Assembly (NCBI GenBank): GCA_965601735.1
Contig: OZ271840.1
Span: forward strand, 1,080,402 to 1,144,401
DNA length: 64,000 nucleotides
Direction of reading: 5' to 3'
From: Alphaproteobacteria bacterium
GTDB lineage: Bacteria > Pseudomonadota > Alphaproteobacteria > JBBDQX01
Below are positions 1-64,000 of the stretch, piece after piece (positions within the stretch are counted from its first letter, which is position 1; the number at the start of each line of letters is the position of its first letter). Below the pieces are notes generated by a model. That model saw only the letters and a list, made by a program, of their open reading frames with translations. It did no database searches and was not told the origin of the DNA. Both the position numbers and the translations under genes were made by a program.

Positions 1-519
1 GATGGCATGGGCGGTCTCTTCGCCATAGGCCTCGGCCCAGCTCTGCCATAACCAGTCGGGCTGATTCAGTCGGTCCGTCTCGAGGTTCCCTAACAGGGAG
101 TCGGCATCCCGGGCGATGCGCCGCAATACGGCGTTGACTAGCCCACGGAACGGCGCGGCCCGTCGTGCAGCCATGCGCACCGCCCCGTCCACTGCGGCAT
201 GGGCCGGGGTGCCGAGGAAAAGCAGCTGGCAGGCACCGAGTCGCAGGGCTTGCATTGCGGGCGCAGCACGGCGCGGCAAGGGCTTGTCGAGACAGGCGTC
301 GAGCACCGCGTCGATCTCGCCGCGCCGGCGCAGCACCGTGGACGCCAGCAGCCGGGCGAAGGCGCGGTCGCGGGGTTCCATCGCCGCAAGACTGGTGTTG
401 CCGGCAATGGCATCGTCGAGCGGTGTGTTGCGCGAGAGCACGGCATCCAGAAGGCCGGCCGCTGTGGCCCGAGCGGCCTGTCCCGGTGCAGGCCGGGAGG
501 ACTCTGATTCCTGATTCAT
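1..519 (-). CDS. rsmB: 16S rRNA m5C967 methyltransferase RsmB/Sun, N-terminal NusB-like region (3' end lies outside window)
   Basis: Minus-strand frame is open from the ATG at 517-519 to the window edge. Translation MNQESESSRPAPGQAARATAAGLLDAVL...GLVNAVLRRIARD resembles the NusB-like N-terminal domain of RsmB. Absent from the ORF track because there is no stop inside the window. Confidence 0.5.
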   Translation of the reverse strand, partial: MNQESESSRPAPGQAARATAAGLLDAVLSRNTPLDDAIAGNTSLAAMEPRDRAFARLLASTVLRRRGEIDAVLDACLDKPLPRRAAPAMQALRLGACQLLFLGTPAHAAVDGAVRMAARRAAPFRGLVNAVLRRIARDADSLLGNLETDRLNQPDWLWQSWAEAYGEETAHAI

Positions 520-566
520 CGGGCGGTGATGCCCGAGCACGCGGCGTTAGGCAAGCGCCGCCCGGG

Positions 567-1433
567 CTAACCCCAGGGGCCGGTGCCCTGCGATGGGGAC
601 TGACCCGCCATCTCGCGCAGCTTCGCAATGCGCCTGGCGGTGGGCGGGTGCGTGGAGAACAGACCGTCGATGCTGTGCACATGCAGCGGATTGATAATGA
701 ACATGTGCGCCGTTGCCGGATGGTGCTCAGCCGCGTGGTTGTCGATCCGCTTGGCCGCGGAGTCGAGGCTTTCGAGCGCTGAGGCCAGCCAGAGTGGCTG
801 GCGGCAGATCTCCGCACCACGACGGTCAGCGGCGTATTCCCGGGTCCGCGAAATCGCCGTTTGAACCAGCATCGCCGCCATAGGGGCGAGGATCATCATC
901 AGCACCACACCAACGATGCCGAGCGGGTTGTTGCGGTTGCCGCCAAAAAACAGGGCGAAGTTCGCCAGCATCGAGATGGCGCCCGCGATCGTCGCGGTTA
1001 CCGTCATGATCAGCGTGTCACGATTCTCGATGTGGGCCAGCTCGTGGGCCATCACGCCGGCGACCTGCTCGTGGTTCATGCTGCGAAGCAGGCCTGTCGT
1101 CGCGGCGACCGCCGCATTCTCAGGATTGCGGCCAGTGGCGAAGGCGTTCGGCTGGTCATTCTCGATGATATAGACCTTGGGCATCGGCAAATCCGCGTTG
1201 CGCGCCAGCTGCTCCGTGATGCCGTAGAGCGCCGGGGCGCTGCTGCGGTCCACCTGGCGCGCGCCATACATGCGCAGCACCATCTTGTCGGAGTTCCAGT
1301 ACGCGAACAGATTCATGCCGCCGGCGAAGACCAGCGCCATCAACATGCCGGCCTCGCCGCCCAGCATGAAGCCAACCGCCATGAACAGGGCAGTCATAGC
1401 GGCCAGAAGGAGAGCGGTGCGTGCGTATCCCAT
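567..1433 (-). CDS. htpX: Zinc metalloprotease HtpX
   Basis: Track ORF 567..1505, trimmed to M25 (MGYARTALL...). HELAHI zinc motif. Multiple TM segments. About 288 aa, typical HtpX length. Confidence 0.85.
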
Positions 1434-1531
1434 AATGTCTATGGAATGGGCATCACGGCCCGCGAATTCAACCGCTTGCGGCCCTTGCGGCAGCGCGCCG
1501 GGCACGCCATCTTCGGCTCAGGAGAACACAC

Positions 1532-1717
1532 ATGACCGAAAATACAGACGCGCCCAAAACCGCCGGGGCGCAAGAAGCCGCCAAGCCGGACGCAGAGAAG
1601 GCCAAGGTGCATCCGCTGACCGGCAAGCCAATGGCGAAAGAGATCAACGGCCCAAAGGGTCCTGAACCCACCCGCTATGGCGACTGGGAGCAGAAAGGAC
1701 GCTGCAGCGACTTCTGA
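1532..1717 (+). CDS. DUF1674 / SDHAF4-like small protein
   Basis: 61 aa ending ...TRYGDWEQKGRCSDF, the hallmark C-terminal motif of DUF1674. RBS aggagaac lies upstream of the ATG. Confidence 0.6.
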   Translation: MTENTDAPKTAGAQEAAKPDAEKAKVHPLTGKPMAKEINGPKGPEPTRYGDWEQKGRCSDF

Positions 1718-1744
1718 GCCGCTCTGCTCGTTGGCGCGTCGCCG

Positions 1745-3682
1745 CTAACGGTTCATCCGGTTGTCGATCAGGTCGTCGACGACCTGCGGTTCCGCCAGCG
1801 TCGAGGTATCGCCCAGGTTGCTGTAATCGTTCTCAGCGATCTTCCGGAGGATACGGCGCATGATCTTGCCTGAGCGGGTTTTCGGCAGGCCCGGCGCCCA
1901 TTGGATCAGATCGGGTGAGGCGATGGGGCCAATATCCTTGCGGACCCATTGCACCAGCTCTTTTCGCAGCTCTTCCGAGGGCGACGCGCCGGCAACCAGG
2001 GTGACATAGGCGTAAATCCCCTGGCCCTTGATCTCGTGAGGGTAGCCGACCACCGCAGCCTCGGCGACCTTGGCATGGGCAACCAGCGCGCTCTCCACCT
2101 CTGCCGTACCCATACGATGACCAGAGACGTTGATTACGTCATCGACGCGGCCAGTGATCCAGTAGTAGCCGTCGGCATCGCGCCGCGCCCCATCACCGGA
2201 GAAATACTTCCCCGGGAAGGTCGAGAAATAGGTTTCGACGAAGCGCTTGTGGTCGCCATAGACAGTGCGCATCTGTCCGGGCCATGAGTCGACGATGCAC
2301 AGATTGCCCTCGGTCGCGCCGTCGAGGATGTTGCCTTCGCCATCAACGATCGCCGGCTGTACCCCGAAGAATGGCAGCGTCGCTGAGCCGGGTTTTAGAG
2401 TCGTTGCACCGGGAAGCGGTGTAATCAGGATGCCGCCGGTCTCGGTTTGCCACCAAGTATCGACAATGGGGCAGCGCTCATCCCCGATGCAGTTGTAGTA
2501 CCACATCCAGGCTTCTGGATTGATCGGCTCGCCGACCGAGCCGAGGAGTCGGAGTGACGTACGCTTGGTCTTCTCCACGGGCGCCAGGCCCTCGCGCATC
2601 AGCGCGCGGATCGCAGTCGGCGCGGTATAGAAGATATCGACTTGGTGCTTGTCGCAGACCTGCCAGAAGCGCGCCGCATCCGGGTAATTCGGCACGCCCT
2701 CGAAGACCAAGGTCGTGGCCCCGTTGGCCAGCGGGCCGTAAACGATATAACTGTGGCCGGTGACCCAGCCGACATCAGCGGTGCACCAATAGACGTCGTC
2801 CTCGTGATAATCGAAGACGTACTGGTGGGTCATCGAGGTGTAGACCATGTAGCCGCCGGTGGTGTGCAGCACGCCCTTCGGTTTTCCAGTCGACCCAGAG
2901 GTATAGAGGATGAACAGCGGATCCTCCGCGTTCATTTCTTCAGGCGGGCACTCCGCTGGCTGGTCGGCGAGAGCGTCGTGATACCAGACATCGCGGCTGT
3001 CATCCCACGCGACGTCCCCACCGGTCCGCTTGACCACCACGACCTTCTTGACGCCGGGGCAGGTCTCCAGCGCCTTGTCTGTGTTGGCCTTGAGTGGCAC
3101 GGTCCGACCGCCGCGCAGACCTTCGTCGGCGGTAATAACGAATTCCGACTCGCAGTCCTGGATGCGGTTGGCGAGGCTGTCGGGCGAGAAACCCCCGAAC
3201 ACCACGGAATGGATCGCGCCGATTCGCGCGCAGGCGAGCATCGCTACCGGCGCTTCCACGACCATCGGCATATAGATCGTGACCCGGTCGCCCTTCTTGA
3301 CGCCGAGTGCCCGCAACGCGTTGCCGAAGCGGCAGACTTCTTCGTAGAGCTCGCGATAGCTGACCTTGCGGTCATCTGCGGGGTCATCGCCCTCCCAGAT
3401 GATCGCGGTCTTGTCGCCGCGGGCTTCCAAGTGCCGGTCCAGACAGTTGACCGAGGCATTGAGGGTGCCGTCGAGGAACCAGCGGATATGCACATCGCCG
3501 GTGTAAGAAACGTCCTTCACCTGGCTGTAGGGCTTGATCCAGTCGATGCGCTTGCCGTGCTTACCCCAAAAACCCTCCGGGTCCGAGACGGACTGCGCGT
3601 ACATTTCAGCGTATTTGTCTGCGTCCACCCAGGCCTTGGTGGCCATCTCAGCGGGCACCGGGAACGTCAGTTCCTCGTTCAT
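1745..3682 (-). CDS. acs: Acetyl-CoA synthetase (AMP-forming)
   Basis: Track ORF trimmed to M28 ([10 protein letters not shown]...), giving 645 aa. AMP-binding motifs [11 protein letters not shown] and the typical Acs N-terminus are present. GGAGGAGATC lies just upstream of the ATG. Confidence 0.9.
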
Positions 3683-3785
3683 GATCTCCTCCCCTAGACG
3701 CTTCGGTCGGCTCTTGTTCGGGCCGTATGCGCGGATTATCGGAGGAAGCGGCGCCGCAGACAAGCAAGCGCCTCGGTGCTGCTGA

Positions 3786-4139
3786 TCAGGGCAGGGCGAC
3801 GATCACGGCGCCGTCGGTAACGCGGACTTGCAGCACCTCGAGATACTCGCCATAGCAGGGACCAGAGATGCACTCACCGTCCTCAACCTCGAACAGCGCG
3901 CCGTGGGTGCTGCACTGGATATGGCTGCCGTCCTGTGTCAGGAAGACGTCCGGCTGCCAGTTGAGCGGCGTTCCAAGATGCGGGCAGGAGTTGATGTACG
4001 CCTTGACCCCGTCGCCCTGACGCAACAAGAACAGGCCGGCCGGCGCGTCGATGCCGTCGACGCGGGCGAATCCCCGGGTTGCGCCGTCCTCGATCTCTTC
4101 GAGGCGGCACAGCAGCCGCTCGTTGTCCTTAAGGTCCAT
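3786..4139 (-). CDS. Rieske [2Fe-2S] domain protein
   Basis: CPHLG...CSTHGA forms CxH...CxxH Rieske ligand boxes. The start is ambiguous: a TTG at 4181 or the ATG at 4139. Confidence 0.55.
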
Positions 4140-4153
4140 TCGGTTGCCGGTTC

Positions 4154-4567
4154 CTAGGGCTTGATGCCGCCCATCTTGCAAATCAACTTCCAGGACTTGG
4201 CGTCGATCGGCATGACCGAAAGCCGCGACTGCTTAACCAGCGGTAGCTCACTGAGATGCGGGTCCGCTTTGATATCGGCGAGAGTAACCGGGGCCTTCAG
4301 TGCCTCTATCGCCTTGAAGTCGACCATGCCGAAGCGGCCGCTCTTGTCCGTCGGATCCGGGTAGTATTCCTTAGAAACCTGCAGGGTGCCGACAATCTGC
4401 TTCTCGTTCACCGAGTGATAGAAGAACGCGCGGTCGCCCTTCTTCATCGCCTTCATGTTGTTCGCGGCCTGGTGGTTGCGCACGCCATCCCACTCCGCCG
4501 TACCGGCCTTTACATGGTCATCCCAGGACCATGCGCCGGGTTCTGATTTGACCAGCCAGTAGTTCAT
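4154..4567 (-). CDS. EVE (PUA-like) domain protein
   Basis: 137 aa. MNYWLVKSEPGAWSWDD...FYHS is the typical EVE/thymocyte-nuclear-protein-like fold signature. Confidence 0.7.
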   Translation of the reverse strand: MNYWLVKSEPGAWSWDDHVKAGTAEWDGVRNHQAANNMKAMKKGDRAFFYHSVNEKQIVGTLQVSKEYYPDPTDKSGRFGMVDFKAIEALKAPVTLADIKADPHLSELPLVKQSRLSVMPIDAKSWKLICKMGGIKP

Positions 4568-4635
4568 CGCGCGCTGTCTCCCTTGCTTCTCCGCAGGCCG
4601 CGTACCCTAGTGTCCTGTACTGGCCGCCGCAACGC

Positions 4636-5643
4636 TCAGCGGCCGACCGCCTCGCTCCGCAGGGGGCGATTGAGGAGACCCTCGATGGCCGCGTCGACAT
4701 CCAGCTTGCCGGTCACGATGCCGGCGACGGCCGAACAGATTGGCATATCGACCCCTAGCTTCGCTGCCAGCGCCACGACCGCCGGCGCGCTGGCGACGCC
4801 TTCGGCCACTGAACGGCGTTCCGCCAGTATCTCGGCCAGGGTGCGGCCTTCGCCCAACGCCATCCCCAGCGACATATTGCGCGACTGGTGCCCATTGCAG
4901 GTAAGGGTCAGATCGCCCAGCCCCGCAAGACCCATCAGCGTCTCCGGTCTTGCGCCCTTCGCGGCGCCGAGCCGCACGATCTCGGCCAGGCCGCGGGTGA
5001 TCAGCGCGGCGCGCGCATTGTCGCCGAGCTTGCGTCCATCGACGATGCCGCAGGCAATGGCCAGCACATTCTTAGCCGCGCCGCCGACCTCCGCCCCCAC
5101 CGGGTCGTCCGACAGGTAGGGCCGGAGGGCGCGGCCACCGATCGCTGCGACCAGCTGTTGGCCCAGTGCGGGATCGGCGCAGGCCAGGGTCACTGCGGTT
5201 GGCAGGCCCATGGCCACCTCGCGCGCAAAGGTCGGACCGGAGAGCACCGCCTGCGGGATCCCCGGCAGGGCTTCTGCAATGACCTCTGTCATCAGCGCAC
5301 CGCTGTGCTGTTCGATGCCCTTAGCGCAGATCACTGCCGCCGCGCTGGTCGGCCAGTGCGGGCGCAGCCGCTCCGCCACCGCTCGCAGAAACTGGGACGG
5401 CACGACCAGTAGGACTGCTTCCGCAGCACTGATGGCCGACGGGTCGCTGCTCGCACTGATTCCCTGATCCAGCGAAATGCCGGCCAGGAAATCCGGGTTC
5501 TCGTGGTCTGAGTTAATTCGGTCCGCAACCTCTGGCTCGTGCGCCCATAGCACCACCTCCGTCGCGGACGCCCGCCGCAGCGCCACGGCCAACGCGGTGC
5601 CCCAGGCACCCGCGCCAACGACGGCGAGGCGGTCCATGCTCAT
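4636..5643 (-). CDS. gpsA: Glycerol-3-phosphate dehydrogenase [NAD(P)+]
   Basis: 335 aa. N-terminal [13 protein letters not shown] dinucleotide-binding motif. Overlaps tsaD by 4 nt. Confidence 0.85.
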
Positions 5644-6704
5644 GCCTTGACCCCGGCGCCTGTGGCGGCCGGCGCATCCGGGTCAAGTGGCCAGCGCGGA
5701 CGGGGTGCGAAATCCAGCCCGTCTGTGGCGCCCGCGCGCAGGCGCTCGATACCGGCCCAGGCGACCATCACCGCATTGTCGGTGCACAGGCGCGGCGGTG
5801 GCGCAGTCAGGTGGAACCCGGCGGCAGCCGCCGTCTCTCCCAGCGCTGTGCGTAACGCCGCGTTGGCCGCGACCCCGCCAGCGACGACCAGGTCGCGCGC
5901 GTCCGTATGGTCGGCAGCGAAGATTGCGATAGCGCGGGCGGTACGGTCGGCGAGACTCTCGGCCACCGCCGCCTGGAAGCTCGCGGCAATATCTGCCCGG
6001 GCGTTCTCCGACAAGGGCGCGTGTGCCTCCACAATGTGTCGGACTGCGGTCTTCAGGCCTGAGAACGAGAAATCGCAGCCGTCCCGCCCCTTCATCGGCC
6101 GCGGTAGCGCAAACCGGCTCGCATCGCCGCGCGTCGCAAGCTGCTCAATCTGGGGCCCGCCGGGATAGGGTAAGCCAAGCAGCTTCGCCGTCTTGTCGAA
6201 TGCCTCACCGACCGCGTCGTCAATGGTCGTGCCCAGACGCTTGTATTGACCCACGCCCTCGACGGCCAGCAGCTGGCTGTGGCCGCCGGAAACCAGCAAC
6301 AGCAGGTAGGGAAAATCGAGATCGTCGGTCAGCCGCGCGGTCAGCGCATGGGCTTCCAGATGGTTGATGGCCAGGAACGCCGACCCGCTCGCCGCAGCGA
6401 TGGCCTTGGCGGTTGTGATGCCAACGATGACTCCGCCGATCAGGCCTGGCCCGCCGGTTGCGGCGACCGCGTCGAGCGCGTCGAACCTAAGGCCGGCCTC
6501 GTCCATGGCTTCTGCGATCAGGCTGTCGAGATGGTCGATATGACTGCGCGCGGCGATCTCCGGCACGATTCCGCCGTAGGGGGCGTGTGCCTCGGTCTGG
6601 GACAGCAGGCGCTCCGACAGGATGGTGGCGCCACCCGCGTCCTCGGCGCGCAGGATCGCCGCGGCGGTCTCGTCACAGCTGGTTTCGATGCCCAATACGA
6701 TCAT
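5640..6704 (-). CDS. tsaD: tRNA N6-adenosine threonylcarbamoyltransferase TsaD (Kae1/Gcp)
   Basis: 354 aa. [18 protein letters not shown]-terminus, HLEAH metal site, and the conserved tsaD-gpsA pairing seen in alphaproteobacteria. Confidence 0.85.
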
Positions 6705-6789
6705 GGCCGGACCTTACACGCTGGTCCGGGCGATCACCACTTTGGACGCGGCCCTTCCCACGGCTGCGCCGCTGTCGTACACAAATCGC

Positions 6790-7731
6790 ATGACCGAATC
6801 TGCACCCCGACCGCTGCTGCGTCTTGGCACCCGTGCCAGCCGCCTCGCCCGTATCCAGACCGAAGCCGCAACTGCCGCGCTGCAAGCGGTCGAACCGGCC
6901 CTGAACGAAGAGGGTGCCGTTACCGCGGTACCCATCACCACCACCGGAGATGCCGTACTTGACCGGCCGCTGGCCGAGATCGGCGGCAAGGGCCTGTTTG
7001 CCAAGGAAATCGACGCTGCCTTGCTGGACGGTCGTGTCGACGCCGCGGTGCATTCCTGCAAGGACCTAGAGACCCAGCTTCCCGATGGAATCGTCATCGC
7101 AGCGATGCTGCCGCGTGCGGATGTCCGCGATGCGCTGATCGCCGCCGACGGCACCGCGAGCATCGCCGACCTGCCGGAAGGCGCACGGCTGGGCACATCG
7201 TCGCTGCGCCGCGCTGCTCAGGCGCTGCACCGCCGGCCGGACCTGCAGATCGTCCCGCTGCGGGGCAATGTCCAGACCCGGCTCAGCAAGGTTGCCGATG
7301 GCACCGTCGATGCTGCGATCCTCGCCCTTGCCGGTCTTGATCGACTAGGCATGGCGGACAAGGTGACCGGCGTCCTCAACCCTGACGAGATGCTGCCCGC
7401 CGCTGCTCAGGGCGCAGTTGCCCTGGCCTGCCGCGAAGACGACGCTGCCACGCGGGAACTGCTAGCCCGTGTGCATGACCGTGACACCGGCCTTTGCGTC
7501 GATGCGGAGCGTGCCATGCTGGCGGCGCTCGACGGGTCTTGCCAGACGCCGATCGGCGGCCTAGCAGCGCTCGACGGCGGTAACCTGGCCCTGCGCGGCC
7601 TGGTTGCCACCGAGGATGGCACCGCCCTGTTTACCGAGGCAGGCGAGGCATCTGCCGAAGAAGGCCTGGCGCTTGGCGCGCGGGTCGGCGCTGCCCTGCG
7701 CGCGGCGGCGGGAGAGCGCGTCTTTTCATGA
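6790..7731 (+). CDS. hemC: Porphobilinogen deaminase (hydroxymethylbilane synthase)
   Basis: Track ORF trimmed to M57 (MTESAPRPLLRLGTRASRLARIQTE...). Canonical HemC N-terminus. About 313 aa. Divergent from tsaD. Confidence 0.85.
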   Translation: MTESAPRPLLRLGTRASRLARIQTEAATAALQAVEPALNEEGAVTAVPITTTGDAVLDRPLAEIGGKGLFAKEIDAALLDGRVDAAVHSCKDLETQLPDGIVIAAMLPRADVRDALIAADGTASIADLPEGARLGTSSLRRAAQALHRRPDLQIVPLRGNVQTRLSKVADGTVDAAILALAGLDRLGMADKVTGVLNPDEMLPAAAQGAVALACREDDAATRELLARVHDRDTGLCVDAERAMLAALDGSCQTPIGGLAALDGGNLALRGLVATEDGTALFTEAGEASAEEGLALGARVGAALRAAAGERVFS

Positions 7732-8492
7732 CGGCCCGAGTGCCGCGGGTCCTGGTCACGCGGCCGCAGCCTGAAGGCGCCGCACTGGCTGCGGACCTCG
7801 CCGCGCATGGCTTTGAGACGATCCAGGCACCGATGCTTGAGATTGGACCCGTGGGCGGCCCCCCGCCAGATGTTGCCGGAGTGCAGGCGGTCGTCCTGAC
7901 CAGTGCCGCTGCTGCGCGCTTTGCTGGCAACAATGATGCACTGCTTGCATTGCCCGTATACGCGGTGGGCGATGCGACAGCAGAGGCCGCCAGCGCAGCG
8001 GACTTCGCCGAAGCGACCAGCGCTGATGGCGACGCCACCGATCTTGGTCGGCTGGTGGCCGGCGCCTGCGACCCGGCAGCGGGCGCCATTCTGCACCTGT
8101 CGGGCCGCGCGGTCGCGGGCGACCTCGGGGGAATACTTGACGCGGCCGGTTTCACTCTGCGGCGGCACATCGTTTACGAAGCGCGGCCCTCAGAAGCCCT
8201 GCCAGAGGCCGCACGCAGCGCCCTGGCCGCTGCGGCCATCGACGCTGTCTTGTTTTTTTCTCCGCGCAGTGCAGCGACCTTTGTTACTCTCGCGCGTCGC
8301 GCGGAGGTCGCCGGCGGCTGCCGTCATGCCCTGGCGCTATGTATCAGCGCCGCTGTTGCCGAGGCTGCGGCTGCGCTCGATTGGCGCGCGGTCGAATGCG
8401 CTGCGCGGCCGGGCCGGGCAGCGATGGCGGATTTGGTTGCTGCGGCCTTTCCTGACGTTGCCGGCAAGTTGGACGAACCAGGACACCCATGA
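7728..8492 (+). CDS. hemD: Uroporphyrinogen-III synthase
   Basis: 254 aa, HemD-like (VLVTRPQPEG...). ATGA overlap with hemC. Confidence 0.7.
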   Translation: MTARVPRVLVTRPQPEGAALAADLAAHGFETIQAPMLEIGPVGGPPPDVAGVQAVVLTSAAAARFAGNNDALLALPVYAVGDATAEAASAADFAEATSADGDATDLGRLVAGACDPAAGAILHLSGRAVAGDLGGILDAAGFTLRRHIVYEARPSEALPEAARSALAAAAIDAVLFFSPRSAATFVTLARRAEVAGGCRHALALCISAAVAEAAAALDWRAVECAARPGRAAMADLVAAAFPDVAGKLDEPGHP

Positions 8493-9727
8493 GCAAGGCG
8501 CCCAAGGAAAGCAAAACGACCAGCGCGAAGACGGCGGATCGCGGCAAGAAGCGCACCAAGAAAGTTGCGCCGAAACCGCAGCCTGTGCCTGAAACCGCGC
8601 CCGCACAGCCTGCGTCTAGCGACGACGGCGGAGGCCGTCAGGCTGCCCTTTTTGCGGGCGCAGCCGCGGCCCTGTTCCTGCTGGTTGCTGTCGTCGGCGC
8701 CCTCGTGGCCACCCGCTTCTATTGGGAGCCCGCCCTGGTTGCCCACGCGCGCCAATTGCTCGGCATGGAGGCCGCGCCGGACCCGTTGGCCGACCTGCGC
8801 GCCCGGGTCGCGGCCCTGGAATCCGTGCCCGAACAGGAAGCCGCCGCGCCGGCCATCGATACCCTGCGCGCGGAGGGAGCCCGCCTCGGCGAGAACATGG
8901 CAGGTCTTGTCGGGCGGGTTAATGATATCGACCAGGCCCTGCGCACCCTGCGTGCCGAGGTAGAAGCCGGAGACGGCGCTGCCGAACGCGATGCCGCCCG
9001 TGCCGATCTTGAGGCTTTGAGGCGTAACTTGTCCCAGCGGCTCGACGAGTTGCGGGCCCAGGGCGACGCGGGGCGGCGGGTCGATGGCGGTCGGCTGGAG
9101 GCGCTGGAGCAGGATAAGGCGGCACTTCTGCAGCGGCTTGAAACCGTGGCGGATCGGCTGGCGGCATTGGAGGACGATGTCGAACGCCAGGCCAGCCGAT
9201 TTACCGAACCAAGCGCCCTTGTGCTTGCAGTTTCTGCCCTACGCCGAGCGGTTGAGAGCGGCGGCGGATTCGCATCTGAACTCGATACTGTGGCGCGGTT
9301 CGCCTCGGAGCGCAGCGACTTGCAGCCCCATGTGTCCGCGTTGCGCACGGCGGCGCCCTCAGGGGTGCCAACCCTGGTCGCGTTGCAGCGGCGGTTCGAA
9401 GACCTGGCGGCCGGGGTCGCGCGGACAGGCCCTGGCGGTAGCGGCTGGGTCGATGAGCTCGTCGACCGGATCGGCGCGATGGTGTCGATCCGCCGCACCG
9501 ATATCGCCACCGGCGACAGCCCCGATGCCATCCTCCTGCGCGCCCAGGCGCACCTGGCAGCCGGCGATCTTGCCGCCGCGGTGGCCGAACTCGGCGCGTT
9601 GCCGGAAACCGCACGCGGTGTGGCGCAGCCCTGGCTCGACGATGCTGCCCGGCGTCTTGCTGCGCTTGAGTCGATTCGTGCCCTGGAGGCCGCCCTGCTG
9701 TCGGGCGGCGCAGCCGCGAGGGGCTGA
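8489..9727 (+). CDS. HemX-annotated coiled-coil membrane protein, probable alphaproteobacterial Mic60/mitofilin homolog
   Basis: 412 aa. Lys-rich N-terminus, one TM helix, a long Ala/Arg/Glu/Leu-rich coiled-coil region, and a C-terminal domain. Sits between hemD and the hemY-like gene, the conserved position of alpha-Mic60 in alphaproteobacteria. Confidence 0.5.
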   Translation: MSKAPKESKTTSAKTADRGKKRTKKVAPKPQPVPETAPAQPASSDDGGGRQAALFAGAAAALFLLVAVVGALVATRFYWEPALVAHARQLLGMEAAPDPLADLRARVAALESVPEQEAAAPAIDTLRAEGARLGENMAGLVGRVNDIDQALRTLRAEVEAGDGAAERDAARADLEALRRNLSQRLDELRAQGDAGRRVDGGRLEALEQDKAALLQRLETVADRLAALEDDVERQASRFTEPSALVLAVSALRRAVESGGGFASELDTVARFASERSDLQPHVSALRTAAPSGVPTLVALQRRFEDLAAGVARTGPGGSGWVDELVDRIGAMVSIRRTDIATGDSPDAILLRAQAHLAAGDLAAAVAELGALPETARGVAQPWLDDAARRLAALESIRALEAALLSGGAAARG

Positions 9728-9729
9728 GC

Positions 9730-11097
9730 GTGCTCCGCGCCATTCGCTATTTCATCCTGCTCGCGGTGGCGGTGGCCGGCGCCGTGTGGCTGGCTGAACG
9801 TCCAGGCAGTGTCACCATCGACTGGCTTGGCTATCGCATCGAGACGCCGGTGGCGGTGCTGGTGGTAGCAGCCGTTGCCCTGGCAGCGGTGTCCGGGCTT
9901 CTGGCCCGACTGCTGGTCGCCTTGCGCCGGGCACCGGGCGACTTTCGGACCTGGCGCGAGGCGCGGCGCCGGCGCCGCGGTTACGCGGCGCTGACCCAGG
10001 GCCTCGTCGCGGTTGCTGCTGGCGATGCCGAATCCGCTGCCCGGTTGGCTGGGCGCGCTGATGGCCTGCTTGGCGAGCCGCCGCTGACCATGCTGCTATC
10101 CGCCCAGGCAGCGCAGCTCAATGGCGATGACCGGGCGGCTGAAACCTATTTCACCGCGATGCTGGACGAGCCTGAGATGGCGTTCCTTGGTCTGCGTGGC
10201 TTGCTGACCCAGGCGATGCGCGAGGGCGACACCGGCAAGGCCCTGGAACTCGCCGAGCGGGCCCGCAAGATGAAGCCGTCGGCAGCCTGGCCGATGATGG
10301 CGATGTTCGATCTACAGGTCGGGCGCGGCGACTGGACCGCGGCTACCATGACAATTGAGGAGGCAACCCGCCGGAAACTCATCGCCCGGGACGCCGGTCG
10401 CCGCCGCGAGGCGGTCCTGCTCTATCGCCGCAGTTTGGAAGTCATCCCCGGCGTGTCTGGTGACGAGGCGTTCCGACTGAGCCGGCGCGCCCATGAGCTG
10501 GCGCCCGACCTGGTGCCGGCGACGGTACGCTATGCGCAGTTGCTACTCGACCGCGGCCGCCGCCGCCGCGTGCCCGACATCCTGCGTGAGGCGTGGCGCC
10601 GGGCGCCGCACCCGGACTTCGTGCCCTTGCATGACGCTTGTTTTAGCGAGGACAGCCCCCTGCAGCGGGTGAAGCGGCTGCGTGGCCTGACCGGCAGCAA
10701 CCCGGATCACGCCGAGAGCCATGTGGCCCTTGGTCAGGCCAACCTTGATGCAGAACTTTGGGGCCCCGCGCGCCAGCATCTTGAGGCGGCCGAACGTACG
10801 ATGCCGACCGCCCGCGTCTACCGTCTGCTGGCTCAGCTTGAGGAGCGTGAGCATGGCGATGGCGCAGCCGTGCGTGATTGGCTCGAACGCGCCGCGGCGG
10901 CGGACCCCGACCCGGTCTGGACCTGCCGAAACTGCGGCGCGGCGACCCGTCACTGGGCGCCGGTTTGCGGTGAGTGCGCCAGCTTCGACAGCTATGCCTG
11001 GCAGCCGCCCCGCCGCGGCGTCCCAGTCGCCGCGCTACCACTTTCGACCCAGCCCGGAACGCTGGCACGACCTGACAGCGCCCCGACCGAGAGCTAA
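9730..11097 (+). CDS. hemY: HemY-like TPR membrane protein with C-terminal zinc ribbon
   Basis: 455 aa. Two N-terminal TM helices, TPR-like repeats, and a C-terminal CRNCG...CGEC motif. Typical partner of hemC/hemD/hemX clusters. Confidence 0.65.
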   Translation: MLRAIRYFILLAVAVAGAVWLAERPGSVTIDWLGYRIETPVAVLVVAAVALAAVSGLLARLLVALRRAPGDFRTWREARRRRRGYAALTQGLVAVAAGDAESAARLAGRADGLLGEPPLTMLLSAQAAQLNGDDRAAETYFTAMLDEPEMAFLGLRGLLTQAMREGDTGKALELAERARKMKPSAAWPMMAMFDLQVGRGDWTAATMTIEEATRRKLIARDAGRRREAVLLYRRSLEVIPGVSGDEAFRLSRRAHELAPDLVPATVRYAQLLLDRGRRRRVPDILREAWRRAPHPDFVPLHDACFSEDSPLQRVKRLRGLTGSNPDHAESHVALGQANLDAELWGPARQHLEAAERTMPTARVYRLLAQLEEREHGDGAAVRDWLERAAAADPDPVWTCRNCGAATRHWAPVCGECASFDSYAWQPPRRGVPVAALPLSTQPGTLARPDSAPTES

Positions 11098-11166
11098 CCC
11101 GCATTGGCGCGGCGCGGCGCGGCTTGCAGTGGCCTGGCGCCGGCCTTATCTTCCCGACGATTCAGG

Positions 11167-11241
<75 letters not shown>

Positions 11242-11304
11242 TTTTCCCGATATCAGCTGATGGCAATCGCGTCCTTGCCGAGACGCGGATGCATGGGTCG
11301 CGGC

Positions 11305-12309
11305 CTAATAGGCGCGGTCCGGGTCGACCCGGTTGGGCATTGGCCGGCCCTCGAGATAGGCGGCCAAGTTCTTGAAGAAGATGTCCAGGCAGAGTGGCGT
11401 ATAGGTCTCCGCATCGTCGCAGGAGACATGCGGCGTCATGATCAGATTCGGCGTGCGCCAGAGTGGCGAATCCTTGGGCAACGGCTCTGGATCGAACACA
11501 TCGAGCACCGCTCCCGCGAGCCGGTCCTGAGTGAGCGCATCGGCCAGCGCCTCCTGATCCAGCAGATGGCCACGGGCGATGTTGACCAACCCCGCCTCAG
11601 GTTTCATCAGGGTGAGTTCCGCAGCCCCGATCAGGCCCCGGGTCTCGGCGGTCGAAGGCGCGGCCATCACCACGAAGTCCGCGCGCGGCAGCACCTCGGC
11701 GAGGCGGTCGATGGGTACAATCTCGTCGGCGTCTGGATGGGCACGGCCGCTGCGGTTCACGCCGATGGTGCGCAGGCCCGCGCCGCGCGCCCGCTGCATC
11801 GCCGCCCCGCCCATACCGCCGGTGCCGATTACCACCACTGTCTTACCCCGTGCGCCGGTGGCGAAAACCGGGTCCCATCGGGCATCGCGTTGACGCGTCA
11901 CGTAAAACGGGATCCGCGCGTTCAGCATCAGGATTGCGGTCAGCGCGAACTCGCCCGCCTTGTCTTCATGGGTGCCGCGCGCGTTAATCAGGTCGACGCC
12001 CGGCGGCAGCCAGTCGAGGGGCAGCAGGGTCTCGACTCCCGCGGACGTCACGAACGCCCATTTCAGCTTGGGCGCATCGGGCACCGGGAAATGGACCTTG
12101 AAGACCTTGGTCTTGCTCAGCACCACCTCGGCCTCGCGCATGGCTTCGGCCATCACATCCAGGTCGTCGCTGATGGTGGCGTCGAGGCAAGCGGCGGCGT
12201 CCGGGTGGCGCTCACAGGCGGCCGCGAACCGCTCCGGCGTTACCTGAAACGCGACGTCCGCTGCCCTGTCAGGCTCGCCGGTGGGCAGCGGCGGCGAATC
12301 CAGCCGCAT
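11305..12309 (-). CDS. D-isomer-specific 2-hydroxyacid dehydrogenase family protein
   Basis: Track ORF trimmed to M64 (about 334 aa). NAD-binding GKTVVVIGTGGMGG and catalytic region ...MTPHVS. The upstream extension overlaps the neighbouring gene's 3' end and is rejected. Confidence 0.7.
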   Translation of the reverse strand: MRLDSPPLPTGEPDRAADVAFQVTPERFAAACERHPDAAACLDATISDDLDVMAEAMREAEVVLSKTKVFKVHFPVPDAPKLKWAFVTSAGVETLLPLDWLPPGVDLINARGTHEDKAGEFALTAILMLNARIPFYVTRQRDARWDPVFATGARGKTVVVIGTGGMGGAAMQRARGAGLRTIGVNRSGRAHPDADEIVPIDRLAEVLPRADFVVMAAPSTAETRGLIGAAELTLMKPEAGLVNIARGHLLDQEALADALTQDRLAGAVLDVFDPEPLPKDSPLWRTPNLIMTPHVSCDDAETYTPLCLDIFFKNLAAYLEGRPMPNRVDPDRAY

Positions 12310-12352
12310 GTTCTGGATATGCAGGCGAATGCGCCGGTCCTTGGGCACGGCG

Positions 12353-13243
12353 TTAAGCACCCTTCTCGTCGAAGCTGACGTCCGCCCACTCTTCCCAGAG
12401 CGTTGCCAGCACCGCGTAGTCCTGCTCCCCCAGCCCGGCCGCTTCCGCCAGCTCATAAGGGGTGTGGGCGGCCAGCGTCGCGAACAGCGGCACGCCAAGC
12501 TGCTGGGCGGTCTCCAGCGCCAGCACGGAATCCTTGCGCGCGTTTGACACTGACATACCGCCCGCGTAGTCGCCCGCCAGCATGCGCTCGGCGACCCGAT
12601 GCAGCAGCGGTCGCATCAGCGCCTCGGGGCGGCCAAGAATGTCGACCATGGTGCGCTCGGGGATGCCGAGCTTCGACGACATGGCGAAGGCTTCGATCAG
12701 CACCACCATCAGCGCATGCATCACCCCGTTATGGACAACCTTTGCCCCCATGCCCGCGCCGATAGGCCCAAGATCGACCACCCGGTCTGTGACCGGCGCC
12801 AGAACATCGCGTGCCTGTTGCTTGGCGTCGTCGTCACCGCCAAGGAAGAAGACAATCTCGCCCGCGGCCATGCTCGCCACCCCGCCGGCGATCGCGGCAT
12901 CGACAAACCCGGTACCGGCCTCGGCGCAGGCGGCGGCGCAGGCCTGGGCGGTCTGGGGGGTAACGGTGCTGGTCTCGACAATCAATGCCGGACGATTGTT
13001 GCCAGCCAACAGGGCCTCGACCGTCGCGGTCGAGGCTTCCGGTTTCGGTAGCGACAAGATCACGACATGCGCCCCGGCGGCGACCGCATCAAGCGAGTCC
13101 ACTGCTGTGATGCCAGCCTCGGCCGCGGCGCCGCGCCGTGCCGGGTCGAGGTCATAGCCGACCACCGGCACCTGGCGTTGCATCGCTGTGGCGACAGCAA
13201 GCCCCGCGTTGCCGAGACCGACCAGCCCGACGGCCTTGGTCAC
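12353..13243 (-). CDS. NAD(P)-dependent oxidoreductase, 3-hydroxyisobutyrate / 6-phosphogluconate dehydrogenase-like family
   Basis: 296 aa. N-terminal GLVGLGNAG Rossmann motif and the conserved GAGMGAK.V.N of the HIBADH/tartronate-semialdehyde reductase family. Confidence 0.7.
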   Translation of the reverse strand: MTKAVGLVGLGNAGLAVATAMQRQVPVVGYDLDPARRGAAAEAGITAVDSLDAVAAGAHVVILSLPKPEASTATVEALLAGNNRPALIVETSTVTPQTAQACAAACAEAGTGFVDAAIAGGVASMAAGEIVFFLGGDDDAKQQARDVLAPVTDRVVDLGPIGAGMGAKVVHNGVMHALMVVLIEAFAMSSKLGIPERTMVDILGRPEALMRPLLHRVAERMLAGDYAGGMSVSNARKDSVLALETAQQLGVPLFATLAAHTPYELAEAAGLGEQDYAVLATLWEEWADVSFDEKGA

Positions 13244-13590
13244 TGTGCGCCGCCGCCTTCGTTCTCGACCGCGAATCGCATCAGCTCGCGAAACATCTCG
13301 AACACCTTGTCGAGGAAGGCGAGCTGGCGCTCCTTCTCGGCCTGCTCGTTGGCGGTGCGTTCGGCGTTGAGCTGCTCATAGCTGCGCTGTGGCGCGCTGA
13401 CCGCCTCGCTGGAGGTGGCGCACAACAGCCGTTCGCCCTGGAGCGTGCAGACCGAGATTTCACCGGTCTGCTTGTCGAGCCGCCAGACCCGGTTCTCGGT
13501 GGCCTCGACGATCTGATAGCGGTCGGCGTCCGCGGCGGCGGCCGGCGTGGTCAGGGCAAGGGCGAGGGCAGCGAGGATCAGCATCCGCAT
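13240..13590 (-). CDS. Hypothetical small secreted protein
   Basis: 116 aa with signal peptide MRMLILAALALALTTPAAAA, two Cys, and a charged C-terminal half. 4-nt overlap with the upstream dehydrogenase gene suggests co-transcription. Confidence 0.4.
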   Translation of the reverse strand: MRMLILAALALALTTPAAAADADRYQIVEATENRVWRLDKQTGEISVCTLQGERLLCATSSEAVSAPQRSYEQLNAERTANEQAEKERQLAFLDKVFEMFRELMRFAVENEGGGAQ

Positions 13591-13594
13591 GGTG

Positions 13595-13771
13595 CTAGGC
13601 TCCCGCCGCGCCGGCGCGGCGCACCACCAGCCACAGGGCGTGGATCATCCCTGGCACGAAGAAGAATAGTGTGAGGAGGAGGTTGAGCCAGAAGTGCAGG
13701 CCCAGGCCAACGGTCAGGAAAGCAGCGACCGGCGGCAGGAAGATCGCAAGGATGATGCGCAGCAGGTTCAT
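13595..13771 (-). CDS. Pmp3/YqaE (UPF0057) family small membrane protein
   Basis: Not in the ORF track (58 aa). Translation MNLLRIILAIFLPPVAAFLTVGLGLHFWLNLLLTLFFFVPGMIHALWLVV... matches the Pmp3/YqaE proteolipid family. Coordinates are hand-counted. Confidence 0.55.
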   Translation of the reverse strand: MNLLRIILAIFLPPVAAFLTVGLGLHFWLNLLLTLFFFVPGMIHALWLVVRRAGAAGA

Positions 13772-13838
13772 GGTGGTGTCTCAAGACGGTTGTCTGACAG
13801 GGCCGCAGTCTAGCCGGGAACTGTCGCCGTGGGCCATG

Positions 13839-14282
13839 TCATTCGCCGCGGGGCCTGGGGCGCCAATCAGCTGGTGCCATCTCGAAGGCGTCAAAGCTGA
13901 AGGCCGGGGCCACGGTGCAGCCGCACAGGGTCCAAGCGCCCAACGACTCGGCGGTCTGCCAGTGCCCGGCTGGAACCACCGCCTGGGGCCGCTCGTCGCG
14001 CATCAGGTTGGGACCAAGCCGCCATGCGGTGGCATCGTCACCGTCCGGCGAGATGGTCAGCGCCAGCGGCGCGCCGCCGTACCAATGCCAGACCTCGTCA
14101 GCGTCGGTCACCCGGTGCCAGGCCGAGAGGTCGCCGGCCTCGAGCAAGTAGTAGATCGCGGTCGACGCACCGCGCGCGTCGCCGCCTGCTTTATGCCGGT
14201 AGGTTTCCCGATACCAGCCGCCCTCTGGGTGGCGGGTAAGGTCAAGCATCCGGACGATCGTACTGGCGTCCAAGTCGGTCAT
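13839..14282 (-). CDS. Cupin-domain protein (DUF985-like)
   Basis: 147 aa. RHPEGGWYRETYR...YYLL motif typical of the cupin_5/DUF985 family. Confidence 0.55.
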   Translation of the reverse strand: MTDLDASTIVRMLDLTRHPEGGWYRETYRHKAGGDARGASTAIYYLLEAGDLSAWHRVTDADEVWHWYGGAPLALTISPDGDDATAWRLGPNLMRDERPQAVVPAGHWQTAESLGAWTLCGCTVAPAFSFDAFEMAPADWRPRPRGE

Positions 14283-14369
14283 TGGCGCATTTCCCTATTC
14301 ACCGCTTGCGGCGGTCGCCGGACAATCACCGGCGCGATATAATACGACCGTTGCCAACACGAGGAGCTT

Positions 14370-14843
14370 GTGGCGAAGCACGATCTGCGGTCCCTGCGGG
14401 TTTTGATCGTCGATGACGATGCGGAGTCCCGCAAGCTGATGCTGGACTACCTGTCCGACATGGGCGTTAGCCAGGCCTATGAGGCGCCGGGCGGCGAAGA
14501 GGCGTTGGCGTTTCTCCAGTCCGCCCGGGTCGACCTTGTGATCTCCGATATCCGCATGTCGCCGATGAGCGGCGACGCCTTTGTGCGCGCGTTGCGCAGC
14601 GACGATGCCAACGCCAGCAAGCTGGTGCCGGTGATGATGGTCACCGAAGGACCTGACGCGACCAGCATTGAGGCAGCGAAGCGCGCCGGCGTCACTGCGC
14701 TGGTGGTAAAGTCATCGCGCTTCGAGGAATTCCACGGCCATGTGATCGGCACGCTGACACGCGCCGGCATCATTGCGCCCGACCGCGACGGGCTGAGCGC
14801 CATCGGTCCGGTCGATAACCCGGTGGGTAAATCCTGGGATTGA
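14370..14843 (+). CDS. Single-domain response regulator (CheY-like receiver)
   Basis: GTG start preceded by GAGGAG. Receiver signatures: acidic pocket DDD and phospho-acceptor D in VISDIRM. Confidence 0.7.
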   Translation: MAKHDLRSLRVLIVDDDAESRKLMLDYLSDMGVSQAYEAPGGEEALAFLQSARVDLVISDIRMSPMSGDAFVRALRSDDANASKLVPVMMVTEGPDATSIEAAKRAGVTALVVKSSRFEEFHGHVIGTLTRAGIIAPDRDGLSAIGPVDNPVGKSWD

Positions 14844-14856
14844 GGAGTCCGGCGGC

Positions 14857-16473
14857 CTACTGGCCACCGGCAGTCCAGAACGGTGGCGTTGCCGCGAAGG
14901 TGTGCCAGTCCTCGACCATCCGACGCTCCGACGCGGTGAGCTGGTGGCCGTACCAGCCAATCACCAGACCGGCGGCCCGCTCCAGTTCGGTTGCGGCCTT
15001 GCGGGGCTTGCGTACAGTGAGCGCGCTCAGCAGTTCCTCCGCCACGGCGACATCATTGAGTGCGCCCAGGTCCTCCTGCAGCGCCTCCAGCGCCATCAGG
15101 TAGGCGCGCGACCGGCGCTTCGGATAAAGGCCTCGGAAGAACTCGGTCGCGTAGCGCAGTTTCTTCACCGCGATCCGCAAGCGGTGACGGTCGGGCATCG
15201 ACAGATGCTCAAATCCCTTGCCAAGCCGCATCGCCCGCTTGTGGCGCTTACTGAGCAGCGCGCCGGCAAAGCGTTCCAGCGGCTGGTCAAGCGTGGCTGC
15301 CGCGGTCTCCTCGGCGCGCCAGCCGCGCGTCTCCATCCAGGCGCACAGCTTGAGCAGGAAGGTGGTGTATCGCGGCGCTGTGATGACCGCCCGTGCCTGG
15401 TCGTATCCGTCCGCTACGTTCGCTTCCGCCAGTGCCTTGAGCGCCTGGAGGCCCGCATCATCGCCGCGGTGATCGATGACTGGCGGCAGGGTTGTATTGA
15501 CGAATACGTCCCAGTCTCGCGCATTGCCGAGCCCTTGCGCGGCCCATCGCGCATCGTCGTTGAAGGCGCCGAAGTCGCCCGGCGTGATCACATCGCGGAA
15601 CAGCGCCAGTACCGAGCGGAAACGTCGCAGGCCAACGCGCATCTGGTGCACGCCTTCCGGGTCCCGCCCATCGAGCACGGCGGCCTCGTTGGCGGTCCAG
15701 TGGTCGAGGCAACTGCGCAGGGTCTGCTCCAGCGCTTGCTCCACGGTCGCGCTACGCCGCAGGGCCGGCTTGTCCGACTTGCGGCAGGGCGGAGGCGTGC
15801 CAGTCGCCAGCAGGTAGCCGCGGGCCGATTTGCTCAACGTCTCGACCCGCAGCGGGCTGACCGCGTGCAGATCCAGTGCCAGGTCGAAGAGCGCGCCCGG
15901 CCCACCACGCAGCAGCTCCAGTTCGACCTCGCATATCGGCGACTTGCCACGGGTGGTACGGATTTCGCCTTCGTCGAAACAGATTTCGACTACCCCGTCG
16001 GGATCCTGACTGTTCAGCACCTGTTTCTTGCGGCGCACGGTGCCGGTGAACACCCGTTTCAGGCTGTCCGCATCAATGCCGTCGAGCCAAGCCCGGGCAT
16101 GCGGATCAACGAACGCCGTGAGGTCGAGGGCGAATTTCGGCACCTCGACCTGCCATTCGCCACGGCGCTGTAACCCGCCTGCCGGCCCATCGCCGGACTT
16201 CAGGGTCTGCACATAACGCGGGCCTTCCTGGCGCACGCGCAGTGCCAGCCCGCGGGCGCGCAGGTCGAAGTTGGCGGTGTCGAAATAGGCATAGCGCAGG
16301 CGCTGCTCGACCCCATGCCCAACGGCACGACTGAGCAACGGCTCAGAGGTTGCCAGCGCCGCCAGCGCCTTCCTGTCCGCAGCGAGCTTGAGTTCAACTT
16401 CGAAGTTGTCTGGCGGCGTAAACTCGGGGGCTGCTTCCACCCCGGCGCTGCCGTCCGCAGGTCTGGTCCGCAA
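14857..16473 (-). CDS. CYTH (triphosphatase-like) plus CHAD domain protein
   Basis: 538 aa. N-terminal FEVELKLAA / EVELEL CYTH-type EXEXK strands, and a long alpha-helical CHAD C-terminal half with conserved His/Arg. Confidence 0.7.
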   Translation of the reverse strand: MRTRPADGSAGVEAAPEFTPPDNFEVELKLAADRKALAALATSEPLLSRAVGHGVEQRLRYAYFDTANFDLRARGLALRVRQEGPRYVQTLKSGDGPAGGLQRRGEWQVEVPKFALDLTAFVDPHARAWLDGIDADSLKRVFTGTVRRKKQVLNSQDPDGVVEICFDEGEIRTTRGKSPICEVELELLRGGPGALFDLALDLHAVSPLRVETLSKSARGYLLATGTPPPCRKSDKPALRRSATVEQALEQTLRSCLDHWTANEAAVLDGRDPEGVHQMRVGLRRFRSVLALFRDVITPGDFGAFNDDARWAAQGLGNARDWDVFVNTTLPPVIDHRGDDAGLQALKALAEANVADGYDQARAVITAPRYTTFLLKLCAWMETRGWRAEETAAATLDQPLERFAGALLSKRHKRAMRLGKGFEHLSMPDRHRLRIAVKKLRYATEFFRGLYPKRRSRAYLMALEALQEDLGALNDVAVAEELLSALTVRKPRKAATELERAAGLVIGWYGHQLTASERRMVEDWHTFAATPPFWTAGGQ

Positions 16474-16607
16474 GGTCAGCCCGTCTCCATCGTCACCCAG
16501 GCGCGCAACGCCAACAGCCTCTACCTCTTTTCGACAGGTTGAGTGCCTAGGCGTGTCGTCTGTCGACGACTATGGCATTCGATTGAGGGTAGAGCGAGTC
16601 CGGGATT

Positions 16608-17543
16608 CTATCCCGTGCGCACCCGGATGCAGCCTTGCGAACCGTCGCCGCGCTCGCGCTTCGCCTCGTACATCAACTCGTCGGCGGCCGCCATCAGCGA
16701 TGCTGCGTTGTCGCCATCCTCGGGGAAAAACACCACCCCGATCGAGGCGGTGACACGCAAGTCCTTGCCGCTGTAGGAAACCGGTTCGGCGATATCGTCG
16801 GCAAGCTTCGCGACCACCTTCATCGCACTGTCTCGCTGGTCGAAATTCTCCAGCAGGCATACGAACTCATCGCCGCCCACCCGGCCTACGGAGTCGGACC
16901 GCCGCACGCCGTGGGACAGGCGTTCGCCGATGGTGCGCAGCATACTATCGCCGGCATCATGGCCATGGGTGTCGTTGATCGGCTTGAAGCCGTTGAGGTC
17001 GATGAAGGCCAGGCAGAACGGCGCCTTGGAGCGGCGCGAACGCGCAATCGCCTGATCGAACAGGTTCATGAACAGCCGGCGGCTGGGCAGGCCGGTGAGG
17101 TCGTCGTAGAGCGCCGCCATCACCAGATGGTCCTGCAAGCGCTTCCGCTCCACCGCGTATCGCAGGGAGCGCTCCAATAGCGACGGGCCGATCTCGTCCT
17201 TTACCAGATAGCCAAAGGCGCCACGGCGCATAGCCTGCAGGTCGAGTTCGCGGCTGACCGATCCGGTCAGCAGGATCACCGGCACATCGATACCGCGCTC
17301 GACGAGCGACGCCATCACGTCGAAACCGGTCTCGGCGCCAAGGTCATGATCGAGCAGGCAGGCATCGAAGCCGTCCCTCTCAAACAGGGCGGTGGCTTCC
17401 TCGGGCGTCGCGGCGGTCTCGACCTCGAACGGCGCACCATCAATGCTATCGAGCATATCGCAGACCAGGCGCCGGTCCTCGCTGTCGTCGTCAAGCAGCA
17501 GAATCCGCAAGGTGCCGTCTACGGGCGGTACCTGCAACATCAT
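16608..17543 (-). CDS. Response regulator with GGDEF diguanylate cyclase output (PleD-like)
   Basis: REC domain (LLLDDD..., D in LLDHDL), then a GGDEF domain with GGDEF motif RVGGDEF and the upstream RxxD-like region. Confidence 0.8.
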   Translation of the reverse strand: MMLQVPPVDGTLRILLLDDDSEDRRLVCDMLDSIDGAPFEVETAATPEEATALFERDGFDACLLDHDLGAETGFDVMASLVERGIDVPVILLTGSVSRELDLQAMRRGAFGYLVKDEIGPSLLERSLRYAVERKRLQDHLVMAALYDDLTGLPSRRLFMNLFDQAIARSRRSKAPFCLAFIDLNGFKPINDTHGHDAGDSMLRTIGERLSHGVRRSDSVGRVGGDEFVCLLENFDQRDSAMKVVAKLADDIAEPVSYSGKDLRVTASIGVVFFPEDGDNAASLMAAADELMYEAKRERGDGSQGCIRVRTG

Positions 17544-18010
17544 GACGGGGGGAGCTCCGCGGTTTCCAGCCAGAAGGCGCGTAGCCGCGCCATGGCGTCG
17601 ACCAAGTCGCGATAACCGGAAGGCTTCGCAATATAGGAATTAGCGCCGAGGCCATAGCAGGTCCGGACATCTTCCTCAGAGTTCGAGGTGGAGACGACCA
17701 CTACCGGAATCTCGCGCAGGGTCGGGTCGGCTTTCATCGCGCTCAATGCATCGCGGCCATTCATCACCGGCATGTTGAGGTCCAACAGAACGATGTCGGG
17801 CCGAACCGCTGCCTCGTTGCCCGCATAGGGCCCTTGATTCTTGAGGTAATTCAATAGCTCACGGCCATCGCGGACGAATTGGATCGCGATCCGATCGTGG
17901 CTTTCATGGAGCGCATCGGCAATCAGCCGCCGATCATCCTCATCGTCGTCCGCTACCAAGAGGTAACGGACCGGCGGTTCATCCGCGGCCGTCTGCAATT
18001 CCCTCGTCAT
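17540..18010 (-). CDS. Single-domain response regulator (CheY-like)
   Basis: 156 aa receiver (LLVADDDEDD..., LLDLNMP, conserved K). ATGA-type overlaps with both neighbours. Confidence 0.75.
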   Translation of the reverse strand: MTRELQTAADEPPVRYLLVADDDEDDRRLIADALHESHDRIAIQFVRDGRELLNYLKNQGPYAGNEAAVRPDIVLLDLNMPVMNGRDALSAMKADPTLREIPVVVVSTSNSEEDVRTCYGLGANSYIAKPSGYRDLVDAMARLRAFWLETAELPPS

Positions 18011-20433
18011 GTCGCCTGTTCCACGCCCTCTTGGTCCCCGTCGCCCATGCCGTCGCCGTGCGAAACTGGAAGCTCAAACGCAAAAACCGTGCCGACGCCC
18101 GGCTCGGACTCTACTGAGATCGTGCCGCCGTGATGCTCAACGACGCGCTGCACGATGGCAAGCCCGATCCCGGTGCCCTCATACTCCTCACGGCCATGCA
18201 GACGCTGGAAGGGGCGGAACACCCGCTCCGCCATCGCGGGTTCGAATCCGATGCCATTATCGGCCACCGTGACCCGGCAATAGGCCTCTCCATCGCGGGT
18301 GACCGGTGCCAGGCTAATGGTGATCCGCGGCGGCGTGTCCGGGCGGCGGAATTTCAGAGCATTGCCGATCAGGTTCAGGAACAGCCGATGGATCAGCCCG
18401 GGCTCCGCATCGACGGTCCCGCAGCCGTCAACGGTGATCTCGCCGCCACTCTCCTGCAGCCGGTACTCCAGATCGGCCGCCACCCGGTTGACGCTCTCTC
18501 CAAGGTCGACAGGGCGGAAAGCAGTGTCTCCTTTGCCGATACGCGCATAGTTCAACAGACCGGTGATCAGGTCCTGCATCCTGGTCGCGGCGGCGGCCAT
18601 GCGGGTCACGTAATACTGGCCGTCCTCGTCCAAGGCATCGGCGTAACGCGTCTCTAGGCGTTCGCCGAAGGCGACAATCTTGCGTAGCGGCTCTTTTAGG
18701 TCGTGGGACGCGACATGGGCGAACTCTTCCAGATCCCGATTGGAGCGTTCGAGCTCTGCCGATTGCTGGGCCAGCAAATCCGCCGCCTCTTCCGCCCGGC
18801 GGCGGGCCTCCGACAGCTCGGCCTCGCGCTCCTTCAGGGCACTGATATCGGTGCGAACCGCGACGATGCCTCCCTCGGTGGTGCGCCGTTCGGTGCCCAG
18901 CACCCAGCGGCCATCCGGCAGCTTCCACTCGAACCGACGGCCCGCCCCGGTGGCGAACTCCTGCAGCCGGGTGCGGACATACGCGTCAATATCTCGATCC
19001 GCGATGTTCGGATTGATCTGCAGGGCCGTGCGGATGACGACCTCGAAGCTCTGCCCTGGCTTCAGCAGATGGGCCACATGCTTGTTGAAGTCCCGATACT
19101 TGTCGTTGCACAGGATCAGCCGGCCGCCCCGGTCCCATAGCACGAAGCCCTCGTCGATATTCTCGATCGCGTCGGTCAGGCGCTGCTCGGCGCGCTTCAG
19201 GGCGGTGATGTCGGAGCGGATACCAACGATGCCACCATCGCGGGTCCGCCATTCGCGGATCAGGATGGTGCGGCCATCGTTCCAGTGCTGGATGATCGGC
19301 TCACCGGTCGGGTTGAGGTGTGCCTCCAGACGCTGGCGCAGCCAGGACTCCGGGTCGGTCCGTTGCAGCGGATCGTCGACCACCCGGTTCTCTAGTCCGA
19401 GCCGGATCAGGTCCTCGAATGTCTTGCCCGCCAGCTCCGAGCGCGGCGGCAAATAGGGATACAATTCCCGGTACCGTTCGTTGCACAGCACCAGCCGGTC
19501 TTCCTTGTCGTAGAGGATGAAGGCGTCGCTGATGCCGTCAATGGAATCGACGAGTTGCTGCTGGGCGACACGGGCGGCGTTGGCCGCCGCCTCCCGGCGC
19601 GCCTCCGCTGCGACCTGCTCGGTCAGGTCGCGGCCGATTCCGCGATAGCCGATGAAGGTGCCGTCTGCGTCGAACAACGCCCGGCCGCTGTTGGTCATGG
19701 TCAGCGGGCGGCCGTCGGCATGCCAGTTGGTGTAGATGAAATCGTCGAAGTCCTCGCGCGCATCCAGCGCGGCGAAGAAGGCTTCCCACCGGGGCTGCTC
19801 CTCGATGAGGGTACCCTTGTACATGTCGCGGCGGGTCTTGCCGACCAGCCGGTCGACCGGCTTGCCTGTGATCTCGGTGTAGCGCGGCGACAGGTATGTG
19901 TAGCGCAGGTCGGCATCCATCTCCCAAAGCCAATCCGAGCCGAGCTCCGCGAAGTCCTGGAACCGGGACTGGCTGTCATGCAGGGCGAGTTCACTGCGCT
20001 TGCGCGCGGATATGTCGGTTACCGCGACCGCGATCGCGGGCTCACCTTCCCAGACCGTCGCATGGACGTTGTAGGCAGCCCAGAACAGGCTGCCGTCGCG
20101 GTGCTGGGCGGCGAGTTCGTAGCGTTCAGGGGCCGCCTGGCCCGCCCGGCGCTGGTTGGCATAGCCGCGCACCCGAGCGCGCTCGTGCGGCGCCGCACAA
20201 GTTTCCGTCACGTCCAAGCCGAGCAGCTCATCCGTCCGATCGAATCCGAAAAGCGCCGCTGCTGCTCTGTTGGCGTAGCGTATCTTGTCGTCGCGGGTGA
20301 TCAGCACCCCGACCCGCAAATCATCGACCAGGGTGTGGAAGGATGCGTCGATTGCCCCGTCCCGGAGTATGGAGTCCGTCACTGGACGCCTCCCGCCCCC
20401 ACCCTCACGGACCCGCAGCGCGGCGCGCGGCAA
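18007..20433 (-). CDS. Multi-PAS sensor histidine kinase
   Basis: 808 aa. Several PAS/PAC repeats, HisKA H-box (AHVASHDLKEPLRK), HATPase_c N/G boxes (NALKF, GTGIGLAIV). No receiver domain. Confidence 0.8.
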   Translation of the reverse strand: MPRAALRVREGGGGRRPVTDSILRDGAIDASFHTLVDDLRVGVLITRDDKIRYANRAAAALFGFDRTDELLGLDVTETCAAPHERARVRGYANQRRAGQAAPERYELAAQHRDGSLFWAAYNVHATVWEGEPAIAVAVTDISARKRSELALHDSQSRFQDFAELGSDWLWEMDADLRYTYLSPRYTEITGKPVDRLVGKTRRDMYKGTLIEEQPRWEAFFAALDAREDFDDFIYTNWHADGRPLTMTNSGRALFDADGTFIGYRGIGRDLTEQVAAEARREAAANAARVAQQQLVDSIDGISDAFILYDKEDRLVLCNERYRELYPYLPPRSELAGKTFEDLIRLGLENRVVDDPLQRTDPESWLRQRLEAHLNPTGEPIIQHWNDGRTILIREWRTRDGGIVGIRSDITALKRAEQRLTDAIENIDEGFVLWDRGGRLILCNDKYRDFNKHVAHLLKPGQSFEVVIRTALQINPNIADRDIDAYVRTRLQEFATGAGRRFEWKLPDGRWVLGTERRTTEGGIVAVRTDISALKEREAELSEARRRAEEAADLLAQQSAELERSNRDLEEFAHVASHDLKEPLRKIVAFGERLETRYADALDEDGQYYVTRMAAAATRMQDLITGLLNYARIGKGDTAFRPVDLGESVNRVAADLEYRLQESGGEITVDGCGTVDAEPGLIHRLFLNLIGNALKFRRPDTPPRITISLAPVTRDGEAYCRVTVADNGIGFEPAMAERVFRPFQRLHGREEYEGTGIGLAIVQRVVEHHGGTISVESEPGVGTVFAFELPVSHGDGMGDGDQEGVEQAT

Positions 20434-21631
20434 CCCGGCGCGGCACCAGTGAATTGGTGCCGACGCGCGCCATCACCGGATCGTCGCTCCGGCCGCACAC
20501 GTCGCTCAGCGCGAACAGCACCCGGCCCAGAACCGTTTCGTCCCACATCCAGTCGTCGACCCGCCTGCCTGTGGCGCTGCCCGGCTGGGCGGTGACTGCT
20601 TCCTGGTAGAACGCCTTGAGGTCGTCGGTAGCCAGCTTGAGGCTGCGCGCGAGCGGCTGGTCCGGAATCGGGTTGTCCGGTGTTTCGCCGTCGAGAAAGG
20701 CCGTGACAAACCCCGGCAATGCCGACGGTTGCAGGCCGCTCAGCCCGAAGGTCGTGCGCCCACGCCCGCGCTGGGCGAGTTCATACCATGGTGCCAGGCG
20801 GCCGACCTCTTCCTCCAGGGCCGCGCGATAACCGCCACCCGCATCGATGTCTACCGGCGGCGGCTTGAGGTCGACCGGACAGACCATCGCCTCCGCGGCG
20901 TCGGTGTCAGCTGGCGCTTCCTCTGGGAAATCCTCCAGCACCGGCCCTTCGTTCGCGGACAACAAGGCGAAGGTCGCATCCAGCACCTTGCGCTGGAAAG
21001 AGATGTCGTTCGGTGCGCCGAGCGGGCGGCCCAACTCAAACGGCACCCAAAGGGCGCGCGGCGGGCGCACCTTTTCCGTGTGCAGCCGGATCAGGCTGAT
21101 GCCGGTCGTGGCCAGGCCTTCGCGTTCCAGATAATGCGCAAGCGCGCCCACGGCGCGCGTGCACATCGGTCATATCGGTACCAGCAACACCACATCGACC
21201 GCATCGCGTTTGAGCAGAGCGGCGATCTCCTGCGCCGCCAGCTCCAGCTTCTCCGGTGGGGTGCCGCCATAGAAAGTGTAGTGAAAATCTCCCACTGAAC
21301 CGATGGTGCCCTCGGCCGCCATCTCCTTTAGCCGGTCGAGCGGGAAGGCAATGTTGATGTCCTGCTGGAAGCCAGTTCGGTCGAAGTTGACCGAGGAGTG
21401 GCTCATTACCAGGTCGTCGGGCGCCACATCGCTGGGGATCACCCGATAGTCCGTGGCGCCGCTGTAGAAGGCCGCTTCGCCGCGCCGCTGCAGGGCGGCC
21501 GTGCTGACGATGGCGACTCGCGCATCCGACAGCGCAGGTGGGGCGGCCCACGGCGTGGTGTCGAAAGTCGGGCACTCGGTGTTCTCGAAGTAGGCGCGCT
21601 CAGCCCCCTCGAAATCGCTCAGACGCGCCAT
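20405..21631 (-). CDS. Candidate selenoprotein of the GrdB/PrdB-like reductase family: one reading frame with an in-frame TGA (putative Sec) at 21170-21172
   Basis: Track ORFs 21170..21856 and 20405..21166 are in the same frame, separated only by TGA plus CCG. The junction reads ...VDVVLLVPI-[TGA]-PMCTRAVGALAHYLEREGLATTGISL..., a UxxC motif. A 15-bp stem AUGUGCACGCGCGCC-GUG-GGCGCGCUUGCGCAU starts 3 nt after the UGA. Start trimmed to M76 (MARLSDFEG...) with SD AAAGGAA. Total 408 aa, with U at about residue 154. Confidence 0.5.
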
Positions 21632-21848
21632 GACGGTTCCTTTCGGGCGCTGCGGTGATGCGCCGCACAGCATACACATCGGCACGCCGCCCGGAAGGCC
21701 AAGAACCGGTAACGCTTTCTTAAGCATGGCGGCGGCATGCTCTGCAGCCTGTGTTAGTCCGGCCACGGAATCGGCCGGGCAATGTTGGAGGATTTCTTCG
21801 GGGGCCGGTGTGGCATGAGGCCAAGCCCGGACCAGGAGTGGTGAGCCG

Positions 21849-23291
21849 ATGAGCATCGATCAGTATTTGCCGCGCATCTCGCGCCATCATCACCAGGGCC
21901 GGCTCTACGGCCGCGAGCCCGAATTGCTGGCCGTACCGGTGCGCGAGGCCGCCAAGGAAGGCCTCGCCCAGTTGGACGCCGGCGACATCTATGCCGCGGA
22001 GTTCCATTTCCGGCGTGCGCTGACCGGCAACGGCGAGGATGCCGAGGCTCTGTGCGGCCTGGCGCTATCGCTCTATCAGCAGGCGCGCTGGGGCGAGGCG
22101 GAGGGCCTGTTGCGCCAGGCGCTCGGCCTGCGGCCCGAATGGCGCAAGGCACAGGCCGCGTTGGCGGAAGTGCTGTTACAGCTTGGGCGTTATGGCGAGG
22201 CCATCGGCGAGTTTCGCGACCTGGTTCGCGCCTTGCCGGAGAACCCCTATCTGCGCAAACGCTTCAACCGGGTACGGCTGCGCTACGAGCAGATCGAGAC
22301 GGCCCGGCGATCAATCCGCATCGACGACAACCCCAACCCGCTATGGGGTGAGACCCGGCGCGGCCAGGCGATCAGCCTGGCGCCGAACCCAGTTATCCGA
22401 CCCGACAGCAACATCTTCACCATCGGCAGCTGCTTTGCCGTGGAGGTGCGCCACGAACTGGCGCGGCGCGGCTTTGCGATGTATCCGCGCTACGACACCC
22501 TCAAGATCGATCCGGCGCGCCAGAAGATCAACGCCCTGCCGGACAAGCTCAACCTCAACTACTACGACACCTTCACCATCCGTCAGGAGATCGAGCACGC
22601 GGTGGAGGGCCGCCGTTACGGCCTGGAAGATTTCTGGCGAATCAGCGGAAGACCGATCAACAGCCTGTTCCGCCAGGCCACCGTGTTTCAGGATCCCTAT
22701 CGCAAGAACGTCTATGGCCGTGATGAGGCGGCGATCCTCAGCGCCAGCGCTCAGCTCTCGGACGTTATGGCCGACGGTGTCGCGTCATCGGATGTCTTCG
22801 TCATCACGCTCGGACTGACAGAAGCCTGGCAGAACCTAGCCAACGGCCTGTATGTTGCCGGCCCGCCAGGTGGCAAGACCGGCGGCGCAGGCCTGTGCCG
22901 GCTGCGGCTCAGCAGCTTTGCCGACAACTACGCCAACCTGAAGCGGACCCTCGACATGCTGTTCGCGGCCAACGCCCAGCGCGACGTGCTGCTGACGGTG
23001 TCGCCGGTGGCGTTGCACCGCACCTTCTCTGATCAGGACGTGATCGTCGCGAACATGGAGAGCAAGTCGATCCTGCGCGCCGTCGCTGGGCAGCTTGCCC
23101 GGGAGTATCCGCGCGCCCACTACATGCCGACTTACGAACTGTTCGCCCGCCACGACCTGTTTCACGAGGACGGGCGGCACGCCTCGCGCGACGGTGTGGC
23201 GGTGGTGTTCGATACCCTGCTTAGCGCCTTCATGGAGCCGAGCGTCGAGCGGGCCGACCTGCGCGAGATGATCCGAGAGCACGCCGCCTGA
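21849..23291 (+). CDS. TPR-repeat plus GSCFA-domain protein
   Basis: 480 aa. N-terminal TPR-like repeats, then the GSCFA family motif IFTIGSCFAVEV and downstream conserved blocks. Confidence 0.65.
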   Translation: MSIDQYLPRISRHHHQGRLYGREPELLAVPVREAAKEGLAQLDAGDIYAAEFHFRRALTGNGEDAEALCGLALSLYQQARWGEAEGLLRQALGLRPEWRKAQAALAEVLLQLGRYGEAIGEFRDLVRALPENPYLRKRFNRVRLRYEQIETARRSIRIDDNPNPLWGETRRGQAISLAPNPVIRPDSNIFTIGSCFAVEVRHELARRGFAMYPRYDTLKIDPARQKINALPDKLNLNYYDTFTIRQEIEHAVEGRRYGLEDFWRISGRPINSLFRQATVFQDPYRKNVYGRDEAAILSASAQLSDVMADGVASSDVFVITLGLTEAWQNLANGLYVAGPPGGKTGGAGLCRLRLSSFADNYANLKRTLDMLFAANAQRDVLLTVSPVALHRTFSDQDVIVANMESKSILRAVAGQLAREYPRAHYMPTYELFARHDLFHEDGRHASRDGVAVVFDTLLSAFMEPSVERADLREMIREHAA

Positions 23292-23301
23292 GGTAGATGC
23301 C

Positions 23302-24075
23302 CTAGGCGTCAGCCGCAGGCAGTCCGGCACGCGCCCGCAGGGATGGATCGCGGATCGATAGCTCCTGTCCGGCGAGGTCGGCGGCCTCTTCGCTGCAAAG
23401 CCATGCTACCGCGCGGCCCGGCTGCCAGGCCGGGGCGAGGTTCTCGCGCGGAATCTGGCTGACCCGGTTTATTCCTGACGCCCGGATCTGGACCTGCATG
23501 TCGGTGTCGACCGTACCGGGCCCGAAGCCGTACACGCGGATGCCCTGCGTGCCGTATTCCAGCGCCGTGGCGCGGGTCAGCATGGCGACCCCCGCCTTGG
23601 CGCTGCAATAGGCGGCCCAGCCTTCCAGCGGGTTGTGCGCGGCGCCGGAACTGATGTTGACGATCACCCCGCCGCCCGCGGCCTGCATCCGGGGCAGCAC
23701 GGCATGGATGCCGTGATAGACCCCCAGCAGGTTGACCGCGATGTTGTTCGCCCAGGCGGCTGGATCGGAATCCGCCAGTGCCCCGATCGGTTCGACCATG
23801 CCGGCGTTGTTGATCAGGATGTCGGGCCCGCCCAGGCGCTCCGCAGTCTCGGCGATCAGACCGGCGACCTGGTCCGGGTCGGACACGTCACAGGCCATCG
23901 CCTCCGCAGTACCGCCCGCGGCGCGGATCTCATCGGCGTTCCCGGCGCAGGCTTCCACCGAGCGTGCCGCCAGAACCACCGCCGCTCCGGCGGCCGCCAG
24001 TTCTGTCGCCACCGCCTGGCCGATGCCGCGGCTTGCCCCGGTCACGATCGCTGTCTTGCCTGCCAGTGCTGTCAT
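23302..24075 (-). CDS. SDR-family short-chain dehydrogenase/reductase
   Basis: TGASRGIG Rossmann motif, NNAG, and catalytic S...YxxxK (YCSAKAG). Confidence 0.75.
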   Translation of the reverse strand: MTALAGKTAIVTGASRGIGQAVATELAAAGAAVVLAARSVEACAGNADEIRAAGGTAEAMACDVSDPDQVAGLIAETAERLGGPDILINNAGMVEPIGALADSDPAAWANNIAVNLLGVYHGIHAVLPRMQAAGGGVIVNISSGAAHNPLEGWAAYCSAKAGVAMLTRATALEYGTQGIRVYGFGPGTVDTDMQVQIRASGINRVSQIPRENLAPAWQPGRAVAWLCSEEAADLAGQELSIRDPSLRARAGLPAADA

Positions 24076-24130
24076 GTCATGTTCTCCCCGCCTGATGCGG
24101 CGGGCAGTCTACGCCACGGCGCGTCGCCGG

Positions 24131-24784
24131 TCAGCCAACGGTGGTGAAGGTGAGGGTGAAGGCGTAGCCGCGATAGAGGTCGCGGTCCTCCAGCCGGCCG
24201 CGGCCGGAATCGGCAAGCGCATGGAAATGGTCGCGGAGGTCGGGGATCGGCGCGACTCCGAACAGCGCGAGCCAGCGCCGCAGCCCTCGCTGGAAGCTGC
24301 GGGGCAGCCGGTTCTGGGTGCCGAAATCAACCACGGCGATGGTACCGCCCGGCCTTACTGCCGCAAGCGCACGGTCGGCCGCCGGGCGCCATTCCGGGAA
24401 GATGCTGAAGGCGTAAGAAAACAGCAGCATATCGAATGGCTTGTCCTCTCCGAACATTGCTGTGGCATCCACCGACTCCGCCAGGCCATGGGTGAGACGG
24501 ATCTGGCTCGTCACCCCGGCGCGGCGCAGGTTGCGCTGCGCCGTCGCCAACATGGCCTCCGAGGCATCTACACCGAAAAAGTGCGCCTGCGGGTGCCGCT
24601 GTGCCAGCCGCGCCAGGTTGCGTGCGGTACCACAGCCGACCTCGCAAACTCTGTCGCCTGGCGTGATCACCAGTTCATCGAGCATGCGGTCGCGGCCCAG
24701 CAGGTAGAACTTCCGGCTGGCGTCGTAGATGTGACGCTGCAGCCGGTACATGCGGTCCATGCGGACGCTGGTGGCGTCGATCAT
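24131..24784 (-). CDS. btaB: SAM-dependent N-methyltransferase, BtaB-like (DGTS synthesis)
   Basis: Track ORF trimmed to M74 (216 aa). Class I MTase motif VCEVGCGTARN. Lies 11 nt downstream of the BtaA-like gene, as in known btaAB operons. Confidence 0.6.
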   Translation of the reverse strand: MIDATSVRMDRMYRLQRHIYDASRKFYLLGRDRMLDELVITPGDRVCEVGCGTARNLARLAQRHPQAHFFGVDASEAMLATAQRNLRRAGVTSQIRLTHGLAESVDATAMFGEDKPFDMLLFSYAFSIFPEWRPAADRALAAVRPGGTIAVVDFGTQNRLPRSFQRGLRRWLALFGVAPIPDLRDHFHALADSGRGRLEDRDLYRGYAFTLTFTTVG

Positions 24785-24795
24785 GGGCGCGGTCC

Positions 24796-26016
24796 TCAGG
24801 CGGCGGGCGCGTTGCTGTAAATGTGAAAGCCGCCGTAGATGGCTGAGCGGTCCTGGGCGTGCAGCTGGCGCGCGAGGTCGCTCTCGGCGGTCCAGTGGCC
24901 CATCAGCTCGGGCGCCAGCGCGTCCTCCAGCGGCGAGTGCTCCGCGGCGGTGCGGAAGATCACCCGCGAGCCTGGCCGCGCGGTGCGGTCGATCTGGGTC
25001 CACAGAGCGTTGAGTTGGGCATCGTCCATCCAGTCCTGGGCGTCCAGCAGGACATAGCGATCGAAGCTGCCGTCCTCGGATTCCGCCAGGTAGTCGGTCA
25101 TCGAGGCATGCTCGACCCGCGCGCGGTCGGCGCGGCTACTCAAGGTGCCGAAGTTCTCCGCACGCAGATAGTCGGGCACTGCCTGACGTTCATCGCGGTC
25201 GTAATTGCGGCTGAACGCCTGCCAGGCGAAGTAGTTCTCGGAGATCGGGAAGTCGCAGGCCAGCCGCCGCACTCGCTCGCGAAACAGGGACGCGACATCG
25301 CCCGCCGCCTCGGCGCTGAGCAGGCCGAACTGCGCTGGCGGGATACCCAGGCTGTAGGTCGTGACCGGCAGCCGGCAGGCGGCGCGCACCACCTTGAGGT
25401 CGAACAGCGGCGCAATGATCTCCTCGAACAGCGCCGCCTGTTCCTCCAGCGTCTTGGCGCGCAGCAGCCGTGACGGGTGCCGTCCGGCGACTCTGCAAAA
25501 GCGATGCAGCCAGCCGATATACTGGCCCAGCAGCGACCGGCGGTAGATGCCGCTGGCGAAATAGTCGATGCGCCGGCGCACCAGCATCGGACGCTTGTCC
25601 CAGAATTCACGGGTGTGGTCGTCCAGGTGCTGCTGCAGATGAGTATCGTAGGCGGCGCGGTTGGCGCGGTCGTCGCCGGCGCCGAAGAAGCGGAAGAAAG
25701 TGTCATGGTCCGGCAGCCGCTGCGCCGCCTGCACCTTGAGCCGGGTCAGTGCCACATGCGCCGGGTTGAGGTCGAGCGCGACAATGGCGGATGGTTCTGC
25801 CAGCAGGTAGTTCATCACGTTGCAGCCGCCAGAGGCGATGGTGATGATCCGGCTTTCGGGGGTGATCCGCAGCGCTGTCAGGTCGACGCGCGGATCCTCC
25901 CAGATCTGGTTGTAGACGAACCGGCGGAAGGCCAGGGTGAACAGCCGGTCCAGCATGCCCTTCCGGGTGATCGCCGGGCTGTTGTAGACCGCCTTGTTGA
26001 GCAGGTTCGATGCCAT
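24796..26016 (-). CDS. btaA: S-adenosylmethionine:diacylglycerol 3-amino-3-carboxypropyl transferase, BtaA-like (DUF3419)
   Basis: Track ORF trimmed to M63 (405 aa, SD AAGGAGTGAG). Conserved FVYNQIWEDPRVD...IASGGCN region typical of BtaA/DUF3419. Confidence 0.65.
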   Translation of the reverse strand: MASNLLNKAVYNSPAITRKGMLDRLFTLAFRRFVYNQIWEDPRVDLTALRITPESRIITIASGGCNVMNYLLAEPSAIVALDLNPAHVALTRLKVQAAQRLPDHDTFFRFFGAGDDRANRAAYDTHLQQHLDDHTREFWDKRPMLVRRRIDYFASGIYRRSLLGQYIGWLHRFCRVAGRHPSRLLRAKTLEEQAALFEEIIAPLFDLKVVRAACRLPVTTYSLGIPPAQFGLLSAEAAGDVASLFRERVRRLACDFPISENYFAWQAFSRNYDRDERQAVPDYLRAENFGTLSSRADRARVEHASMTDYLAESEDGSFDRYVLLDAQDWMDDAQLNALWTQIDRTARPGSRVIFRTAAEHSPLEDALAPELMGHWTAESDLARQLHAQDRSAIYGGFHIYSNAPAA

Positions 26017-26029
26017 CTCTCTCACTCCT

Positions 26030-26800
26030 TTAGAACAGCGACAATTGCCGGCTTTCGGCCCAGCGCAGAATCTCCAGACGGCCGTCGTGATGCTCCACCA
26101 GCGCGGTGCAGCTCTCCACCCAATCACCGTCGTTGCAGTAGAGGACGCCGTCGACATCAGTGATCTCCGCGGCGTGGATATGGCCGCAGACGACCCCGTC
26201 ATAGCCGCGGCGGCGCGCCTCGTGGGCCACCGCCTCGCGGTAGTTGCTGATGAACTGAACGGCGTTCTTGACCTTCGTCTTCATGTAGCCGGCGAGCGAC
26301 CAGTAAGGAAAACCGAGCATGCGGCGCGCCCGGTTGAAGACCGCGTTGGCGTACATCGTTGTTTCGTAGGCAGCATCGCCCAGCAGGGCGAGCCACTTGG
26401 CGTAGCGCACCACGCCGTCGAAAGCGTCGCCATGCAGCACCAGCAGCCGGCGGCCGTCCGCCGTCACATGGGTGGCATCATCCTGCAAGGTCAGCGCGCC
26501 GAAGCTGAATTCTGTGTACAGCCGCATGCATTCGTCATGGTTGCCGGGCACATAAATCACCCGGGTCCCCTTGCGGCCCTTGCGCAGGATCTTCTGGATC
26601 ACGTCATTGTGGCTTTGGCGCCAGAACCACGAACGGCGCAGCCGCCACCCGTCAACGATATCGCCGGTCAGGTAGAGGTACTGGGACTCTGTGTGGCGGA
26701 AAAAATCCAACAGGATATCGGCCTTGCAACCCCGCGTGCCGAGGTGGATGTCCGAAATCCAGATGGCCCGGTAGTGCGTCGCCACGGCGGAGTTGGACAC
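26030..26800 (-). CDS. LpxH-like calcineurin-type metallophosphoesterase; candidate phosphate-starvation phospholipase C (PlcP-like)
   Basis: 256 aa. Metallophosphoesterase motifs ISDIHLG, GDIVD, GNHD, and GH...GHIH. The stop lies 13 nt upstream of the btaA start. Confidence 0.6.
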   Translation of the reverse strand: MSNSAVATHYRAIWISDIHLGTRGCKADILLDFFRHTESQYLYLTGDIVDGWRLRRSWFWRQSHNDVIQKILRKGRKGTRVIYVPGNHDECMRLYTEFSFGALTLQDDATHVTADGRRLLVLHGDAFDGVVRYAKWLALLGDAAYETTMYANAVFNRARRMLGFPYWSLAGYMKTKVKNAVQFISNYREAVAHEARRRGYDGVVCGHIHAAEITDVDGVLYCNDGDWVESCTALVEHHDGRLEILRWAESRQLSLF

Positions 26801-27030
26801 CTAGATGCTTCGGCAGAACGGCAACATGTGGTGGCTTATACATTCGCCCCCACGACATATCGGTCACCGCTCCGTGAATTTTTTCTTGTGGGATCGCGGC
26901 GGTTTTGTTGCCGCGGGTCCGCTTGCAAGCACTCCGGCGAAGGCGGACAATAGATGGATTGCGCGCCGCCTTTGCCGCATCGGCAGAGGCGCGCGCATGT
27001 GTGTCTTTAGCCGCGGCAGGGTCGGACCGG

Positions 27031-28725
27031 ATGTCCACCGTTTCCAGCGCGAACCCGGATCAGCAGGTACACGCTGCGCAGCAGCAGCGTGACCGGTTCC
27101 TGGCGTTTGCGTTCGCCGCGGCCGATGTGCTGATCGAGACCAACGACAAAGGCCACATCCAGTATTGCGCCGGTGCTACCGAGAACCTGTTCGGTGAGCC
27201 GGTTGAGACCCTGGTTGGGATGACGCTGGCCACCTCGGTCGCCGAGGAAGACAAGGTGATGCTCGACGCGGCGATGGCGCGGCTGCGCGCTACCGGTCGG
27301 ATCGAGCGCCTGAGCATTGCCATCAATCATAAGACCGGCGGTCAGACGGTGACCGAACTCAACGGCATTATGCTGCCGCAGCGTCCCGGCATTTGCAGCT
27401 TGGTACTGCGGTTCGCCCGCTCCGCCGGCGGCGCGCAGCATCGCCACGTTCCGGCCGCAGGTGCCCTGACCAAGGACAGCTTCATCGAACTGGCCAAAGG
27501 CCGGCTCGCCGAGGGGGCGGCGCGGGGCGAGGATTACCGCCTCACCATGCTCGATCTGGAGAGTGAGGAATTCTACGAGCGACTCGGCACCGAGGGGGCC
27601 GAGCAGTTCGCCGACGACATCGAGGGACAGCTGCGGGCCTGGTCGGTAGCCGGCGCCTCGGTCGGCCGGCTCGCCACCGGCCCGACGGGCGAGGTCACGC
27701 GCTACGGTGTCATCCACGACGGCACCGTAGCTGCCGAGCAGCTCGAGGAACGCATCAACACCCTTGCCGCCGAGGCCGATCCGTCGGGCGAGGGGCTGGC
27801 GGTACAGAGCAACAGCGTCAGCTTCGAGGGCGGTGAGCTGAGTCCGGAGGAGATGGTCCAGGCGGTGGCTTACACCATCAACAAGTTCGCCGCGGAGGGT
27901 GGCTCCGATTCCGGCTTCGGCACCTTGGCCGACGGCTACAAGGCGATGCTCGACGACACCATCGCGCGGGTGCGAAAGTTCCGCACACTGACCGAGTCGG
28001 ATCAGTTCAGCTTCGTGTTCCAGCCGGTGGTCTCGCTACGCGAGTGGAAGGTGCACCACTTCGAGGTGCTGTCGCGCTTCGAGAAAGACGACTCCGGCGC
28101 TTCGCCTTACGACACCCTGGTGTTCGCCGAGGATATCGGCCTGGTCAGCGAGTTCGACCTAGCGGTACTCCGCAAGGCCATCGGTCTGTTGCAACAGGAC
28201 GACTTTCCCGCCGATACCTCTATTGCGGTGAACCTGTCGGGCCGCTCGCTGCTGAACCAGCGGTTCGTCTCCGAGTTGCTGTCCCTGCTGGCGCAGAATC
28301 GCGGCCTCAACAAGCTGCTGATGTTTGAGATCACCGAGTCCTTCGAGATCAAGGACCTGTCCAGTGCCAACAAGCTGCTGCAGGAGATCCGCAAGCAGGG
28401 CTTCACCGTTTGCCTCGACGATTTCGGCGCCGGGGCGGCGGCGTTCCAGTATCTGCGCAACCTGCAGATCGACTTCGTGAAGATCGACGGCAGCTACTTG
28501 CACGACGCCTTCGCCTCGCCCTTCGGCAAGTCATTCCTGCGCGCCATCGCCAACCTGTGCGCCGACCTCAAGCTCAGGACCATCGGCGAGATGGTCGAGG
28601 ACCAGCTGGCGCTCGACCTGCTCACCCAGATCGGTGTCGATATGGGTCAAGGCTATTTCCTCGGCGCGCCCCAGCCTACCGCGGACCCGGTGACCCTGCC
28701 GGCCCGCGCCAAGACCCGGCGCTGA
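27031..28725 (+). CDS. EAL-domain c-di-GMP phosphodiesterase with N-terminal sensory region
   Basis: Track ORF trimmed to M43. EAL signature residues present: EITES, DDFGAG, KIDGSY, and the E...Q loop. Predicted catalytically competent. Confidence 0.7.
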   Translation: MSTVSSANPDQQVHAAQQQRDRFLAFAFAAADVLIETNDKGHIQYCAGATENLFGEPVETLVGMTLATSVAEEDKVMLDAAMARLRATGRIERLSIAINHKTGGQTVTELNGIMLPQRPGICSLVLRFARSAGGAQHRHVPAAGALTKDSFIELAKGRLAEGAARGEDYRLTMLDLESEEFYERLGTEGAEQFADDIEGQLRAWSVAGASVGRLATGPTGEVTRYGVIHDGTVAAEQLEERINTLAAEADPSGEGLAVQSNSVSFEGGELSPEEMVQAVAYTINKFAAEGGSDSGFGTLADGYKAMLDDTIARVRKFRTLTESDQFSFVFQPVVSLREWKVHHFEVLSRFEKDDSGASPYDTLVFAEDIGLVSEFDLAVLRKAIGLLQQDDFPADTSIAVNLSGRSLLNQRFVSELLSLLAQNRGLNKLLMFEITESFEIKDLSSANKLLQEIRKQGFTVCLDDFGAGAAAFQYLRNLQIDFVKIDGSYLHDAFASPFGKSFLRAIANLCADLKLRTIGEMVEDQLALDLLTQIGVDMGQGYFLGAPQPTADPVTLPARAKTRR

Positions 28726-28774
28726 CCCCGGCGATCGCCGTGGCGCGTCCCGCCGCGTGGAGGCGGCAGACGGC

Positions 28775-30034
28775 ATGGCGTTTCTCGACCGATTCCAGGG
28801 CTTCCGGCGCGCCTTCAGCCACCGCAACTATCGCTATTTCGCATCGGGCAGTGCGCTGTCGCAGATCGGCACCTGGATGCAACGCGTCGGGGTTGGCTGG
28901 CTCGCCTGGGAGCTGACCGGTTCGGGCGCTTGGCTCGGCGCCATTGCTTTCGCCGACATGTTCCCCACCGTCATCCTAGGGCCGGTAGCGGGCGCCATCG
29001 CGGATCGGCTCGACCGGCTGCTGCTATTACGCCTGACCCAGGCCCTCAATGCGCTGCAGGCGCTGGCGCTCACGGTCCTGGTCGCTTCGGGAACGGCGAC
29101 CATCGAATTGCTGGTTGGGCTGATGCTGCTGCGCGGGGTGATCCTCGCGATCAACCAGCCGGCGCGCCAGGCCCTGGTGCCCAGTCTGGTTGGACGCGAC
29201 GACATTGGACCGGCCATCGCCATCAATTCACTGATCTTCAACTGCGCCCGGTTCATCGGCCCCGCCATTGCCGGTTTCGTTATCGCCGCAGGCGGACTGG
29301 TCTGGGTCTTTGCGATTAATGCCGCGAGCTTCCTGCTGTTCGTGGTGATGCTCGCCTTCATCCGGTTGCCGCCGCACCGTCGTGCCGCGTCGGACAGCGG
29401 CCTGATCGCCGAGGCGGTCGAGGGCTATGGCTATGCGGCGCGTCACCCCGGCATCGGGCCTCTGATCCCGGTCCGCTTGCTCGCCGCCTTCGGTGCGCGG
29501 CCTGTGGTGGAAATGTTCCCTGGCATTGCCGACAAGGTGTTCGGCCAGGGGGCCGACGGCCTTGGTCTCATGCTGTCCGCGATGGGCGTCGGTGCCATCG
29601 CCGCCGGTCTCTACCTTGGCCAGCGCAGTGGTATCGCCGGTCTGACCCGGGTGCTGATCGCCAACCTATGCCTGATCGCGCTGGCGCTGCTCGCCTTCGG
29701 GGCGGTGGACGCCTTCCATCTTGCCCTGATCATCGTGCTGGTGCTGGGTTTCGCCCAGGTGCTCAACGGCGCCGGCACCCAGACCCTGGTGCAGTCGGCG
29801 GTGGACCCCGCAATGCGTGGCCGGGTGCTCGGCCTGTTCGGCCTGATCAACCGGGGCGGCCCTGCGCTGGGCGCTTTGGCGATGGGGGCGCTGGCCGACC
29901 GCTACGGTTTCGCCCTGCCGCTGTCGCTGGGCGCTATACTGTGTCTGCTTGCCTGCCTCTTCGCCGCGCTGCGCCGGCGGACGCTGGAACGCGCGCTGGA
30001 ACGCGCGCCTGCCGGCGGCCGCGGCAACCGGTAA
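28775..30034 (+). CDS. MFS transporter (EntS/MFS_3-like), paralog 1
   Basis: 12-TM MFS. N-terminal FRRAFSHRNYRYFASGSALSQIGTWMQRVGVGWLAWELTGS typical of the enterobactin-exporter-like MFS_3 family. Confidence 0.7.
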   Translation: MAFLDRFQGFRRAFSHRNYRYFASGSALSQIGTWMQRVGVGWLAWELTGSGAWLGAIAFADMFPTVILGPVAGAIADRLDRLLLLRLTQALNALQALALTVLVASGTATIELLVGLMLLRGVILAINQPARQALVPSLVGRDDIGPAIAINSLIFNCARFIGPAIAGFVIAAGGLVWVFAINAASFLLFVVMLAFIRLPPHRRAASDSGLIAEAVEGYGYAARHPGIGPLIPVRLLAAFGARPVVEMFPGIADKVFGQGADGLGLMLSAMGVGAIAAGLYLGQRSGIAGLTRVLIANLCLIALALLAFGAVDAFHLALIIVLVLGFAQVLNGAGTQTLVQSAVDPAMRGRVLGLFGLINRGGPALGALAMGALADRYGFALPLSLGAILCLLACLFAALRRRTLERALERAPAGGRGNR

Positions 30035-30086
30035 GCGCGGCGCGCCAGCCACTCCAGTGGGGACCCGGCGCCGAGCCGGGGCCGTC

Positions 30087-31340
30087 ATGAGCCTCTACGA
30101 CCGTTTCTCGGCTTTTTCCCGGGCCTTTCGACACCGCAATTACCGGCTCTATGCCGGCGGCAACGCCCTGTCGACCATCGGCCTGTGGATGCAGCGGGTC
30201 GGCGTCGGCTGGCTCGCCTGGGAGCTGACCGGCTCGGCGACCTGGCTCGGGCTGATCGCGTTCGCCGACATGTTCCCCACCGTTATCCTCAGCCCGCTCA
30301 CCGGGACGGTGACGGACCGCATCAACCGGCTGCGGCTGCTGCGGGTCACCCAGGCGCTCGTTGCTTTGCAGGCTTTGGCGCTGGCGGCGCTGATCTACCT
30401 CGATCACATCACCATCGTCTGGCTGCTGGCTCTGACCGTGGTGCGCGGCATCATTCTCGCGTTCAACCAGCCGGCGCGGCTGTCTCTGATTTCAGCCCTT
30501 GTCGGCACCGAGGATGTGGCGCCGGCGATTGCCATCAACGCGATGATCTTCAATGCGGCGCGCTTTGTCGGCCCGGCCATCGCCGGTGTGCTTCTGGTCG
30601 GCGGCGACACCTCGGCGCTGTTCGCGGTCAACGCCCTATGCTTCCTGTCCTTCTCGATAATGGCCGGCTTTGTGCAGCTGAATGAGCCGGACCGGCTGGC
30701 GCCCAAGGCCGGCCTGTTGCAGCAGACCCTGGAGGGCTACCGCTACGCCGCTGGTCATCAAGGCATCGGGCCACTGCTGCTGATGCTCTCGCTCACGGCG
30801 TTCGGCGCGCGGTCCTTTATCGAGCTGATGCCCGGGATCGCCGACGTGGTATTCGCGCGCGGGGCCGACGGGCTGGCCGCCCTGCTCGCGGTGATGGGCG
30901 TGGGCGCCATTGTCGGCGGGGCCTGGCTCGCCCAGCGCCCGACGCTGGATGGCCTGACCCGTGTGGTCATCACCAACCTGCTGATGCTGGCCGCCACCCT
31001 TTGTGCCTTTGCCGCGACCGGCATCTTCTGGGTCGGGCTAGTGGCGGTGTTCGTGCTCGGATTCGTGATCACCGTGAACGGTGCGGGGATCCAGACCTTG
31101 ATCCAGGCAGCGGTCGACGCGGAGGTGCGCGGGCGGGTGCTCGGCCTCTACGGCCTGATTGTGCGTGGTGCGCCGTCGATCGGCGCATTGCTGATGGGTG
31201 CCTTCGCCGAGCGCGTCGGCTTCGCCCTGCCCATGGTCTGCGGCGCGGCGATTTGCGTGCTGGCCTGGGGCCTCGCGACCCTGCGCCGCGGCCGCATGAC
31301 GCGGGCGCTGGAGCCCCGCGCCGCTGCGGCGCGGGACTGA
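30087..31340 (+). CDS. MFS transporter (EntS/MFS_3-like), paralog 2
   Basis: Trimmed to M47 (MSLYDRFSAFSRAFRHRNYRLYAGG...). Collinear and clearly paralogous to the upstream MFS gene. Confidence 0.7.
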   Translation: MSLYDRFSAFSRAFRHRNYRLYAGGNALSTIGLWMQRVGVGWLAWELTGSATWLGLIAFADMFPTVILSPLTGTVTDRINRLRLLRVTQALVALQALALAALIYLDHITIVWLLALTVVRGIILAFNQPARLSLISALVGTEDVAPAIAINAMIFNAARFVGPAIAGVLLVGGDTSALFAVNALCFLSFSIMAGFVQLNEPDRLAPKAGLLQQTLEGYRYAAGHQGIGPLLLMLSLTAFGARSFIELMPGIADVVFARGADGLAALLAVMGVGAIVGGAWLAQRPTLDGLTRVVITNLLMLAATLCAFAATGIFWVGLVAVFVLGFVITVNGAGIQTLIQAAVDAEVRGRVLGLYGLIVRGAPSIGALLMGAFAERVGFALPMVCGAAICVLAWGLATLRRGRMTRALEPRAAAARD

Positions 31341-31348
31341 CTCGCCGC

Positions 31349-32890
31349 TCAGCCGCGGCCGAAGCCGCCGCCGCCGGCGGTTTCCATCAACACGCTGTCG
31401 CCCTTGTGCAGCAGCTGGTGCTCAGCCACGTCGACCGGCTTGCCGTTGACCAGCACCTTGCCAGCGCGGCCATTGCCGCCGCCCATCAGGCCGCGCGGCG
31501 CGATGCGGATGCGGGTCATGATGAAGGAGCACAGGCCGGGCTCATCGCCCATGAAGTCGAAGCCGATGGAGATGCCCTGGCCACCCTTGTTCTTGCCGCG
31601 GCCGTTGCTCCGCGCGTTGAAGCCGCGGTGGCGGATCTTGATCGGCGCCAGCGACTCCATGACCTCGATGGGAGTATTGCCCAGATTTGACGGAAAGCTG
31701 ATCGCCGACTGACCGTCGCGCGCTGCATTGGCGCCCTGGCCGGCGTTGATGAAGTTCACCACCGCATAGCGCTGGCCCTTGTGGGCGCCGGTCATGGTGA
31801 AGGAGGAATTGGCGGATCCTTCCGCCAGCACACGGTCCGGCAGTACCGGCGCCAGGGCACCCATGATAGCCGGTACCATCATGTGCCCGATCATGCCGCG
31901 CGCACCGCTGGCGGCGGGGTAGCGCGGGTTGAAGATGGTGCCTTCCGGCGCCCAGGTCGAGACCGGCAGGAAGCTGCCCTCGTTGTTCGGGATGTCCGGT
32001 GACAGCAGCGCCTTCACCGCGTAGGCGGAGTAGGCGAATGTGTAGATCGGCACCACGTTGACCGAGCGGGGCAGCTGGGGCGAGGAGCCTGAGTAGTCGA
32101 TCGCCAGGTTGGTGCCCTTGATATTCACCTTGCAGTCGATGGTGATCGGATCCTCAAAGCCGTCATGCTGGATGACATAGCGGTAGTCGCCGTCAGGGAT
32201 GGCGCGGATCGCCTGGCGCATCGCCTTCTCGGAGCGGCCGCGCACTTCCTCGCCGAGGCGCGGCAGATCGAGGCCGGTCTCGTCGAGCAGCGCGCACAGC
32301 CTCTCGTCGAGCATCTGGCACGCCGCCACCTCGCCCCACACGTCGCCCATGGTCTGTGCCGGGACGCGCACGTTGCGTTCGATCATCTCGACCACCGCCT
32401 GGTCCGGCTTGCCCGCATGCATCAGCTTGAGGCGCGGGATCTGCAGCCCCTCCTCGAAGATCTCGCGGATGCCGGAATTGCGGATGCGCCCGCCAATGTC
32501 CGGCATGTGGCTGGTTACTGCCGCAAAGGCGACCGGCTTGCCCTTGTAGAAGATCGGCCGCGCGACGGTGATGTCATGCACATGGCCGGTGCCCATCCAG
32601 GGGTCGTTGGTAATCAGCACGTCGCCGTCCTTCAGCGTCTCCAGCGGGTAGACGTCCAGAAAGTGCTTCACCGTACGTGGCAGGGTGCCGATGAAAGACG
32701 GAATGCTCATGCTCGACTGCGCCAGCGACCGGCCCTGGGGATCGGTCAGAACCACGGCGAAATCGTTGGCCTCGCGCACCAGGGTCGAGAAGGAGGTGCG
32801 CACGAAGGTGGCGGATGCCTCGTCTACCATGCTCACGAGCCGGCCCCAGAGGACCTCGAGGGTGACGGGATCGAAGGTGGTCTTTGCCAT
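31349..32890 (-). CDS. Hydantoinase B / 5-oxoprolinase family protein (HyuB-like), copy 1
   Basis: 513 aa. Hydantoinase_B family: conserved N-terminus DPVTLEVLWGRLVSMVDEASATFVRTSFS and C-terminal GGGGFG. Confidence 0.75.
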   Translation of the reverse strand: MAKTTFDPVTLEVLWGRLVSMVDEASATFVRTSFSTLVREANDFAVVLTDPQGRSLAQSSMSIPSFIGTLPRTVKHFLDVYPLETLKDGDVLITNDPWMGTGHVHDITVARPIFYKGKPVAFAAVTSHMPDIGGRIRNSGIREIFEEGLQIPRLKLMHAGKPDQAVVEMIERNVRVPAQTMGDVWGEVAACQMLDERLCALLDETGLDLPRLGEEVRGRSEKAMRQAIRAIPDGDYRYVIQHDGFEDPITIDCKVNIKGTNLAIDYSGSSPQLPRSVNVVPIYTFAYSAYAVKALLSPDIPNNEGSFLPVSTWAPEGTIFNPRYPAASGARGMIGHMMVPAIMGALAPVLPDRVLAEGSANSSFTMTGAHKGQRYAVVNFINAGQGANAARDGQSAISFPSNLGNTPIEVMESLAPIKIRHRGFNARSNGRGKNKGGQGISIGFDFMGDEPGLCSFIMTRIRIAPRGLMGGGNGRAGKVLVNGKPVDVAEHQLLHKGDSVLMETAGGGGFGRG

Positions 32891-32928
32891 TTTTCGGTCT
32901 CTATCGTTTGCGGTTCGTTATCGGTTGT

Positions 32929-34482
32929 CTATCGGCGCGTGCGGCGGCCAAAGCCGCCGCCGCCAGCGGTCTCACAGAGCAGCCGGTCGCCCTGTTTCAG
33001 CACCCACTGGCGGGTATGGTCTATGGGCCGGCCGTTGAGCCGCAGCCGCCCGGCGCGGCCAGCCTCGCCGCCACGGAATCCGGCGGGCGGGATCGACAGG
33101 CGGGTCATCACAAAAGCGATCTGCGCCGGCGTCTTGCCGCGGTAGACAAATTCCTGGGCCTGGCCTTCGCCGCCACGATGGCGCCCATGCCCGCCGGAGC
33201 CGCGCCGCACCGCGCGGCGGGTCAGCAGGATCGGTGCCTCCGCTTCCATCATCTCCATCGGGAGGTTGGCGAGGTTCGACGGGAAGCTCTTCACCGTCAT
33301 GCCCGGCCCCTGGGCGCTGGCACCGTGGCCAGAGCCCATGAAAGCGACGAGTCCGAAGCGGTGGCCGTCCTCCTCGCCGCCCATGGCGAATGAACAGCTG
33401 CCGCCGCCGTCGGCGACCACCCGGTCCGGTACGATTTTCGCCAGCGCGCCCATGATCGCCGGCACCATCATGTGCCCGACCATGCCGCGCGCGCCGCTCG
33501 CCGCCGGATAGCGCGGGTTGAAGATGCTGCCCTCCGGCGCCCAGGTGCGGATCGGCGAAAAGCTGCCTTCGTTGTTCGGGATGTCCGGCGACAGGATCGC
33601 CTTTAGGGCGAACGCCGAGAAGGCGAAGGTGTAGTTGGGCACCACATTGACCGACTTCGGCAACTGCGGTGACGAGCCCGAATAGTCGATCGACAGGTCG
33701 GAGCCCTTGATGGCAATCGTGCAGTCGACGGTGGTCGGCTCCTCGAAGCCGTCATAGGCGACAACCCGGCGGTAGGTGCCATCAGGCAAGGCGCGGATCG
33801 CCGCACGCATCGCCTTCTCCGACCGGCTGCGCACCTCCGCGCCCAGGTCGGCGAGGTCGATGCCCGTCTCATCCAGCAGCCGGACCAGCCGCTCTTCCAG
33901 CATCCGCGCCGCGGCGACCTGGCCGTAGATATCGCCGATGGTCTGCTCGGGAACACGCACGTTGCGTTTGATGATCTCGATCACCGATTCGTCGGCTTTG
34001 CCCCGGCGCATCAGCTTGACCGGCGGCAGCTGCAGCCCTTCCTCGAAAATCTCGCGAATACCGCCGCTGCGCAGCCGCCCGCCGATGTCGGGCATGTGGC
34101 TCGTGATCGCGGCGATCGCCACCGGGCGGCCCTTGTAAAAGATCGGCGTGGCGATGTTCACATCGTGTACATGGCCGGTGCCGAGCCAGGGGTCGTTGGT
34201 CGCCAGCACGTCGCCGGGCTTCAGCGTGTCCAGCGGGAACAGCCGCAGCAAATGCTTCACGGTTGCCGGCAAGGTCCCGATGAAGGACGGAATCGACAGC
34301 GACGACTGCGCCAGCGACCGCCCCTTTGTGTCGGTCAGCACGATGGCGTAGTCGTTCGCCTCGCGCACCAGCATCGAGAACGAGGTGCGCACGAAGGTGG
34401 CCGCCGCCTCGTCAACCATGCTGACGAGGCGGGCCCACATTATCTCGAGGCTGACCGGATCGAGGGGCCGGCGCCGGGTCAT
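32929..34482 (-). CDS. Hydantoinase B / 5-oxoprolinase family protein (HyuB-like), copy 2
   Basis: Trimmed to M60 (517 aa). Collinear paralog of copy 1. ATGA overlap with the hyuA-like stop. Confidence 0.75.
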   Translation of the reverse strand: MTRRRPLDPVSLEIMWARLVSMVDEAAATFVRTSFSMLVREANDYAIVLTDTKGRSLAQSSLSIPSFIGTLPATVKHLLRLFPLDTLKPGDVLATNDPWLGTGHVHDVNIATPIFYKGRPVAIAAITSHMPDIGGRLRSGGIREIFEEGLQLPPVKLMRRGKADESVIEIIKRNVRVPEQTIGDIYGQVAAARMLEERLVRLLDETGIDLADLGAEVRSRSEKAMRAAIRALPDGTYRRVVAYDGFEEPTTVDCTIAIKGSDLSIDYSGSSPQLPKSVNVVPNYTFAFSAFALKAILSPDIPNNEGSFSPIRTWAPEGSIFNPRYPAASGARGMVGHMMVPAIMGALAKIVPDRVVADGGGSCSFAMGGEEDGHRFGLVAFMGSGHGASAQGPGMTVKSFPSNLANLPMEMMEAEAPILLTRRAVRRGSGGHGRHRGGEGQAQEFVYRGKTPAQIAFVMTRLSIPPAGFRGGEAGRAGRLRLNGRPIDHTRQWVLKQGDRLLCETAGGGGFGRRTRR

Positions 34483-36614
34483 TTCAGGGTGACGAGAACC
34501 GTCAGGTTCTTGAGGATCTCCACCGTCGCGGGGCGCGCGACAATCACCGTCGACTCCCGCTCCTGCAGCACCAGCGGCCCCTTCAGCTTGGTGCCGGCGG
34601 CCAGCGAGTAGCGGTGATAGACCGGCACGTCGCCGAACTTGCCCTTCTCCGGCAGCCACACCGGGCGCTTGCCGATCGGCGCGGCCTTCTTCTTGCCCTT
34701 GCCCGGCGCGTGGCGGCGGTCAGCGAGGGTGAAGTTGCGGGTCTTCACGTCGGAGCTGCCGGTCAGGCGCCAGGTCACCGCCTGCGGGACCGCGTTCGGC
34801 ACCGTCTGGCCGTAGAGCTGCTTGTAGCGCTCCTCGAACTGGGCAACGAGCTTCTTCGCCATGCCCGGGCCGACGTTCTTGTAAGGCAGATCGACCTGCA
34901 CGGTGTTGCCCTGGCCGGCGTAGCGGACCTCGACGCCGATGGTCCAGGTGATCTTCTCGCCGCGCGCGCCGGCGCTGCCGAGCTCGTCGCTGGCTTCCTT
35001 GTGGAGCCGGCCAAGCACCCGCTTGACCTCGTTCCAGTTGATGTCGTCGACCAGCGCCACCTTCGACCAGGAACGGTCGACGCGGGCCGGCGCCGCCAGC
35101 AGGCCGAGGCAGGAGCCCGCGCCCGCGGCGATGGTGCACATCACCTTCTTGATCTGCAGCTTGGCGGCGACCTCCACCGCATGGACCGGGCCGGCGCCGC
35201 CGGTGGCCACCATGGTGAAGGTGCGCGGGTCGAGGCCCTTCTCCGCGATATGGACGCGCGCAGCGGCGGCCATGTTCTCGCAGACCACGTTGTAGATGCC
35301 CCAAGCGACATCGTTGGTCTTCATGCCGAGCTTCTTGGCCAGGCTGCCGAGCGCCTTGTTGGCCAGACCGGTGTCGAGCTTCATCTCGCCGCCGAGGAAG
35401 TTGTCCGGGTCGAGATAGCCCAGCGACAGGCAAGCGTCGGTGACGGTGGCGTCCTTACCGCCCTGGCCGTAGCAGGCCGGGCCCGGCTGCGCGCCGGAGC
35501 TCTGCGGGCCGACGTTGAGCAGGCCGAGCTGGTTGACGTGGGCGATGGAGCCGCCGCCCGCGCCGATCTCGATCAGGTCGATCGACGGGATCAGGATCGG
35601 CAGGCCGCTACCCTTCTTGAAGCGGTGCACGCGGCCGGCCTCGAAGCTGTGGGCCAGCGCCGGCTCACCATTGACCGAGACGCAGGCCTTCGCGGTGGTA
35701 CCGCCCATGTCGAAGGCGAGCACATCCTTCACCTTGTTCTGCATCCCCGCATTGACCGCGCTGAGCACGCCGCCCGCGGGTCCGGATTCGAGCAGCAGGA
35801 TCGGCACCTCGGCTGCCGCCTTCGACGACGTAAAGCCGCCGCTGGACACCATGATGCGCAGGGGCCCCGGAATCTTGATCTCGCGCATCCGGCCTTCCAG
35901 CCGCGCCAGATACTTCTCCATCAGCGGCTGCACATAGGCGTTTGCGGTGGTGGTCGACATCCGCTCGTACTCGCGGATTTCACGTGCCACCTCCGACGAA
36001 ATGCTGACGCTGACACCCGGCAGGTGCTTCTTGATCAGCCGCTTGATCTTCTTCTCGTGGGCGTCGTTGACGTAGGCGTGCAGCAGGCAGACAGCGATGG
36101 CGTCGACGCCCTGCTTCTTCAGCTTGCCGACCAGCGAGACGATCTCCTTCTCGTCCAGCGGAGTCAGCACCTTGCCCTGAGCATCGAGGCGCTCGCTGGT
36201 CTCGTGGCGCAGCCGCGCCGGCACCAGCGGGTCCGGCAGTTCCAGGTTCAGGTCGTAGAGGTCGTAGCGAACCTCGCGGGCGATATCGAGGGCGTCCTTG
36301 GTGCCCTTGGTGACGATCAGGCCACTCTTCACGCCGTTGCGCTCAATGATCGTGTTGGTCACCAGGGTGGTGCCGTGCACCACTTCCGACACCTGGCCGG
36401 GATCGGTCTTGCCGCCGTCACCGGCAATTTGATTGAGCAGGGCAAGCGTGACATCGCTGACCGCGCGGCCGGGGTCGTCCGGAGTCGTCAGCAGCTTGCC
36501 GACCCAGATGCGGCCGCCGGGGACTTCCTCGGCGACGCCATCGGTGAAGGTACCGCCGATGTCGACGGCGATGCGGATTTGGGTCTTCGGCTTGCGGCTG
36601 GCTTTCTTGGCCAT
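34479..36614 (-). CDS. Hydantoinase A / 5-oxoprolinase family protein (HyuA-like)
   Basis: Trimmed to M68 (MAKKASRKPKTQIRIAVDIGGTFTDG, about 711 aa). The ASKHA-type DIGGTFTD N-terminus is characteristic of Hydantoinase_A proteins. The start coordinate is approximate. Confidence 0.75.
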   Translation of the reverse strand: MAKKASRKPKTQIRIAVDIGGTFTDGVAEEVPGGRIWVGKLLTTPDDPGRAVSDVTLALLNQIAGDGGKTDPGQVSEVVHGTTLVTNTIIERNGVKSGLIVTKGTKDALDIAREVRYDLYDLNLELPDPLVPARLRHETSERLDAQGKVLTPLDEKEIVSLVGKLKKQGVDAIAVCLLHAYVNDAHEKKIKRLIKKHLPGVSVSISSEVAREIREYERMSTTTANAYVQPLMEKYLARLEGRMREIKIPGPLRIMVSSGGFTSSKAAAEVPILLLESGPAGGVLSAVNAGMQNKVKDVLAFDMGGTTAKACVSVNGEPALAHSFEAGRVHRFKKGSGLPILIPSIDLIEIGAGGGSIAHVNQLGLLNVGPQSSGAQPGPACYGQGGKDATVTDACLSLGYLDPDNFLGGEMKLDTGLANKALGSLAKKLGMKTNDVAWGIYNVVCENMAAAARVHIAEKGLDPRTFTMVATGGAGPVHAVEVAAKLQIKKVMCTIAAGAGSCLGLLAAPARVDRSWSKVALVDDINWNEVKRVLGRLHKEASDELGSAGARGEKITWTIGVEVRYAGQGNTVQVDLPYKNVGPGMAKKLVAQFEERYKQLYGQTVPNAVPQAVTWRLTGSSDVKTRNFTLADRRHAPGKGKKKAAPIGKRPVWLPEKGKFGDVPVYHRYSLAAGTKLKGPLVLQERESTVIVARPATVEILKNLTVLVTLK

Positions 36615-36821
36615 GAGTTCCTCGTCGGTGTGGCGGGCGCCGGACGCGGCCGGCGCGAGAATCCTTTGCTGGTGTGTCCTGCCCGGAGAACGGGTGCCGT
36701 GTCGGTGGTCTGTGTCGGCGGCTCCGAATGTCTCAGGAAGGCCTGCGCCGGGGTGGCGCGCGGCGGTCAGCATACGTAAAGCATGTCCTGAGTCACCAAA
36801 AACCACCCGGCCCAAAAAGCA

Positions 36822-36872
36822 AAGGGCCCGGCTTTTCAGCCGGGCCCCGAAGGCGGATCACAATGCTGCGGA
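36822..36872 (-). terminator. Rho-independent terminator downstream of the BI-1/YccA gene
   Basis: The minus-strand transcript reads GGGCCCGGCU-GAAA-AGCCGGGCCC followed by UUUGCUUUUU. Confidence 0.6.
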
Positions 36873-36882
36873 AGATGCTGCC

Positions 36883-37629
36883 CTAGCGGCGGTCACCCAG
36901 CAGGTGCAGCAGCATGATGAACAGATTGATGAAGTTCAGGTAGAGCGACAGCGCGCCCATGATGGTCTTCTTGCCGGCGACCTCGCTGGAGTCGCCCTCG
37001 TAGTAAATGACCTTCATGCGCTGGGTGTCGTAGGCGGTCAGCCCGGTGAACACCAGCACGCCGATCACAGAGATGGCGAAATGAAGCGCGCTCGACGCCA
37101 GGAAGATGTTGACAATCATCGCGATGAAGATGCCGATCAGGCCCATGAACAGGAACGAGCCCCAGCCCGACAGGTCGCGCTTGGTGGTGTAGCCGTAGAG
37201 GCTCATCGCGGCGAAAGTGGCGCCCGCGATGAAGAACACACGCACGATGCTCTCGCCCGTATACAACAGGAAGATGTGGGTTAGCGACAGGCCCATCGCC
37301 CCGCTGAAGCCCCAGAACATTCCCTGCAGCGCGCTGTAGGAGAATCGCTCGACGCCGAAGGACATGAACATCACGAAAATCAGCGGCGAGAACATCACGA
37401 ACATGCCCAGCAGGGTCACGCCAGCGAACTGGCCCTGATCCGTGAAGTTGTAGAGCAGGCTGAGCACAGCCGGGGTGTTGGCGGAAAACGCGGCGACAAC
37501 GCCAGTCAGCGCCAGCCCGGAGGCCATGTAGTTGTAGATGCCCAGCATGTAGCTGCGCAGGCCGACATCGATATCGGCGGCCTCCGCCTGGGCGCGGGTC
37601 ATGAACTTGTCGTCGGGACCGGTAACCAT
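36883..37629 (-). CDS. Bax inhibitor-1 / YccA family inner-membrane protein
   Basis: 248 aa with 7 TM helices. Characteristic N-terminal ...GLRSYMLGIYNYM... and C-terminal basic tail. Confidence 0.75.
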   Translation of the reverse strand: MVTGPDDKFMTRAQAEAADIDVGLRSYMLGIYNYMASGLALTGVVAAFSANTPAVLSLLYNFTDQGQFAGVTLLGMFVMFSPLIFVMFMSFGVERFSYSALQGMFWGFSGAMGLSLTHIFLLYTGESIVRVFFIAGATFAAMSLYGYTTKRDLSGWGSFLFMGLIGIFIAMIVNIFLASSALHFAISVIGVLVFTGLTAYDTQRMKVIYYEGDSSEVAGKKTIMGALSLYLNFINLFIMLLHLLGDRR

Positions 37630-37771
37630 CGTTAAACCCTCAATTTCAGCATAAGTGTCCGCAACTGCCGCGCGCGGCCACGCCGGGCCGCCACAGCACC
37701 GCTTTATATGGTGGAAAGTGGCGGTATTTCAACGGTAATCGCTGTTTGCGTATGTTGGTGTAGCAGGACGT

Positions 37772-40327
37772 CTATTCGTTGCGCAGCAGCGGCGCCGCCT
37801 TCGCGCCCAGCGCCTGCCACGTCCCGGCCAGCCCGAAGGCAATGGTGATCGCGATGCATCCCAGCACCGTGCCCCCCACCACCAGGGGTTCGAGCACGAA
37901 CGGGCTTTGCATCATCAGGGCGATAACGGCCCAGGCGGCCACGCTGCCGACCACCGCGGCCAGCAGGCCGGTGACGGCGCCCAGAATGACGTACTCCAGC
38001 ATGAAGGCGCCAACCACGGTCGGCCGTGTCGCGCCGACAACCTTCAGCACCACCGCATCGTAGATGCGCCGGCGATGTCCGGCAGCCAGGGCGCCGGCCA
38101 GCACCAAGGCGCCGGCCAGCAGCGCCACGCCGGCGGTCGCCCTCACCGCACCGGCCAGCCGCTGGACCAGCTGGTTCACCGTGTCTAGCGCATCGCGCAC
38201 TGGCACCGCGGAGATGTTGGCGAAGCGGTCGGTGACCGCCGTCATCAGGGCGCGCTCGGCGCTCGGCGGCGCTTCCACCGTGGCGATGAAGGTGTAGGGC
38301 GCGGCATCGAGGATGCCCGGCGAGAACAGGAAGACGAAGTTGATGCCGAACGAACGCCAGTCCACCGTGCGCAGGTTGGCGATGGTGCCGGTGATCTCGC
38401 GCCCGAGGATGCGGAACGTGACCGTGTCACCGAGGCCGACGCCAAAGCCTTCAGCGATCTCAGCATCCATCGACAGCAGGGGCGGTCCGGCGTAATCCGG
38501 TGGCCACCACTCGCCGGCGACGAGCTGCGTGCCCCGCGGTGGCCGGTCCGCAAAGGTGAGCCCCCGGTCGCCCCGCAGCGCCCAGCGCGCATCGTCCGAC
38601 ACAGTGAGGTCCTCTGCCGCGACGCCTTTGACCGATACGATGCGCCCGCGCAGGCTGGCGACCCGTTCCGCCGCGCCCGCGCCGGGCACCGCCGCGACGA
38701 CTTCGTCGAACGCTTCCGCCTGATCGGCCTGGATGTCGATAAAGAAGAAGGCCGGCGCGCGCGACGGCCATTCGTCGGCGAGCTGGCGGCTAAGGTTCAC
38801 CTCCACCAGGACGACGGCGACCAGTACGGTCAGGCCCAGACCCAGGGACATCACAATCGACGGCGTCGGCGCGCCGGGCCGGTGGATATTCGACAATGCC
38901 AGCCGCAGCGCGGGCCGGCGTGGCCGTCCAGCACGGGCGGCGAGCGCGACAATGCCACGGCCGGCGAGCCGGAAGGCCAGAAGCGCCCCGACCGCGCCGA
39001 CCACGAACCAGCCGGCAAAAACTGGATCCGCCGCCGCGGCGATGGTCAGCACGGTCAGCAGGGCTGCGGTCGCAGCCGTGGCGAGCGCAACCCGCACCCC
39101 CGGCCCGGCCTGAGACGGTGCGATGGACTCACGAAACAGGCTGCCCGGCGGCACGCGGCGCGCCTGGCCCAGTGGCCACAAGCTGAACACCAGGGTGACG
39201 AGGACACCGTAAGCCGCGGCCAGGGCCAGGGCCTGCGGGTACAGGCCGACCTCGATAGGCGCGGGCAAAACGGACCCGAGCAGCCAGGCGCCGAGCGCCG
39301 GCGCCCCTGCGCCCACGGTCAGCCCGATAACGATAGCAAGCGATGCCAGCGCCAGGGTCTGCATCAGGTAGGCGGTGAAGATCAGCCGTGACGACGCGCC
39401 CAGGCCCTTCAGGGTGGCAATAGTCCGGGTCTTGCCGTCGAGGTAGCTGCGCACCGCGTTTGCAACCCCGACGCCACCAACCAGCAGCGCGGCGAAGCCC
39501 ACCAGGGTGAGAAACATGGTGGTCTGATCGACAACCCGCAGCAGCCCCGGTGCGGCCTGTCGCGCGTCACGAATACGCCAGCTCTCCTCAGGGAAAGCGC
39601 TACGGAACCGGTCTGCCCAGGCGTCCGCGTCGGTACCTTCGGGCAGTTGAACCGCGTAGCGGAAGCGCGCCAGGCTGCCCGGCTGCAACAGGCCGGTGGC
39701 ATCCAGCGCTGCCCGGCTGACCAGCATGCGCGGCCCGAAGGCGAAACGGCTGGACACCCGGTCTGGCTCATCGACGATAGCGGCGCGGACTTCCAATTCG
39801 GCATCGCCGACCCGCACCCGTGCGCCCGGTTCCATGCCGAGCTGGACCAGGACGCGGTCCTCGACCACTGCGCCAAAGATCCCGTCGCGCTGTTCCAGCG
39901 CCTCCGCCTGGCTGACGCCACCGGACAGGACCAGCGTGCCATAGAGCGGATAGGCGTCGTCGACCGCCTTGAACTCGACGACGGTGCGGTCGGTGCTTTC
40001 CGGCCGGGTCGCCGGCGTCAGCCGCCGCGCCATGGCGCGCATCTCCAGGCGCTCGGACACCGGCCCCTCTGCGGCAAGCCAAGCGCGCACCGGCGCGCTT
40101 GCCGCCTCATGAGTGCGCGACAGGGACACATCGCCGCCAAGCAGAGCGCTGCCGTCGCGCTCAAGCCCGGCCTGCATGGCGGCGGACAGTGAGGCGACCG
40201 CCCCGATGGACGCCACGCCGAGCACCAGGCAGGCGAGGAAGACGCGGAAGCCTGACAGGCCGCCGCGCAGTTCGCGCCGCGCCAGGACCGAGGCGAGAGA
40301 AAGGGTGTGCCAGCCGCCGTTCATCAA
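37772..40327 (-). CDS. ABC transporter permease with two FtsX-like domains (YbbP-like)
   Basis: 851 aa. Duplicated 4-TM FtsX/MacB-type permease modules with large periplasmic loops. Downstream of, and overlapping, the ATPase gene. Confidence 0.75.
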   Translation of the reverse strand: MMNGGWHTLSLASVLARRELRGGLSGFRVFLACLVLGVASIGAVASLSAAMQAGLERDGSALLGGDVSLSRTHEAASAPVRAWLAAEGPVSERLEMRAMARRLTPATRPESTDRTVVEFKAVDDAYPLYGTLVLSGGVSQAEALEQRDGIFGAVVEDRVLVQLGMEPGARVRVGDAELEVRAAIVDEPDRVSSRFAFGPRMLVSRAALDATGLLQPGSLARFRYAVQLPEGTDADAWADRFRSAFPEESWRIRDARQAAPGLLRVVDQTTMFLTLVGFAALLVGGVGVANAVRSYLDGKTRTIATLKGLGASSRLIFTAYLMQTLALASLAIVIGLTVGAGAPALGAWLLGSVLPAPIEVGLYPQALALAAAYGVLVTLVFSLWPLGQARRVPPGSLFRESIAPSQAGPGVRVALATAATAALLTVLTIAAAADPVFAGWFVVGAVGALLAFRLAGRGIVALAARAGRPRRPALRLALSNIHRPGAPTPSIVMSLGLGLTVLVAVVLVEVNLSRQLADEWPSRAPAFFFIDIQADQAEAFDEVVAAVPGAGAAERVASLRGRIVSVKGVAAEDLTVSDDARWALRGDRGLTFADRPPRGTQLVAGEWWPPDYAGPPLLSMDAEIAEGFGVGLGDTVTFRILGREITGTIANLRTVDWRSFGINFVFLFSPGILDAAPYTFIATVEAPPSAERALMTAVTDRFANISAVPVRDALDTVNQLVQRLAGAVRATAGVALLAGALVLAGALAAGHRRRIYDAVVLKVVGATRPTVVGAFMLEYVILGAVTGLLAAVVGSVAAWAVIALMMQSPFVLEPLVVGGTVLGCIAITIAFGLAGTWQALGAKAAPLLRNE

Positions 40328-41046
40328 GCCGGCTCGACCGCCCCGATTTGGCCGTCAAGGATCCGGACGGCGCGGCTGCAGCGTTCGGTCAGCGCGGGAT
40401 CGTGAGTGATCAGCATCAGGGTGGTACCGCTGCTTTCATGCAGTCCGAACAGCAAATCCATGATGCGTGCGCCCGTGTCACCATCCAGATTGCCGGTAGG
40501 CTCGTCAGCCAGCAGGATCGCCGGCTCGGTCGCAGACGCGCGCGCCAGCGCCACGCGTTGCTGCTCGCCACCCGACAGCTGGCCCGGATAATGGGTCAGC
40601 CGATGGCCGAGGCCGACTGCCTCTAGGCCCACGCGGGCGCGGTCGAACGCGTCGTCCCGCCCGGCGAACTCCAGCGGCACGGCAACATTCTCCAGCGCCG
40701 TCATGGTCGGGATCAGGTGAAAGCTCTGAAACACGATTCCGATATTGTCGCGGCGGAACTCTGCCAGCGCATCCTCATCCAGAGCGCCCAGTTCGGTGCC
40801 CGCGACCGCGACGCGGCCCGCAGTCGGGCGCTCCAGCCCGCCGATCACCATCATCATGGTTGACTTGCCCGAACCCGACGGGCCGATCACCGCGACGGAT
40901 TCGCCGCGCGCGACAGAGAGATCCATCCCGCGCAGGATATTCACCTCACCAGCCTCGCTTCCGAGGGTAAGATGCACATCTTCTAAGAGGATTGCTGCGT
41001 CGGCCGGATCGGCCTGCGCGGCGGCAGCGATAGCGGAACTATTCAT
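40324..41046 (-). CDS. ABC transporter ATP-binding protein (YbbA/LolD-like)
   Basis: Walker [13 protein letters not shown] signature [14 protein letters not shown], Walker [12 protein letters not shown]. The start may be downstream of the annotated ATG (see findings). Confidence 0.75.
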
Positions 41047-41052
41047 TGAACC

Positions 41053-41754
41053 ATGAAGACCGGTAAACCAAAGCCTTTCGCCGCCCGCCTCGCGGCACGC
41101 GCCGTACGCAGCCGATATGGGCGGCGCGCGCGCGCTGTCAACGCTGCCCTGCTGCTGTTTCTGGCGCTGGTGCTTGCTGCGCCGGCTGAGGCGGGGACTC
41201 GCCTCGTCGTACTGGGTGACAGCCTGGTCGCGGGTTACGGCCTACCCAATAGCGAGTCCTTCCCCGCGGCGCTGGGCCGCGCGCTGGCCGAACGGGGTCG
41301 TGATGTCGCGGTCCGTAATGCCGGCGTTTCCGGCGAGACCAGCGCAGGTTTGCGCGCCCGGCTCGGCTGGGCGCTGTCGGAGCCGGCGGACGCAGCGATC
41401 GTCGTAATCGGCGGCAACGATGCGCTGCGCGCCCTCGATCCTGGTCAGATGCGCGCCAACATCGACGCGGTACTCGAGGGCCTCAAGGGACGGGGTATTC
41501 CGGTGCTGCTGGCCGGCATGCTGGCGCCGCCGAACCTGGGGCGTGAGTACGGTACCGCCTTCAACACGGCCTTCGCCGATTTGGGCAAGGAAAAGGCCAC
41601 CGTCTTCTACCCCTTCTTCCTTGAAGGGGTGGCGGCGATACCGGCGCTCAACCAGGCCGATGGCATCCATCCCAACGCCGAGGGGGTGGATGAGATCGTC
41701 AGCCGAATCCTGCCGGACGTGGAGCGTCTGCTCGCCGCAACTGGCGGCGGATGA
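41053..41754 (+). CDS. tesA: SGNH/GDSL hydrolase, TesA-like (acyl-CoA thioesterase I / lysophospholipase L1)
   Basis: Signal peptide, then a GDSLVAGYG block. Conserved G (AGVSGET), GGND, and a DGIHP catalytic block. Divergent from the ybbA/ybbP-like pair, as in E. coli tesA-ybbA-ybbP. Confidence 0.7.
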   Translation: MKTGKPKPFAARLAARAVRSRYGRRARAVNAALLLFLALVLAAPAEAGTRLVVLGDSLVAGYGLPNSESFPAALGRALAERGRDVAVRNAGVSGETSAGLRARLGWALSEPADAAIVVIGGNDALRALDPGQMRANIDAVLEGLKGRGIPVLLAGMLAPPNLGREYGTAFNTAFADLGKEKATVFYPFFLEGVAAIPALNQADGIHPNAEGVDEIVSRILPDVERLLAATGGG

Positions 41755-43391
41755 CTCGCCCGCCCTCGCTCTCCGGCCCGGTCCTCGAGCAGGCACTGGC
41801 CCAGGCGACGGCCGACCTCGGCGCCGGGCGCGCCGACGCGGCGCGCGAGCTGCTTGCCCAATTGCGCCGTGCCGCGCCAGATGCCGCCCGGGTACATTTC
41901 CTCTCTGGGCTGGCGGCCGTCGGCGCTGGTGACCCAAGCGAGGCCGCGAACCATTTCCGCGCCGCCCTTGACCGCGACCCTGACGATGCCACCGCACGCG
42001 GCTGGCTTGCCCAGGCGCTCTTGGAAACCGGCCACGATGCGGGCGCCGCTCCGCTGGTCGATGGCATCGGTACCGACGCCCCGCTGCCGCTCGCCATGGC
42101 AAGGGCCCAGTGGCTGCTGCGCCACAGCCGCCTCAAAGAAGCCGCGGGCCTATTGGATGAAACCGCCAGCCGCTTCCCCGAGCAGGCAACGGTCCAAGCG
42201 TTGCTGGCGGAAACACTGGAACGCCAAAACCAGCTCGCGGAAGCCGAGGTGGCGGCAACGGCTGCGCTCGCGCTGTCGCCGGGCGACCTTTCCGCGGTCA
42301 CCAAACTCGCCCGTATCGAGCGGCGCACCGAACGAGCCGCCGCCGCGCGCGCCCGGCTGACGGACGTGCTTGCCACCCATGCCGGCACACCGCCGGGCGC
42401 GCGCGGGGCGGCGCTGGTCGAACTTGGATTTGCTGCCGACCGGGACGGCGATGCAGATGCAGCCTTTGCCGCCTTCGTCGAAGGGCAGGCGCTGCTGGCG
42501 CGTACGCCTGAGGCGGCGGGCGCTGATCCCGAAGCGGTGTTCCGGCTGATCGAGGCACTCGCGGCGGTGCCGATGCCGCCAGCTGCTGCGCCGGATCCGG
42601 ACACGCCGGTCTTCCTGGTGGGCTTCCCGCGCTCGGGCACGACGCTGACCGAGCAGTTGCTGGCCGCGCATCCGCGCCTAATCACCACCGACGAGCAGCC
42701 TTTTCTGCCCGACCTGTTTGCCGACTGGCCGGCGCTCACAGGCGGGCCCTATCCGCATCGTCTCTCCGACCTCGATGCCGCGGCCTGTGAAAGCCTGCGT
42801 GGCCGCTACCGTAATGCACTACACAGTCATTTCGGCGCCGCACTCGACGGTCGCCGTGCCGTCGATAAGCTGCCGCTCAACCTGCTGCATCTTCCATTGG
42901 TGCGCCGGCTTTTCCCCGGAGCGCCCGTGATCCTCGCGCTGCGCGACCCGCGCGATGTCGTGCTGAGTTGCCTGATGCAGCAGTTCGCGCCCAACGCCGC
43001 GATGGCGCCGTTCTTTGCGCTGGACAGCACCGCGCGGTTCTATGCCGCCGCCATGGACCTGTGGCGCGGCTGGCGCGACGCTATGGATCCACCGGTGCTG
43101 GAATCGCGCTATGAGGATGTGGTGGCGGACGTGGAAGCCGCGGCGAGGCGGCTGATCACCCATGTCGGAGAGGCCTGGTCGCCCGCCGTGCTGGATTATG
43201 CCGAGGCTGCCCAGGCGCGCGCGATTTCGACGCCCAGCTACCGGGATGTGACTGGGCCGATCCATCAACGCGCGAGCGGCCGCTGGCGGCGCTATGAGAA
43301 ACATCTTGCACCGGTGCTGGGAATCCTTGATCCGTACGTCCGGGCGTTCGGCTACGCGCCAGCGTCCGAGACCGGGGGAGGGGAGCGATGA
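41751..43391 (+). CDS. TPR-repeat protein with C-terminal sulfotransferase domain
   Basis: 546 aa. N-terminal TPR-like helices. C-terminal Sulfotransfer-type 5'-PSB motif FLVGFPRSGTTL and 3'-PB-like RDPRDVVLSCL. ATGA overlap with the tesA-like stop. Confidence 0.6.
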   Translation: MTRPPSLSGPVLEQALAQATADLGAGRADAARELLAQLRRAAPDAARVHFLSGLAAVGAGDPSEAANHFRAALDRDPDDATARGWLAQALLETGHDAGAAPLVDGIGTDAPLPLAMARAQWLLRHSRLKEAAGLLDETASRFPEQATVQALLAETLERQNQLAEAEVAATAALALSPGDLSAVTKLARIERRTERAAAARARLTDVLATHAGTPPGARGAALVELGFAADRDGDADAAFAAFVEGQALLARTPEAAGADPEAVFRLIEALAAVPMPPAAAPDPDTPVFLVGFPRSGTTLTEQLLAAHPRLITTDEQPFLPDLFADWPALTGGPYPHRLSDLDAAACESLRGRYRNALHSHFGAALDGRRAVDKLPLNLLHLPLVRRLFPGAPVILALRDPRDVVLSCLMQQFAPNAAMAPFFALDSTARFYAAAMDLWRGWRDAMDPPVLESRYEDVVADVEAAARRLITHVGEAWSPAVLDYAEAAQARAISTPSYRDVTGPIHQRASGRWRRYEKHLAPVLGILDPYVRAFGYAPASETGGGER

Positions 43392-44509
43392 CCGGGTCAT
43401 TCGCCGCCGGCGCAGCCGGCGGCTCGCAGGAGTGGCAGACCGTCTGTGCCGCGGCGCTCGACGACCTCGGCGAACCGCCCGAGGGCGCCAACCTTGGCTT
43501 CCTCTATGTCACCGATGTGCTGGCCCATGCGATGCCGAGCATCATCGACATGGTGCGCGAACAGACTGGCATCGCCGAATGGACGGGCACGATTGGCATG
43601 GGCGTCTGCGCCGCCGGGCAGGAGTTCCACGATGAGCCCGCCATCGCGATGCTGGTCTGCGCCCTGCCCGAGGATTCCTTCCGCCTGCTGCCCACCGTAA
43701 CCGGCCCGTTGAAACGGGTGCTGGACTGGCATGGTGGCTGGTTTGCCGACAACCAGCCGGTGTTCGGAGTCGTCCATGGCGACCCGACATTCGCCGGCGT
43801 GCCCGACGTGGTCGAGACCCTGGCCGAGGTCAGCGGCGGATTCCTGGTTGGCGGCCTGACCGCATCGCGCGGCGAGAACTTTCAGCTTGCCGGCGGGCTT
43901 ACCAGCGGCGGTGTATCCGGCGTCGTGCTTGGCCCGTCGGTGCCGGTCGCAACCGGGCTCAGCCAGGGCTGTATGCCCATCGGCGATGTGCACGAGGTGA
44001 CCGAGGGCGCCGACAACATCATTGTATCGCTCGATGGTGAGCCGGCGCTCGATGTGTTCAAGCGCGAGATCGGCGACATCCTGTCACGCCAGCTCGAACG
44101 CACCATGGGCTATATCCACGCCGCCTTTCCCGTCTCCGGTGACGACACAGGCGACTACCTGGTGCGCAACATCCTGGGTGTGGACTCCGAGCGCGGCTGG
44201 CTGGCGGTCGGAGAAATGGTCGGCACTGGCGACCGGGTAATGTTCTGCCGCCGGGATGCCCAAGCGGCGCGCGACGATATGGCGCGGATGCTCACCGGGT
44301 TGGAGCGGCGGCTCGACCGGGCGCCCCAGGCGGCGCTGTATTTCTCTTGTGTCGCGCGGGGTCCCAACATGTTCGGCGAGAAGGGCAGCGAACTGGCGAT
44401 CTTGCGCGATGCGCTGGGCGACATCCCGCTCGCCGGCTTCTACGCCAACGGCGAGATCTCCAATAACCGCCTGTACGGATATACCGGGGTGCTGGCGCTG
44501 TTCCTGTGA
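43388..44509 (+). CDS. FIST-domain signal-transduction protein (FIST_N plus FIST_C)
   Basis: 373 aa. Conserved FIST_C end ...AGFYANGEISNNRLYGYTGVLALF. ATGA overlap with the sulfotransferase gene. Confidence 0.65.
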   Translation: MTGSFAAGAAGGSQEWQTVCAAALDDLGEPPEGANLGFLYVTDVLAHAMPSIIDMVREQTGIAEWTGTIGMGVCAAGQEFHDEPAIAMLVCALPEDSFRLLPTVTGPLKRVLDWHGGWFADNQPVFGVVHGDPTFAGVPDVVETLAEVSGGFLVGGLTASRGENFQLAGGLTSGGVSGVVLGPSVPVATGLSQGCMPIGDVHEVTEGADNIIVSLDGEPALDVFKREIGDILSRQLERTMGYIHAAFPVSGDDTGDYLVRNILGVDSERGWLAVGEMVGTGDRVMFCRRDAQAARDDMARMLTGLERRLDRAPQAALYFSCVARGPNMFGEKGSELAILRDALGDIPLAGFYANGEISNNRLYGYTGVLALFL

Positions 44510-44533
44510 GGGCCGCGCCGCACGGTTCCTGAC

Positions 44534-45076
44534 ATGCGCTTGTTCGTCGCCCTCGATCTGCCAGACGACATCCGGGCGCGGTTGGTCGGGCTCGCCGGAG
44601 GGGTTCCTGGCGTGCGCTGGACCCCGCCGGAGAATCTGCACCTCACCTTGCGCTTCGTCGGCGAGGTCGACGGTGCTGCCGCCGAGGAGCTGGATGCCGA
44701 GCTGGCGAGCATCGATCGCGGCGCCTTCGCCTTGACCCTGTCGGGGGTGGGTGTGTTCGAGCGCGGCCGCCATCCCCACACCCTGTGGGCTGGCGTGGCG
44801 GCGGAACCGGCACTGGCGCAACTGCATGGCCGCATCGAATCTGCGGCCCAGCGCGCCGGTCTGGAGCCGGAAGGCCGGCGCTTCAAGCCGCACGTCACCC
44901 TGGGCCGATTGAAGCAACGGCCCGGCCATCACCTCGTCGACTGGCTTGAGGGAAATGCTCTGTTCCGCGCCGGTCCGTTCCCCGTGGAGGGCTTCACCCT
45001 GTTCCGCAGCCACCTCGGTCGCGAGGCAGCGCACTACGAGGCGCTCGGATTCTACCCGCTGGCCGACGCCGCCTAG
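44534..45076 (+). CDS. thpR: RNA 2',3'-cyclic phosphodiesterase (2H family, ThpR/LigT)
   Basis: 180 aa with the two H-x-T/S-x motifs (HLTLRF and HVTLGR). Confidence 0.7.
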   Translation: MRLFVALDLPDDIRARLVGLAGGVPGVRWTPPENLHLTLRFVGEVDGAAAEELDAELASIDRGAFALTLSGVGVFERGRHPHTLWAGVAAEPALAQLHGRIESAAQRAGLEPEGRRFKPHVTLGRLKQRPGHHLVDWLEGNALFRAGPFPVEGFTLFRSHLGREAAHYEALGFYPLADAA

Positions 45077-45567
45077 GGCGCTGCCGTGAATTGCGCCAGC
45101 AGGCCCCGACAGCCCGCCTCAATCAGCGCCAGCGCCTTATCAAAGCCTTCTGGCGTGCCGTAATAGGGGTCGGGGACGTCGCGGGACAGCGCGTCGGGTG
45201 CGAAATCCATCAGCAGGACGATCTCGGCGCGGGCGCGCGGCGGCCGCTGGCCGTGCAGCTGGCTGACATGCTCGCGGGTCATGGCGACGATCTGGTCGAA
45301 GCGCGTGTAGTCCCGCGGCGCGACTGCGCGGGCGCGCTGGCGGCCAATGTCGATGCCGCGCGCCGCCATCACCCGGCGCGCCCGCGGGTCCGGCGCCTCG
45401 CCGCGGTGGAAACCGTGTGTGCCGGCAGAATCGATATGCAGCCGGTCTGTCAGGCCAGCGTCGTCGGCGAGCGCCCGCAGCAGCCCCTCGGCCATTGGCG
45501 AGCGGCAGATGTTGCCCGAGCAGACGAAGAGGATTCCTGCTGGCCGGCCGGTGTGGGTTGTTGTCAT
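45073..45567 (-). CDS. Low-molecular-weight protein tyrosine phosphatase
   Basis: CSGNICRS P-loop (C-x5-R) at the N-terminus and a DPYY-type motif (DPYYG). Confidence 0.75.
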   Translation of the reverse strand: MTTTHTGRPAGILFVCSGNICRSPMAEGLLRALADDAGLTDRLHIDSAGTHGFHRGEAPDPRARRVMAARGIDIGRQRARAVAPRDYTRFDQIVAMTREHVSQLHGQRPPRARAEIVLLMDFAPDALSRDVPDPYYGTPEGFDKALALIEAGCRGLLAQFTAAP

Positions 45568-45599
45568 TCCGGTAACCCTTCGCCCGCTACTATAAAGAT

Positions 45600-46334
45600 G
45601 TGATGAGCAACGCAGGCCAAGGCCCGATCGTTGTGCTGACCGGCGCCGGGATTTCCCGGGAGTCCGGCCTGCACACCTTTCGCGACCCGGACGGCATCTG
45701 GGCGACCACCCGCATCGAGGATGTGGCGACCCCGGATGCGTTCCGCCGCGACCCGGACCGCGTGCACGCCTTCTACAACGCGCGCCGCCAGCAGCTGCGC
45801 GGCCCGTCCGTGCGGCCCAACGCCGCCCACGCGGCGCTCGCCCGGCTGGAGCGCGAATGGCCCGCGGATGTCCTCGTAGTCACCCAGAATATCGACGACC
45901 TGCATGAGCGTGGCGGCAGCCGCGCGGTGCTGCACATGCACGGGGAGATCCTCAAGGCCCGCTGTGCCAGCTGTGGCGCGATAACGCCCTGGGTGGACGA
46001 TCTTTCAGTCGACCTTGTCTGCGATTCCTGCGGCGCGGTGGGCGGCATGCGGCCCCATGTGGTCTGGTTCGGCGAGATGCCGCTGGAAATGGACCGCATC
46101 CATGACGCGCTCGCCGAATGCGCCCTGTTTCTGTCGATCGGTACGTCGGGCTCCGTCTATCCGGCGGCCGGCTTCGTCGACCTGGCGCGTTCGATGGGCC
46201 GCGCCCACACAGCTGAGCTGAACCTAGAGCCTTCCGAGGGCCACAGCCTGTTCGCCGAGTCGGTGCTCGGCCCAGCCGCAACGGTGGTGCCGGCCTATGT
46301 CGAGCGCCTGCTTGCCGATGGGGTGCCCGGCTGA
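45600..46334 (+). CDS. cobB: NAD-dependent protein deacylase (Sir2 family, CobB)
   Basis: GAGIS.ESG, HG and a Zn-ribbon (C-x2-C...C-x2-C) are present. GTG/ATG start. Confidence 0.8.
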   Translation: MMSNAGQGPIVVLTGAGISRESGLHTFRDPDGIWATTRIEDVATPDAFRRDPDRVHAFYNARRQQLRGPSVRPNAAHAALARLEREWPADVLVVTQNIDDLHERGGSRAVLHMHGEILKARCASCGAITPWVDDLSVDLVCDSCGAVGGMRPHVVWFGEMPLEMDRIHDALAECALFLSIGTSGSVYPAAGFVDLARSMGRAHTAELNLEPSEGHSLFAESVLGPAATVVPAYVERLLADGVPG

Positions 46335-47080
46335 TGGAGCGGCTCCGGCTTCTCGCGGCGCTCGGCGGACGGGTTCAGCAGCCCCGCTCCCCAGGTGAGG
46401 CAGAGCGGCGGATGCTGAACCGCATCGTCGAGGACGCGCGCGCCTGCGAGACCTGCGCCCTGTCACTGCCGGGCGAGCCGCGCCCGGTGCTGCGCGCCTC
46501 GGTAACCGCTCGGCTGCTGATAGTCGGGCCGCCGCCGGGCATCGAATCCCACCGCACTGGCGTGCCTTACAACGACCCAGCCGGCGACCTGCTGCGCAAC
46601 TGGCTTGGCCTCGACCGCTATGCTTTCTATGACGAGAAGCGGGTAGCGATCCTGCCCATCGGCCTGTGCTTCCCGGGCTACGCATCCAGCGGCAACATCC
46701 AGCCGCCGCGCGCGGAATGCGCCCCGGCGTGGCATCCACGTATCCGCGCCGCCCTGCCCAATGTGGAACTGACCGTGCTGGCCGGCGGCGCGGCGCAGAG
46801 CTTCTTCCTCGGCGACCGGGGCCACCCAACCATGAGCCAGATGGTCACCGCTTGGCGCGATTACCTGCCGGAGTTCTTTCCCGTCCCCAACCCGGCCTGG
46901 CGGGCGGCGCGCTGGATTGGCCGCAATCCATGGTTCATCGAAGAAGCCGTGCCAGAGTTGCAGCGCCGGGTGCGCGAGACCATTGCCAAGCCGGTGCCGC
47001 AGCTGCTGCCGCTGCACCGCATGTTGCCCGCACAGCGGGCCAAGGCGCTGGCGCCGGATCCCGACGACTGGATCGAGTAG
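46334..47080 (+). CDS. Uracil-DNA glycosylase superfamily protein
   Basis: 248 aa. UDG-like core (LIVGPPPG ... ILPIGLCFPG ... conserved His near the C-terminus). Family assignment within UDG families 4-6 is not resolved by eye. Confidence 0.5.
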   Translation: MERLRLLAALGGRVQQPRSPGEAERRMLNRIVEDARACETCALSLPGEPRPVLRASVTARLLIVGPPPGIESHRTGVPYNDPAGDLLRNWLGLDRYAFYDEKRVAILPIGLCFPGYASSGNIQPPRAECAPAWHPRIRAALPNVELTVLAGGAAQSFFLGDRGHPTMSQMVTAWRDYLPEFFPVPNPAWRAARWIGRNPWFIEEAVPELQRRVRETIAKPVPQLLPLHRMLPAQRAKALAPDPDDWIE

Positions 47081-47086
47081 CCGGGC

Positions 47087-47485
47087 TCAGCCCTCGGCCT
47101 CGATGCGGTAGATCTCGTCGTCGCTGAAACCGAAATGATGCGCGATCTCGTGGATCAGCACGTTGCGCACCACGGCGAGCAGATCGTCCTCGCCGTCGCA
47201 CCAGTAGTCGAGCAGTGGCCGCCGGTAGAGCAGGATTCGGTCGGGCTCGCGCGGCAGGTCGGTGACGCTCTTTTGGTCCAGCGAGACCCCGTGATAGAGG
47301 CCGAGCAATTCGAACGCGCTTTCGATGCCCAGGTCGCGCAGAGTCTCTTCTTCGGCGAACTCATGCACCTGGATCGACACCCCAGCGACATGGGCGAGCA
47401 GCTCCGGTGGGATAGACGCCAGCGCCTCTTCGGCGAGGGCCTCGATCTCCGCTGCGGTGGGGGCATGGGCGATACGGCGCGGCAT
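47087..47485 (-). CDS. Zincin-like metallopeptidase-domain protein (DUF, HExxH)
   Basis: Only the C-terminal 131 aa of track ORF 47087..47881 is retained (M133). HEIAHHFG motif. The upstream part is antisense to the PCD gene. Confidence 0.5.
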   Translation of the reverse strand: MPRRIAHAPTAAEIEALAEEALASIPPELLAHVAGVSIQVHEFAEEETLRDLGIESAFELLGLYHGVSLDQKSVTDLPREPDRILLYRRPLLDYWCDGEDDLLAVVRNVLIHEIAHHFGFSDDEIYRIEAEG

Positions 47486-47530
47486 GGCCGCGACCCTAGC
47501 GCCGCTTGAACCCGCCGCCAAGCCAGCCCA

Positions 47531-47854
47531 TTGTCGCGCTGGACAGTAATGATGGAGGCGGCGATGGCGGAGAGACTCGGGACCGATGAGTGGGCGCAGG
47601 CACTGGCCGGGCTGCCGGACTGGTCGCCGGTCAAGGGCCGCGATGCGATCACCCGCACCTACCAGTTTGCCGACTTCAACGCCGCCTTTGGCTTCATGGC
47701 TCGGGTGGCACTGGTGGCTGAGAAGATGGATCACCATCCCGAGTGGTTCAACGTCTACAACCGGGTCGAGGTCACGCTCAGTACCCACGATGCTGGTGGA
47801 GTGACACAGCTCGATATCACGCTCGCCGAGGTGATGGATGGCCTTGCCAAGTGA
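47531..47854 (+). CDS. phhB: Pterin-4a-carbinolamine dehydratase
   Basis: Conserved PCD core E.HHP.W..VYN.V...L.THD. The start is ambiguous among M1/M7/M8/M12. Confidence 0.65.
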
Positions 47855-48335
47855 CGAGATGAACCGGCGGCTGACGGACACCCCGGGGGCCGCGCTCTGG
47901 CTTGGCTTTGGCGGCGTGGTGCCTTTCGTCGCCGGGGCGGGGGCGGCCTGGCTGATGGCGCCAGCGCCGGCGGTGCTCGCGCTCAGCGCGACAGTGGCCT
48001 ATGGCGCGGTGATCCTTTCATTTCTTGGTGGGGTGCGCTGGGGCCTGGCGGCAGCCAGCTATGGCGGGCCGCCAACATCGATGCATTGGATCCTCAGCAT
48101 TCTGCCAGCGCTGGTCGGATGGGCGGCGAACCTGATGGCCTTAGCGCCGGGCCTAGGCCTGCTCACCGCCGCTTTCGCCTTGGCTTATTTCGCTGACGCC
48201 CGGGCCGTTCGCGATGGGCTAGCGCCGCCTTGGTACGGCGCCCTGCGCCGGCCGCTCAGCGGCCTCGTGGTGGCGAGCCTCGGCCTCTGTCTGCTGGCGG
48301 TGTCGGTGCGCTTTTCCGGCGCGCATGCAGGCTGA
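47838..48335 (+). CDS. DUF3429-family membrane protein
   Basis: About 160 aa with 4 TM helices and a Gly/Ala/Leu-rich sequence typical of DUF3429. The start may be M8 at 47859. Confidence 0.5.
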
Positions 48336-49176
48336 TGTCCAGCGTGGCGCCGATGATGAAAACCGCGCCCACCACGGTGTAGACGTCGGGTACCTCGCCG
48401 AAGAGTGCGAACCCCAGCAGTCCGGCAAACGGCAGGCGGAAATAGTCGAACGGGATCACCGCACTGGCCTCTGCGATCCGCATGGCGCGGAAGTTGAAGT
48501 ACTGCGAACCGATGGCGCATAGCGCCACCGCCGAAACCACCGCGACATCCCACATCGGCGGCGACTGCCACACCACGGCTGCACCCGGTGCCGTGGCGAT
48601 CAGCGAAAACAGGGACGCGTAGAACAGCACCGCGGTCGCGTTTTCTGTCGCTGCGAGCTTCTTGATCAGCACGATGACGCCCGCCGCGCAGACCGCGGCG
48701 CCAATCGCCGCCAGGGCGGCGGGCTGTACCGCTTCCATGCCAGGCCGCAGGATCACCAGGATGCCGAAGAAGCCAACCAGGGTTGCCAGCCAGCGCCGCC
48801 GGTCGACCCGTTCGGACAACAGCAATACCGCCATCACAGTGAGGAACAGCGGCTTGGTGAAGGCGTAGGTGGTGGCCTCCGCCAGCGGCAGGTTGATGAA
48901 GGCGTAGAAGATGCCGACGTTGCCCAGCGCGCTGACCGCGCCGCGCAGGAAATGGGTACCCAGGCGCCGGGTGCGGAGAGACGCGATGCCGCTGTGGGCG
49001 ACCAGCGGCAGCAGGATGACGACGGCAGCCACGCTGCGGATAAACACCAACTGCAGGGTATGGACCTGGCCGCTGGTTGCCTTGATCAGCGCCCCCATCA
49101 CAGCCACGACGGCCGCGGTGGTCAAAATCCACAATGCACCGCGGGTGTTTGGCGACAGGCCAGCGGGCGCGGGCAC
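48256..49176 (-). CDS. EamA/DMT-family transporter, paralog 1 of 7
   Basis: 306 aa, 10 TM helices. Duplicated EamA halves (…FTKPLFLTVMAVLLLSERV… / …AVIPFDYFRLPFAGLLGFALFGE…). Confidence 0.7.
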   Translation of the reverse strand: MPAPAGLSPNTRGALWILTTAAVVAVMGALIKATSGQVHTLQLVFIRSVAAVVILLPLVAHSGIASLRTRRLGTHFLRGAVSALGNVGIFYAFINLPLAEATTYAFTKPLFLTVMAVLLLSERVDRRRWLATLVGFFGILVILRPGMEAVQPAALAAIGAAVCAAGVIVLIKKLAATENATAVLFYASLFSLIATAPGAAVVWQSPPMWDVAVVSAVALCAIGSQYFNFRAMRIAEASAVIPFDYFRLPFAGLLGFALFGEVPDVYTVVGAVFIIGATLDISLHARRKSAPTPPADRGRGSPPRGR

Positions 49177-49188
49177 CCGGCCGCCCGC

Positions 49189-50064
49189 CTACGAACCGCC
49201 GCCGCGGGCGCGTTCGCGGTGGGCGATATACAGGGTGGCGAATACGATCACTGCCGCTCCCAGCCAGGTGAACGGGCCGGGCAGTTCACTGAACAGCAGC
49301 CAGCCCCAGATGGTGGCGAACAGCAGCCGGAAATAGTCGAACGGCGCCACTGCGCTAGCCTCGCCTACCTTCAGCGCACGGATGGTGCACATCTGCGCTG
49401 CGGTACCGAGGATGCCGATGGCGACGCCTACCGCGACAACGTCCCAGCCCACCGGTTTCCAGACCGGAATCGCCGGAAACAGACTTAGCACCGCGGTGCC
49501 GGCGACCGAATAGAAGACGATGGTCGACGGCGCCTCGGTGGTCGAGAGGGATTTCCCGAGCAGCGCCTGCAGCGCGTAGCCGAGCGCTGCGATCAGCGCG
49601 GCGATCGCGCCGAAGGAAATCTCCTCAATCCCCGGGCGGGTGATGATCAGAACACCCAAGAACCCGACAGACACCGCGCTCCACCGCCGCCAGCCAACAA
49701 TCTCACCGAACAGGATCACCGCCAGGATGGTCATCCACAAAGGCTTGGTGAAGGTCAGCGCCACCGCCTCGGCCAGGGGCAAGGCGATGAAGGCGTAGAT
49801 CGAGAAGAAGATCGCGCACAGAACGGTCACCGCACTGGCCAAGTGCATACCGCGCCGCTGGGTGCCCAGCGCCTCGCCGAGGTTGCCGGCGATCAGCGGC
49901 AGCACCGCCAGCAGCCCGAAGGCGCAACGAAAGAAGGTAATCTGCAGGCTGTGATAGCCCTCCAGCGCCAGCCATTTCACCAGTGCCGACATGGTCGGAT
50001 AGCTAATACTGGCCAGCATTATCCACATGATGCCGCGCAAGTTGGGCGACAGGCCACCGGTCAT
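49189..50064 (-). CDS. EamA/DMT-family transporter, paralog 2
   Basis: 291 aa. Collinear with paralog 1 (LTFTKPLWMTILAVILFGEIV...). Confidence 0.7.
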   Translation of the reverse strand: MTGGLSPNLRGIMWIMLASISYPTMSALVKWLALEGYHSLQITFFRCAFGLLAVLPLIAGNLGEALGTQRRGMHLASAVTVLCAIFFSIYAFIALPLAEAVALTFTKPLWMTILAVILFGEIVGWRRWSAVSVGFLGVLIITRPGIEEISFGAIAALIAALGYALQALLGKSLSTTEAPSTIVFYSVAGTAVLSLFPAIPVWKPVGWDVVAVGVAIGILGTAAQMCTIRALKVGEASAVAPFDYFRLLFATIWGWLLFSELPGPFTWLGAAVIVFATLYIAHRERARGGGS

Positions 50065-50969
50065 GGCCGCACCGCCTTACCCAGCTGCGCCTCGCGCCGG
50101 GCGATGTAATAGGCCGCGCCGATGATGATCATTGCCCCGGCGATCGTGAAGGAATCGGGAAGTTCGCTGAAGAACATGTAGCCGATCAGCGCCGACCAGA
50201 TCAGCCGGGTGTAGTCGAACGGGATCACCGCGCTGGCCTCTGCGACCGCGAAGGCGCGGATGATGAAGTACTGGTTCACCGTACCGGCAAGCCCAAGTAG
50301 GGCGGCGAAGATCAAGGCTTCCATGTCCGGGGTCTGCCAGACCAGCGCAGCCGGAACCGCCAGCAGCAGGGTCGTGGTGCAGGCCGCGTAGAGCATGATG
50401 GTGACCGGCTTCTCCGTCTCTGAGAGCTGCTTCACCAGAATGTTGGTCAGCGCGAACATGAAGGCGCCGCCCAGCGCGACGAAGGCCTCCGGCTGCACCC
50501 CGCCGCCACCCGGTCGCATCATCACCAGCACGCCGATGAAACCCACCGCGACCGCGACCCATCGGTGCCGGCCAACCACTTCTGCCAGCATCACCGCCGC
50601 CAGCATGGTCATGAACAGGGGCTTCGTGAAGGTGTAGGCCACGGCGTCGGCCAGCGGCAGCACCGCGGTGGCGAACACGAGACAGAAGTTGGAGATCGCG
50701 CCGGTCAGACCGCGCACCGCGTGCAGGCCTGGCCGCTGCGTGCGAAAGCCGGTCCGTCCGACGCTGACGGCGATCGGCAGCACGATCAGCAGCGCAAAGA
50801 CGGCACGGAAGAAGGTGACCTGGAAGCTGTGAAACTGTTCGCCCAGCACCTTCATCATGGTCGCCATGATGGCGAACGAGACCGCGGCGATGATCATCCA
50901 CAGCGCGCCGCGGACGTTGGGCGGGATCGTCTCGGCCCAGGCCGAGAGCCGGGCTGAGATCTGGTTCAC
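50061..50969 (-). CDS. EamA/DMT-family transporter, paralog 3
   Basis: Track ORF 50061..51080 trimmed to a GTG that overlaps the upstream paralog's TGA (GTGA). The alignment with paralogs 1/2 begins at ...NVRGALWMIIAAV. Confidence 0.6.
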   Translation of the reverse strand: MNQISARLSAWAETIPPNVRGALWMIIAAVSFAIMATMMKVLGEQFHSFQVTFFRAVFALLIVLPIAVSVGRTGFRTQRPGLHAVRGLTGAISNFCLVFATAVLPLADAVAYTFTKPLFMTMLAAVMLAEVVGRHRWVAVAVGFIGVLVMMRPGGGGVQPEAFVALGGAFMFALTNILVKQLSETEKPVTIMLYAACTTTLLLAVPAALVWQTPDMEALIFAALLGLAGTVNQYFIIRAFAVAEASAVIPFDYTRLIWSALIGYMFFSELPDSFTIAGAMIIIGAAYYIARREAQLGKAVRP

Positions 50970-51874
50970 CGCCGCTTGCCCTGCAATGCTTCGTGGAAAG
51001 CGATATAGAGCGCCGCGGCCACAATCACGGCCGCCCCGGCGAGCGTGAACATATCCGGCAGTTCGCTGAACACGATCCAACCGATCAGCCCGGACCAGAT
51101 CAGGCGGGTGTAATCAAAGGGGACGACGGCACTGGCGTCGGCGATGCGCCAGGCGCGAATCATCAAATACTGGTTCGCGGCGCTCATCACCGCCATTAAC
51201 AGCACCAGCATCCAGCCATACAGGCTGGGCCATTCCCAAACGAATAGCGCCGGCGGGAAGGAGATGAGGGATGTGAAAATCCCTGCGTATAGCAGAATCG
51301 TCACGGGCCGCTCCGTGGCTGAGAGCTTCTTCACCAGCACATTGACCACGGCAAAGAAGAAGGCGCCGCCCAGCGCAACGAACGCCCCCGGATCAAGGCC
51401 ACCCACGCCCGGGCGCATCATAATCAGCACGCCCAGGAAGCCCACGGCCACCGCCCCCCAGCGCTGCCATGAGACGATCTCTGGCAGCATCAAGGCGATC
51501 AGCACCGTCATGAACAGCGGCTTGGTAAAGGTGAACGCCGTCGCTTCCGCCAGTGGCAAGTAGGTGAAGGCGTAGACAAGACAGAACAGGGAAATGCCGC
51601 TGGCGACGCCGCGCTGGGCATGGACCTTGAGGCGCCGGGTGCGGAAGGCGTCGGCGCCGACCCGCAGCACTGCGGGCATGACCACGGCCAGCATGGTGAT
51701 CGAGCGCAGGAACGTCAGCAGGAATGGGTCGTAATCCTCGCCCAGCATCTTGATCGCCATGCCCTGGAGGGCGAAGGCCATGGCAGCCAAGGACACCCAA
51801 GCGGCCCCGCGCGCGTTGCCGGGAATCGACTCAACGAAGGACGCCGGGCGCTTCGGGGAGTGTGGTTCGTGCAA
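50966..51874 (-). CDS. EamA/DMT-family transporter, paralog 4
   Basis: 302 aa. Same subfamily as paralogs 1-3 (FTFTKPLFMTVLIALMLPEIV...). Confidence 0.7.
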   Translation of the reverse strand: MHEPHSPKRPASFVESIPGNARGAAWVSLAAMAFALQGMAIKMLGEDYDPFLLTFLRSITMLAVVMPAVLRVGADAFRTRRLKVHAQRGVASGISLFCLVYAFTYLPLAEATAFTFTKPLFMTVLIALMLPEIVSWQRWGAVAVGFLGVLIMMRPGVGGLDPGAFVALGGAFFFAVVNVLVKKLSATERPVTILLYAGIFTSLISFPPALFVWEWPSLYGWMLVLLMAVMSAANQYLMIRAWRIADASAVVPFDYTRLIWSGLIGWIVFSELPDMFTLAGAAVIVAAALYIAFHEALQGKRR

Positions 51875-51952
51875 AGGCTGCTGTCTCGGCGGGGCAAATT
51901 AGGTTGCGCTGCATCATTGTGGTACGCACCGTCGCAGCGCACAACGCAGGCG

Positions 51953-52846
51953 TCAGGAACCGCGCCGCTTCGCCCGTGCTTCGCGGTGCGCGATATAGGC
52001 ACCGGCGGTGAAGATCACCCCGGCACCGATCCAGCTCCACAGGTCCATCAGTTCCCCGAACCAGATCAACCCGACCATCGCGCCATAGGGCAGGCGCAGG
52101 AAGTCGAGCGGCGCTACCACCGAGGCATCCGCGCGGCTGAACGCAATGGTGTAGAGCGTCATGCCCACCGTGCCGGTCGCGGCCATCGCCAGCGCGCCGA
52201 TCAGGAATGCCGTGCTGGGCGCCTGCCATACCCATAGGGCAGCGGGCAGCAGGAACGGCGTCGCATAGAGATACATGTACAGCATGATGGTGGTGGGAGA
52301 TTCGGTACGGCTGAGCGCGCGTACCATCAGCATCACCGAGCCCATGATCGCGGCGACCAGCAGCGGCACGATGGAGGCCGGCTCGTAGGCGGCGAAGCCC
52401 GGCCTGAGGATGATCAGGCTGCCCAGCACGCCGATCGCGACGGCGGCCCAGCGCCGCGGCCCCACGCGCTCGCCAAGGAACAGGGCCGCCCCGAGGGTGG
52501 CCCAGATCGGTACCGTGAAGTTGAGCGCGGTGGCCTTGTCGATGGGCAGCAATTGCAGCGAGAACACCCATCCCGCGGTCAGCGCCGCGGTCGCCAGCCC
52601 GCGCAGCACCAGCAAGCCGTGCCGCTGGCTGCGCAGGGGGGCAAGGCCGGTGTAGAGCAGCACTGGCGCGACGAACACCAGGCCGAACAGCATGCGCAGG
52701 AAGGCGACCTGGAAGGGATGGAATTCCTGGCTCCAGTGCCGCATGAAGCCGTTGACGATGGCCGCGCAGAGCGTCGCCAGCGCCATCGCCAGTGCTGCCT
52801 GGACCGGAGGCGGCACCCGCTCGAACAGCGCCACCGCCCGCTTCAC
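51953..52846 (-). CDS. EamA/DMT-family transporter, paralog 5 (second subfamily)
   Basis: 297 aa. Distinct subfamily signature LPIDKATALNFTVPIWAT...ILRPG. Confidence 0.7.
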   Translation of the reverse strand: MKRAVALFERVPPPVQAALAMALATLCAAIVNGFMRHWSQEFHPFQVAFLRMLFGLVFVAPVLLYTGLAPLRSQRHGLLVLRGLATAALTAGWVFSLQLLPIDKATALNFTVPIWATLGAALFLGERVGPRRWAAVAIGVLGSLIILRPGFAAYEPASIVPLLVAAIMGSVMLMVRALSRTESPTTIMLYMYLYATPFLLPAALWVWQAPSTAFLIGALAMAATGTVGMTLYTIAFSRADASVVAPLDFLRLPYGAMVGLIWFGELMDLWSWIGAGVIFTAGAYIAHREARAKRRGS

Positions 52847-53742
52847 GGCCGTTTCGCCCTGGCCAGCTGCGCCTCACGCCGGGCGATGAAGGCGGCGGCG
52901 AGGAAGATCACCCCGGCACCCACCCAGCTCCAGCCATCCATTAATTCGCCGAACCAGATCCAACCGATCATCGCGCCCAGCGGCAGGCGCAGGAAATCGT
53001 GCGGCGCAACGAAGGAGGCATCGGCGAGAGTCAGCGCCCGGGCGATCAGCAGGTGTGCGCACGAGCCCATCACCCCGAGCAGGAATGTGGCCAGCAGGAA
53101 GCCGGGCGTGGGGGTGACCCAGACCGGCAGCGCCATCACCAGTGCGAAGGGTGTCGAGTACAGACCCATATAAAGGACGATGGTGTGGGGCGGGTCGGTG
53201 CGCGACAGCACTTTGACGATCAGCAGCGATCCACCCATCAGCGCCGCGGCCGCCAGCGGCACCAGGGATGCCGGCTCGAAGGCGCCGATCCCCGGCCGCA
53301 TGATGATCAGGCTGCCGACAATGCCGACCAGGACAGCCGCCCAGCGCCGGGGGCCGACAGCCTCGCGCAGGATCAGCGCCGCGCCGATCGTTGCCCACAA
53401 GGGTACGGTGAAGTTCAGCGCCGTCGCCTTGTCCACCGGCAGCAGCATCAGCGCATAGACCCAAAGCGCAGTGGCGACTGCGGCGACGAAGCCACGGAAG
53501 ATGTAGAGCGGCTGCCGGGTCGTGCGCAGGGCGCCGAAGCCGAGGCGCACCAGCACCGGGGCCAGAAACACCAGGCCGAAGAACAGCCGGAAGAAAGCGA
53601 CCTCAAGCGCCGGCCAGTCCTGGCTCAGGTAGCGCATCCAGCCGTTCATGATCGACTGGAAGGTCGCCGCGCCAAGGCAGCAGACGCTGACCTGCACCGG
53701 CACCGGCAGGGCGAGAAACGGCCGCAACAGGGCGGCGATCAC
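52843..53742 (-). CDS. EamA/DMT-family transporter, paralog 6 (second subfamily)
   Basis: 299 aa. LPVDKATALNFTVPLWATIGAALIL. 4-nt overlap with paralog 5. Confidence 0.7.
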   Translation of the reverse strand: MIAALLRPFLALPVPVQVSVCCLGAATFQSIMNGWMRYLSQDWPALEVAFFRLFFGLVFLAPVLVRLGFGALRTTRQPLYIFRGFVAAVATALWVYALMLLPVDKATALNFTVPLWATIGAALILREAVGPRRWAAVLVGIVGSLIIMRPGIGAFEPASLVPLAAAALMGGSLLIVKVLSRTDPPHTIVLYMGLYSTPFALVMALPVWVTPTPGFLLATFLLGVMGSCAHLLIARALTLADASFVAPHDFLRLPLGAMIGWIWFGELMDGWSWVGAGVIFLAAAFIARREAQLARAKRP

Positions 53743-54662
53743 GGGCCGTCCTCGCTGCGGGTGCGTGCGGCCTTCGCGACCTGCGACTCGCGATGGGCGA
53801 TGTAGGCGCCGGCGGCGAAGATCACGGCGGCGCCGACCCAGCTCCAGAAATCCATCAATTCACCGAACCAGAACCAGCCGACGATGGCGCCGAAGGGCAG
53901 CCGGAAGAAGTCATAGGGCACGACGGCGGAGGCTTCGGCCATGGCGAAGGCGCGCGTCAGCATGTACTGGCCGGTGGCACCGAACGCGCTGAGCACGAAC
54001 AGCAGGCCCAGGATCGTGGTATCCGGCGTCTGCCACACCGGCAGTGTCGCCAGCAGCAGGAAGGGCGTCGAGTAGATGCCCATATAAAGCACGATGGTGT
54101 GCGCTGGCTCGGTGCGCGACAGGGTCTTCACGATCAGCATCGACAGGGCCATGCCCACCGCGGCGGCCAGTGGCACCAGGGACGCCGGCTCATAGGCCTC
54201 CAGCCCGGGACGCAGGATCACCAGGCTGCCCAGGATGCCGATCCCGACAGCGCTCCAGCGCCGCGCGCGCACCCGTTCGCGCAGGATCAGCGCTGCTCCG
54301 ATGGTGGCCCAGATCGGCACGGTGAAGTTGAGCGCCGTCGCCTTGTCGATCGGTAGAAGATAGAGCGAGTACATCCACATGCCGCTCTGTACCGCGACCA
54401 GCGCGCCGCGAAGCAGCAGCAGGCCGTGTCGGTCGGTGCGCAGGCCTGCGAGGCCCGTGCGGAGCAGGATCGGCGCCATGAAGATGGTGCCGAACAGGGC
54501 GCGGAAGAACGCGACCTCGATCGCCGGGATTGACTGGCTGGTATAGCGGATGAACCCGTTGGCGATGGCGAACATCAGCATCGCTCCGCCCGCCAGCAGG
54601 CCGACCCGGGCAGAGACGGGAAGGCGCCGGAAGGCGGCGAGTAAGGGGTCCGCGAGGGACAT
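53739..54662 (-). CDS. EamA/DMT-family transporter, paralog 7 (second subfamily)
   Basis: Trimmed to M74 (MSLADPLL..., 307 aa). LPIDKATALNFTVPIWATIGAALIL. 4-nt overlap with paralog 6. Confidence 0.7.
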   Translation of the reverse strand: MSLADPLLAAFRRLPVSARVGLLAGGAMLMFAIANGFIRYTSQSIPAIEVAFFRALFGTIFMAPILLRTGLAGLRTDRHGLLLLRGALVAVQSGMWMYSLYLLPIDKATALNFTVPIWATIGAALILRERVRARRWSAVGIGILGSLVILRPGLEAYEPASLVPLAAAVGMALSMLIVKTLSRTEPAHTIVLYMGIYSTPFLLLATLPVWQTPDTTILGLLFVLSAFGATGQYMLTRAFAMAEASAVVPYDFFRLPFGAIVGWFWFGELMDFWSWVGAAVIFAAGAYIAHRESQVAKAARTRSEDGP

Positions 54663-54780
54663 TGGACGGGTTCCGGGCGAGGGGTGCCGGGTCGTGGCGT
54701 CATGCCCGGCTTCCAGCCTATAACAATAGGCATAAAGCAGACGGCCGCGCAGCAACGGCCGGCAGGACAGGGAGGACGCG

Positions 54781-56730
<1,950 letters not shown>

Positions 56731-56737
56731 ATCCGCC

Positions 56738-57967
56738 CTAGTTAAGCGCCCACCAGCAGGTGGCATTGCCGCCAGCGATGCGGGCGGCCAGCGGCCGCTG
56801 ATCGACCAGGGCAATGTCCTCATGCACCAGGTTGCGCAGGGCCTGGGTATTGGGATGATGCGGGAAGCGCCGCATATAGGGCTCCGCCCACGCCATGTAG
56901 CGGTTGCGGCCGCGCGGGATCAGGAAGCCGAGGTCCTGTTCGCGCCAGTTGTTGCTGGGGCCAGGCCGGTAGTTGGCCTTGGCGTAGTCCAGTACCAGGG
57001 ACGGGTCGGCGATGCCCCGCATCAGGAAATCGACGGCGGTGTGCAGGTCGGCGCCCTGCGGCCCCTTCAGGGCATAGAGGTCGTAGCCTTGGTTGGCGGC
57101 GACCTCAGCGATCACCACCAGGTTGGTGACACCGTGGCGCTGATACCACAGGGCGCGGGCGCCGCGCTGGGTTTCCAGCGGCAGGCTGCCGTCCGGGCGC
57201 ATCTGTGCCAGCGCCACCACATAGCGCTCAATGCCCTTCTGGAAGCGCGCATCGTCGCCGCTCAACGCGCCCCACATGGCGTTCATCGAATCACGCAGAT
57301 AGCGGTGGTTGTTGCAGTTGGAGTTGTTCTCGTTACCGGGGCAGTTGCGCACCTTGTCGCGGCTCTTCTTGGTACCCGTGTTCACGTCGGCCAGTGCCAC
57401 CAGCTGGCCGATCCAGGCCTCGATCTCGGCCCGCTTGTTCGGCTCCAGCACGGGGTCGTCGCGGAACATTGACCAGGCCGGGATCACTGTGTTCAGGCTG
57501 CGTTTTAGGCCGAACAGCACATTGTGGTTGGAGCCCTTGCGGTCGTCGCGGATGCGGGTCATCGCGCCGACCCGCGACCAGTTCACCAGCAGGGCGCGCA
57601 GGTCCTTCGCCGCCGTGCGGTCGCCTGCCCCGAAGGCCGCCGCAGACAGGTGGGTCACCGACCAGTCGAAGTCGGTGACGGTCTTGTCGGTGCCGCCGTA
57701 GCGCGCCTTGCCTTGCAGGTCGGTGATCGGCTTCAGCATCCGCTTGGAGCGCGACACCGGCACCTTGCACCAGGCCTCTGCTCGTTGTGCGCCGAGGCGC
57801 GCCAACTCCTCGCGCCGCGCTGCCGGCTCGGCGACCACGATGCCGGGCCGCGTCACCGTGAACTCCGACAGCGCCCGCCCGGCGATGCCGGCGAACGGAT
57901 CGTCGGCGGCGGCAGGCGCCGCACCGAGCAGCAGGATGAGGCCCAGGGCCCAACGTCTCATGGTCAC
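56738..57967 (-). CDS. Secreted alginate-lyase-family (PL5-like) protein
   Basis: 409 aa with a signal peptide. NNHRYL matches the NNH(S/T)YW catalytic-region motif of AlgL-type lyases. Confidence 0.55.
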   Translation of the reverse strand: MTMRRWALGLILLLGAAPAAADDPFAGIAGRALSEFTVTRPGIVVAEPAARREELARLGAQRAEAWCKVPVSRSKRMLKPITDLQGKARYGGTDKTVTDFDWSVTHLSAAAFGAGDRTAAKDLRALLVNWSRVGAMTRIRDDRKGSNHNVLFGLKRSLNTVIPAWSMFRDDPVLEPNKRAEIEAWIGQLVALADVNTGTKKSRDKVRNCPGNENNSNCNNHRYLRDSMNAMWGALSGDDARFQKGIERYVVALAQMRPDGSLPLETQRGARALWYQRHGVTNLVVIAEVAANQGYDLYALKGPQGADLHTAVDFLMRGIADPSLVLDYAKANYRPGPSNNWREQDLGFLIPRGRNRYMAWAEPYMRRFPHHPNTQALRNLVHEDIALVDQRPLAARIAGGNATCWWALN

Positions 57968-58114
57968 GCTCCAGTTGCGGCATGTCCGCGAACGCCGCGG
58001 ATCATACGCAATCGGCTGCTATGGTTGAATCACATCTCTGCCATGCGCGAACGGGGGTGTCGCGCCGCCGCTGCCCCGTCGTACGCTGCTATCTCGCTGC
58101 TGCCGGAGCCACGC

Positions 58115-59332
58115 ATGACCCGACTTGCCCTGATCGTCCTCGCGGGCGCCTCCCTGATCCTCGCGCTCAGCATGGGCGTACGTCATGCCTTTGGCCTGTT
58201 CATCTCGCCGGTGATCGTCGACCTCGGCTTTAGCGCCTCGGCGATCTCGTTTGCGCTGGCGGTGCAGAACCTGATTCGTGGCCTGGCACAGCCCCTGTTC
58301 GGCATGGTCGCCGACCGCTTTGGCCCAGTGTGGGTGCTGCTCGCGGGCGGGCTGCTTTATGGCGTCGGCCTTGCGGTGATGGCCGAGGGTGAGACCCTGC
58401 TGCTGTTCAACATCGGCGCTGGCTGGCTGGTTGGCCTCGGCATCAGCGCCACCGGCATCCCCATCGTGCTGGGCGCCGTCGCGCGCCTGGTGCCGGCGGA
58501 GCGCCGCTCCAGCGCCTTCGGCGTGGTCACGGCGATCGGCTCCGGCGGGCAGTTCGTCATGGCGCCGGTGACCCAGGGCCTGATCGGTGGCTTCGGCTGG
58601 AGCCTGACCACCTGGGTTCTGGCGGCGGCCATGATGCTGGTGGTCCCCCTGGCCCTGATGGTGCGCTCTGCAGGTGCCGCCAACGACGAAGCCGGCGGCA
58701 GTCCGGTACAGGCAGAGCATGACGCCGGCGGGGTGTTGGCTGCCACGGCCGAGGCGTTCCGCGAGCGCGGCTACTGGCTGGTGATCCTGGGCTTTTTCAC
58801 CTGCGGTTTCCACGTCACCTTCATCGCGGTGCATCTGCCTGGCTACCTGGAAAGCTGTGGCATGCCGCCGTCACTGGCGGGCTGGGCCATCGGGCTTGTC
58901 GGCCTGTTCAACATGCTGGGCACCTGGGTGGTGGGCCACCTCGGCGACCGCTTTCCTAAGAAGTACCTGCTCAGCGCGCTCTACACTTCGCGGATGCTGA
59001 TCATCATTGCCTTTGTGACCATCCCGATAACCCCGGTCACCGTGATCATCGCGTCCGCCTTCCTTGGCATGACCTGGCTGGCCACCGTGCCGGTGACCAG
59101 CGGGCTGGTCGCCACCATATTCGGCGCGCGCTACCTGTCGACCCTGTTCGGCATCGTCTTCCTGAGCCACCAGGTCGGCGCCTTCCTCGGTGCCTGGCTG
59201 GGCGGGGTGCTGTTCGACATGACCGGCAGCTATCTGGAGATGTGGTACCTCACAGCCGGCCTGGCGGTATTCTCGGCGATCGTCCATCTGCCGGTGCGCG
59301 AGCGCCCGCTGCACGCACCCGCCACCGCCTGA
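58115..59332 (+). CDS. MFS transporter
   Basis: The C-terminal 405 aa of track ORF 57524..59332, starting at MTRLALIVLAG. 12 TM helices, MFS motif A-like GMVADRFGP. The upstream part of the ORF is antisense to the lyase gene. Confidence 0.7.
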   Translation: MTRLALIVLAGASLILALSMGVRHAFGLFISPVIVDLGFSASAISFALAVQNLIRGLAQPLFGMVADRFGPVWVLLAGGLLYGVGLAVMAEGETLLLFNIGAGWLVGLGISATGIPIVLGAVARLVPAERRSSAFGVVTAIGSGGQFVMAPVTQGLIGGFGWSLTTWVLAAAMMLVVPLALMVRSAGAANDEAGGSPVQAEHDAGGVLAATAEAFRERGYWLVILGFFTCGFHVTFIAVHLPGYLESCGMPPSLAGWAIGLVGLFNMLGTWVVGHLGDRFPKKYLLSALYTSRMLIIIAFVTIPITPVTVIIASAFLGMTWLATVPVTSGLVATIFGARYLSTLFGIVFLSHQVGAFLGAWLGGVLFDMTGSYLEMWYLTAGLAVFSAIVHLPVRERPLHAPATA

Positions 59333-59339
59333 CGCCGCC

Positions 59340-60590
59340 TCAGGGCCGTCGCAGGAACAGCTTGCCGAAGCCGTTGAGGGCGTTGAATGTCTCCGTGAAC
59401 GCGCGCCCATAGGCATCCGCCGGCGGCCCCGGCGGGGTGTCCGCGCACAGGGCCTGATGGATTTCGCCAACGCTGCGGTGCCCGTCGATGCGCGCCAAGA
59501 TCGCTGGCGCGAGGCGCGGTAGCGGCAGCCGAAAACGATGGCCGCCGAGGCTGAGCGCCAGCGGGTCGCCCGCCTTGATCTGTGCCGCTGCCGCCGCGGT
59601 CTCGTCGTCGCGAAAGACGGGGATCAGGCCGTCGTCTGCAGGATCGGGCGGGGTAATCGGATTCTCGGCGGCGACCGCATAGACCACATGCTTGGTGATG
59701 TCGCCGGCGAGCTGTTCGGCGAAGGCGGCGCGCGCGGTGGCGTCCGCGTCCGCCAGCCCGCGGCGCAGTGCCGGGTCGGCAAGGTAGCGGTCAGGGTCGT
59801 AGCGCGCCGGATCGATGAAGGCGGCGATGCGCAGCCCCGCGCCGTCGACCAGCGCGGCGAGTTCCGTCACCTGGTAGGCCCGGTCCCGCGCATGCAGCAG
59901 CAGGTCGAACAATCCGGCGTCGCCGCCGTCCAGATGATCCCCGATATAAGGATTGCGCCTCAGCCAGTTGCTCTGCGGCAGCGCCTTGAGCAGCCGCCGG
60001 GCAGCGGCCAGCCGGTCCGCCGGCGGCATTGATGGCGGCGCCAGGCGCCTCAGCATGTCCTGTGCAGGATAGACGCCAGTGCGTCCTAGCGCGCCATACA
60101 CCATCAGCCCCATGGCCCCCTCCGGCCGCAGCGCGGCCTTCAAGGCCGCGAGGCCTGCCGCCGGGTCCTCCAGATGGTGCAGCACGCCGCAGCAGTCGAT
60201 GTAGTCGAAGGGCGCACCGTCGAGCGCGGCGGCGTCCAGCAGGCTGCCCTGGACGAAGGCGATGTTGGACAGGCCCCGGGCCTCGGCCCGGGCGCGGGCC
60301 ACCGCCTGGGACGCCGCCGACAAGTCGAGATGCAGCACCGACGCGTCGGCTCCGGCCCCGGCAAGCTGCTGGGCCAGCATGACCGCACCGTCACCGGTGC
60401 CGCCGCCGGCGATCAGGGCGCGGAACGATCGGCCCGCCGGCAGTGCGCCGCCGAACCCGTGATGGGTGAGCTCCGCCAGATGGCTTGGCGATCCGGTAAT
60501 CAGGCGTTTCGCCTCGTCACGCGGATCGCGCGCCGGGTAGGGATAGTCCGCATACTGGGCGGCGACCGGATCGGGGGCGTTGTCAGACAT
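59340..60590 (-). CDS. Class I SAM-dependent methyltransferase with long C-terminal extension
   Basis: 416 aa. Motif I-like LIAGGGTGDG and post-I acidic residue. The C-terminal approximately 200 aa has no recognisable motif. Confidence 0.55.
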   Translation of the reverse strand: MSDNAPDPVAAQYADYPYPARDPRDEAKRLITGSPSHLAELTHHGFGGALPAGRSFRALIAGGGTGDGAVMLAQQLAGAGADASVLHLDLSAASQAVARARAEARGLSNIAFVQGSLLDAAALDGAPFDYIDCCGVLHHLEDPAAGLAALKAALRPEGAMGLMVYGALGRTGVYPAQDMLRRLAPPSMPPADRLAAARRLLKALPQSNWLRRNPYIGDHLDGGDAGLFDLLLHARDRAYQVTELAALVDGAGLRIAAFIDPARYDPDRYLADPALRRGLADADATARAAFAEQLAGDITKHVVYAVAAENPITPPDPADDGLIPVFRDDETAAAAAQIKAGDPLALSLGGHRFRLPLPRLAPAILARIDGHRSVGEIHQALCADTPPGPPADAYGRAFTETFNALNGFGKLFLRRP

Positions 60591-60646
60591 GGCGGCGTGA
60601 CCGGCGGGCGCTATGATGCGCCCTGAGCGGAAGGAACCTGGCGAGC

Positions 60647-61237
60647 GTGATGCAGGATAGCGCGAAACCGTCCGCCCGCGGCTATTTCGCGGTCGGCATC
60701 GAACATGTCAGTAAGCCGATGAATGTCGGCAACCTGTTCCGGTCCGCCCATGCCTTCGGAGCGAGCTTTGTCTTCACGGTGGCGGCCAACTATGCCCGCG
60801 GCGCTGGCGGCAAGGCCGATACCTCCAAATCGCTAGGCCGGCTGCCGTTCTACAGCTTCCCCGATGCATCCACCCTGGTCCTGCCGGACGGCTGCGATCT
60901 AGTGGGGGTCGAGATTACCGAGGATGCGGTCGACCTGCCGAGCTTCCGCCATCCGCGCCGGGCCGCCTACATTTTCGGCGCCGAACGCGGGGGGCTGACC
61001 GAGGCGATGCTGGCGCGCTGCGCGCATGTGGTGCGCATTCCAACCAAGTTTTCGATCAATGTGGGCATGGCGGGTGCGATCCTGATGTATGACCGCACCA
61101 TCAGCCTGACGCCCTTTGCTCGCCGTCCGGTGGCACCCGGTGGGCCGGCCGAACCGATGCCCGCCCATGTGTTCGGCGATCCGCGGTTCCGCCACCGGGC
61201 CGCGCCCTTCCGCGATACGCCACCAGGCGACAGTTAA
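60647..61237 (+). CDS. SpoU/TrmH-family RNA 2'-O-methyltransferase
   Basis: YFAVGIEHVSKPMNVGNLFRSA and IPT...SINVGMAGAILMY SPOUT-knot motifs. Confidence 0.7.
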   Translation: MMQDSAKPSARGYFAVGIEHVSKPMNVGNLFRSAHAFGASFVFTVAANYARGAGGKADTSKSLGRLPFYSFPDASTLVLPDGCDLVGVEITEDAVDLPSFRHPRRAAYIFGAERGGLTEAMLARCAHVVRIPTKFSINVGMAGAILMYDRTISLTPFARRPVAPGGPAEPMPAHVFGDPRFRHRAAPFRDTPPGDS

Positions 61238-61525
61238 AGCCCCGACAAACCGGCCCTTTCTGGCCCGATCCTTGCTTCCAAAAACGCAACAGTCTGGTGG
61301 CTGTTGGCGTAGATCGGGAGTTTGCCGGCGTTTCGGCACTATTTTTCCCATTTTGCGACAAGGCAACCGGCAAATTGGTAACCGCAGGGGATCAGGAAAG
61401 ACCGGGTTAAGCGCGCTTTAAGGAAAAAAGCGGAAAATTTTTTCTAAAGAGTGACGCGGGTCACATCCCGCACCGGGCGCACCGGGCATGATCAACCTAC
61501 GAAACGAGTTTGAAGGAAGAGAGAC

Positions 61526-61645
61526 ATGGCTATCGTTCTGATCCCGTTCACGCTGCTGGCGACCCTCCTGACCGAAGACAAGCGCGAGCTTGTGCTGGCC
61601 GGTGGCGCCACCCTGTCTTTCCTGTCCTTCATGATGGGTGTTTGA
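61526..61645 (+). CDS. Candidate 39-aa hydrophobic small protein
   Basis: MAIVLIPFTLLATLLTEDKRELVLAGGATLSFLSFMMGV. Strong SD GAAGGAAGAGAGAC-ATG. Followed about 100 nt later by an intrinsic terminator. Hand-counted coordinates. Confidence 0.3.
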   Translation: MAIVLIPFTLLATLLTEDKRELVLAGGATLSFLSFMMGV

Positions 61646-61742
61646 CGCCCGCTTCTTCGTCTCCGCCTTGGCGGCGGTCCCCCCGGATCACGCGTCCGCC
61701 CTGGCGTAACGCTCTCTGAACGATCCTCCCTCGAGACCCCTT

Positions 61743-61770
61743 CCGCCCGGCAATCGCCGGGCGGTTTTTT
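61743..61770 (+). terminator. Rho-independent terminator
   Basis: GCCCGGC-AATC-GCCGGGC followed by GG and TTTTTT. Functional only in the plus orientation. Confidence 0.65.
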
Positions 61771-61779
61771 GATTCCGGG

Positions 61780-62814
61780 CTACCAGTCGGCGGCGGGCTC
61801 CAGGCTGCCTGCTGCATCGCCGGCCCAGTTTGCCAGCACCGGGCGCGCCAGCGGCGCCAAGGCGGCACGGGCGTCCGCGTCCAGCGCACCCGCCCGGTCG
61901 ATCATCTCGATGATCGCGACTTCGGCGGCGCGTGCCGCGCCATCGTCGATTTTCACCGCCAGACCGTAGCCAAAGTCCCGCAGCACCGCGACGAACACCC
62001 CCTCGGCGCCAGATTTCGCCAACACCCGCCCCCGGGTGGCGCGGATGATTTCGGTCGCCACCCTCCCGGGTCCGGCGATCATCTCCGGCGCCGCGGCGAT
62101 TGCCTTGCCTAGCCGCGCCACCGCAGCCGCGCGGGCCTCGGGCAAGCTGTCGGGATTGGCCATGCGGGCCATTGCCAAGGCCAGGTTGCCGAGCGGCAGG
62201 GAATAGGCGGGCAGGCCGCAGCCGTCGATGCCGCGGGCCTGCCCGTCCAGCTCCATCCCCGCCATTGATTCAATCGCGCCTAGGGCGCGCTGCTGCGCCG
62301 GGTGGGTGTGGTCGTGATAGCCCGCCGCCGGGGCGCCCAGTTCGCGGGCTACCGAAAGGAACCCGCAATGCTTGCCGGAGCAGTTGTTGTGGGCCCGGCA
62401 CGGCTGTTCGCCCCCACCGGCAAGGCGGGCCGATTCCTGCGGGTCGGAGGGAGGCTGCGCGCCGCATATCAGGTCGCCGTCCGAAAGCCCGAGCCGGTCA
62501 AGCCAGCCGCGCACCGCCGATAGGTGAACTGCCGAGCCGTTATGCGAGGCACAGGCCAGCGCCAGCTCCCGGTCGCCAAGGTCCAGCGCGTCCGCTGCCC
62601 CGGTCTCCAACAGCGGCAGCGCCTGCAGGGGCTTCAGGGCGGAGCGCGGGAAGACCGGCCGCTCGATATCACCGAAAGCAGCGACGACCGTCCCGTCCGC
62701 ACCCACTAAAGCGGCAGCGCCGCGGTGCCGGCTTTCCACCGCGCCGCCCCGGCTGGCGGTCACGAGTACCGGATTGGCGGATTCGGGACTTTTTGAGGAG
62801 GCTTGATCGTTCAT
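61780..62814 (-). CDS. Asparaginase II family protein (Rhizobium-etli-type L-asparaginase)
   Basis: 344 aa. Conserved ...SHNGS..H, CSGKHCGFL, and GAEGVF blocks of the asparaginase_II family. Confidence 0.7.
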   Translation of the reverse strand: MNDQASSKSPESANPVLVTASRGGAVESRHRGAAALVGADGTVVAAFGDIERPVFPRSALKPLQALPLLETGAADALDLGDRELALACASHNGSAVHLSAVRGWLDRLGLSDGDLICGAQPPSDPQESARLAGGGEQPCRAHNNCSGKHCGFLSVARELGAPAAGYHDHTHPAQQRALGAIESMAGMELDGQARGIDGCGLPAYSLPLGNLALAMARMANPDSLPEARAAAVARLGKAIAAAPEMIAGPGRVATEIIRATRGRVLAKSGAEGVFVAVLRDFGYGLAVKIDDGAARAAEVAIIEMIDRAGALDADARAALAPLARPVLANWAGDAAGSLEPAADW

Positions 62815-62867
62815 TTCTTACCCTCGCGGTCTTGGCAAAGCGGGGGGGCAGACCGTATCTATAGCCC

Positions 62868-63407
62868 ATGCGCGTAATGACTGCTTTTGCAACCCTGGTG
62901 CTAGCCGCGATTCTCGCCGCCGGCCCCGTCCAAGCCCAGAGTGGATCGGCCGATTCCTTCCGCAAGATCGGCGCCTTCAATGCCTGGGAAGCCTACTCCT
63001 ACAAGGAAGGCGGACAGACGGTCTGCTACATGGTCAGTCAGCCGACCAAGAAGCAGGGCAATTACAAGCGCCGGGGCGATGTGTTCGCCATGGTGACCCA
63101 CCGCCCCGGCGAGAAGAGCCGCGACGTGGTCAGCTTCTACGCCGGCTACACCTACAAGAAGGACAGTGGCGTGGACGTGCGGATCGGCAGCGGCCGGTTC
63201 GACCTGTTCACCGCTGCCGATGCCGCCTGGGCGCGCACCAAGAACGCCGATGCTGCCCTCGTGCGCGCCATGATTCGCGGTGCCACCATGGTGGTGAAGG
63301 GCACGTCGCGCTTTGGCACGCTGACCACCGACACCTATTCCCTGCGCGGCTTCACCGCTGCCTACCGGGCGATCAGCCGGGCCTGCAAGACCCGCGCCCT
63401 GTCCTGA
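62868..63407 (+). CDS. Invasion-associated locus B (IalB) family secreted protein
   Basis: 179 aa. Signal peptide plus the IalB-type core (...[18 protein letters not shown]...). Confidence 0.6.
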
Positions 63408-63462
63408 GCCACGCCAAACGGCGCTTGGCGCAGCGGCCCCGCGGCCCTATATCGTGGCGGTC

Positions 63463-64000
63463 ATGAGCACGACTCAACCCCAGACCACCCCCCCGGCGGA
63501 CACCGACCCGCGACCGAGCCTTGTTGGGCTGTCGCGTGCGCGGTTGGCCGAGGAAGTGGCATCGATGGACCTGCCGGCCTTCCGTGCGCGGCAGATCTTC
63601 CATTGGATCTATCATCACGGGGTCACCGACTTCGCTGCGATGACCACACTCGCTGGGCCGCTGCGCGAGAAGCTGGCCGAACGCTACACCCTCGCCCGGC
63701 CTGGTATCAGCACCGAGCAGACCTCGGTGGATGGCACCCGGAAGTGGCTGCTGCGCCTCGACGACAAGCGCGAGGTGGAGTCGGTCTACATCCCTGAGGA
63801 AGATCGCGGCGCGCTGTGCGTGTCGTCCCAGGTCGGCTGTACGCTGACCTGCACCTTCTGCCACACCGGCACCCAGCGCCTGGTGCGCAACCTGACGGCA
63901 GCCGAGATCGTCGGCCAGATGATGGTGGCGCGCGACTCCTACGGCGAGTGGCCGAGCGGCCGCGAGGACCGGCGCATCACCAACATCGTCCTGATGGGCA
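63463..64000 (+). CDS. rlmN: Dual-specificity RNA methyltransferase RlmN (radical SAM), 5' part
   Basis: MSTTQPQ...[32 protein letters not shown]...[17 protein letters not shown] carries the CxxxCxxC radical-SAM cluster. The frame runs to the window end. Confidence 0.8.

Follow-up and report, generated by a model that had tools for sequence, protein, structure and literature searches.

A UxxC selenoprotein gene beside a PAS kinase and diguanylate cyclase module in an alphaproteobacterium: probably two neighbouring units

Introduction

In the DivK-PleD system of Caulobacter, a gene for a single-domain receiver is followed by a gene for a receiver-GGDEF cyclase, with PAS kinases feeding the pair, and PleD itself carries two receiver domains (REC-REC-GGDEF). 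Among selenoproteins, the described relatives closest to the one discussed here are PrdB of D-proline reductase, the GrdB group, and a UxxC "PrdB" family whose members are abundant in marine metagenomes (PMC1088965, PMC2398784).

Searching the literature for operons that join a selenoprotein, a diguanylate cyclase and a histidine kinase, we found nothing relevant. Here we analyse such a set of neighbouring genes in a 64-kb stretch of DNA, referred to as the window. Its host is an alphaproteobacterium, as the initial annotation had it, and the nearest named relative is an Acetobacterales MAG. The open reading frames and domains first described for the locus (histidine kinase, single-domain receiver, REC-GGDEF protein and GrdB/PrdB-like gene) were recovered in the ORF list and in Pfam and NCBIfam matches; the limits of the kinase gene and the proposed connection between the genes are reconsidered below.

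Selenoprotein gene and family

The selenoprotein gene (20405-21631, minus strand) comprises 408 codons in translation, selenocysteine 154 (Sec154) included. It encodes an N-terminal PrdB-like domain at approximately residues 14-224 and a family-specific C-terminal domain of about 180 residues (approximately 225-408), which is helical and contains a conserved Cys. Membership holds at the level of the GrdB/PrdB superfamily, where the match to Pfam GRDB (PF07355; residues 14-151) reaches 35.2 bits against a gathering cut-off of 22. The NCBIfam PrdB model (TIGR04483) gives 96.5 bits where its cut-off is 300, which falls short of an equivalog, and TIGR01918 scores 44.3 bits against 65.45, which falls short of the subfamily and covers only model positions 207-398 of a full-length architecture of about 430 residues. 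A PDB sequence search returned chance matches only and no solved structural relative. A Cys homolog, P0006 (48% identical), was modelled in place of the selenoprotein and gave a predicted structure with a pLDDT of 85.9.

A Pfam scan of the 46 ORFs in the window found no prdA and no grdA, grdC, grdD or grdE, and PrdA and other prd genes were likewise not found beside homologs of the selenoprotein in other lineages. Going by its sequence, the protein does not qualify as a true PrdB or GrdB, and the label "Stickland reductase" overstates its kinship because the scores lie far below the PrdB and GrdB cut-offs, the C-terminal domain is additional, and the window holds no gene for PrdA or GrdA/C/D/E. 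Motif, domain and habitat suggest that it belongs to the UxxC "PrdB" family of the marine selenoproteome surveys, and by analogy with PrdB and GrdB it is most likely a reductase that uses selenol/thiol chemistry on a small metabolite.

More than 3000 homologs exist, most of them annotated as post-UGA fragments of about 250 residues. In public gene calls the gene appears as two separate "hypothetical" ORFs, here as in thousands of homologs, and the present reading corrects that annotation. It also suggests that the "PrdB-like" UxxC proteins, a widespread family, are not Stickland reductases, that they possess a previously unrecognised C-terminal domain, and that their gene contexts are variable and mostly metabolic.

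Selenocysteine codon and SECIS element

The in-frame UGA read as selenocysteine lies at 21170-21172 (minus strand), within the motif VPI-U-PMC. At the Sec154 site, TGA is present in 76 of 77 homologous gene copies, and the 76 copies so split span the Alpha-, Beta- and Deltaproteobacteria together with other phyla; the one further copy, L078 (Falsiroseomonas), has TGC (Cys). Full-length homologs (P0006-P0020) align a Cys at the same site, and the U-x-x-C motif is conserved there across the homologous copies. Judged by this conservation, the TGA genuinely encodes selenocysteine.

RNA folding and pair counts point to a SECIS-like hairpin at 21134-21166 (minus strand), whose upper stem (GCGCGCC/GGCGCGC, 21158-21142) starts 11 nt past the UGA and bears the apical loop GUG. 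Across 46 distinct sequences the upper stem is conserved and the lower stem is clade-specific, the G and U of the loop never vary, and the pair between positions 22 and 36 occurs as CG (28), UA (11) or GC (2). None of 500 shuffles reached the observed covariation score, for which coding constraint is a partial confounder, the covariation being that of the first base of an Arg/Cys codon with a synonymous Ala third base. An Rfam scan of the region returned no annotated RNA; to our knowledge, no Rfam model matches SECIS elements of this bacterial type at the gathering threshold.

Kinase, receiver and cyclase genes

The kinase gene (18007-20382, minus strand; public gene call P0124) encodes a predicted cytoplasmic sensor histidine kinase of 791 aa. 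Four PAS-type domains (PAS/PAS_9, PAS_4 and two PAS_7) precede HisKA (2.2e-9) and HATPase_c (3.6e-27) in the Pfam matches and, together with the H-box SHDLKEPL, these last two assign the protein to the HisKA-type two-component kinases. Inspection of the PAS domains revealed no signature of cofactor binding. The only ortholog is P0125 (75% identical), the next best match being 35-36% identical.

The initial annotation had the GrdB/PrdB-like gene end inside or abutting a kinase of 808 aa starting at 20433. The most likely start, judged from sequence, is GTG 20382, which is also the start in the public call, rather than TTG 20433, which merely opens the longest ORF. A Shine-Dalgarno sequence, GGGAGG (20389-20394), precedes the in-frame GTG, leaving a spacer of 22 nt (20383-20404, minus strand) after the selenoprotein stop. 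The check by conservation that had been proposed for the kinase start agrees with GTG 20382: two relatives, L073 and L024, have the equivalent start, an identical 22-nt gap and a GGAGGA ribosome-binding site. Fixing the start here is an annotation correction, and it means that the selenoprotein gene would abut the kinase gene without overlap, so that the pair is not translationally coupled in the strict sense.

Downstream lie genes for a single-domain response regulator of 156 aa (REC; 17540-18010, minus strand; Pfam Response_reg 2.7e-20), whose translation shows the canonical DD...D...T/S...K residues, and for a REC-GGDEF diguanylate cyclase of 311 aa (16608-17543, minus strand; Pfam GGDEF 1.6e-44, Response_reg 1.7e-15). 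In the cyclase the GGDEF motif is intact, with an RxxD I-site (RRSD) five residues before it, and the receiver shows a DD...D...T...K pattern; these are the motifs expected of an active REC-GGDEF protein. The cyclase is not a PleD equivalog, scoring 133.4 bits on NF007135 against a cut-off of 474 and having one REC only. One hairpin resembling a terminator (16752-16731) falls within the REC-GGDEF coding sequence and was not counted as a terminator.

Both 4-nt overlaps reported earlier are present as ATGA, kinase/REC at 18010-18007 and REC/REC-GGDEF at 17543-17540, and support translational coupling of these three genes as far as sequence can indicate. Of the four-gene translationally coupled unit that had been proposed, this part therefore stands, and the selenoprotein-kinase junction, with its 22-nt gap, does not. 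Co-transcription of all four genes is nevertheless plausible on sequence grounds, since they are co-directional, the gap is 22 nt, and a terminator scan found no terminator-like site between the selenoprotein and kinase genes. A sigma-70-type promoter scan of 14000-23500 returned zero sites, a result that is uninformative for a GC-rich alphaproteobacterium and compatible with an internal promoter.

On the upstream side, a TPR and GSCFA-family gene (21849-23291, plus strand; Pfam) is divergent from the selenoprotein gene, with which it has a 217-bp intergenic region in common, and is syntenic in L023, L024 and L073. On the other side, ORFs and Pfam matches bear out the CYTH-CHAD protein gene (14857-16473, minus strand) placed initially 134 bp downstream of the REC-GGDEF gene and convergent with an orphan single-domain receiver (14370-14843, plus strand), itself conserved in L023. 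The 134-bp gap contains no T-rich terminator.

Gene neighbourhood

The selenoprotein-kinase neighbourhood occurs only in the relatives L073, L024 and L023, where the selenoprotein is 75-86% identical and the whole local synteny is retained, from TPR-GSCFA to CYTH-CHAD. A deletion inside the fourth PAS domain has removed the kinase core, REC and REC-GGDEF from L023, which leaves an intact ORF for a truncated PAS protein of 434 aa (64% identical to the sensor region of the kinase) with CYTH-CHAD directly 3' of it; the selenoprotein gene there is intact and keeps its TGA and SECIS element. Among the close relatives that are informative (L023, L024, L073 and L026, the last partial), all four have a PAS-encoding gene immediately after the selenoprotein gene, a point against regarding the two as separate units. 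The intact 434-aa ORF of L023 is another, as it could mean that the PAS protein and the selenoprotein have been retained jointly for a reason.

The distant set comprised 70 gene copies (41-59% identical), 42 of which have 1.5 kb or more of DNA on the downstream side. None of the 70 has an adjacent kinase or receiver gene, and the fetched DNA contained no GGDEF gene anywhere; the same holds for the 22 genome loci and 44 metagenome loci at 41-58% identity, the 70 copies taking in L074-L078 as well. Across lineages, no gene family recurs beside the selenoprotein at more than 4 of 23 loci. In the nearest outgroups (54-58% identical, full length) the selenoprotein gene lies in an operon ordered DAO, CoA-transferase III, selenoprotein, 2-hydroxyacid dehydrogenase, with an ABC transporter beside it. 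Missing neighbourhood conservation had been named initially as evidence that would tell against a joint system, and this is largely what was observed: the adjacency is restricted to syntenic close relatives, and the selenoprotein-PAS kinase-c-di-GMP neighbourhood does not recur in independent lineages, being found in L073 and L024 and partially in L023 and L026.

Discussion

We consider it probable that the locus consists of two ordinary units side by side, reflecting local gene order and not a conserved selenoprotein-to-c-di-GMP pathway. In the first, UGA154 would be decoded as selenocysteine with help from the SECIS hairpin just downstream, giving a stand-alone UxxC selenoprotein outside any Stickland reductase complex. 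In the second, going by domain content and intact motifs, the four-PAS kinase would autophosphorylate on an intracellular cue and pass its phosphate to the single-domain receiver, probably a phosphate sink or modulator, and to the REC-GGDEF protein, which would dimerise, make c-di-GMP and be feedback-inhibited via its RxxD I-site. The four genes probably form one transcript, from the promoter region common to them and the divergent TPR-GSCFA gene, and they seem to have come together a single time, in one Acetobacterales-related lineage. Since the kinase has no ortholog outside the clade, other genomes offer no demonstration that the signalling module is independent.

UxxC selenoproteins are redox-active, and PAS domains frequently sense redox state or small ligands. 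The selenoprotein might thus signal redox state or turn a substrate into a PAS ligand, serving the kinase as an auxiliary sensor or as the source of its signal and setting c-di-GMP output. Such true coupling would sit well with co-directional genes, a conserved 22-nt gap, the lack of a terminator, and a selenoprotein-PAS adjacency kept in L073, L024, L026 and even L023, where the PAS part alone survives. We regard it as unlikely, however. Every supporting genome has the whole neighbourhood in common, so that recent common descent explains the conservation of the selenoprotein-kinase pair; the adjacency is seen in 0 of 70 distant copies; in L023 the selenoprotein has outlasted the kinase core and cyclase; and inspection gave the PAS domains no cofactor-binding signature. 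The idea that redox or substrate sensing feeds c-di-GMP signalling retains a real selenoprotein and plausible co-transcription, and is undercut by the absence of neighbourhood recurrence and by the loss in L023; functional coupling from selenoprotein to c-di-GMP is weakly supported. If true, it would be the first link of a selenoprotein, or of selenium availability, to c-di-GMP signalling.

It is quite unlikely that, in this Acetobacterales-related clade, the selenoprotein was recruited as the first gene of a PAS-kinase/receiver/cyclase operon, with c-di-GMP depending on its partnership with the PAS domains as a redox or metabolite sensor, or on polarity governed by selenium-dependent UGA read-through. 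Were this so, biofilm and motility signalling would be linked to the selenium or redox status of the cell.

In bacteria, premature termination of translation is well known to bring about Rho-dependent polarity. Failed Sec insertion, for example when selenium is scarce, could leave about 760 nt of untranslated mRNA and lead to Rho-dependent termination, and the c-di-GMP module would then be expressed in step with selenium status. The geometry would permit this, as the selenoprotein stop comes 765 nt downstream of the UGA, with the 22-nt gap beyond, and there is no independent evidence of a promoter ahead of the kinase gene. We nonetheless hold it to be very unlikely: the argument is purely inferential, nothing in the sequence specifically supports selenium polarity, the arrangement is limited to one clade, and a promoter internal to the operon may exist, the sigma-70 scan being uninformative for alphaproteobacterial promoters.

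That the TGA is instead a true stop, in a pseudogene or between two genes (153 and 253 aa) with no selenoprotein at all, is scarcely credible and was rejected on conservation, for although public gene calls show separate 153-aa and 253-aa ORFs and tRNA-Sec, selA, selB and selD genes are absent from the 64-kb window, the split falls at the identical codon, always TGA, in 76 copies across several phyla, Cys homologs continue through the position, the UxxC motif and SECIS hairpin are conserved, and the first ATG past the TGA is one codon on in the same frame.

Comparison with known systems

The signalling half of the locus resembles DivK-PleD of Caulobacter in that a single-domain REC gene precedes a REC-GGDEF gene under a PAS histidine kinase. 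It differs in that the kinase gene here belongs to the operon itself, and there is no evidence here of a cell-cycle role. In its one-REC architecture, the cyclase is closer to the WspR-type REC-GGDEF proteins.

With GrdB/GrdF/GrdH (TIGR01917, TIGR01918), the selenoprotein has in common the C-terminal Sec-containing domain (model positions approximately 207-400) and the UxxC motif, whereas the N-terminal half of GrdB is absent from it and no grdA, grdC, grdD or grdE lies nearby. PrdB of D-proline reductase (Clostridium sticklandii, C. difficile; TIGR04483) is homologous over residues 33-224 of the selenoprotein, corresponding to model positions 26-218 of 238, and likewise carries its selenocysteine in a UxxC motif (PMC13188914). 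However, PrdB is about 240 aa long, compared with 408 aa and an extra helical C-terminal domain here; the window around the selenoprotein lacks the PrdA pyruvoyl proprotein, PrdC, PrdD and PrdE; and the hosts of PrdB are Stickland fermenters, while the present host is an alphaproteobacterium and probably aerobic.

The closest counterpart is perhaps the UxxC "PrdB" family of the marine surveys, which was labelled there by homology only, without function, partner subunits or gene context (Zhang, Fomenko & Gladyshev 2005; Zhang & Gladyshev 2008). Like the selenoprotein described here, that family combines a Pfam GRDB domain with Sec in UxxC and a few Cys homologs (PMC1088965, PMC2398784), and its members abound in Proteobacteria and in metagenomes from marine and other environments, just as many of the homologs found here come from Tara and other marine assemblies.

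Gene organization and conservation of the neighborhood

Four genes lie in the same direction on the minus strand within 16608-21631 of the window. They encode the selenoprotein (20405-21631; a 408-codon frame with one internal TGA at 21170-21172, matching Pfam GRDB), a soluble histidine kinase (most likely start GTG 20382) that combines four PAS-type domains with HisKA and HATPase_c, a single-domain receiver (REC; 17540-18010) and a REC-GGDEF protein (16608-17543). A TPR-GSCFA gene, identified with Pfam, is the divergent upstream neighbor of the selenoprotein gene, while a CYTH-CHAD gene (14857-16473, minus strand) follows 134 bp downstream of the REC-GGDEF gene and converges on an orphan receiver gene (14370-14843, plus strand). 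Our re-derived ORFs and family matches agree with the initial annotation in the coordinates and domains of the four genes and in the placement of the convergent pair; both 4-nt overlaps that it reported, kinase with receiver and receiver with cyclase, read ATGA.

Other features of the window were also noted. A 223-aa ORF without a family match (13671-14342, plus strand) overlaps an opposite-strand Cupin_5 gene (13839-14282) and is probably a spurious high-GC ORF. A TPR-sulfotransferase gene and a FIST-domain (putative sensor) gene overlap by 4 nt at 41751-44509 (plus strand), and five consecutive EamA-family transporter genes occupy 48256-53742 (minus strand), with one small opposite-strand ORF between (51144-51563).

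The neighborhood is common to three close relatives. L073 (selenoprotein 86% identical) carries TPR-GSCFA, selenoprotein, kinase, REC and REC-GGDEF genes; L024 (also 86%) carries the first three, where its contig ends; and L023, an Acetobacterales MAG (75%), carries TPR-GSCFA and selenoprotein genes, a 434-aa PAS protein, CYTH-CHAD and the orphan REC. This PAS protein (L023 6388-7692) is an intact ORF that shares 64% identity with the window kinase, corresponds to its residues 11-417 and breaks off within the fourth PAS domain, where a short novel tail (...WDADECMALSPASPVLLR) ends it. The kinase core, receiver and cyclase have been removed by deletion, leaving the CYTH-CHAD/orphan-receiver pair directly after the truncated gene; the selenoprotein gene retains its TGA and SECIS, and the selenoprotein persists there without the signaling output. 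For the kinase we found one ortholog only (75% identical), the next-best match being 35-36% identical. The single-domain receiver ortholog of L073 (12385-12851) is frameshifted into ORFs of 81 and 74 aa, through either assembly error or decay.

Among 22 genome and 44 metagenome loci with selenoproteins 41-58% identical, there were no GGDEF genes and no kinase or receiver gene adjoining the selenoprotein gene; the few kinase or receiver matches lay 2.5-5 kb away on the upstream side. Together with L074-L078 these loci supplied 70 distant gene copies, 42 of which extended 1.5 kb or more downstream of the gene. Across 23 loci, no neighbor family was shared by more than 4, and the neighbors sampled comprised TetR, CMD, amidase, TctC, ABC transporters and isoprenoid genes. 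In the nearest outgroups (54-58% identical over the full length), the gene is part of a compact operon of DAO, CoA-transferase family III, selenoprotein and 2-hydroxyacid dehydrogenase genes, next to a Bmp-type ABC transporter (L074 2958-7733; L075; L076; L077 4295-7730; DAO in L074 and L075 only); this context is a clue to the family's metabolic substrate. The Falsiroseomonas Cys form (L078) adjoins a peptide-type ABC transporter.

Since the adjacency of selenoprotein and signaling genes is confined to syntenic close relatives and absent from distant loci, it most probably goes back to one event in a single lineage. The initial interpretation, a selenoprotein feeding c-di-GMP signaling, is only partly supported: the selenoprotein is real, but the lack of neighborhood conservation that the initial annotation named as a refutation is essentially what we observe. 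True functional coupling, whose one point of support is the selenoprotein-PAS adjacency kept in the syntenic relatives (the truncated L023 ORF included), is unlikely.

Kinase start and transcript structure

The selenoprotein gene had been described as ending inside, or abutting, the first codons of a kinase that starts at 20433 or a nearby alternative. The TTG at 20433 only gives the ORF its greatest possible length. GTG 20382, in the same frame, has GGGAGG upstream at a suitable distance and yields the 791 aa of the public gene call (P0124); L073 and L024 begin their kinases at the equivalent site, after a 22-nt gap that holds GGAGGA as ribosome-binding site, and the DNA ahead of the GTG does not show conservation as kinase coding sequence. 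The two genes therefore do not overlap, but lie 22 nt apart with a ribosome-binding site inside the gap. The proposal of one translationally coupled four-gene unit consequently holds for the kinase, receiver and cyclase genes, to which strict coupling is limited, and fails at the first junction. A terminator scan found no terminator-like structure between the selenoprotein and kinase genes, which likely share a transcript probably headed by the former. This geometry would permit selenium-dependent polarity to control the signaling genes, but the notion is entirely speculative and we regard it as very improbable. A terminator-like hairpin and T-run (16731-16752, minus strand) within the REC-GGDEF coding region, ~120 nt ahead of its stop, is probably a chance match.

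The TGA codon

TGA occupied the equivalent codon, within P-[VI]-U-P-x-C-[TS], in 76 of 77 homologous copies collected from genome and metagenome contigs, the exception being Falsiroseomonas selenitidurans (L078) with TGC. Most database proteins of the family are ~250-aa fragments that start immediately past the TGA, and the smaller group consists of full-length Cys forms (403-427 aa). A SECIS-like hairpin (21158-21142; upper stem GCGCGCC/GGCGCGC, apical loop GUG) begins 11 nt past the UGA. Across 46 distinct sequences its upper stem is conserved, G and U of the loop never vary, and pair 22-36 alternates (C-G 28, U-A 11, G-C 2); this pair joins position 1 of an Arg/Cys codon to the synonymous position 3 of an Ala codon. 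None of 500 shuffles reached the observed covariation score, for which coding constraint is a partial confounder; covariation at a synonymous site argues for constraint at the RNA level. The conserved TGA, the Cys forms and the hairpin uphold the selenoprotein reading: judged by sequence comparison, 21170-21172 is a selenocysteine codon. A genuine stop or a pseudogene, which runs counter to the conservation data, is highly improbable. ORF and RNA scans detected no Sec-insertion genes within the 64-kb window. One locus (L009 6124-7323 and 7401-8312) holds two selenoprotein gene copies in tandem, each with TGA at the Sec position.

Family assignment, proposed mechanism and known systems

The selenoprotein matches Pfam GRDB at 35.2 bits (cut-off 22), and its best NCBIfam match, the D-proline reductase PrdB model, scores 96.5 bits, far under the equivalog cut-off of 300; the GrdB subfamily cut-off is likewise not reached. 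PrdB/GrdB homology is confined to residues of about 14-224. Residues of about 225-408 (20405-21166) match no Pfam model but are well conserved across the family, with a near-invariant Cys (C251, motif CP[VI]) and a PPRALWVPFELGRPLG block. An AlphaFold2 model of a full-length Cys homolog (P0006, 48% identical; pLDDT 85.9, pTM 0.83) places an all-helical domain after a Rossmann-like alpha/beta domain, and returned no specific PDB match. Neither the window nor the surroundings of the homologs examined contained prdA, grdA, grdC, grdD or grdE. Marine surveys counted UxxC 'proline reductase PrdB' selenoproteins among the most abundant selenoproteins of the sea, with 42 genes in Sargasso Sea data and 235 in GOS (PMC1088965, PMC2398784), and the window family matches these in motif, domain and habitat. 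Given the partial homology, low scores, absent partners and this match, the protein is no Stickland reductase but belongs to an already known family of predicted selenoproteins.

The protein, translated through UGA154 via SelB and the SECIS element, is most probably a metabolite-directed selenol/thiol reductase. The signaling genes would form a standard phosphorelay, in which the PAS-sensing kinase phosphorylates both the single-domain receiver, whose canonical acidic pocket, Asp, Ser/Thr and Lys residues are present, and the REC-GGDEF cyclase. The cyclase retains GGDEF intact and carries RxxD as an I-site five residues before it, so it should be activated by phosphorylation and inhibited by its product. 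The sequence data themselves show the domains, motifs, overlaps, Sec codon and SECIS element, and it is the phosphotransfer partners, the enzymatic role and the shared transcript that are inferences. A 606-aa EAL-domain protein, a putative c-di-GMP phosphodiesterase ~5 kb from this cluster (26905-28725, plus strand) and at the same relative position in L073 (4293-5987), could be its degradative counterpart.

Every component belongs to an already known kind. As in Caulobacter divK-pleD, a receiver gene is followed by a cyclase gene, and the cyclase shares the one-receiver-domain architecture of WspR.

Follow-up and report, generated by a model that had tools for sequence, protein, structure and literature searches.

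A single 408-codon gene with an in-frame UGA very probably encodes a GRDB-superfamily selenoprotein that is not a true PrdB

The segment 21631..20405, on the minus strand of the analysed stretch of DNA (64,000 nucleotides, hereafter the window), corresponds with a probability of about 0.92 to one single gene for a selenoprotein of 408 residues, in which an internal UGA is read as selenocysteine (Sec) by means of a SECIS element and for which we propose a chemistry of the GRDB superfamily. The correct annotation would be one 408-aa selenoprotein and not two hypothetical proteins. The features of this locus are the following:

20405..21631, minus strand: complete selenoprotein coding sequence, 408 codons including Sec154, with the start ATG at 21631..21629 and the terminator TGA at 20407..20405
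21638..21642, minus strand: Shine-Dalgarno sequence AAGGA, 6 nt upstream of the ATG, as read from the sequence
21170..21172, minus strand: in-frame UGA, predicted selenocysteine codon 154
21161..21163, minus strand: codon TGC of Cys157, predicted partner of Sec in the redox motif U-P-M-C
21133..21167, minus strand: full SECIS hairpin of the source genome (8 bp, a C.U 1x1 mismatch, 7 bp and a GUG loop)
21142..21158, minus strand: conserved 17-nt core stem-loop GCGCGCC-GUG-GGCGCGC, which begins 11 nt after the UGA
21149..21151, minus strand: apical loop of the core stem-loop, opening with a conserved G-U
20960..21592, minus strand: PrdB/GrdB-like alpha/beta domain (Pfam GRDB superfamily), residues ~14-224, containing U154 and C157 (PF07355, TIGR04483 and structural model)
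20408..20959, minus strand: family-specific C-terminal domain, residues ~225-408, mostly helical

Gene structure and reading frame

Two ORFs of the minus strand (21170..21856 and 20405..21166) lie in one frame, with only the TGA (21172..21170) and a CCG (21169..21167) between them. On this point the coordinates and the translation agree with the preliminary description of this DNA, and the read-through junction is the one that it had quoted, ...DAVDVVLLVPI-U-PMCTRAVGALAHYLEREGLATTGISL.... That description had also placed the start of translation at residue M76 of the long ORF. This choice is upheld by the N-terminal pieces of the orthologs in the databases, which are almost all exactly 153 aa long, by the position of the Shine-Dalgarno sequence and by the GC3 values, which are of 0.80 and 0.81 in the halves upstream and downstream of the UGA, respectively, versus 0.63 upstream of the ATG. 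Purifying selection acts on both halves (dN/dS of about 0.2), with pairwise values against the locus L052 of ~0.20 for the upstream half and ~0.25 for the downstream half.

As had been anticipated, gene callers cut the gene in two: the databases list the 253-aa piece of the source genome, without a protein name, among thousands of entries of 153 aa and ~250 aa. The same mis-split thus affects thousands of entries of the family. Taken at face value, this output describes two separate genes, namely a GRDB-domain protein of 153 aa (or 228 aa) ending at the TGA and a protein of 253 aa starting at the ATG 21166. This organization is extremely unlikely. No Shine-Dalgarno sequence precedes the ATG 21166, in accordance with the preliminary description, and a Met is lacking at the corresponding site of many orthologs, whose C-terminal pieces are called from varied residues. 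The homologs of ~405-415 aa that carry a Cys at the junction indicate one polypeptide, and the match to the PrdB HMM crosses the junction without interruption. Moreover, the supposed stop is always a TGA (81/81 genes, the window gene included), and the frozen codons and the covarying stem reported below would be left unexplained by two genes.

A scan of the 64-kb window for other in-frame TGA junctions flagged only the positions 44507 and 47507. At 44507 two separate genes, one with a FIST domain and one of the LigT family, meet in the ordinary way.

Conservation of the UGA codon and Sec/Cys pairing

In each of the 80 orthologous loci collected from other species, the codon in the column of Sec154 is TGA; the stops TAA and TAG do not occur there. 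These loci span the Alpha-, Beta- and Gammaproteobacteria, the Desulfobacterota, the Chloroflexota and other groups; many are MAGs of marine Rhodospirillaceae and other Alphaproteobacteria, and one cluster comes from a Tara source. The recurrence of the TGA together with the stem-loop in 80/80 loci is far beyond chance.

In the full-length homologs, the column of U154 is occupied by a Cys, both in the seven sequences examined at the DNA level (7/7; UPxC versus CPxC, the latter in the form CPxC[TS]R) and in all the full-length proteins of the alignment A1. The second residue of the pair, C157, is present without exception in the 88 sequences, Sec and Cys forms together. The codon alignment contains 80 Sec forms, and each has an Ala at position +6 after Sec; the window protein displays the sequence U-P-M-C-T-R-A. 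The two checks named beforehand, on a Cys/Sec pair among the orthologs and on the alignment of the U with the catalytic Sec or Cys column, thus speak for the selenoprotein, U154 aligning with an invariant Cys of the full-length homologs.

Since one base change makes a TGA from TGC, TGT or TGG, a Cys or Trp codon could also have turned into TGA in a pseudogene or have been misread by sequencing. Such an accident is most improbable here: the identical TGA recurs across 80 genomes and MAGs obtained independently in many studies, and in the closest relatives (75-92% identity) the split falls at the same position. The downstream half retains the GC3 and the dN/dS of a coding sequence, and the SECIS of the window has an intact structure of unusual stability.

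The SECIS element

The preliminary description had proposed a SECIS-like hairpin just 3' of the UGA. The hairpin of 8 bp, C.U mismatch, 7 bp and GUG loop is real, its loop beginning 18 nt after the UGA, but the claim has to be refined: conservation across the family is confined to the upper 7-bp stem and the loop, the long lower stem being largely specific to the source genome. A segment of 45 nt folds with -25.9 kcal/mol (z = -3.6), and none of 200 dinucleotide shuffles is as stable; in a context of 86 nt the z value is only -1.7.

The function of this element as a bacterial SECIS is corroborated by frozen synonymous sites and by compensatory changes in the orthologs. The codons +4, +5, +6 and +8 after Sec (ACG, CGC, GCC and GGC), which form the stem arms, are the four columns of lowest entropy among 205, and the loop base of codon +7 (GUN) varies freely. 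In the upper stem 89.6% of the cells are paired, versus 30-56% in slid controls. Double-sided changes are found in 15 cells, versus 2.4 +/- 1.2 in shuffles, a value that is reached by none of 500 shuffles. The pair 19:33, for instance, is CG in 67 sequences, UA in seven and AU in two. The genes of the Cys form show neither the frozen codons nor the GCC-GUN-GGC hairpin.

No SECIS-type family was recovered from Rfam, either with the whole window at gathering thresholds or with the local region at E <= 10; the local matches to miRNA and sRNA models are due to chance. A closer comparison is provided by the SECIS of Escherichia coli fdhF, whose minimal form is an upper stem-loop of 17 nt, located 11 nt from the UGA, with G23 and U24 in the loop (PMC8659212). 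The element described here has the same 11-nt spacer, a 17-nt stem-loop and a loop opening with G-U, and it lies likewise inside the ORF directly 3' of the UGA. Unlike in fdhF, the 5' arm is without a bulged U. In its place most members of the family have a G.G mismatch at the pair 20:32, but all 7 bp of this stem are intact in the window. According to the energy model the loop has 3 nt; the likeness to the fdhF element is one of geometry, and the binding of SelB is putative. The motif CGCGCC-GUN-GGCGSG, 11 nt after the UGA, constitutes a simple signature to find and annotate the members of the family.

Selenocysteine machinery

The genes selA, selB and selD and a tRNA-Sec were looked for in the 64-kb window and none was found there. 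In the flanks of the loci L001-L060, 4 of the 15 tRNAs found are tRNA-Sec. In one locus (L021) selA, selB, the tRNA-Sec and selD are located immediately upstream of the gene, and a similar arrangement is observed in four others (L018, L033, L046 and L049). We infer from these relatives and from the conserved element that Sec is decoded in the source organism. The literature searched contains no experimental report of selenium incorporation in any member of the subfamily.

A read-through that does not involve Sec, by reassignment of UGA (code 4 or 25) or by near-cognate insertion of Trp or Cys, is known in some bacteria without Sec machinery and would accord with a window devoid of sel genes. 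Its probability is nevertheless close to nil. The gene has its own terminator TGA and other genes of the window also end with TGA, hence UGA is a normal stop in the source genome (67% GC). Such a read-through would have no need of a conserved stem-loop of the SelB type at the canonical distance, and relatives possess selA, selB, selC and selD adjoining the gene.

Domain organization

The read-through protein matches PF07355 over residues 14-151 with 35.2 bits (gathering score 22), and the pieces of the orthologs have precomputed PF07355 matches in the databases. The NCBIfam model of PrdB, TIGR04483, is matched over residues 33-224, a region that spans the UGA position (E = 1.6e-27, 96.5 bits), the alignment covering the model positions 26-218 of 238. 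For the structure, the AlphaFold model of the closest full-length Cys homolog (P0006) was taken as a proxy. It predicts a Rossmann-like alpha/beta fold, with helices in the region 259-397.

The C-terminal domain (residues ~225-408) has no match in Pfam or NCBIfam. Comparison of the model with the folds of the PDB gave no match covering this domain, and a sequence search of the PDB with the protein recovered no relatives. Several residues of the domain are near-invariant in the family: C251 (codon 20879..20881), W282, R292, Y342 and P350.

Relationship to PrdB and GrdB

The gene had been proposed to encode a GrdB/PrdB-like protein. The affiliation to the GRDB superfamily stands, with a score above the gathering threshold, but the protein lacks the features by which PrdB and GrdB themselves are defined. 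With 96.5 bits, the protein stays below the cutoff of 300 bits of the PrdB equivalog TIGR04483. The scores with the other models are also below their cutoffs, namely 38.4 versus 602.2 for GrdB (TIGR01917), 44.3 versus 65.45 for the PrdB/GrdB subfamily model TIGR01918, 47.1 versus 800 for GrdF and 50 versus 775 for GrdH.

The clostridial PrdB (Clostridium sticklandii, C. difficile) and the window protein share a homologous alpha/beta domain with the Sec at the equivalent position of a UxxC motif, here U154-P-M-C157. PrdB is a single-domain subunit of ~240 residues, whereas the window protein has 408 residues, with an additional helical C-terminal domain of ~180 residues that is absent from the 238-position PrdB model. 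With GrdB, GrdF and GrdH, the window protein has in common the PF07355 superfamily and the spacing of Sec and Cys in UxxC. In the GrdB-type proteins, which have ~435 aa, the homology lies in the C-terminal part (model positions ~205-417), whereas in the window protein it lies in the N-terminal part. The motif stated for GrdB is UxxCxxC (PMC13188914); the window protein differs by a UxxC followed by xxA, that is, by the lack of the third Cys.

The genomic context also differs from those of the clostridial enzymes. Among the neighbours in the 80 loci no PrdA, GrdE, GrdA or GrdC/D-like gene is recurrent, and none is found among the window ORFs that were scanned; the family is thus without the prdA, prdC and prd operon context of PrdB and without the grdA, grdE and grdCD neighbours of the Grd proteins. 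Apart from the gene itself, the clustering of the neighbourhoods revealed nothing common to more than 12 of the 80 loci. Three apparent clusters (2, 3 and 5) reflect only the gene itself, read in antisense or out of frame.

A bona fide PrdB, or a protein B of glycine or betaine reductase, acting in a Stickland-type complex would agree with the labels of the databases ("D-proline reductase (dithiol) PrdB" at JGI and "selenoprotein B family protein" at NCBI), with PrdB as best NCBIfam match and with the selenoproteome literature, which lists the family as PrdB. This assignment is very unlikely in view of the scores, the C-terminal domain, the motif and the neighbourhoods given above, to which is added that the hosts, for the most part aerobic or marine Alphaproteobacteria and members of similar groups, are not Stickland fermenters. 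Because of the 96.5 bits versus 300, the extra C-terminal domain and the lack of a PrdA, GrdA or GrdE partner, the protein is not a true PrdB and belongs to the superfamily only.

The marine "PrdB" family

According to two metagenomic surveys (PMC1088965, PMC2398784), a marine "Proline reductase PrdB" with a UxxC motif and pfam07355 is among the most abundant marine selenoproteins. It comprises 42 genes in the Sargasso Sea, where it is the third most abundant selenoprotein family (Zhang, Fomenko & Gladyshev 2005, PMC1088965), and the figures reported for GOS are 235 selenoproteins and 110 Cys homologs (Zhang & Gladyshev 2008, PMC2398784). The Sec motif UxxC, pfam07355 and the abundance in oxic marine metagenomes are common to that family and to the one studied here, and both are very probably the same. 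The selenoprotein call made on this DNA is accordingly correct and not new, the family having been reported as a selenoprotein in 2005-2008. The surveys treat the marine family as PrdB; the C-terminal domain, the missing PrdA partner and the 17-nt SECIS are not described in the passages searched. A very abundant environmental selenoprotein family thus carries the name of D-proline reductase without having its defining features. As this name is unsupported, the substrate and the partners become a question that is experimentally tractable.

Proposed mechanism and function

In the selenoprotein reading, the UGA codon 154 would be decoded during translation by a complex SelB.GTP.Sec-tRNA(Sec) recruited by the stem-loop located 11 nt downstream. 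The SECIS would lie inside the coding sequence and serve at the same time as codons for T-R-A-V-G-A-L. The N-terminal alpha/beta domain would bear the selenol/thiol redox pair U154-P-M-C157. By analogy with PrdB and GrdB, on which the mechanism is purely modelled, Sec154 could act as nucleophile in a reaction of reductive cleavage or of reduction; a selenenyl-sulfide Sec154-Cys157 might then be formed and be reduced again by a thiol reductant. Unlike the clostridial enzymes, the protein would work without a pyruvoyl subunit as partner, and for this reason the substrate is probably not D-proline.

We suggest, at roughly even odds, that the marine "PrdB" is a stand-alone selenol/thiol reductase of two domains, without pyruvoyl partner and different from a proline reductase, whose C-terminal domain contains the near-invariant Cys251 and has no solved structural relative. 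The gene is probably co-transcribed with selD in some genomes, so that the protein may even act in selenium handling.

Gene structure of the selenoprotein locus

The preliminary description had pointed to two minus-strand open reading frames sharing one frame with only TGA-CCG between them, and this arrangement was confirmed from the sequence and its translation. The features of the locus are the following:

21170..21856 and 20405..21166, minus strand: pair of open reading frames in one frame, split only by TGA (21172..21170) and CCG
21631..21629 (ATG) to 20407..20405 (TGA), minus strand: selenoprotein coding sequence, 408 codons on read-through
21172..21170, minus strand: Sec codon UGA, codon 154, in the motif ...LLVPI-U-PMC-TRAVGAL...
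21133..21167, minus strand: SECIS hairpin (8 bp, C.U mismatch, 7 bp, GUG loop)

We consider it very probable (about 0.9) that the locus represents a single gene, predicted to encode Sec, with a functional SECIS element, as the preliminary description had interpreted it. The true start of the gene is the ATG 21631..21629 (Met76 of the upstream frame), as had been proposed. An AAGGA Shine-Dalgarno sequence is located 6 nt upstream of this codon, GC3 is 0.80 past it versus 0.63 before it, and nearly all of the 120 top-scoring database hits to the N-terminal piece (1,765 in total) have a length of exactly 153 amino acids. Counted from this methionine, the UGA is indeed codon 154. No Shine-Dalgarno sequence precedes the ATG 21166 of the downstream frame, in agreement with the earlier remark on a second gene start. 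The selenoprotein gene itself terminates at an ordinary TGA (20407..20405), and UGA is therefore a normal stop codon in this genome of 67% GC.

Homology and Sec/Cys pairing

The read-through protein matches the Pfam family GRDB (PF07355) with 35.2 bits (gathering score 22) and the NCBIfam model PrdB (TIGR04483) with E = 1.6e-27 over residues 33-224, which span the UGA site. A search against 5.8 billion proteins recovered 3,129 hits divided into two classes. The first is composed of pieces of ~250 amino acids covering only the C-terminal 60%, including a 100%-identical piece from the source genome; together with the 153-residue N-terminal pieces, they bear out the expectation that gene callers emit a split gene. 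The gene is real and is split by annotation pipelines. The second class contains full-length proteins of ~405-415 amino acids with PF07355, in which U154 aligns on the invariant Cys of the motif PVCPxC[TS]R.

A scan with one genome per species detected a relative in at least 574 genomes, and the best 80 loci were analysed. Their hosts are Rhodospirillaceae, other Alphaproteobacteria, Beta- and Gammaproteobacteria, Desulfobacterota, Dehalococcoidia/Chloroflexota, Sumerlaeota, Clostridiales and Microthrix. The Sec column is TGA in 80/80 orthologous loci (TAA or TAG in none) and TGC or TGT in seven Cys-form genes, which provides the Cys/Sec pair that was to be looked for. Cys157 is invariant in 88/88 sequences. 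Compared with L052, the closest ortholog among the 80 loci (Acetobacterales MAG, 75% identity), dN/dS is 0.156/0.775 in the N-terminal half and 0.225/0.886 in the C-terminal half; the region past the UGA is thus still under constraint as protein. Taken together, these ortholog-level results exclude a sequencing error, a pseudogene and a real two-gene arrangement.

Two orthologs, in L055 (labelled Nitrosopumilus sp., an archaeal MAG) and L039 (labelled Streptomycetaceae, an actinobacterial MAG), are on very short contigs (1.6-2.6 kb). These two are probably not true hosts but the product of binning contamination.

SECIS hairpin

The 45 nt from the UGA onward fold with -25.9 kcal/mol (z = -3.6), and 0/200 shuffles folded equally well. 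Only the upper part of the hairpin is conserved family-wide, as the 17-nt stem-loop G-CGCGCC-GUN-GGCG(C/G)G-C, which begins exactly 11 nt past the UGA. This geometry (17 nt, 11 nt from the UGA, G-U opening the loop) is shared with the minimal SECIS of E. coli fdhF (PMC8659212). No Rfam model matches the hairpin.

Three independent lines, namely frozen codons, covariation and the Cys-form control, show that the hairpin is under RNA-level selection. In a codon alignment of 80 genes (205 columns, locus GC content 43-71%), the four columns of lowest entropy are ACG (73/78), CGC (63/68), GCC (77/80) and GGC (73/74), and make up its two stem arms. Between them, the Val codon places its third base in the loop, and this base varies freely (G 42, U 20, C 8, A 8). 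Base pairing at the seven upper positions holds in 89.6% of cells, versus 30-56% with the partner displaced by 1-3 nt, and 15 double-sided changes are observed versus 2.4 +/- 1.2 in shuffles (0/500 shuffles reach 15). Pair 19:33, for example, is CG in 67 sequences, UA in 7, AU in 2 and unpaired in 1. Several pair-keeping changes alter the amino acid (R to C/H/S/T; G or A to A/V). As a negative control, the Cys-form genes encode TRGAA, TRDGG or SRTVCG after CxxC with varied codons, and have no GCC-GUN-GGC hairpin. The fold in the window confirms the SECIS-like stem with one C.U mismatch and a GUG loop that had been described 3' of the UGA.

In the Cys-form loci L083, L085 and L087, a short hairpin can form ~12-33 nt past the Cys codon (e.g. 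CCGCA-CUGUC-UGCGG in L085; -14.3 kcal/mol in L083). Such hairpins may be relics of a SECIS that persisted when Sec was replaced by Cys, or may have arisen by chance in GC-rich sequence.

Sec machinery in the orthologous loci

Neither selA, selB, selD nor tRNA-Sec is present within the 64-kb window. In the fetched flanks of the orthologs, tblastn matched SelA, SelB or SelD in 7/80 loci, two of which (L008 and L022) have only a weak SelD match (~35% identity), and 4/15 tRNAs in the flanks of L001-L060 are tRNA-Sec. L021 contains selA, selB, tRNA-Sec and selD, the latter ending 15 nt before the selenoprotein gene; the order in L018 is selB, tRNA-Sec, selD and then the selenoprotein gene. The sel genes are also found within 10 kb of the ortholog in L046, L033 and L049. 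The tie between the gene and the Sec-decoding trait is thus direct in relatives.

8921-9985 / 10001 onward, same strand: selD / selenoprotein gene in L021
2496-3563 / 3596 onward, same strand: selD / selenoprotein gene in L018

In both of these Alphaproteobacteria MAGs, selD ends 15-35 nt before the gene, within a selA-selB-tRNA-Sec-selD cluster. The selD-adjacent gene is either a passenger selenoprotein moving with the Sec trait or has a role in selenium handling.

In L046, selD (6517-7599, minus strand) is interrupted in frame by a stop within the N-terminal motif ...FAKSAG*AGKLGP..., where SelD has its catalytic Cys/Sec. This SelD probably contains Sec and would then be a second selenoprotein of the locus.

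Relation to PrdB and GrdB

The preliminary description had called the protein GrdB/PrdB-like. The match to the GRDB (PF07355) superfamily upholds this in part; the closer assignments do not stand. The PrdB equivalog score is 96.5 versus a cutoff of 300, and PrdB has ~240 amino acids whereas the window protein has 408. The protein is far under the cutoffs of the GrdB models and, unlike GrdB with its UxxCxxC motif, lacks the third Cys. The protein thus belongs to the GRDB superfamily, and D-proline reductase is not an appropriate name for it. PrdA-, GrdE- and GrdA-type genes are absent from the window ORFs scanned, and clustering of all ORFs within 7 kb in the 80 loci revealed nothing common to more than 12 loci except the gene itself.

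An AlphaFold model of P0006, the closest full-length Cys homolog (47% identical), is confident (pLDDT 89.3, pTM 0.88) and displays an alpha/beta domain of ~230 residues with the CxxC, whereas the C-terminal domain is all-helical, with helices at residues 259-397. Neither Pfam nor NCBIfam has a model for this C-terminal domain. It is nevertheless strongly conserved: C251 is present in 87/88 sequences and W282, R292, Y342 and P350 in at least 97%. By analogy, this superfamily member would work like a UxxC selenol/thiol redox enzyme: Sec154 may act as nucleophile and then form a Se-S bond with Cys157, which a thiol system would reduce again.

In the published passages searched, 'Proline reductase (PrdB)' with UxxC is the third most abundant selenoprotein family of the Sargasso Sea (42 genes; PMC1088965), the GOS marine metagenome survey assigns 235 PrdB-family selenoproteins and 110 Cys homologs to pfam07355 (PMC2398784), and 'Proline reductase' selenoproteins are recorded for Anaeromyxobacter and Geobacter (PMC1794560). 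Geobacteraceae orthologs are present among our loci (L054, L073). From these surveys and genus lists, the family is already known as a selenoprotein. Passages of reviews from 2022 and 2026 give only 'D-proline reductase, TIGR04483', and a distinctness from PrdB in architecture and context is not stated in the passages searched. The residual interest lies in the name of this widespread selenoprotein family, which is probably wrong.

Genomic context

The neighbours of the selenoprotein gene in the window are the following:

18007..20433, minus strand: multi-PAS histidine kinase ORF, downstream on the same strand, overlapping the selenoprotein stop by 29 nt
17540-18010, minus strand: receiver (REC) protein, after the kinase
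16608-17639, minus strand: REC-GGDEF protein, after the REC protein
14857-16569, minus strand: CYTH-CHAD protein, last in the signalling cluster 14857-20433
upstream of the selenoprotein gene, divergent: TPR-GSCFA protein

The kinase could plausibly start at GTG 20382, which is preceded by a purine-rich leader. The signalling cluster may be co-transcribed with the selenoprotein gene. Neither the cluster nor the rest of this context is conserved across the 80 related loci.

Among the Sec-form loci, the commonest immediate downstream genes encode dehydrogenases (SDR in 8 loci, 2-hydroxyacid in 7, quinone-oxidoreductase-like in 5). The Cys forms of L081, L082 and L086 adjoin oligopeptide-type ABC transporters (SBP_bac_5, BPD_transp_1, ABC_tran) and an Exo_endo_phos protein; those of L084, L085 and L087 adjoin a VTT/DedA protein, joined in L084 and L087 by a TauD-family dioxygenase. 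These neighbours hint weakly at a small-molecule substrate and a link to NAD(P)H.

Elsewhere in the window, seven consecutive EamA-family (DMT) transporter paralogs of ~300-380 amino acids each lie in tandem at 48256-54884 (minus strand), an unusually long array for one transporter family. Two Hydantoinase_B paralogs and a Hydantoinase_A (oxoprolinase-type) are found at 31349-36857 (minus strand) and 28694-31340 (plus strand), adjoining two tandem MFS_3 transporters.

Follow-up and report, generated by a model that had tools for sequence, protein, structure and literature searches.

A probable plcP–btaA–btaB operon for membrane-lipid remodelling in an alphaproteobacterium

Genes and layout of the locus

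Three genes lie head to tail on the minus strand of the 64,000-nt stretch of alphaproteobacterial DNA that was analysed as a whole (the window). The first to be read, plcP (26030..26800), starts with GTG and encodes a calcineurin-type metallophosphoesterase of 256 aa; it is followed by btaA (24796..26016), which encodes a DUF3419 protein of 406 aa, and by btaB (24131..24784), which encodes a SAM methyltransferase of 217 aa. The spacer between plcP and btaA (26017..26029, minus strand) measures 13 nt and carries a Shine–Dalgarno AGGAG at 26029..26025, as read from the sequence, and the gene that begins past it, btaA, is one for a predicted diacylglycerol (DAG)-consuming, non-phosphorus lipid synthase. 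The gap between btaA and btaB is 11 nt. A first-pass annotation of this DNA had placed three minus-strand reading frames at these positions, with the same two gaps, and this is borne out together with the length of the phosphoesterase; BtaA and BtaB had been given as 405 and 216 aa, a trivial departure from 406 and 217. The plcP start had been described as a GTG directly after an in-frame stop, and the codon does sit immediately 3′ of an in-frame TAG (26803..26801). With initiation at this GTG, the conserved YRxIWISD motif is preceded by an N-terminal stretch as long as that in 18 homologues. GC3, calculated for the plcP and btaA reading frames only, is 0.84, which is typical of real genes in the window.

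The neighbour of plcP on its upstream side is an EAL-domain gene facing the opposite way, with its ATG at 27031. Because this gene is divergent, we take the interval 26801..27030 as the promoter region. Given the gaps of 13 and 11 nt and a single divergent promoter, plcP, btaA and btaB would be carried on one transcript and thus co-transcribed; a consensus scan found no convincing terminator after btaB. The neighbouring SDR, EAL, GSCFA-TPR and MFS genes were considered as further members of the module and set aside: across about 90 related loci their linkage is not conserved, and the domains that they encode are unrelated. No agt-like GT4 gene and no DAGK_cat gene occurs elsewhere in the window.

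Family membership of the three proteins

The phosphoesterase matches Pfam Metallophos (PF00149) with 50 bits and also Metallophos_2 (PF12850). It aligns with a protein encoded beside sinR/sinI in S. meliloti at 54% identity over 241 residues with 0 gaps (E 1e-99). From this neighbourhood and from the locus-tag numbering, we take the S. meliloti locus to be SMc00171, that of PlcP; the genome used for comparison is that of strain Ak57, not the experimentally tested strain 1021. The family of the present protein counts at least 8000 database proteins, and with the 17 members that were aligned it shares 67–72% identity. The metal-binding motifs (DxH, GDxxD, GNHD/E, H, GHxH) are intact, and the metal-binding residues D17, H19, D47, N87, H123, H207 and H209 are invariant in an alignment of 20 sequences. 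Further motifs are invariant and specific to the family, for example W58, W60, Q62 and DWVESC at 226–231. The gapless S. meliloti match upholds the earlier assignment of this LpxH-like metallophosphoesterase to the PlcP class.

BtaA matches PF11899 (DUF3419) along virtually the whole profile (positions 7–384 of 385) with 359.8 bits against a gathering cut-off of 28.2 (E 2.6e-107). Its identity is 47% to the S. meliloti btaA locus, 45–51% to rhizobial btaA loci, each with a btaB behind it, and 24–26% to other DUF3419 paralogues; the best btaA locus in a genome scan reaches 61%. By these comparisons, BtaA belongs to the btaB-linked orthologous group of the characterised S. meliloti BtaA and not to another DUF3419 paralogue. 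BtaB contains class I SAM methyltransferase domains (Methyltransf_25 with 62 bits, Methyltransf_31, Methyltransf_12 and Methyltransf_11) and, with 217 aa, falls in the range of about 210–235 aa expected of a BtaB. It shares 45% identity (E 3e-58) with the product of the gene that immediately follows btaA in S. meliloti; nothing else in that 3.7-Mb chromosome matches it at E<=1e-8. The first-pass annotation had called this pair BtaA- and BtaB-like and proposed a comparison with the S. meliloti btaAB neighbourhood; both calls stand after that comparison.

Proposed pathway

In the pathway suggested by these three orthologues, PlcP, a cytoplasmic, metal-dependent, LpxH-like phosphodiesterase, would remove the phosphoalcohol head group from phospholipids of the PC/PE type and so release diacylglycerol. 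BtaA would then transfer the 3-amino-3-carboxypropyl group of SAM onto this diacylglycerol to give diacylglycerylhomoserine (DGHS), and BtaB would methylate its amino group three times, again at the expense of SAM, to yield the phosphorus-free betaine lipid DGTS. The expected trigger would be phosphate starvation. For S. meliloti, PMC3972451 and PMC3596328 give summaries of what PlcP, BtaA and BtaB catalyse and of how PhoB controls them, and it is from homology to these enzymes that the activities of the present PlcP, BtaA and BtaB are presumed. We put the probability that plcP–btaA–btaB forms a three-gene operon for membrane-lipid remodelling at roughly 85%.

Such an operon predicts an alphaproteobacterium able to replace phospholipids with the betaine lipid DGTS, a trait relevant to survival in phosphorus-poor habitats. 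The arrangement is already published and has been genetically tested elsewhere (PMC4796936), and the present case is a further example of it that leaves current understanding unchanged. It is also one more case in which the public labels “UDP-2,3-diacylglucosamine diphosphatase/LpxH”, “DUF3419” and “class I SAM-dependent methyltransferase” conceal a known pathway.

Upstream region and possible phosphate control

What would switch such an operon on? No canonical PHO box had been recognised earlier in the divergent promoter region between plcP and the EAL-domain gene (26801..27030), and a matrix search agrees: with a PHO-box matrix derived from the best sites in relatives, the best score in this region is 6.9 bits, as against 13–24 bits for the training sites, and 54 positions in the window score at least as high. 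The matrix, along with a targeted count of dyads against coding controls, replaced a de novo EM motif search of the 250 nt upstream of btaA at 76 loci, which was abandoned when its motifs turned out to resemble the coding sequence of neighbouring genes and not a regulatory site. The dyad count found PHO-box-like dyads enriched upstream of btaA in relatives, where they occur in 30 of 76 regions compared with 14 of 228 coding controls.

The promoter region does contain a weak candidate PhoB site (26852..26879, minus strand), made of three half-sites that resemble TGTCAY and are set in 11-bp phase (ATTCAC, GGTGAC and TGTCGT), which match the pattern at 4, 4 and 5 of 6 positions, respectively. It lies about 70–80 nt before the plcP start codon, as does the plcP box of S. 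meliloti. By a criterion set after the site had been seen, a triple half-site score of at least 13, there are 4 such sites in 128 kb; when the region was shuffled with its dinucleotides preserved, 0.9% of the shuffled sequences reached this score on the same strand and 2.6% on either strand. A −10-like hexamer, TATAAG (26835..26840, minus strand), read from the sequence, follows the last half-site at a distance of 11 nt, a spacing that fits the layout of PhoB promoters in E. coli. The scan for sigma-70 consensus promoters returned none in the region; it missed TATAAG because a hit must have a −35 element and a −10 hexamer ending in T. Since the region itself offers only a matrix maximum of 6.9 bits and a weak triple half-site, phosphate control of plcP–btaA–btaB is something that we infer rather than read from it.

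The alternative that survives best is that the module makes DGTS but does so independently of PhoB, either constitutively or on some other cue, such as one to which the divergent EAL-domain gene, for a c-di-GMP phosphodiesterase, also responds. The low matrix score speaks for it, as do the surroundings of the cluster, in which there are no pst or pho genes. We nevertheless regard it as unlikely, considering that three half-sites in 11-bp phase stand at the right distance upstream of a −10-like hexamer, an arrangement rare by chance, that their position resembles that of the S. meliloti box, that the relatives are enriched in PHO-like dyads, and that PHO boxes in Alphaproteobacteria are often degenerate. 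Moreover, all characterised plcP and btaAB genes are induced by phosphate starvation (PMC3972451, PMC4796936). A stronger form of the idea, which takes the missing canonical PHO box as its starting point, would have the operon escape PhoB control altogether, with another signal, possibly shared with the EAL-domain (c-di-GMP) gene, driving DGTS synthesis coupled to phospholipid breakdown. If true, betaine-lipid remodelling would serve a purpose other than phosphorus sparing; we consider this version quite improbable.

Alternative products and the LpxH label

Less probable still is that the operon acts on other lipids than proposed. The BtaA/BtaB-like pair could make a product other than DGTS, by stopping at DGHS, methylating it partially or using another acceptor lipid, or the PlcP-like enzyme could cut another phosphodiester. 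In favour of such a reading, the three proteins stand at a moderate 45–54% identity to the rhizobial enzymes that have been characterised. Yet the alignments to those enzymes are full-length with few gaps, and the pairing of btaA with btaB is nearly universal, a BtaB match occurring just after btaA in 74 of 80 genome loci; among the remaining six, some loci are truncated where their contig ends. In addition, no other function of this orthologous group is described in PMC4796936 or PMC3972451. Synthesis of DGTS from PlcP-derived diacylglycerol thus remains the preferred reading, and a different product appears very unlikely.

Finally, the metallophosphoesterase might be the lipid A enzyme LpxH, standing next to btaAB by chance, a reading that the public label of its homologues at JGI and NCBI invites and that the first-pass annotation had named as a way in which the PlcP call could fail. 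LpxH (PDB 6PH9, 5B49, 5K8K) and PlcP do belong to one fold family, that of the calcineurin-like metallophosphoesterases, and have their metal-binding motifs in common, but they are only about 20–24% identical here, and LpxH acts in lipid A synthesis whereas PlcP acts in the removal of head groups from membrane phospholipids. The closest solved structure by profile search is indeed LpxH (E about 1e-6), but it is reached in the PDB only with the family profile, at about 30 bits; a single-sequence search (phmmer) with PlcP gave no match at E<=0.01. In the HMM comparison that had been proposed, the protein scores far below the cut-offs of both NCBIfam LpxH equivalogs (NF003743, 38.6 bits against 134; TIGR01854, 31.0 bits against 190). 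With E. coli LpxH the identity is 24% (E 5e-5) across 122 residues of the N-terminal part only, as compared with 54% to S. meliloti PlcP, and the family-specific W58, W60, Q62 and DWVESC are missing from LpxH. In the published PlcP tree LpxH serves as the outgroup (PMC9239053), and close homologues of the present protein adjoin genes for DAG-consuming lipid enzymes, not lpx genes. By the sub-cut-off scores and the two identities, a bona fide LpxH is effectively refuted.

Relation to known systems and gene order in relatives

The order of plcP followed by btaA–btaB corresponds to the “type 1” plcP context of Sebastián et al. (ISME J 2016; PMC4796936). In Phaeobacter sp. MED193, whose type 1 cluster likewise consists of plcP with btaA and btaB downstream of it, and for which the same flow from phospholipid through DAG to DGTS is proposed, deletion of plcP abolishes DGTS, and deletion together with complementation showed the role of the gene (PMC4796936). 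PMC4796936 reports a predicted Pho box for the MED193 genes, whereas the present operon has no canonical one. MED193 is a different alphaproteobacterium, and the likeness drawn here is one of gene content and order. Plasmid-borne homologues of the phosphoesterase in Rhodobacteraceae are only 32–36% identical to it, which suggests that the two operons may have separate origins, that is, may have been assembled independently.

In S. meliloti the relation is one of orthology, at 54% identity for PlcP (SMc00171) and 47% and 45% for BtaA and BtaB (SMc01848/SMc01849), and the same pathway has been described there (PMC3972451). The layout differs: there, about 390 kb separate plcP from btaAB, and each of the two has a PHO-box-like site of its own, while here they form one probable operon lacking a canonical box. 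A third point of comparison is provided by the plcP–agt operons of SAR11 HTCC7211, Methylosinus trichosporium OB3b and P. aeruginosa, in which DAG released by the same PlcP enzyme passes to a synthase of non-phosphorus lipids. The consumer of DAG in those operons is a GT4 glycosyltransferase instead of the betaine-lipid enzymes BtaA/BtaB, and operons of this kind at four related loci hold close homologues of the present PlcP.

Among relatives, the linkage of these genes is variable. The closest metagenomic relative shares the plcP–btaA–btaB order, its plcP and btaA overlapping by 4 nt, and other close PlcP homologues (60–69% identity) adjoin agt-like GT4 genes or btaAB. In the set of 80 genome loci that carry the nearest relatives of BtaA, only two have plcP beside btaAB, both in a different order, so the linkage is neither ancestral nor universal. 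The patchy association of plcP with btaAB, agt-like GT4 and DAGK_cat genes suggests that these modules have been repeatedly reshuffled. The best protein matches come from Stellaceae, Roseospira and Ferrovibrio-like organisms.

Cluster layout and proposed function

Three narrowly spaced open reading frames can be read from the minus strand at 24131..26800, and we put at roughly 0.85 the probability that this plcP–btaA–btaB cluster is an operon remodelling phospholipids, by way of diacylglycerol (DAG), into the phosphorus-free betaine lipid DGTS. The first frame, plcP (26800..26030, minus strand; protein 1, 256 aa), runs from a GTG start to a TAA stop and is followed, after a 13-nt spacer that includes AGGAG, by btaA (26016..24796, minus strand; protein 2, 406 aa; ATG start, TGA stop) and, 11 nt later, by btaB (24784..24131, minus strand; protein 3, 217 aa; ATG start). 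The G+C content at third codon positions (GC3) is 0.84 for the plcP and btaA frames, as in the real genes of the window (66% GC). The GTG start of plcP appears credible, since the number of residues ahead of the conserved YRxIWISD motif is the same in protein 1 as in 18 homologues and the frame cannot extend further, an in-frame TAG (26803..26801) immediately preceding it. The first-pass annotation thus had the three frames, their positions, the gaps and the GTG after a stop right, and gave proteins 2 and 3 each one residue too few.

All three enzymes would probably be encoded on a single transcript from the divergent promoter region. PlcP, at whose N-terminus no obvious signal peptide is seen by eye, would act inside the cell to remove the phosphoalcohol head groups of phospholipids, and BtaA and BtaB would turn the released DAG into DGTS, so that phosphorus is freed while a zwitterionic bilayer lipid is retained. 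The individual reactions are established: PlcP converts PE, MMPE or PC to DAG and a phosphoalcohol, BtaA forms the precursor DGHS from DAG and SAM, and BtaB makes DGTS from DGHS by three methylations; in S. meliloti all three genes are under PhoB regulation (PMC3972451). The gene order is that of Phaeobacter sp. MED193, in which plcP precedes btaA and btaB, the "type 1" arrangement of Sebastián et al. (ISME J 2016, PMC4796936). In that strain DGTS becomes the major lipid upon phosphorus starvation, deletion of plcP abolishes it, and complementation, even with the SAR11 plcP, restores it (PMC4796936). Given this published order, the plcP genetics and the established reactions, the cluster adds one case to an already described, genetically tested module: an ordinary type of operon, poorly named by standard annotation.

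Promoter region and possible phosphate control

The nearest upstream gene, encoding an EAL-domain protein (ATG at 27031), is divergent from plcP, which makes 26801..27030 a shared promoter region. Clear PHO-box-like dyads (PHO boxes being PhoB sites), defined as two TGTCAY-like hexamers 11 bp apart, occur at S. meliloti plcP (TGTCATCATCCTGAAAC) and at two loci of relatives, L083 (TGTCATCTGACTGACTC) and L067 (TGTCATTAAATGGTCAT); of 76 regions lying upstream of btaA, 30 contain dyads scoring at least 9/12, compared with 14 of 228 coding controls. A 22-nt matrix built from 21 dyad sites of relatives detects no canonical box in 26801..27030, where its maximum of 6.9 bits (13–24 bits for the training sites) is equalled or exceeded at 54 positions of the window, bearing out the earlier statement that no canonical PHO box could be recognised there. 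A weak candidate PhoB site, ATTCACGGAGCGGTGACCGATATGTCGT (26879..26852, minus strand), comprises three half-sites in exact 11-bp phase, matched at 4, 4 and 5 of 6 positions. A TATAAG hexamer follows 11 nt further on, and the site lies about 70–80 nt before the plcP start codon, a distance resembling that of the S. meliloti plcP box. Triple half-site scores this high arise 4 times in 128 kb and in 0.9–2.6% of dinucleotide shuffles of the promoter region; because the three-repeat criterion was chosen post hoc, after the site had been seen, we treat the site as a lead rather than a result. Phosphate control of the operon is what we infer from its family, and a trigger other than PhoB, which would be a variant within the main functional assignment, seems unlikely.

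The top matrix match of the whole window (16.1 bits; CCTGTCAGACAACCGTCTTGAG, 13780..13801, minus strand) is intergenic, upstream of a 116-aa ORF (13590..13240; no Pfam match) and two NAD-dependent dehydrogenase genes.

Identity of the three proteins

Comparator sequences were taken from PLSDB record CP090106.1 (3.72 Mb), labelled "S. meliloti Ak57 plasmid pSymB". It carries acyl-homoserine-lactone synthase and LuxR-type regulator genes, which we take to be sinI and sinR, as well as plcP and btaAB; from this content and its size, the record is in fact the S. meliloti chromosome. There btaA lacks an annotation and aligns as two separate segments, possibly owing to a frameshift or because it is a pseudogene.

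Protein 2 matches DUF3419 (PF11899) at 359.8 bits over nearly the entire Pfam profile. Its identity to the S. meliloti btaA locus is 47%, to btaA of other rhizobia 45–51% and to other DUF3419 paralogues only 24–26%, and JGI/NCBI names for its close homologues are BtaA or SAM-diacylglycerol 3-amino-3-carboxypropyl transferase. Protein 3, a class I SAM methyltransferase by Pfam, shares 45% identity (E 3e-58) with the gene immediately after S. meliloti btaA, its sole match at E<=1e-8 in that entire chromosome, so the similarity is BtaB-specific rather than that of a generic methyltransferase. The BtaA-like and BtaB-like assignments of the first-pass annotation are therefore supported, as is its placing of protein 1 in the PlcP class.

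Protein 1 matches calcineurin-like phosphoesterases in Pfam and is 54% identical, over 241 residues with 0 gaps (E 1e-99), to the 281-aa metallophosphoesterase beside sinR, presumably SMc00171, judging from its neighbourhood and the locus-tag numbering. SMc00171 has been named as PlcP, the characterised S. meliloti phospholipase C (PMC3596328). The fold, which LpxH of the lipid A pathway also adopts, has seven metal-binding residues, all invariant in the family alignment, and protein 1 keeps family-specific invariant positions absent from LpxH (e.g., W58, W60, Q62 and DWVESC at 226–231). That protein 1 is a true LpxH is effectively excluded, as this reading fails in four ways: the NCBIfam LpxH equivalog models give only 38.6 bits (cut-off 134) and 31.0 bits (cut-off 190), E. 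coli LpxH is only 24% identical over the N-terminal 122 residues (BLASTP, E 5e-5), a single-sequence PDB search returned no match despite many deposited LpxH structures, and a profile from 19 family members reaches those structures at only about 30 bits. In the literature, too, LpxH serves as the outgroup of PlcP (PMC9239053).

Plasmids or chromids of Mitsuaria, Ralstonia, Sphingomonas, Roseomonas and P. aeruginosa also carry PlcP-family genes 54–62% identical to protein 1 (plasmid matches H15–H34); these genes are all annotated UDP-2,3-diacylglucosamine diphosphatase, a name systematically misapplied to the family.

Gene order in relatives

Among 80 genome loci with the nearest BtaA relatives (50–61% identity), a BtaB match follows btaA in 74, and some of the remaining six end at a contig edge just past btaA. 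Only two of the 80 have a plcP homologue within 4 kb: in L053 it forms one unit with a GT4 glycosyltransferase gene, divergent from btaAB, and in L067 the order is btaA-btaB-plcP-GT4. The closest metagenomic relative (BtaA 65%, PlcP 68% identical) has plcP-btaA-btaB as in the window, with a 4-nt overlap of plcP stop and btaA start. Close PlcP homologues are followed by an agt-like GT4 gene in L085 and L089, and are solitary in L088 and L090; the plcP-GT4 pair of L085 is accompanied by a divergent DAGK_cat-GT4-btaA-btaB unit. This spread reproduces the "types" catalogued for plcP by Sebastián et al. (PMC4796936).

Mosaic lipid-remodelling islands of plcP, agt-like GT4 and btaA-btaB genes are seen at L085:832-6876, L089:2877-5824, L053:1227-5852, L067:4001-7796 and L005:2961-5865, that of L089 adjoining pstS-like and permease genes. 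A divergent DAGK_cat/YegS-like lipid kinase gene twice adjoins plcP among them, and this recurrent pairing may reflect a common role in DAG handling.

Neighbouring genes

The SDR, GSCFA-TPR, EAL and MFS neighbours in the window have unrelated domains and lack linkage to btaAB in relatives. Downstream of btaB, the 55-nt gap (24076..24130, minus strand) before the SDR gene (24075..23302, minus strand) holds a 6-bp GC hairpin, CCCGCC-GCATCA-GGCGGG; as it lacks a T-run, the SDR gene may be transcribed by read-through from the operon. Farther away, a CYTH-CHAD two-domain protein (14857..16473, minus strand) adjoins a stand-alone response-regulator receiver (14370..14843, plus strand). CYTH and CHAD domains are associated with triphosphate and polyphosphate, and the pair is possibly phosphate-related. 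Next to the EAL gene, at 31349..34659 (minus strand) and 28757..31340 (plus strand), lie a tandem pair of Hydantoinase_B/oxoprolinase paralogues and another of MFS_3 transporter paralogues.

Follow-up and report, generated by a model that had tools for sequence, protein, structure and literature searches.

In solved DMT carriers, the cavity is built from TM1–4 and TM6–9, which also provide the residues that bind substrate (PMC8890701), and the mode of transport is determined by the charges of the binding site (10.1101/169169). One carrier of known structure, YddG of Starkeya novella (PDB 5I20), comprises two EamA domains in about 300 residues, with ten TM helices arranged as two inverted 5-TM repeats; the EamA family also contains characterised S-adenosylmethionine (SAM) transporters (PMC3104491). 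Seven proteins predicted to have the same architecture are encoded side by side at the locus described here, whereas YddG is the product of a single gene. The window that we analysed is a 64,000-nucleotide stretch of DNA from an Alphaproteobacteria bacterium (GCA_965601735.1 OZ271840.1:1080402-1144401); W denotes its own locus, and L001, L002, L003 and so on denote homologous loci in other assemblies. The seven genes belong to the ordinary DMT/EamA family, a known kind of secondary carrier. The conserved order of the array in related bacteria points to co-expressed carriers with different substrates, and we consider it probable that the array encodes secondary carriers that are expressed together, act independently, and have diversified in substrate.

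Organization of the array

The minus strand between positions 48256 and 54662 carries seven complete two-domain EamA (10-TM DMT) genes in head-to-tail order. Seven successive matches to one family, in an order conserved in other genomes, cannot be due to chance. The first three array positions are occupied by type-B permeases: E7 (53739–54662, 307 aa, Pfam E 5e-25), E6 (52843–53742, 299 aa, GTG start, E 1.7e-25), and E5 (51953–52846, 297 aa, E 3.6e-29). Type-A permeases occupy positions 4 to 7: E4 (50966–51874, 302 aa, TTG start, E 6.7e-29), E3 (50061–50969, 302 aa, GTG start, E 1.2e-30), E2 (49189–50064, 291 aa, ATG start, E 2.9e-26), and E1 (48256–49176, 306 aa, E 1.7e-30). The Pfam EamA model matches each protein twice. 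The junctions E7/E6, E6/E5, E4/E3, and E3/E2 are 4-nt start/stop overlaps of the form GTGA or ATGA, in which the GTG start of E6 shares 4 nt with the stop of E7 (GTGA), the GTG start of E3 does so with the stop of E4, and the ATG start of E2 with the stop of E3. E2 and E1 are separated by 12 nt, and the only longer gap, 78 nt at 51875–51952 between E5 and E4, divides the type-B block from the type-A block. The coordinates, junctions, and single gap of the original prediction were thus reproduced, as was its description of the array as unusually dense, the arrangement being operon-like.

The gene starts agree with other records. The ATG start of E7 is conserved in four loci (W, L001, L002, and L003) and matches the database protein P0008 (307 aa), E5 is identical to P0001, and P0121 (302 aa) equals E3 with the same GTG start at 50969. 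The longest ORF for E3 extends to 51080 and would overlap E4. No frameshift or internal stop was seen in the seven genes. From the gene spacing we infer that the array is co-transcribed; it would form two translationally coupled blocks, positions 1–3 and positions 4–7, on either side of the 78-nt gap with its promoter-like element.

All plus-strand ORFs in the interval had been taken as antisense artifacts. This holds for the internal ORFs, the seven largest of which have no Pfam match; only one internal plus-strand frame passes the GC3 filter, and its GC1 (0.44) is atypical. A DUF3429 gene on the plus strand (47838–48335) is genuine (Pfam E 2.7e-33), and its 3' end converges with that of E1 in an overlap that takes up the interval's first 80 nt; at least one plus-strand ORF that reaches into the interval is therefore real.

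Family and fold

All seven proteins score 88.7–106.9 bits with Pfam EamA (PF00892, cutoff 28.2) over two stretches each. Sources give them no name beyond "DMT family transporter," and none of the seven reaches the cutoff of a curated exporter family among the NCBIfam equivalogs. The best NCBIfam match, TIGR00950 (carboxylate/amino acid/amine transporter 2.A.78), gives 50.9–65.9 bits, far below its cutoff of 230.2. Several specific assignments were rejected. The YddG aromatic amino-acid exporter model (NF050091) gives 26.4 bits for E1 against a cutoff of 300 and no match at E ≤ 0.01 for E2–E7, RarD (NF011959) gives 18.5 bits against 540, and the phosphonate-associated DUF6 model (TIGR03340) gives 15.7–20.1 bits against 288. 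A heterodimeric small DMT pair of the SMR or ArnE/ArnF kind was likewise dismissed, the proteins being 291–307 aa long with ten TM helices; matches to the ArnE model are weak (type-B proteins, 18.6–23.1 bits, cutoff 92).

The AlphaFold2 model of E5 (pLDDT 90, pTM 0.88) has a short N-terminal helix in addition to ten long ones, with the ten TM helices predicted to form two 5-TM repeats, and the other six proteins align without large gaps. A Foldseek search of the PDB with this model returned 37 matches at E ≤ 0.001, all of them DMT carriers (TMq 0.59–0.77), namely Vrg4, SLC35B1, TPT, LicB, YddG, and CST. The model of E5 thus has the DMT fold of the solved members.

Conservation and history of the locus

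Each of the seven genes has a positional one-to-one ortholog in L001 and in L002, which come from two other assemblies, with 66–87% identity, and each orthogroup is recovered with 100% bootstrap. The identities to L001 and L002, respectively, are 74 and 82% for E7, 73 and 85% for E6, 76–77 and 86% for E4, 75 and 87% for E3, 66 and 87% for E2, and 71 and 87% for E1. Over all seven genes dN/dS is 0.11–0.33 (0.20–0.30 for E7, 0.18–0.28 for E6, 0.11–0.22 for E4, and 0.12–0.24 for E1), indicating purifying selection on each.

These data bear on whether the array is an assembly artifact, a recent dosage amplification, or a set of decaying pseudogenes. Nothing but the repetitive look of the region would favor such an origin, and the direct DNA repeats between copies are only 60–81% identical. 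The copies as a whole are 48–65% identical at the DNA level, the same seven genes occur in the same order in two independent assemblies, and the frames are intact under the selection described above. Mis-assembly is very unlikely, since the order is the same in three independent assemblies, and we regard this explanation in all its forms as having next to no chance of being correct. Dosage, which the original prediction had offered as one motive for the array, is contradicted by copies that are only 31–58% identical as proteins, saturated at third positions, and individually conserved.

The locus lies in a frame common to Rhodospirillales-like Alphaproteobacteria, consisting of an acetoacetate-CoA ligase gene, one to seven EamA genes, and Pterin_4a/Zincin_1/UDG/SIR2 genes. 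The question of whether relatives carry 1, 2, or 7 copies has a clear answer: there are roughly 1, 2, 3, 6, or 7 at this locus, depending on the lineage. At this locus, shorter arrays from the same subfamily are found in Thalassospira (three copies), Rhodovibrionaceae (two), and L003 (six); Pterin_4a lies downstream in all of them, UDG in Thalassospira and Rhodovibrionaceae, and Zincin_1 in Rhodovibrionaceae and L003, and the ligase is often upstream. The ratio of type A to type B is 4:3 in the window, 1:5 in L003, and 1:1 in some other loci, and the three-copy arrays of Thalassospira have no type-A-like gene. Relatives are single-copy in many genomes and almost always single on plasmids, and the genome that carries the array has an eighth copy elsewhere. 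An apparent fusion in L022 is an artifact of masked N positions.

The tree places E4 as sister to E3 (position 5) and makes E2 orthologous also to the sole type-A gene of L003, both with 100% bootstrap. A B-A pair is present in L008, L010, and L012, and the ancestral state looks like a pair of this kind, with B followed by A. According to the tree, type B then underwent two or more additional duplications and type A three or more, and all of these predate the split of the three sampled lineages. The two rounds of local amplification proposed at first are therefore too simple as a history.

Divergence of the paralogs

The paralogs fall into the two subfamilies that had been predicted, with the expected motifs: E1–E4 (type A, FTKP motif) share 39–54% protein identity, E5–E7 (type B, LPxDKATALNFTVP motif) share 55–58%, and identity between the types is 31–39.5%. 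At third codon positions the paralogs are 39–54% identical, and synonymous sites are saturated. The TM4 motif is LLPIDKATALNFTVP in E7 (type B) and LPLAEATAFTFTKP in E4 (type A). The charged residues of TM4 are DK in type B, which lacks a Lys at position 112, and AE together with Lys-112 in type A; the wider family has AE and no Lys. The DK variant is confined to the clade of the window, as is the seven-gene order. Conserved basic residues within the predicted TM helices are Arg-51, Arg-82, Lys-112, Arg-234, and Arg-251.

Divergence was compared helix by helix using three genomes per orthogroup and one predicted structure, the helix boundaries being carried over by alignment. In TM1, TM3, and TM8, the cavity and gate helices, identity between paralogs is 0.22–0.26 compared with 0.66–0.72 between orthologs. 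In TM4, TM5, and TM9, paralog identity is 0.54–0.57. The ratio of paralog to ortholog conservation is highest in TM5 (0.80), and TM10 is not especially conserved across paralogs. The divergence of TM1, TM3, and TM8 beside conserved TM4, TM5, and TM9 would fit diversification of the substrate site, which the original prediction had named as one possibility and which this modeled comparison makes the best supported reading. The contrasting TM4 charges of the two types count for the same reading. Yet the same pattern of divergence would arise with unchanged substrates if TM1, TM3, and TM8 drifted faster just after duplication and then came under constraint.

The conservation of TM5 may also be read as a sign that the paralogs pair or assemble, type A with type B or in other mixed dimers through a TM5/TM10 interface, and would then be the parts of a single composite transporter or of a few. 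TPT, Vrg4, and CST form homodimers through TM5 and TM10, and dimerization reportedly makes Vrg4 and CST better in transport or stability (PMC8890701; 10.1101/169169). The 4-nt overlaps suggest coupled, near-stoichiometric translation, three genomes keep strictly the same gene order, and the likely ancestral unit is a B-A pair; strictly conserved order and tight coupling would also be expected of a multi-subunit assembly. Against this, each protein is predicted to contain all ten TM helices and a cavity of its own, the numbers of the two types are unequal and variable, close relatives occur as singletons, the eighth copy among them, TM10 shows no special conservation, and TM5 holds a generic EamA glycine-rich/RPG motif whose conservation is expected anyway. 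Our literature search turned up no heteromeric 10-TM DMT carrier. We therefore judge a hetero-oligomer to be unlikely. Similarly unlikely is the specific form in which mixed dimers or oligomers, such as B with A, associate by way of the conserved face of TM5 and give combinatorial composite transporters from one operon. If true, it would be the first heteromer of full-length 10-TM DMT carriers, with translational coupling, fixed gene order, and an ancestral B-A pair as its genomic signature.

The existence of relatives as single genes in many genomes and the unequal numbers of the two types instead lead us to infer that each copy functions independently. In the co-expressed set of substrate-diversified carriers that we prefer, the interval would encode seven separate full-length 10-TM DMT/EamA secondary carriers, each most likely acting by itself or in a homodimer whose protomers are independent, and moving its cargo through a central cavity of its own by rocker-type alternating access between the two inverted 5-TM repeats. 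Repeated tandem duplication of a two-gene B-A pair would have given rise to the array in the distant past, and the array would have been retained because the copies differ in cargo. With the scaffold and gating motifs (TM4, TM5, and TM9) held constant and the cavity-lining TM1, TM3, and TM8 diverged, the cell would co-express related carriers, each with a specificity of its own among small polar or charged metabolites.

Intergenic regions and neighboring genes

The 78-nt gap between the blocks (51875–51952, minus strand) contains a conserved TTGTGC-N17-CACAAT element, a candidate internal promoter or operator that occurs once in the window. The motif, with its TTGTG-N18-CACAA core at 51917–51944, is invariant in W, L001, and L002, and the flanks vary. 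The element falls below the sigma-70 threshold of promoter prediction, and the gap has no supported RNA structure (z about 0). An Rfam search gave no match, with no SAM riboswitch upstream of the array, and no strong terminator-like site was found in the gaps of the array.

Upstream, 118 bp (54663–54780) separate E7 from a divergent acetoacetate-CoA ligase gene on the plus strand (54781–56730; TIGR01217, 971 bits, cutoff 521). This region is a candidate operator/promoter region for the array and contains a palindrome, CCTAT-TGTT-ATAGG, at 54717–54730, which is unique in the window where 0.01 occurrences are expected by chance. W and L002 share the palindrome, L001 has it with a 1-nt deletion, and it is not conserved in L003, L009, L010, and L012. 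The ligase is adjacent and divergent to EamA genes in L001, L002, L003, L009, L010, L012, and L032, with 54–89% ligase identity.

A genuine ligase in this position over a wide span of relatives raises the idea that the carriers import acetoacetate, 3-hydroxybutyrate, and related short-chain carboxylates for the ligase to activate. The shared intergenic region with its palindrome would suit this, as would the TIGR00950 match, well below threshold as it is, and the conserved basic TM residues, which by analogy could resemble the anion-binding site of TPT. However, the whole neighborhood is syntenic, including the unrelated housekeeping genes Pterin_4a, Zincin_1, UDG, and SIR2, so ligase adjacency alone weighs little. 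The palindrome is limited to the three closest genomes, one ligase leaves the number of seven carriers unexplained, and the three-gene array of Thalassospira has no ligase alongside, being paired divergently with an AsnC/Lrp-type regulator. We consider ketone-body uptake to have a small chance of being the function of the array.

Comparison with known systems

The E5 model has the fold of YddG (5i20), with TMq mostly 0.64–0.68 and 17–20% identity in the structural alignment. This match invites the view that the proteins are amino-acid or metabolite exporters, overflow valves like YddG, RhtA, or EamA that were multiplied for several compounds. The Thalassospira regulator points the same way: a regulator of the AsnC/Lrp type reportedly controls an EamA-like transporter gene in Pseudomonas aeruginosa (PMC8707732). 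In the window, however, no regulator gene adjoins the array, the YddG and RarD equivalog models are far under their cutoffs, and the conserved charged residues in TM4 and TM9 are unlike the mostly hydrophobic pocket of YddG. Importers (LicB) and exchangers (SLC35B1 and TPT) match the E5 model equally well, and direction and coupling cannot be read from a fold common to importers and exchangers. The exporter view overlaps with the one we prefer, from which it departs solely by specifying efflux as the direction, and in that strict form it appears improbable.

The best structural matches are the LicB choline importer (7PAF/7B0K; TMq 0.70–0.72) and SLC35B1 (TMq 0.70–0.77). Like LicB, SLC35B1, TPT, and NST, the carriers described here are predicted to have a cavity of TM1–4 and TM6–9 and to follow an alternating-access scheme, but identity to these proteins is 13–17% and their substrates (choline, nucleotides, and sugar phosphates) are unrelated. 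The SAM transporters of Rickettsia and Chlamydia belong to the same Pfam family and are similar in size, and some distant homologs, 40–47% identical to both types, carry the automated JGI label "S-adenosylmethionine uptake transporter." In contrast to the hosts of those transporters, which are obligate intracellular and must import SAM, the host of the array appears to be free-living. SMR pairs and ArnE/ArnF resemble the array in that paralogous DMT-superfamily genes lie next to each other and are translationally coupled; their products are 4-TM half-transporters that must pair to make one pore, whereas each gene here would encode a complete 10-TM unit. The shorter tandem sets of Thalassospira, Rhodovibrionaceae, and L003 share the subfamily and the chromosomal frame of the array and differ from it in copy number and composition.

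Organization of the EamA gene array

Seven consecutive minus-strand genes at 48256-54662 encode EamA/DMT permeases, as the original prediction had it, and both the ORF calls and the Pfam searches bear this out, with the EamA domain matched twice by each product (E 1e-25 to 1e-30). The genes are named E1-E7 by coordinate, and array positions run the opposite way: E7 (position 1; 53739-54662, 307 aa), E6 (position 2; 52843-53742, 299 aa), E5 (position 3; 51953-52846, 297 aa), E4 (position 4; 50966-51874, 302 aa), E3 (position 5; 50061-50969, 302 aa), E2 (position 6; 49189-50064, 291 aa), and E1 (position 7; 48256-49176, 306 aa). The starts chosen for E7 and E3 give shorter genes than the longest ORFs, and are supported by an ATG context kept in four loci and by the database protein calls P0008 (307 aa) and P0121 (302 aa), respectively. 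The predicted overlaps, short spacer, and single larger gap were all confirmed: GTGA/ATGA overlaps of 4 nt join positions 1/2, 2/3, 4/5, and 5/6, a spacer of 12 nt separates positions 6/7, and a gap of 78 nt (51875-51952) lies between positions 3/4. This gap divides the genes into type B (E5-E7), carrying the LPxDKATALNFTVP or DK motif, and type A (E1-E4), carrying the FTKP motif. No further copy of the subfamily was found within the 64-kb window; an eighth DK-type (type-B) paralog, P0019 (287 aa, LLPVDKATALNFTVP), lies outside it on the same 3.27 Mb contig.

All plus-strand ORFs of the interval had been considered artefacts, which holds for the internal ones, as none of the seven largest inside the interval has a Pfam match and the sole internal frame to survive GC3 filtering is atypical in its first-position GC (0.44). 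It does not hold for the 3' end of a real DUF3429 gene (47838-48335, plus strand), which overlaps E1 convergently by 80 nt (48256-48335). The 17-residue C-terminal tail of E1 has no counterpart in the shorter ortholog (288 aa) of L001, a related locus from an Acetobacterales MAG. AT skew over the array is +0.17 to +0.35, probably because membrane proteins have second codon positions rich in T; skews of comparable size at 29000-32000 and 37000-41000 (about -0.17 to -0.33 and +0.12 to +0.21) may thus mark large membrane proteins too.

The copies are old and conserved by position

Protein identity is 39-54% within type A, 55-58% within type B, and 31-39.5% between the types. At the DNA level the copies are 48-65% identical, with third-codon-position identity of 39-54%, which is near saturation at the genome GC3 of about 83-88%, and even the longest direct repeats between copies are only 60-81% identical. 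These values, together with the same gene order in independent assemblies, exclude a collapsed or expanded assembly as well as a recent amplification for dosage, one of the roles first proposed for the array. Decay into a pseudogene array is likewise excluded by the intact frames and by dN/dS values of 0.11-0.33.

The arrangement recurs in three other assemblies: L001 (GCA_040905765.1), with seven EamA genes, L002, a JGI metagenome contig, with seven of which the last is cut by the contig end, and L003, a groundwater proteobacterial MAG, with six. In the comparison of L001 and L002 with the window, each position best matches the same position (66-87% identity versus at most 60% to any other), and all seven orthogroups, comprising the genes of the same position in the three loci, have 100% bootstrap support. 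Pairwise dN/dS for each of the seven is 0.11-0.20 versus L002 and 0.22-0.33 versus L001. This combination of positional orthology, full bootstrap support, and low dN/dS shows that all seven duplications are older than the split of the three lineages and that purifying selection has maintained each copy.

Copy number, locus frame, and duplication history

Among 27 loci from a species-representative genome scan and 16 more from a metagenome scan, relatives do differ in copy number, carrying about 1, 2, 3, 6, or 7 copies at the locus. The window clade has seven copies, and L003 has six, five type-B-like and one type-A-like. Three copies are found in Thalassospira and in two further alphaproteobacterial MAGs (L026 and L030), two copies, B-like then A-like, in the Rhodovibrionaceae MAG L010 and in MAG L008, and a single copy in several other lineages; MAG L012 has an adjacent B-like then A-like pair and a third copy about 5 kb downstream. 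No additional seven-copy array was found, the metagenome scan giving fragments only, and relatives on plasmids are nearly always single (145 places in 134 records among 72,556 plasmid records scanned). Single DK-type copies also occur on two other contigs (L005 and L007) of the MAG that contains L003. An apparent 697-aa ORF at 6796-8886 of locus L022 consists of two complete EamA proteins joined by "XXX"; it was rejected as a gene fusion indicative of heteromers, because a masked N run joins two adjacent genes.

In the phylogeny, 100% bootstrap support is obtained for a clade of DK-motif type-B proteins, for positions 4 and 5 as sisters, and for the grouping of position 6 with the lone type-A gene of L003, and 60-68% for a broad type-A clade in which the two-gene loci are represented by their second genes. 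The type-B trio of the window clade (20%) and the FTKP set (8%) are not supported as monophyletic, so that any order of duplication within each type would be tentative. The most economical history is an ancestral B-then-A pair, followed in the window lineage by at least two further type-B and three type-A duplications. Expansion in other lineages is partly independent, as for positions 1 and 2 of L003 and positions 2 and 3 of Thalassospira (100% support each).

The array sits in a recurrent frame in which a divergent acetoacetate-CoA ligase gene is followed by a varying number of EamA genes and then by Pterin_4a, Zincin_1, UDG, and SIR2. The adjacency of the ligase, kept over a long range, and the basic residues within the predicted TM helices would fit import of acetoacetate-type acids for this enzyme, but the entire neighborhood is syntenic and Thalassospira lacks the pairing, and we consider such a role unlikely. 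The ligase itself (54781-56730, plus strand) is bona fide (TIGR01217, 971 bits). Its ortholog is split into two called genes in L001 and is a 441-aa product in L002, possibly reflecting frameshifts or assembly errors in those contigs. Beyond it, a gene for an alginate-lyase-family protein (56738-57967, minus strand) adjoins an MFS transporter gene of the lactate/oxalate-formate type (57509-59332, plus strand). Since the MFS domain starts near residue 207 of this longest ORF, translation of the transporter probably begins near 58130, which would make the overlap with the lyase gene spurious.

Candidate expression signals

Within the 78-nt gap, the element TTGTGC-N17-CACAAT is invariant in the window, L001, and L002, with varying surrounding bases. 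It occurs once in the window, lies below the threshold of a sigma-70 consensus scan, and is a candidate internal promoter or operator; as such it would render the two blocks, type B and type A, separable. A structured RNA in the gap was rejected (z -0.3 to +0.5), the RNA consensus of three sequences containing 13 pairs, only two of them compensatory, and no Rfam family, riboswitch or other known RNA, matched in or around the array, leader and gap included, even at E <= 1. A tRNA-Thr (anticodon CGT) at 11167-11241 (plus strand) is the sole RNA gene found in the window. The 118-bp region between the array and the divergent ligase gene contains a palindrome, CCTAT-TGTT-ATAGG (54717-54730), which is unique in the window and kept only in the three closest genomes, not in distant loci. 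The same region holds a GC-rich hairpin with a T-rich run after it (54742-54761, minus strand), which is conserved in L002, less well in L001, and may be a leader structure of either gene; on the plus strand, its complement immediately precedes the GGAGG ribosome-binding site of the ligase gene.

No regulator gene adjoins the array in the window. In Thalassospira, the three-gene array forms a divergent pair with an AsnC/Lrp-type regulator; control of an EamA-like transporter gene by this regulator class has been reported in P. aeruginosa (PMC8707732). In T. tepidiphila (L014; entry coordinates 9314-9775 and 6043-7074, both minus strand), where this pairing is seen, a Na+/H+ exchanger-family gene and a further, more distant EamA gene are found immediately upstream.

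Predicted fold and divergence of the cavity helices

The AlphaFold2 model of E5 (pLDDT 90, pTM 0.88) has ten long helices, preceded by a short one at the N terminus. A fold search of the PDB with this model returned exclusively DMT-fold carriers as neighbors, at 12-20% identity: SLC35B1 (TMq 0.70-0.77), LicB (0.70-0.72), YddG (5I20, mostly 0.64-0.68), and also Vrg4, TPT, and CST, none of them specifically closest. Sequence searches of the PDB with E5 and E3 as single proteins gave no match, and a profile search gave only NIPA2, weakly (E 0.004). No NCBIfam equivalog cutoff was reached (TIGR00950, 51-66 bits versus 230; YddG, 26 versus 300; RarD, 18 versus 540). Homologs bear no public name beyond "DMT family transporter", except for a JGI automated label, "S-adenosylmethionine uptake transporter", on homologs of 40-47% identity. 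From the fold neighbors, the Pfam matches, and the lack of an equivalog or specific name, E1-E7 are securely placed in the EamA/DMT superfamily, in an uncharacterized alphaproteobacterial subfamily.

Identity was compared helix by helix over three genomes per orthogroup, with boundaries taken from the one predicted structure. TM1, TM3, and TM8 are 0.22-0.26 identical among the seven window paralogs versus 0.66-0.72 between window and L001 orthologs, and TM4, TM5, and TM9 are 0.54-0.57 identical among paralogs and 0.71-0.89 between orthologs. In DMT carriers of solved structure, TM1-4 and TM6-9 contribute both the central cavity and the residues that bind substrate (LicB, PMC8890701), and the gates are opened and closed by rocking of the TM3-TM4-TM6 and TM1-TM8-TM9 bundles. 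The charge make-up of the binding site sets strict exchange (TPT) versus uniport (YddG) (10.1101/169169). The groups are separated by a motif in TM4, which in the wider family has the form LPLAEATALNFTVP. In the expanded type-B clade it reads LP(I/V)DKATALNFTVP, with AE replaced by DK, and in type A it reads LPLAEA..(T/A)FTKP, having acquired a lysine two residues ahead of the helix-breaking proline. All groups retain P.D(F/Y).RL, the pseudo-symmetric motif of TM9. On the predicted structure, the scaffold and gating core stay constant and the cavity walls vary, every variant being fixed per orthogroup, a pattern that matches what substrate diversification would predict.

The conserved TM5 would fit paralogs that form hetero-oligomers instead of independent carriers, an arrangement with which the coupled genes, the fixed order, and the ancestral pair also agree. 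We regard it as quite unlikely, given that each unit is a complete 10-TM protein, that the numbers of A and B copies are unequal and variable, and that singletons are widespread. The efflux of amino acids or metabolites originally proposed is, as a claim specific to direction, distinctly improbable.

The explanation we favor, with moderate confidence, is that the array encodes seven independent, co-expressed secondary carriers, each specialized for its own small polar or charged metabolite. One or two promoters would drive the genes, and translation would be coupled within each block.

Comparison with known systems

Few bacterial transporters are as numerous, or as little characterized, as the DMT/EamA carriers. 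With seven diverged copies kept in order under selection and a copy number that varies among relatives, the locus is a compact natural experiment on how transporter specificity evolves after duplication, in which the conserved TM4/5/9 scaffold and the divergent TM1/3/8 cavity helices point to residues to swap. Substrate assignments would allow the array to annotate the whole uncharacterized alphaproteobacterial DMT subfamily, and its significance would rise considerably if distinct substrates were assigned or the copies were to assemble together. Literature searches brought up no relevant account of EamA genes in tandem arrays or of heteromeric EamA proteins. YddG (5I20) has the DMT fold in common with E5, but E1 scores far below the cutoff of the YddG model and E2-E7 do not hit it (E <= 0.01). 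Tandem paralog expansion is a familiar process and the DMT/EamA superfamily is well known, and the array is a tidy case of such expansion and no new kind of system; what is unusual here is its size, its age, the strict positional conservation, and the graded copy-number series at one locus.
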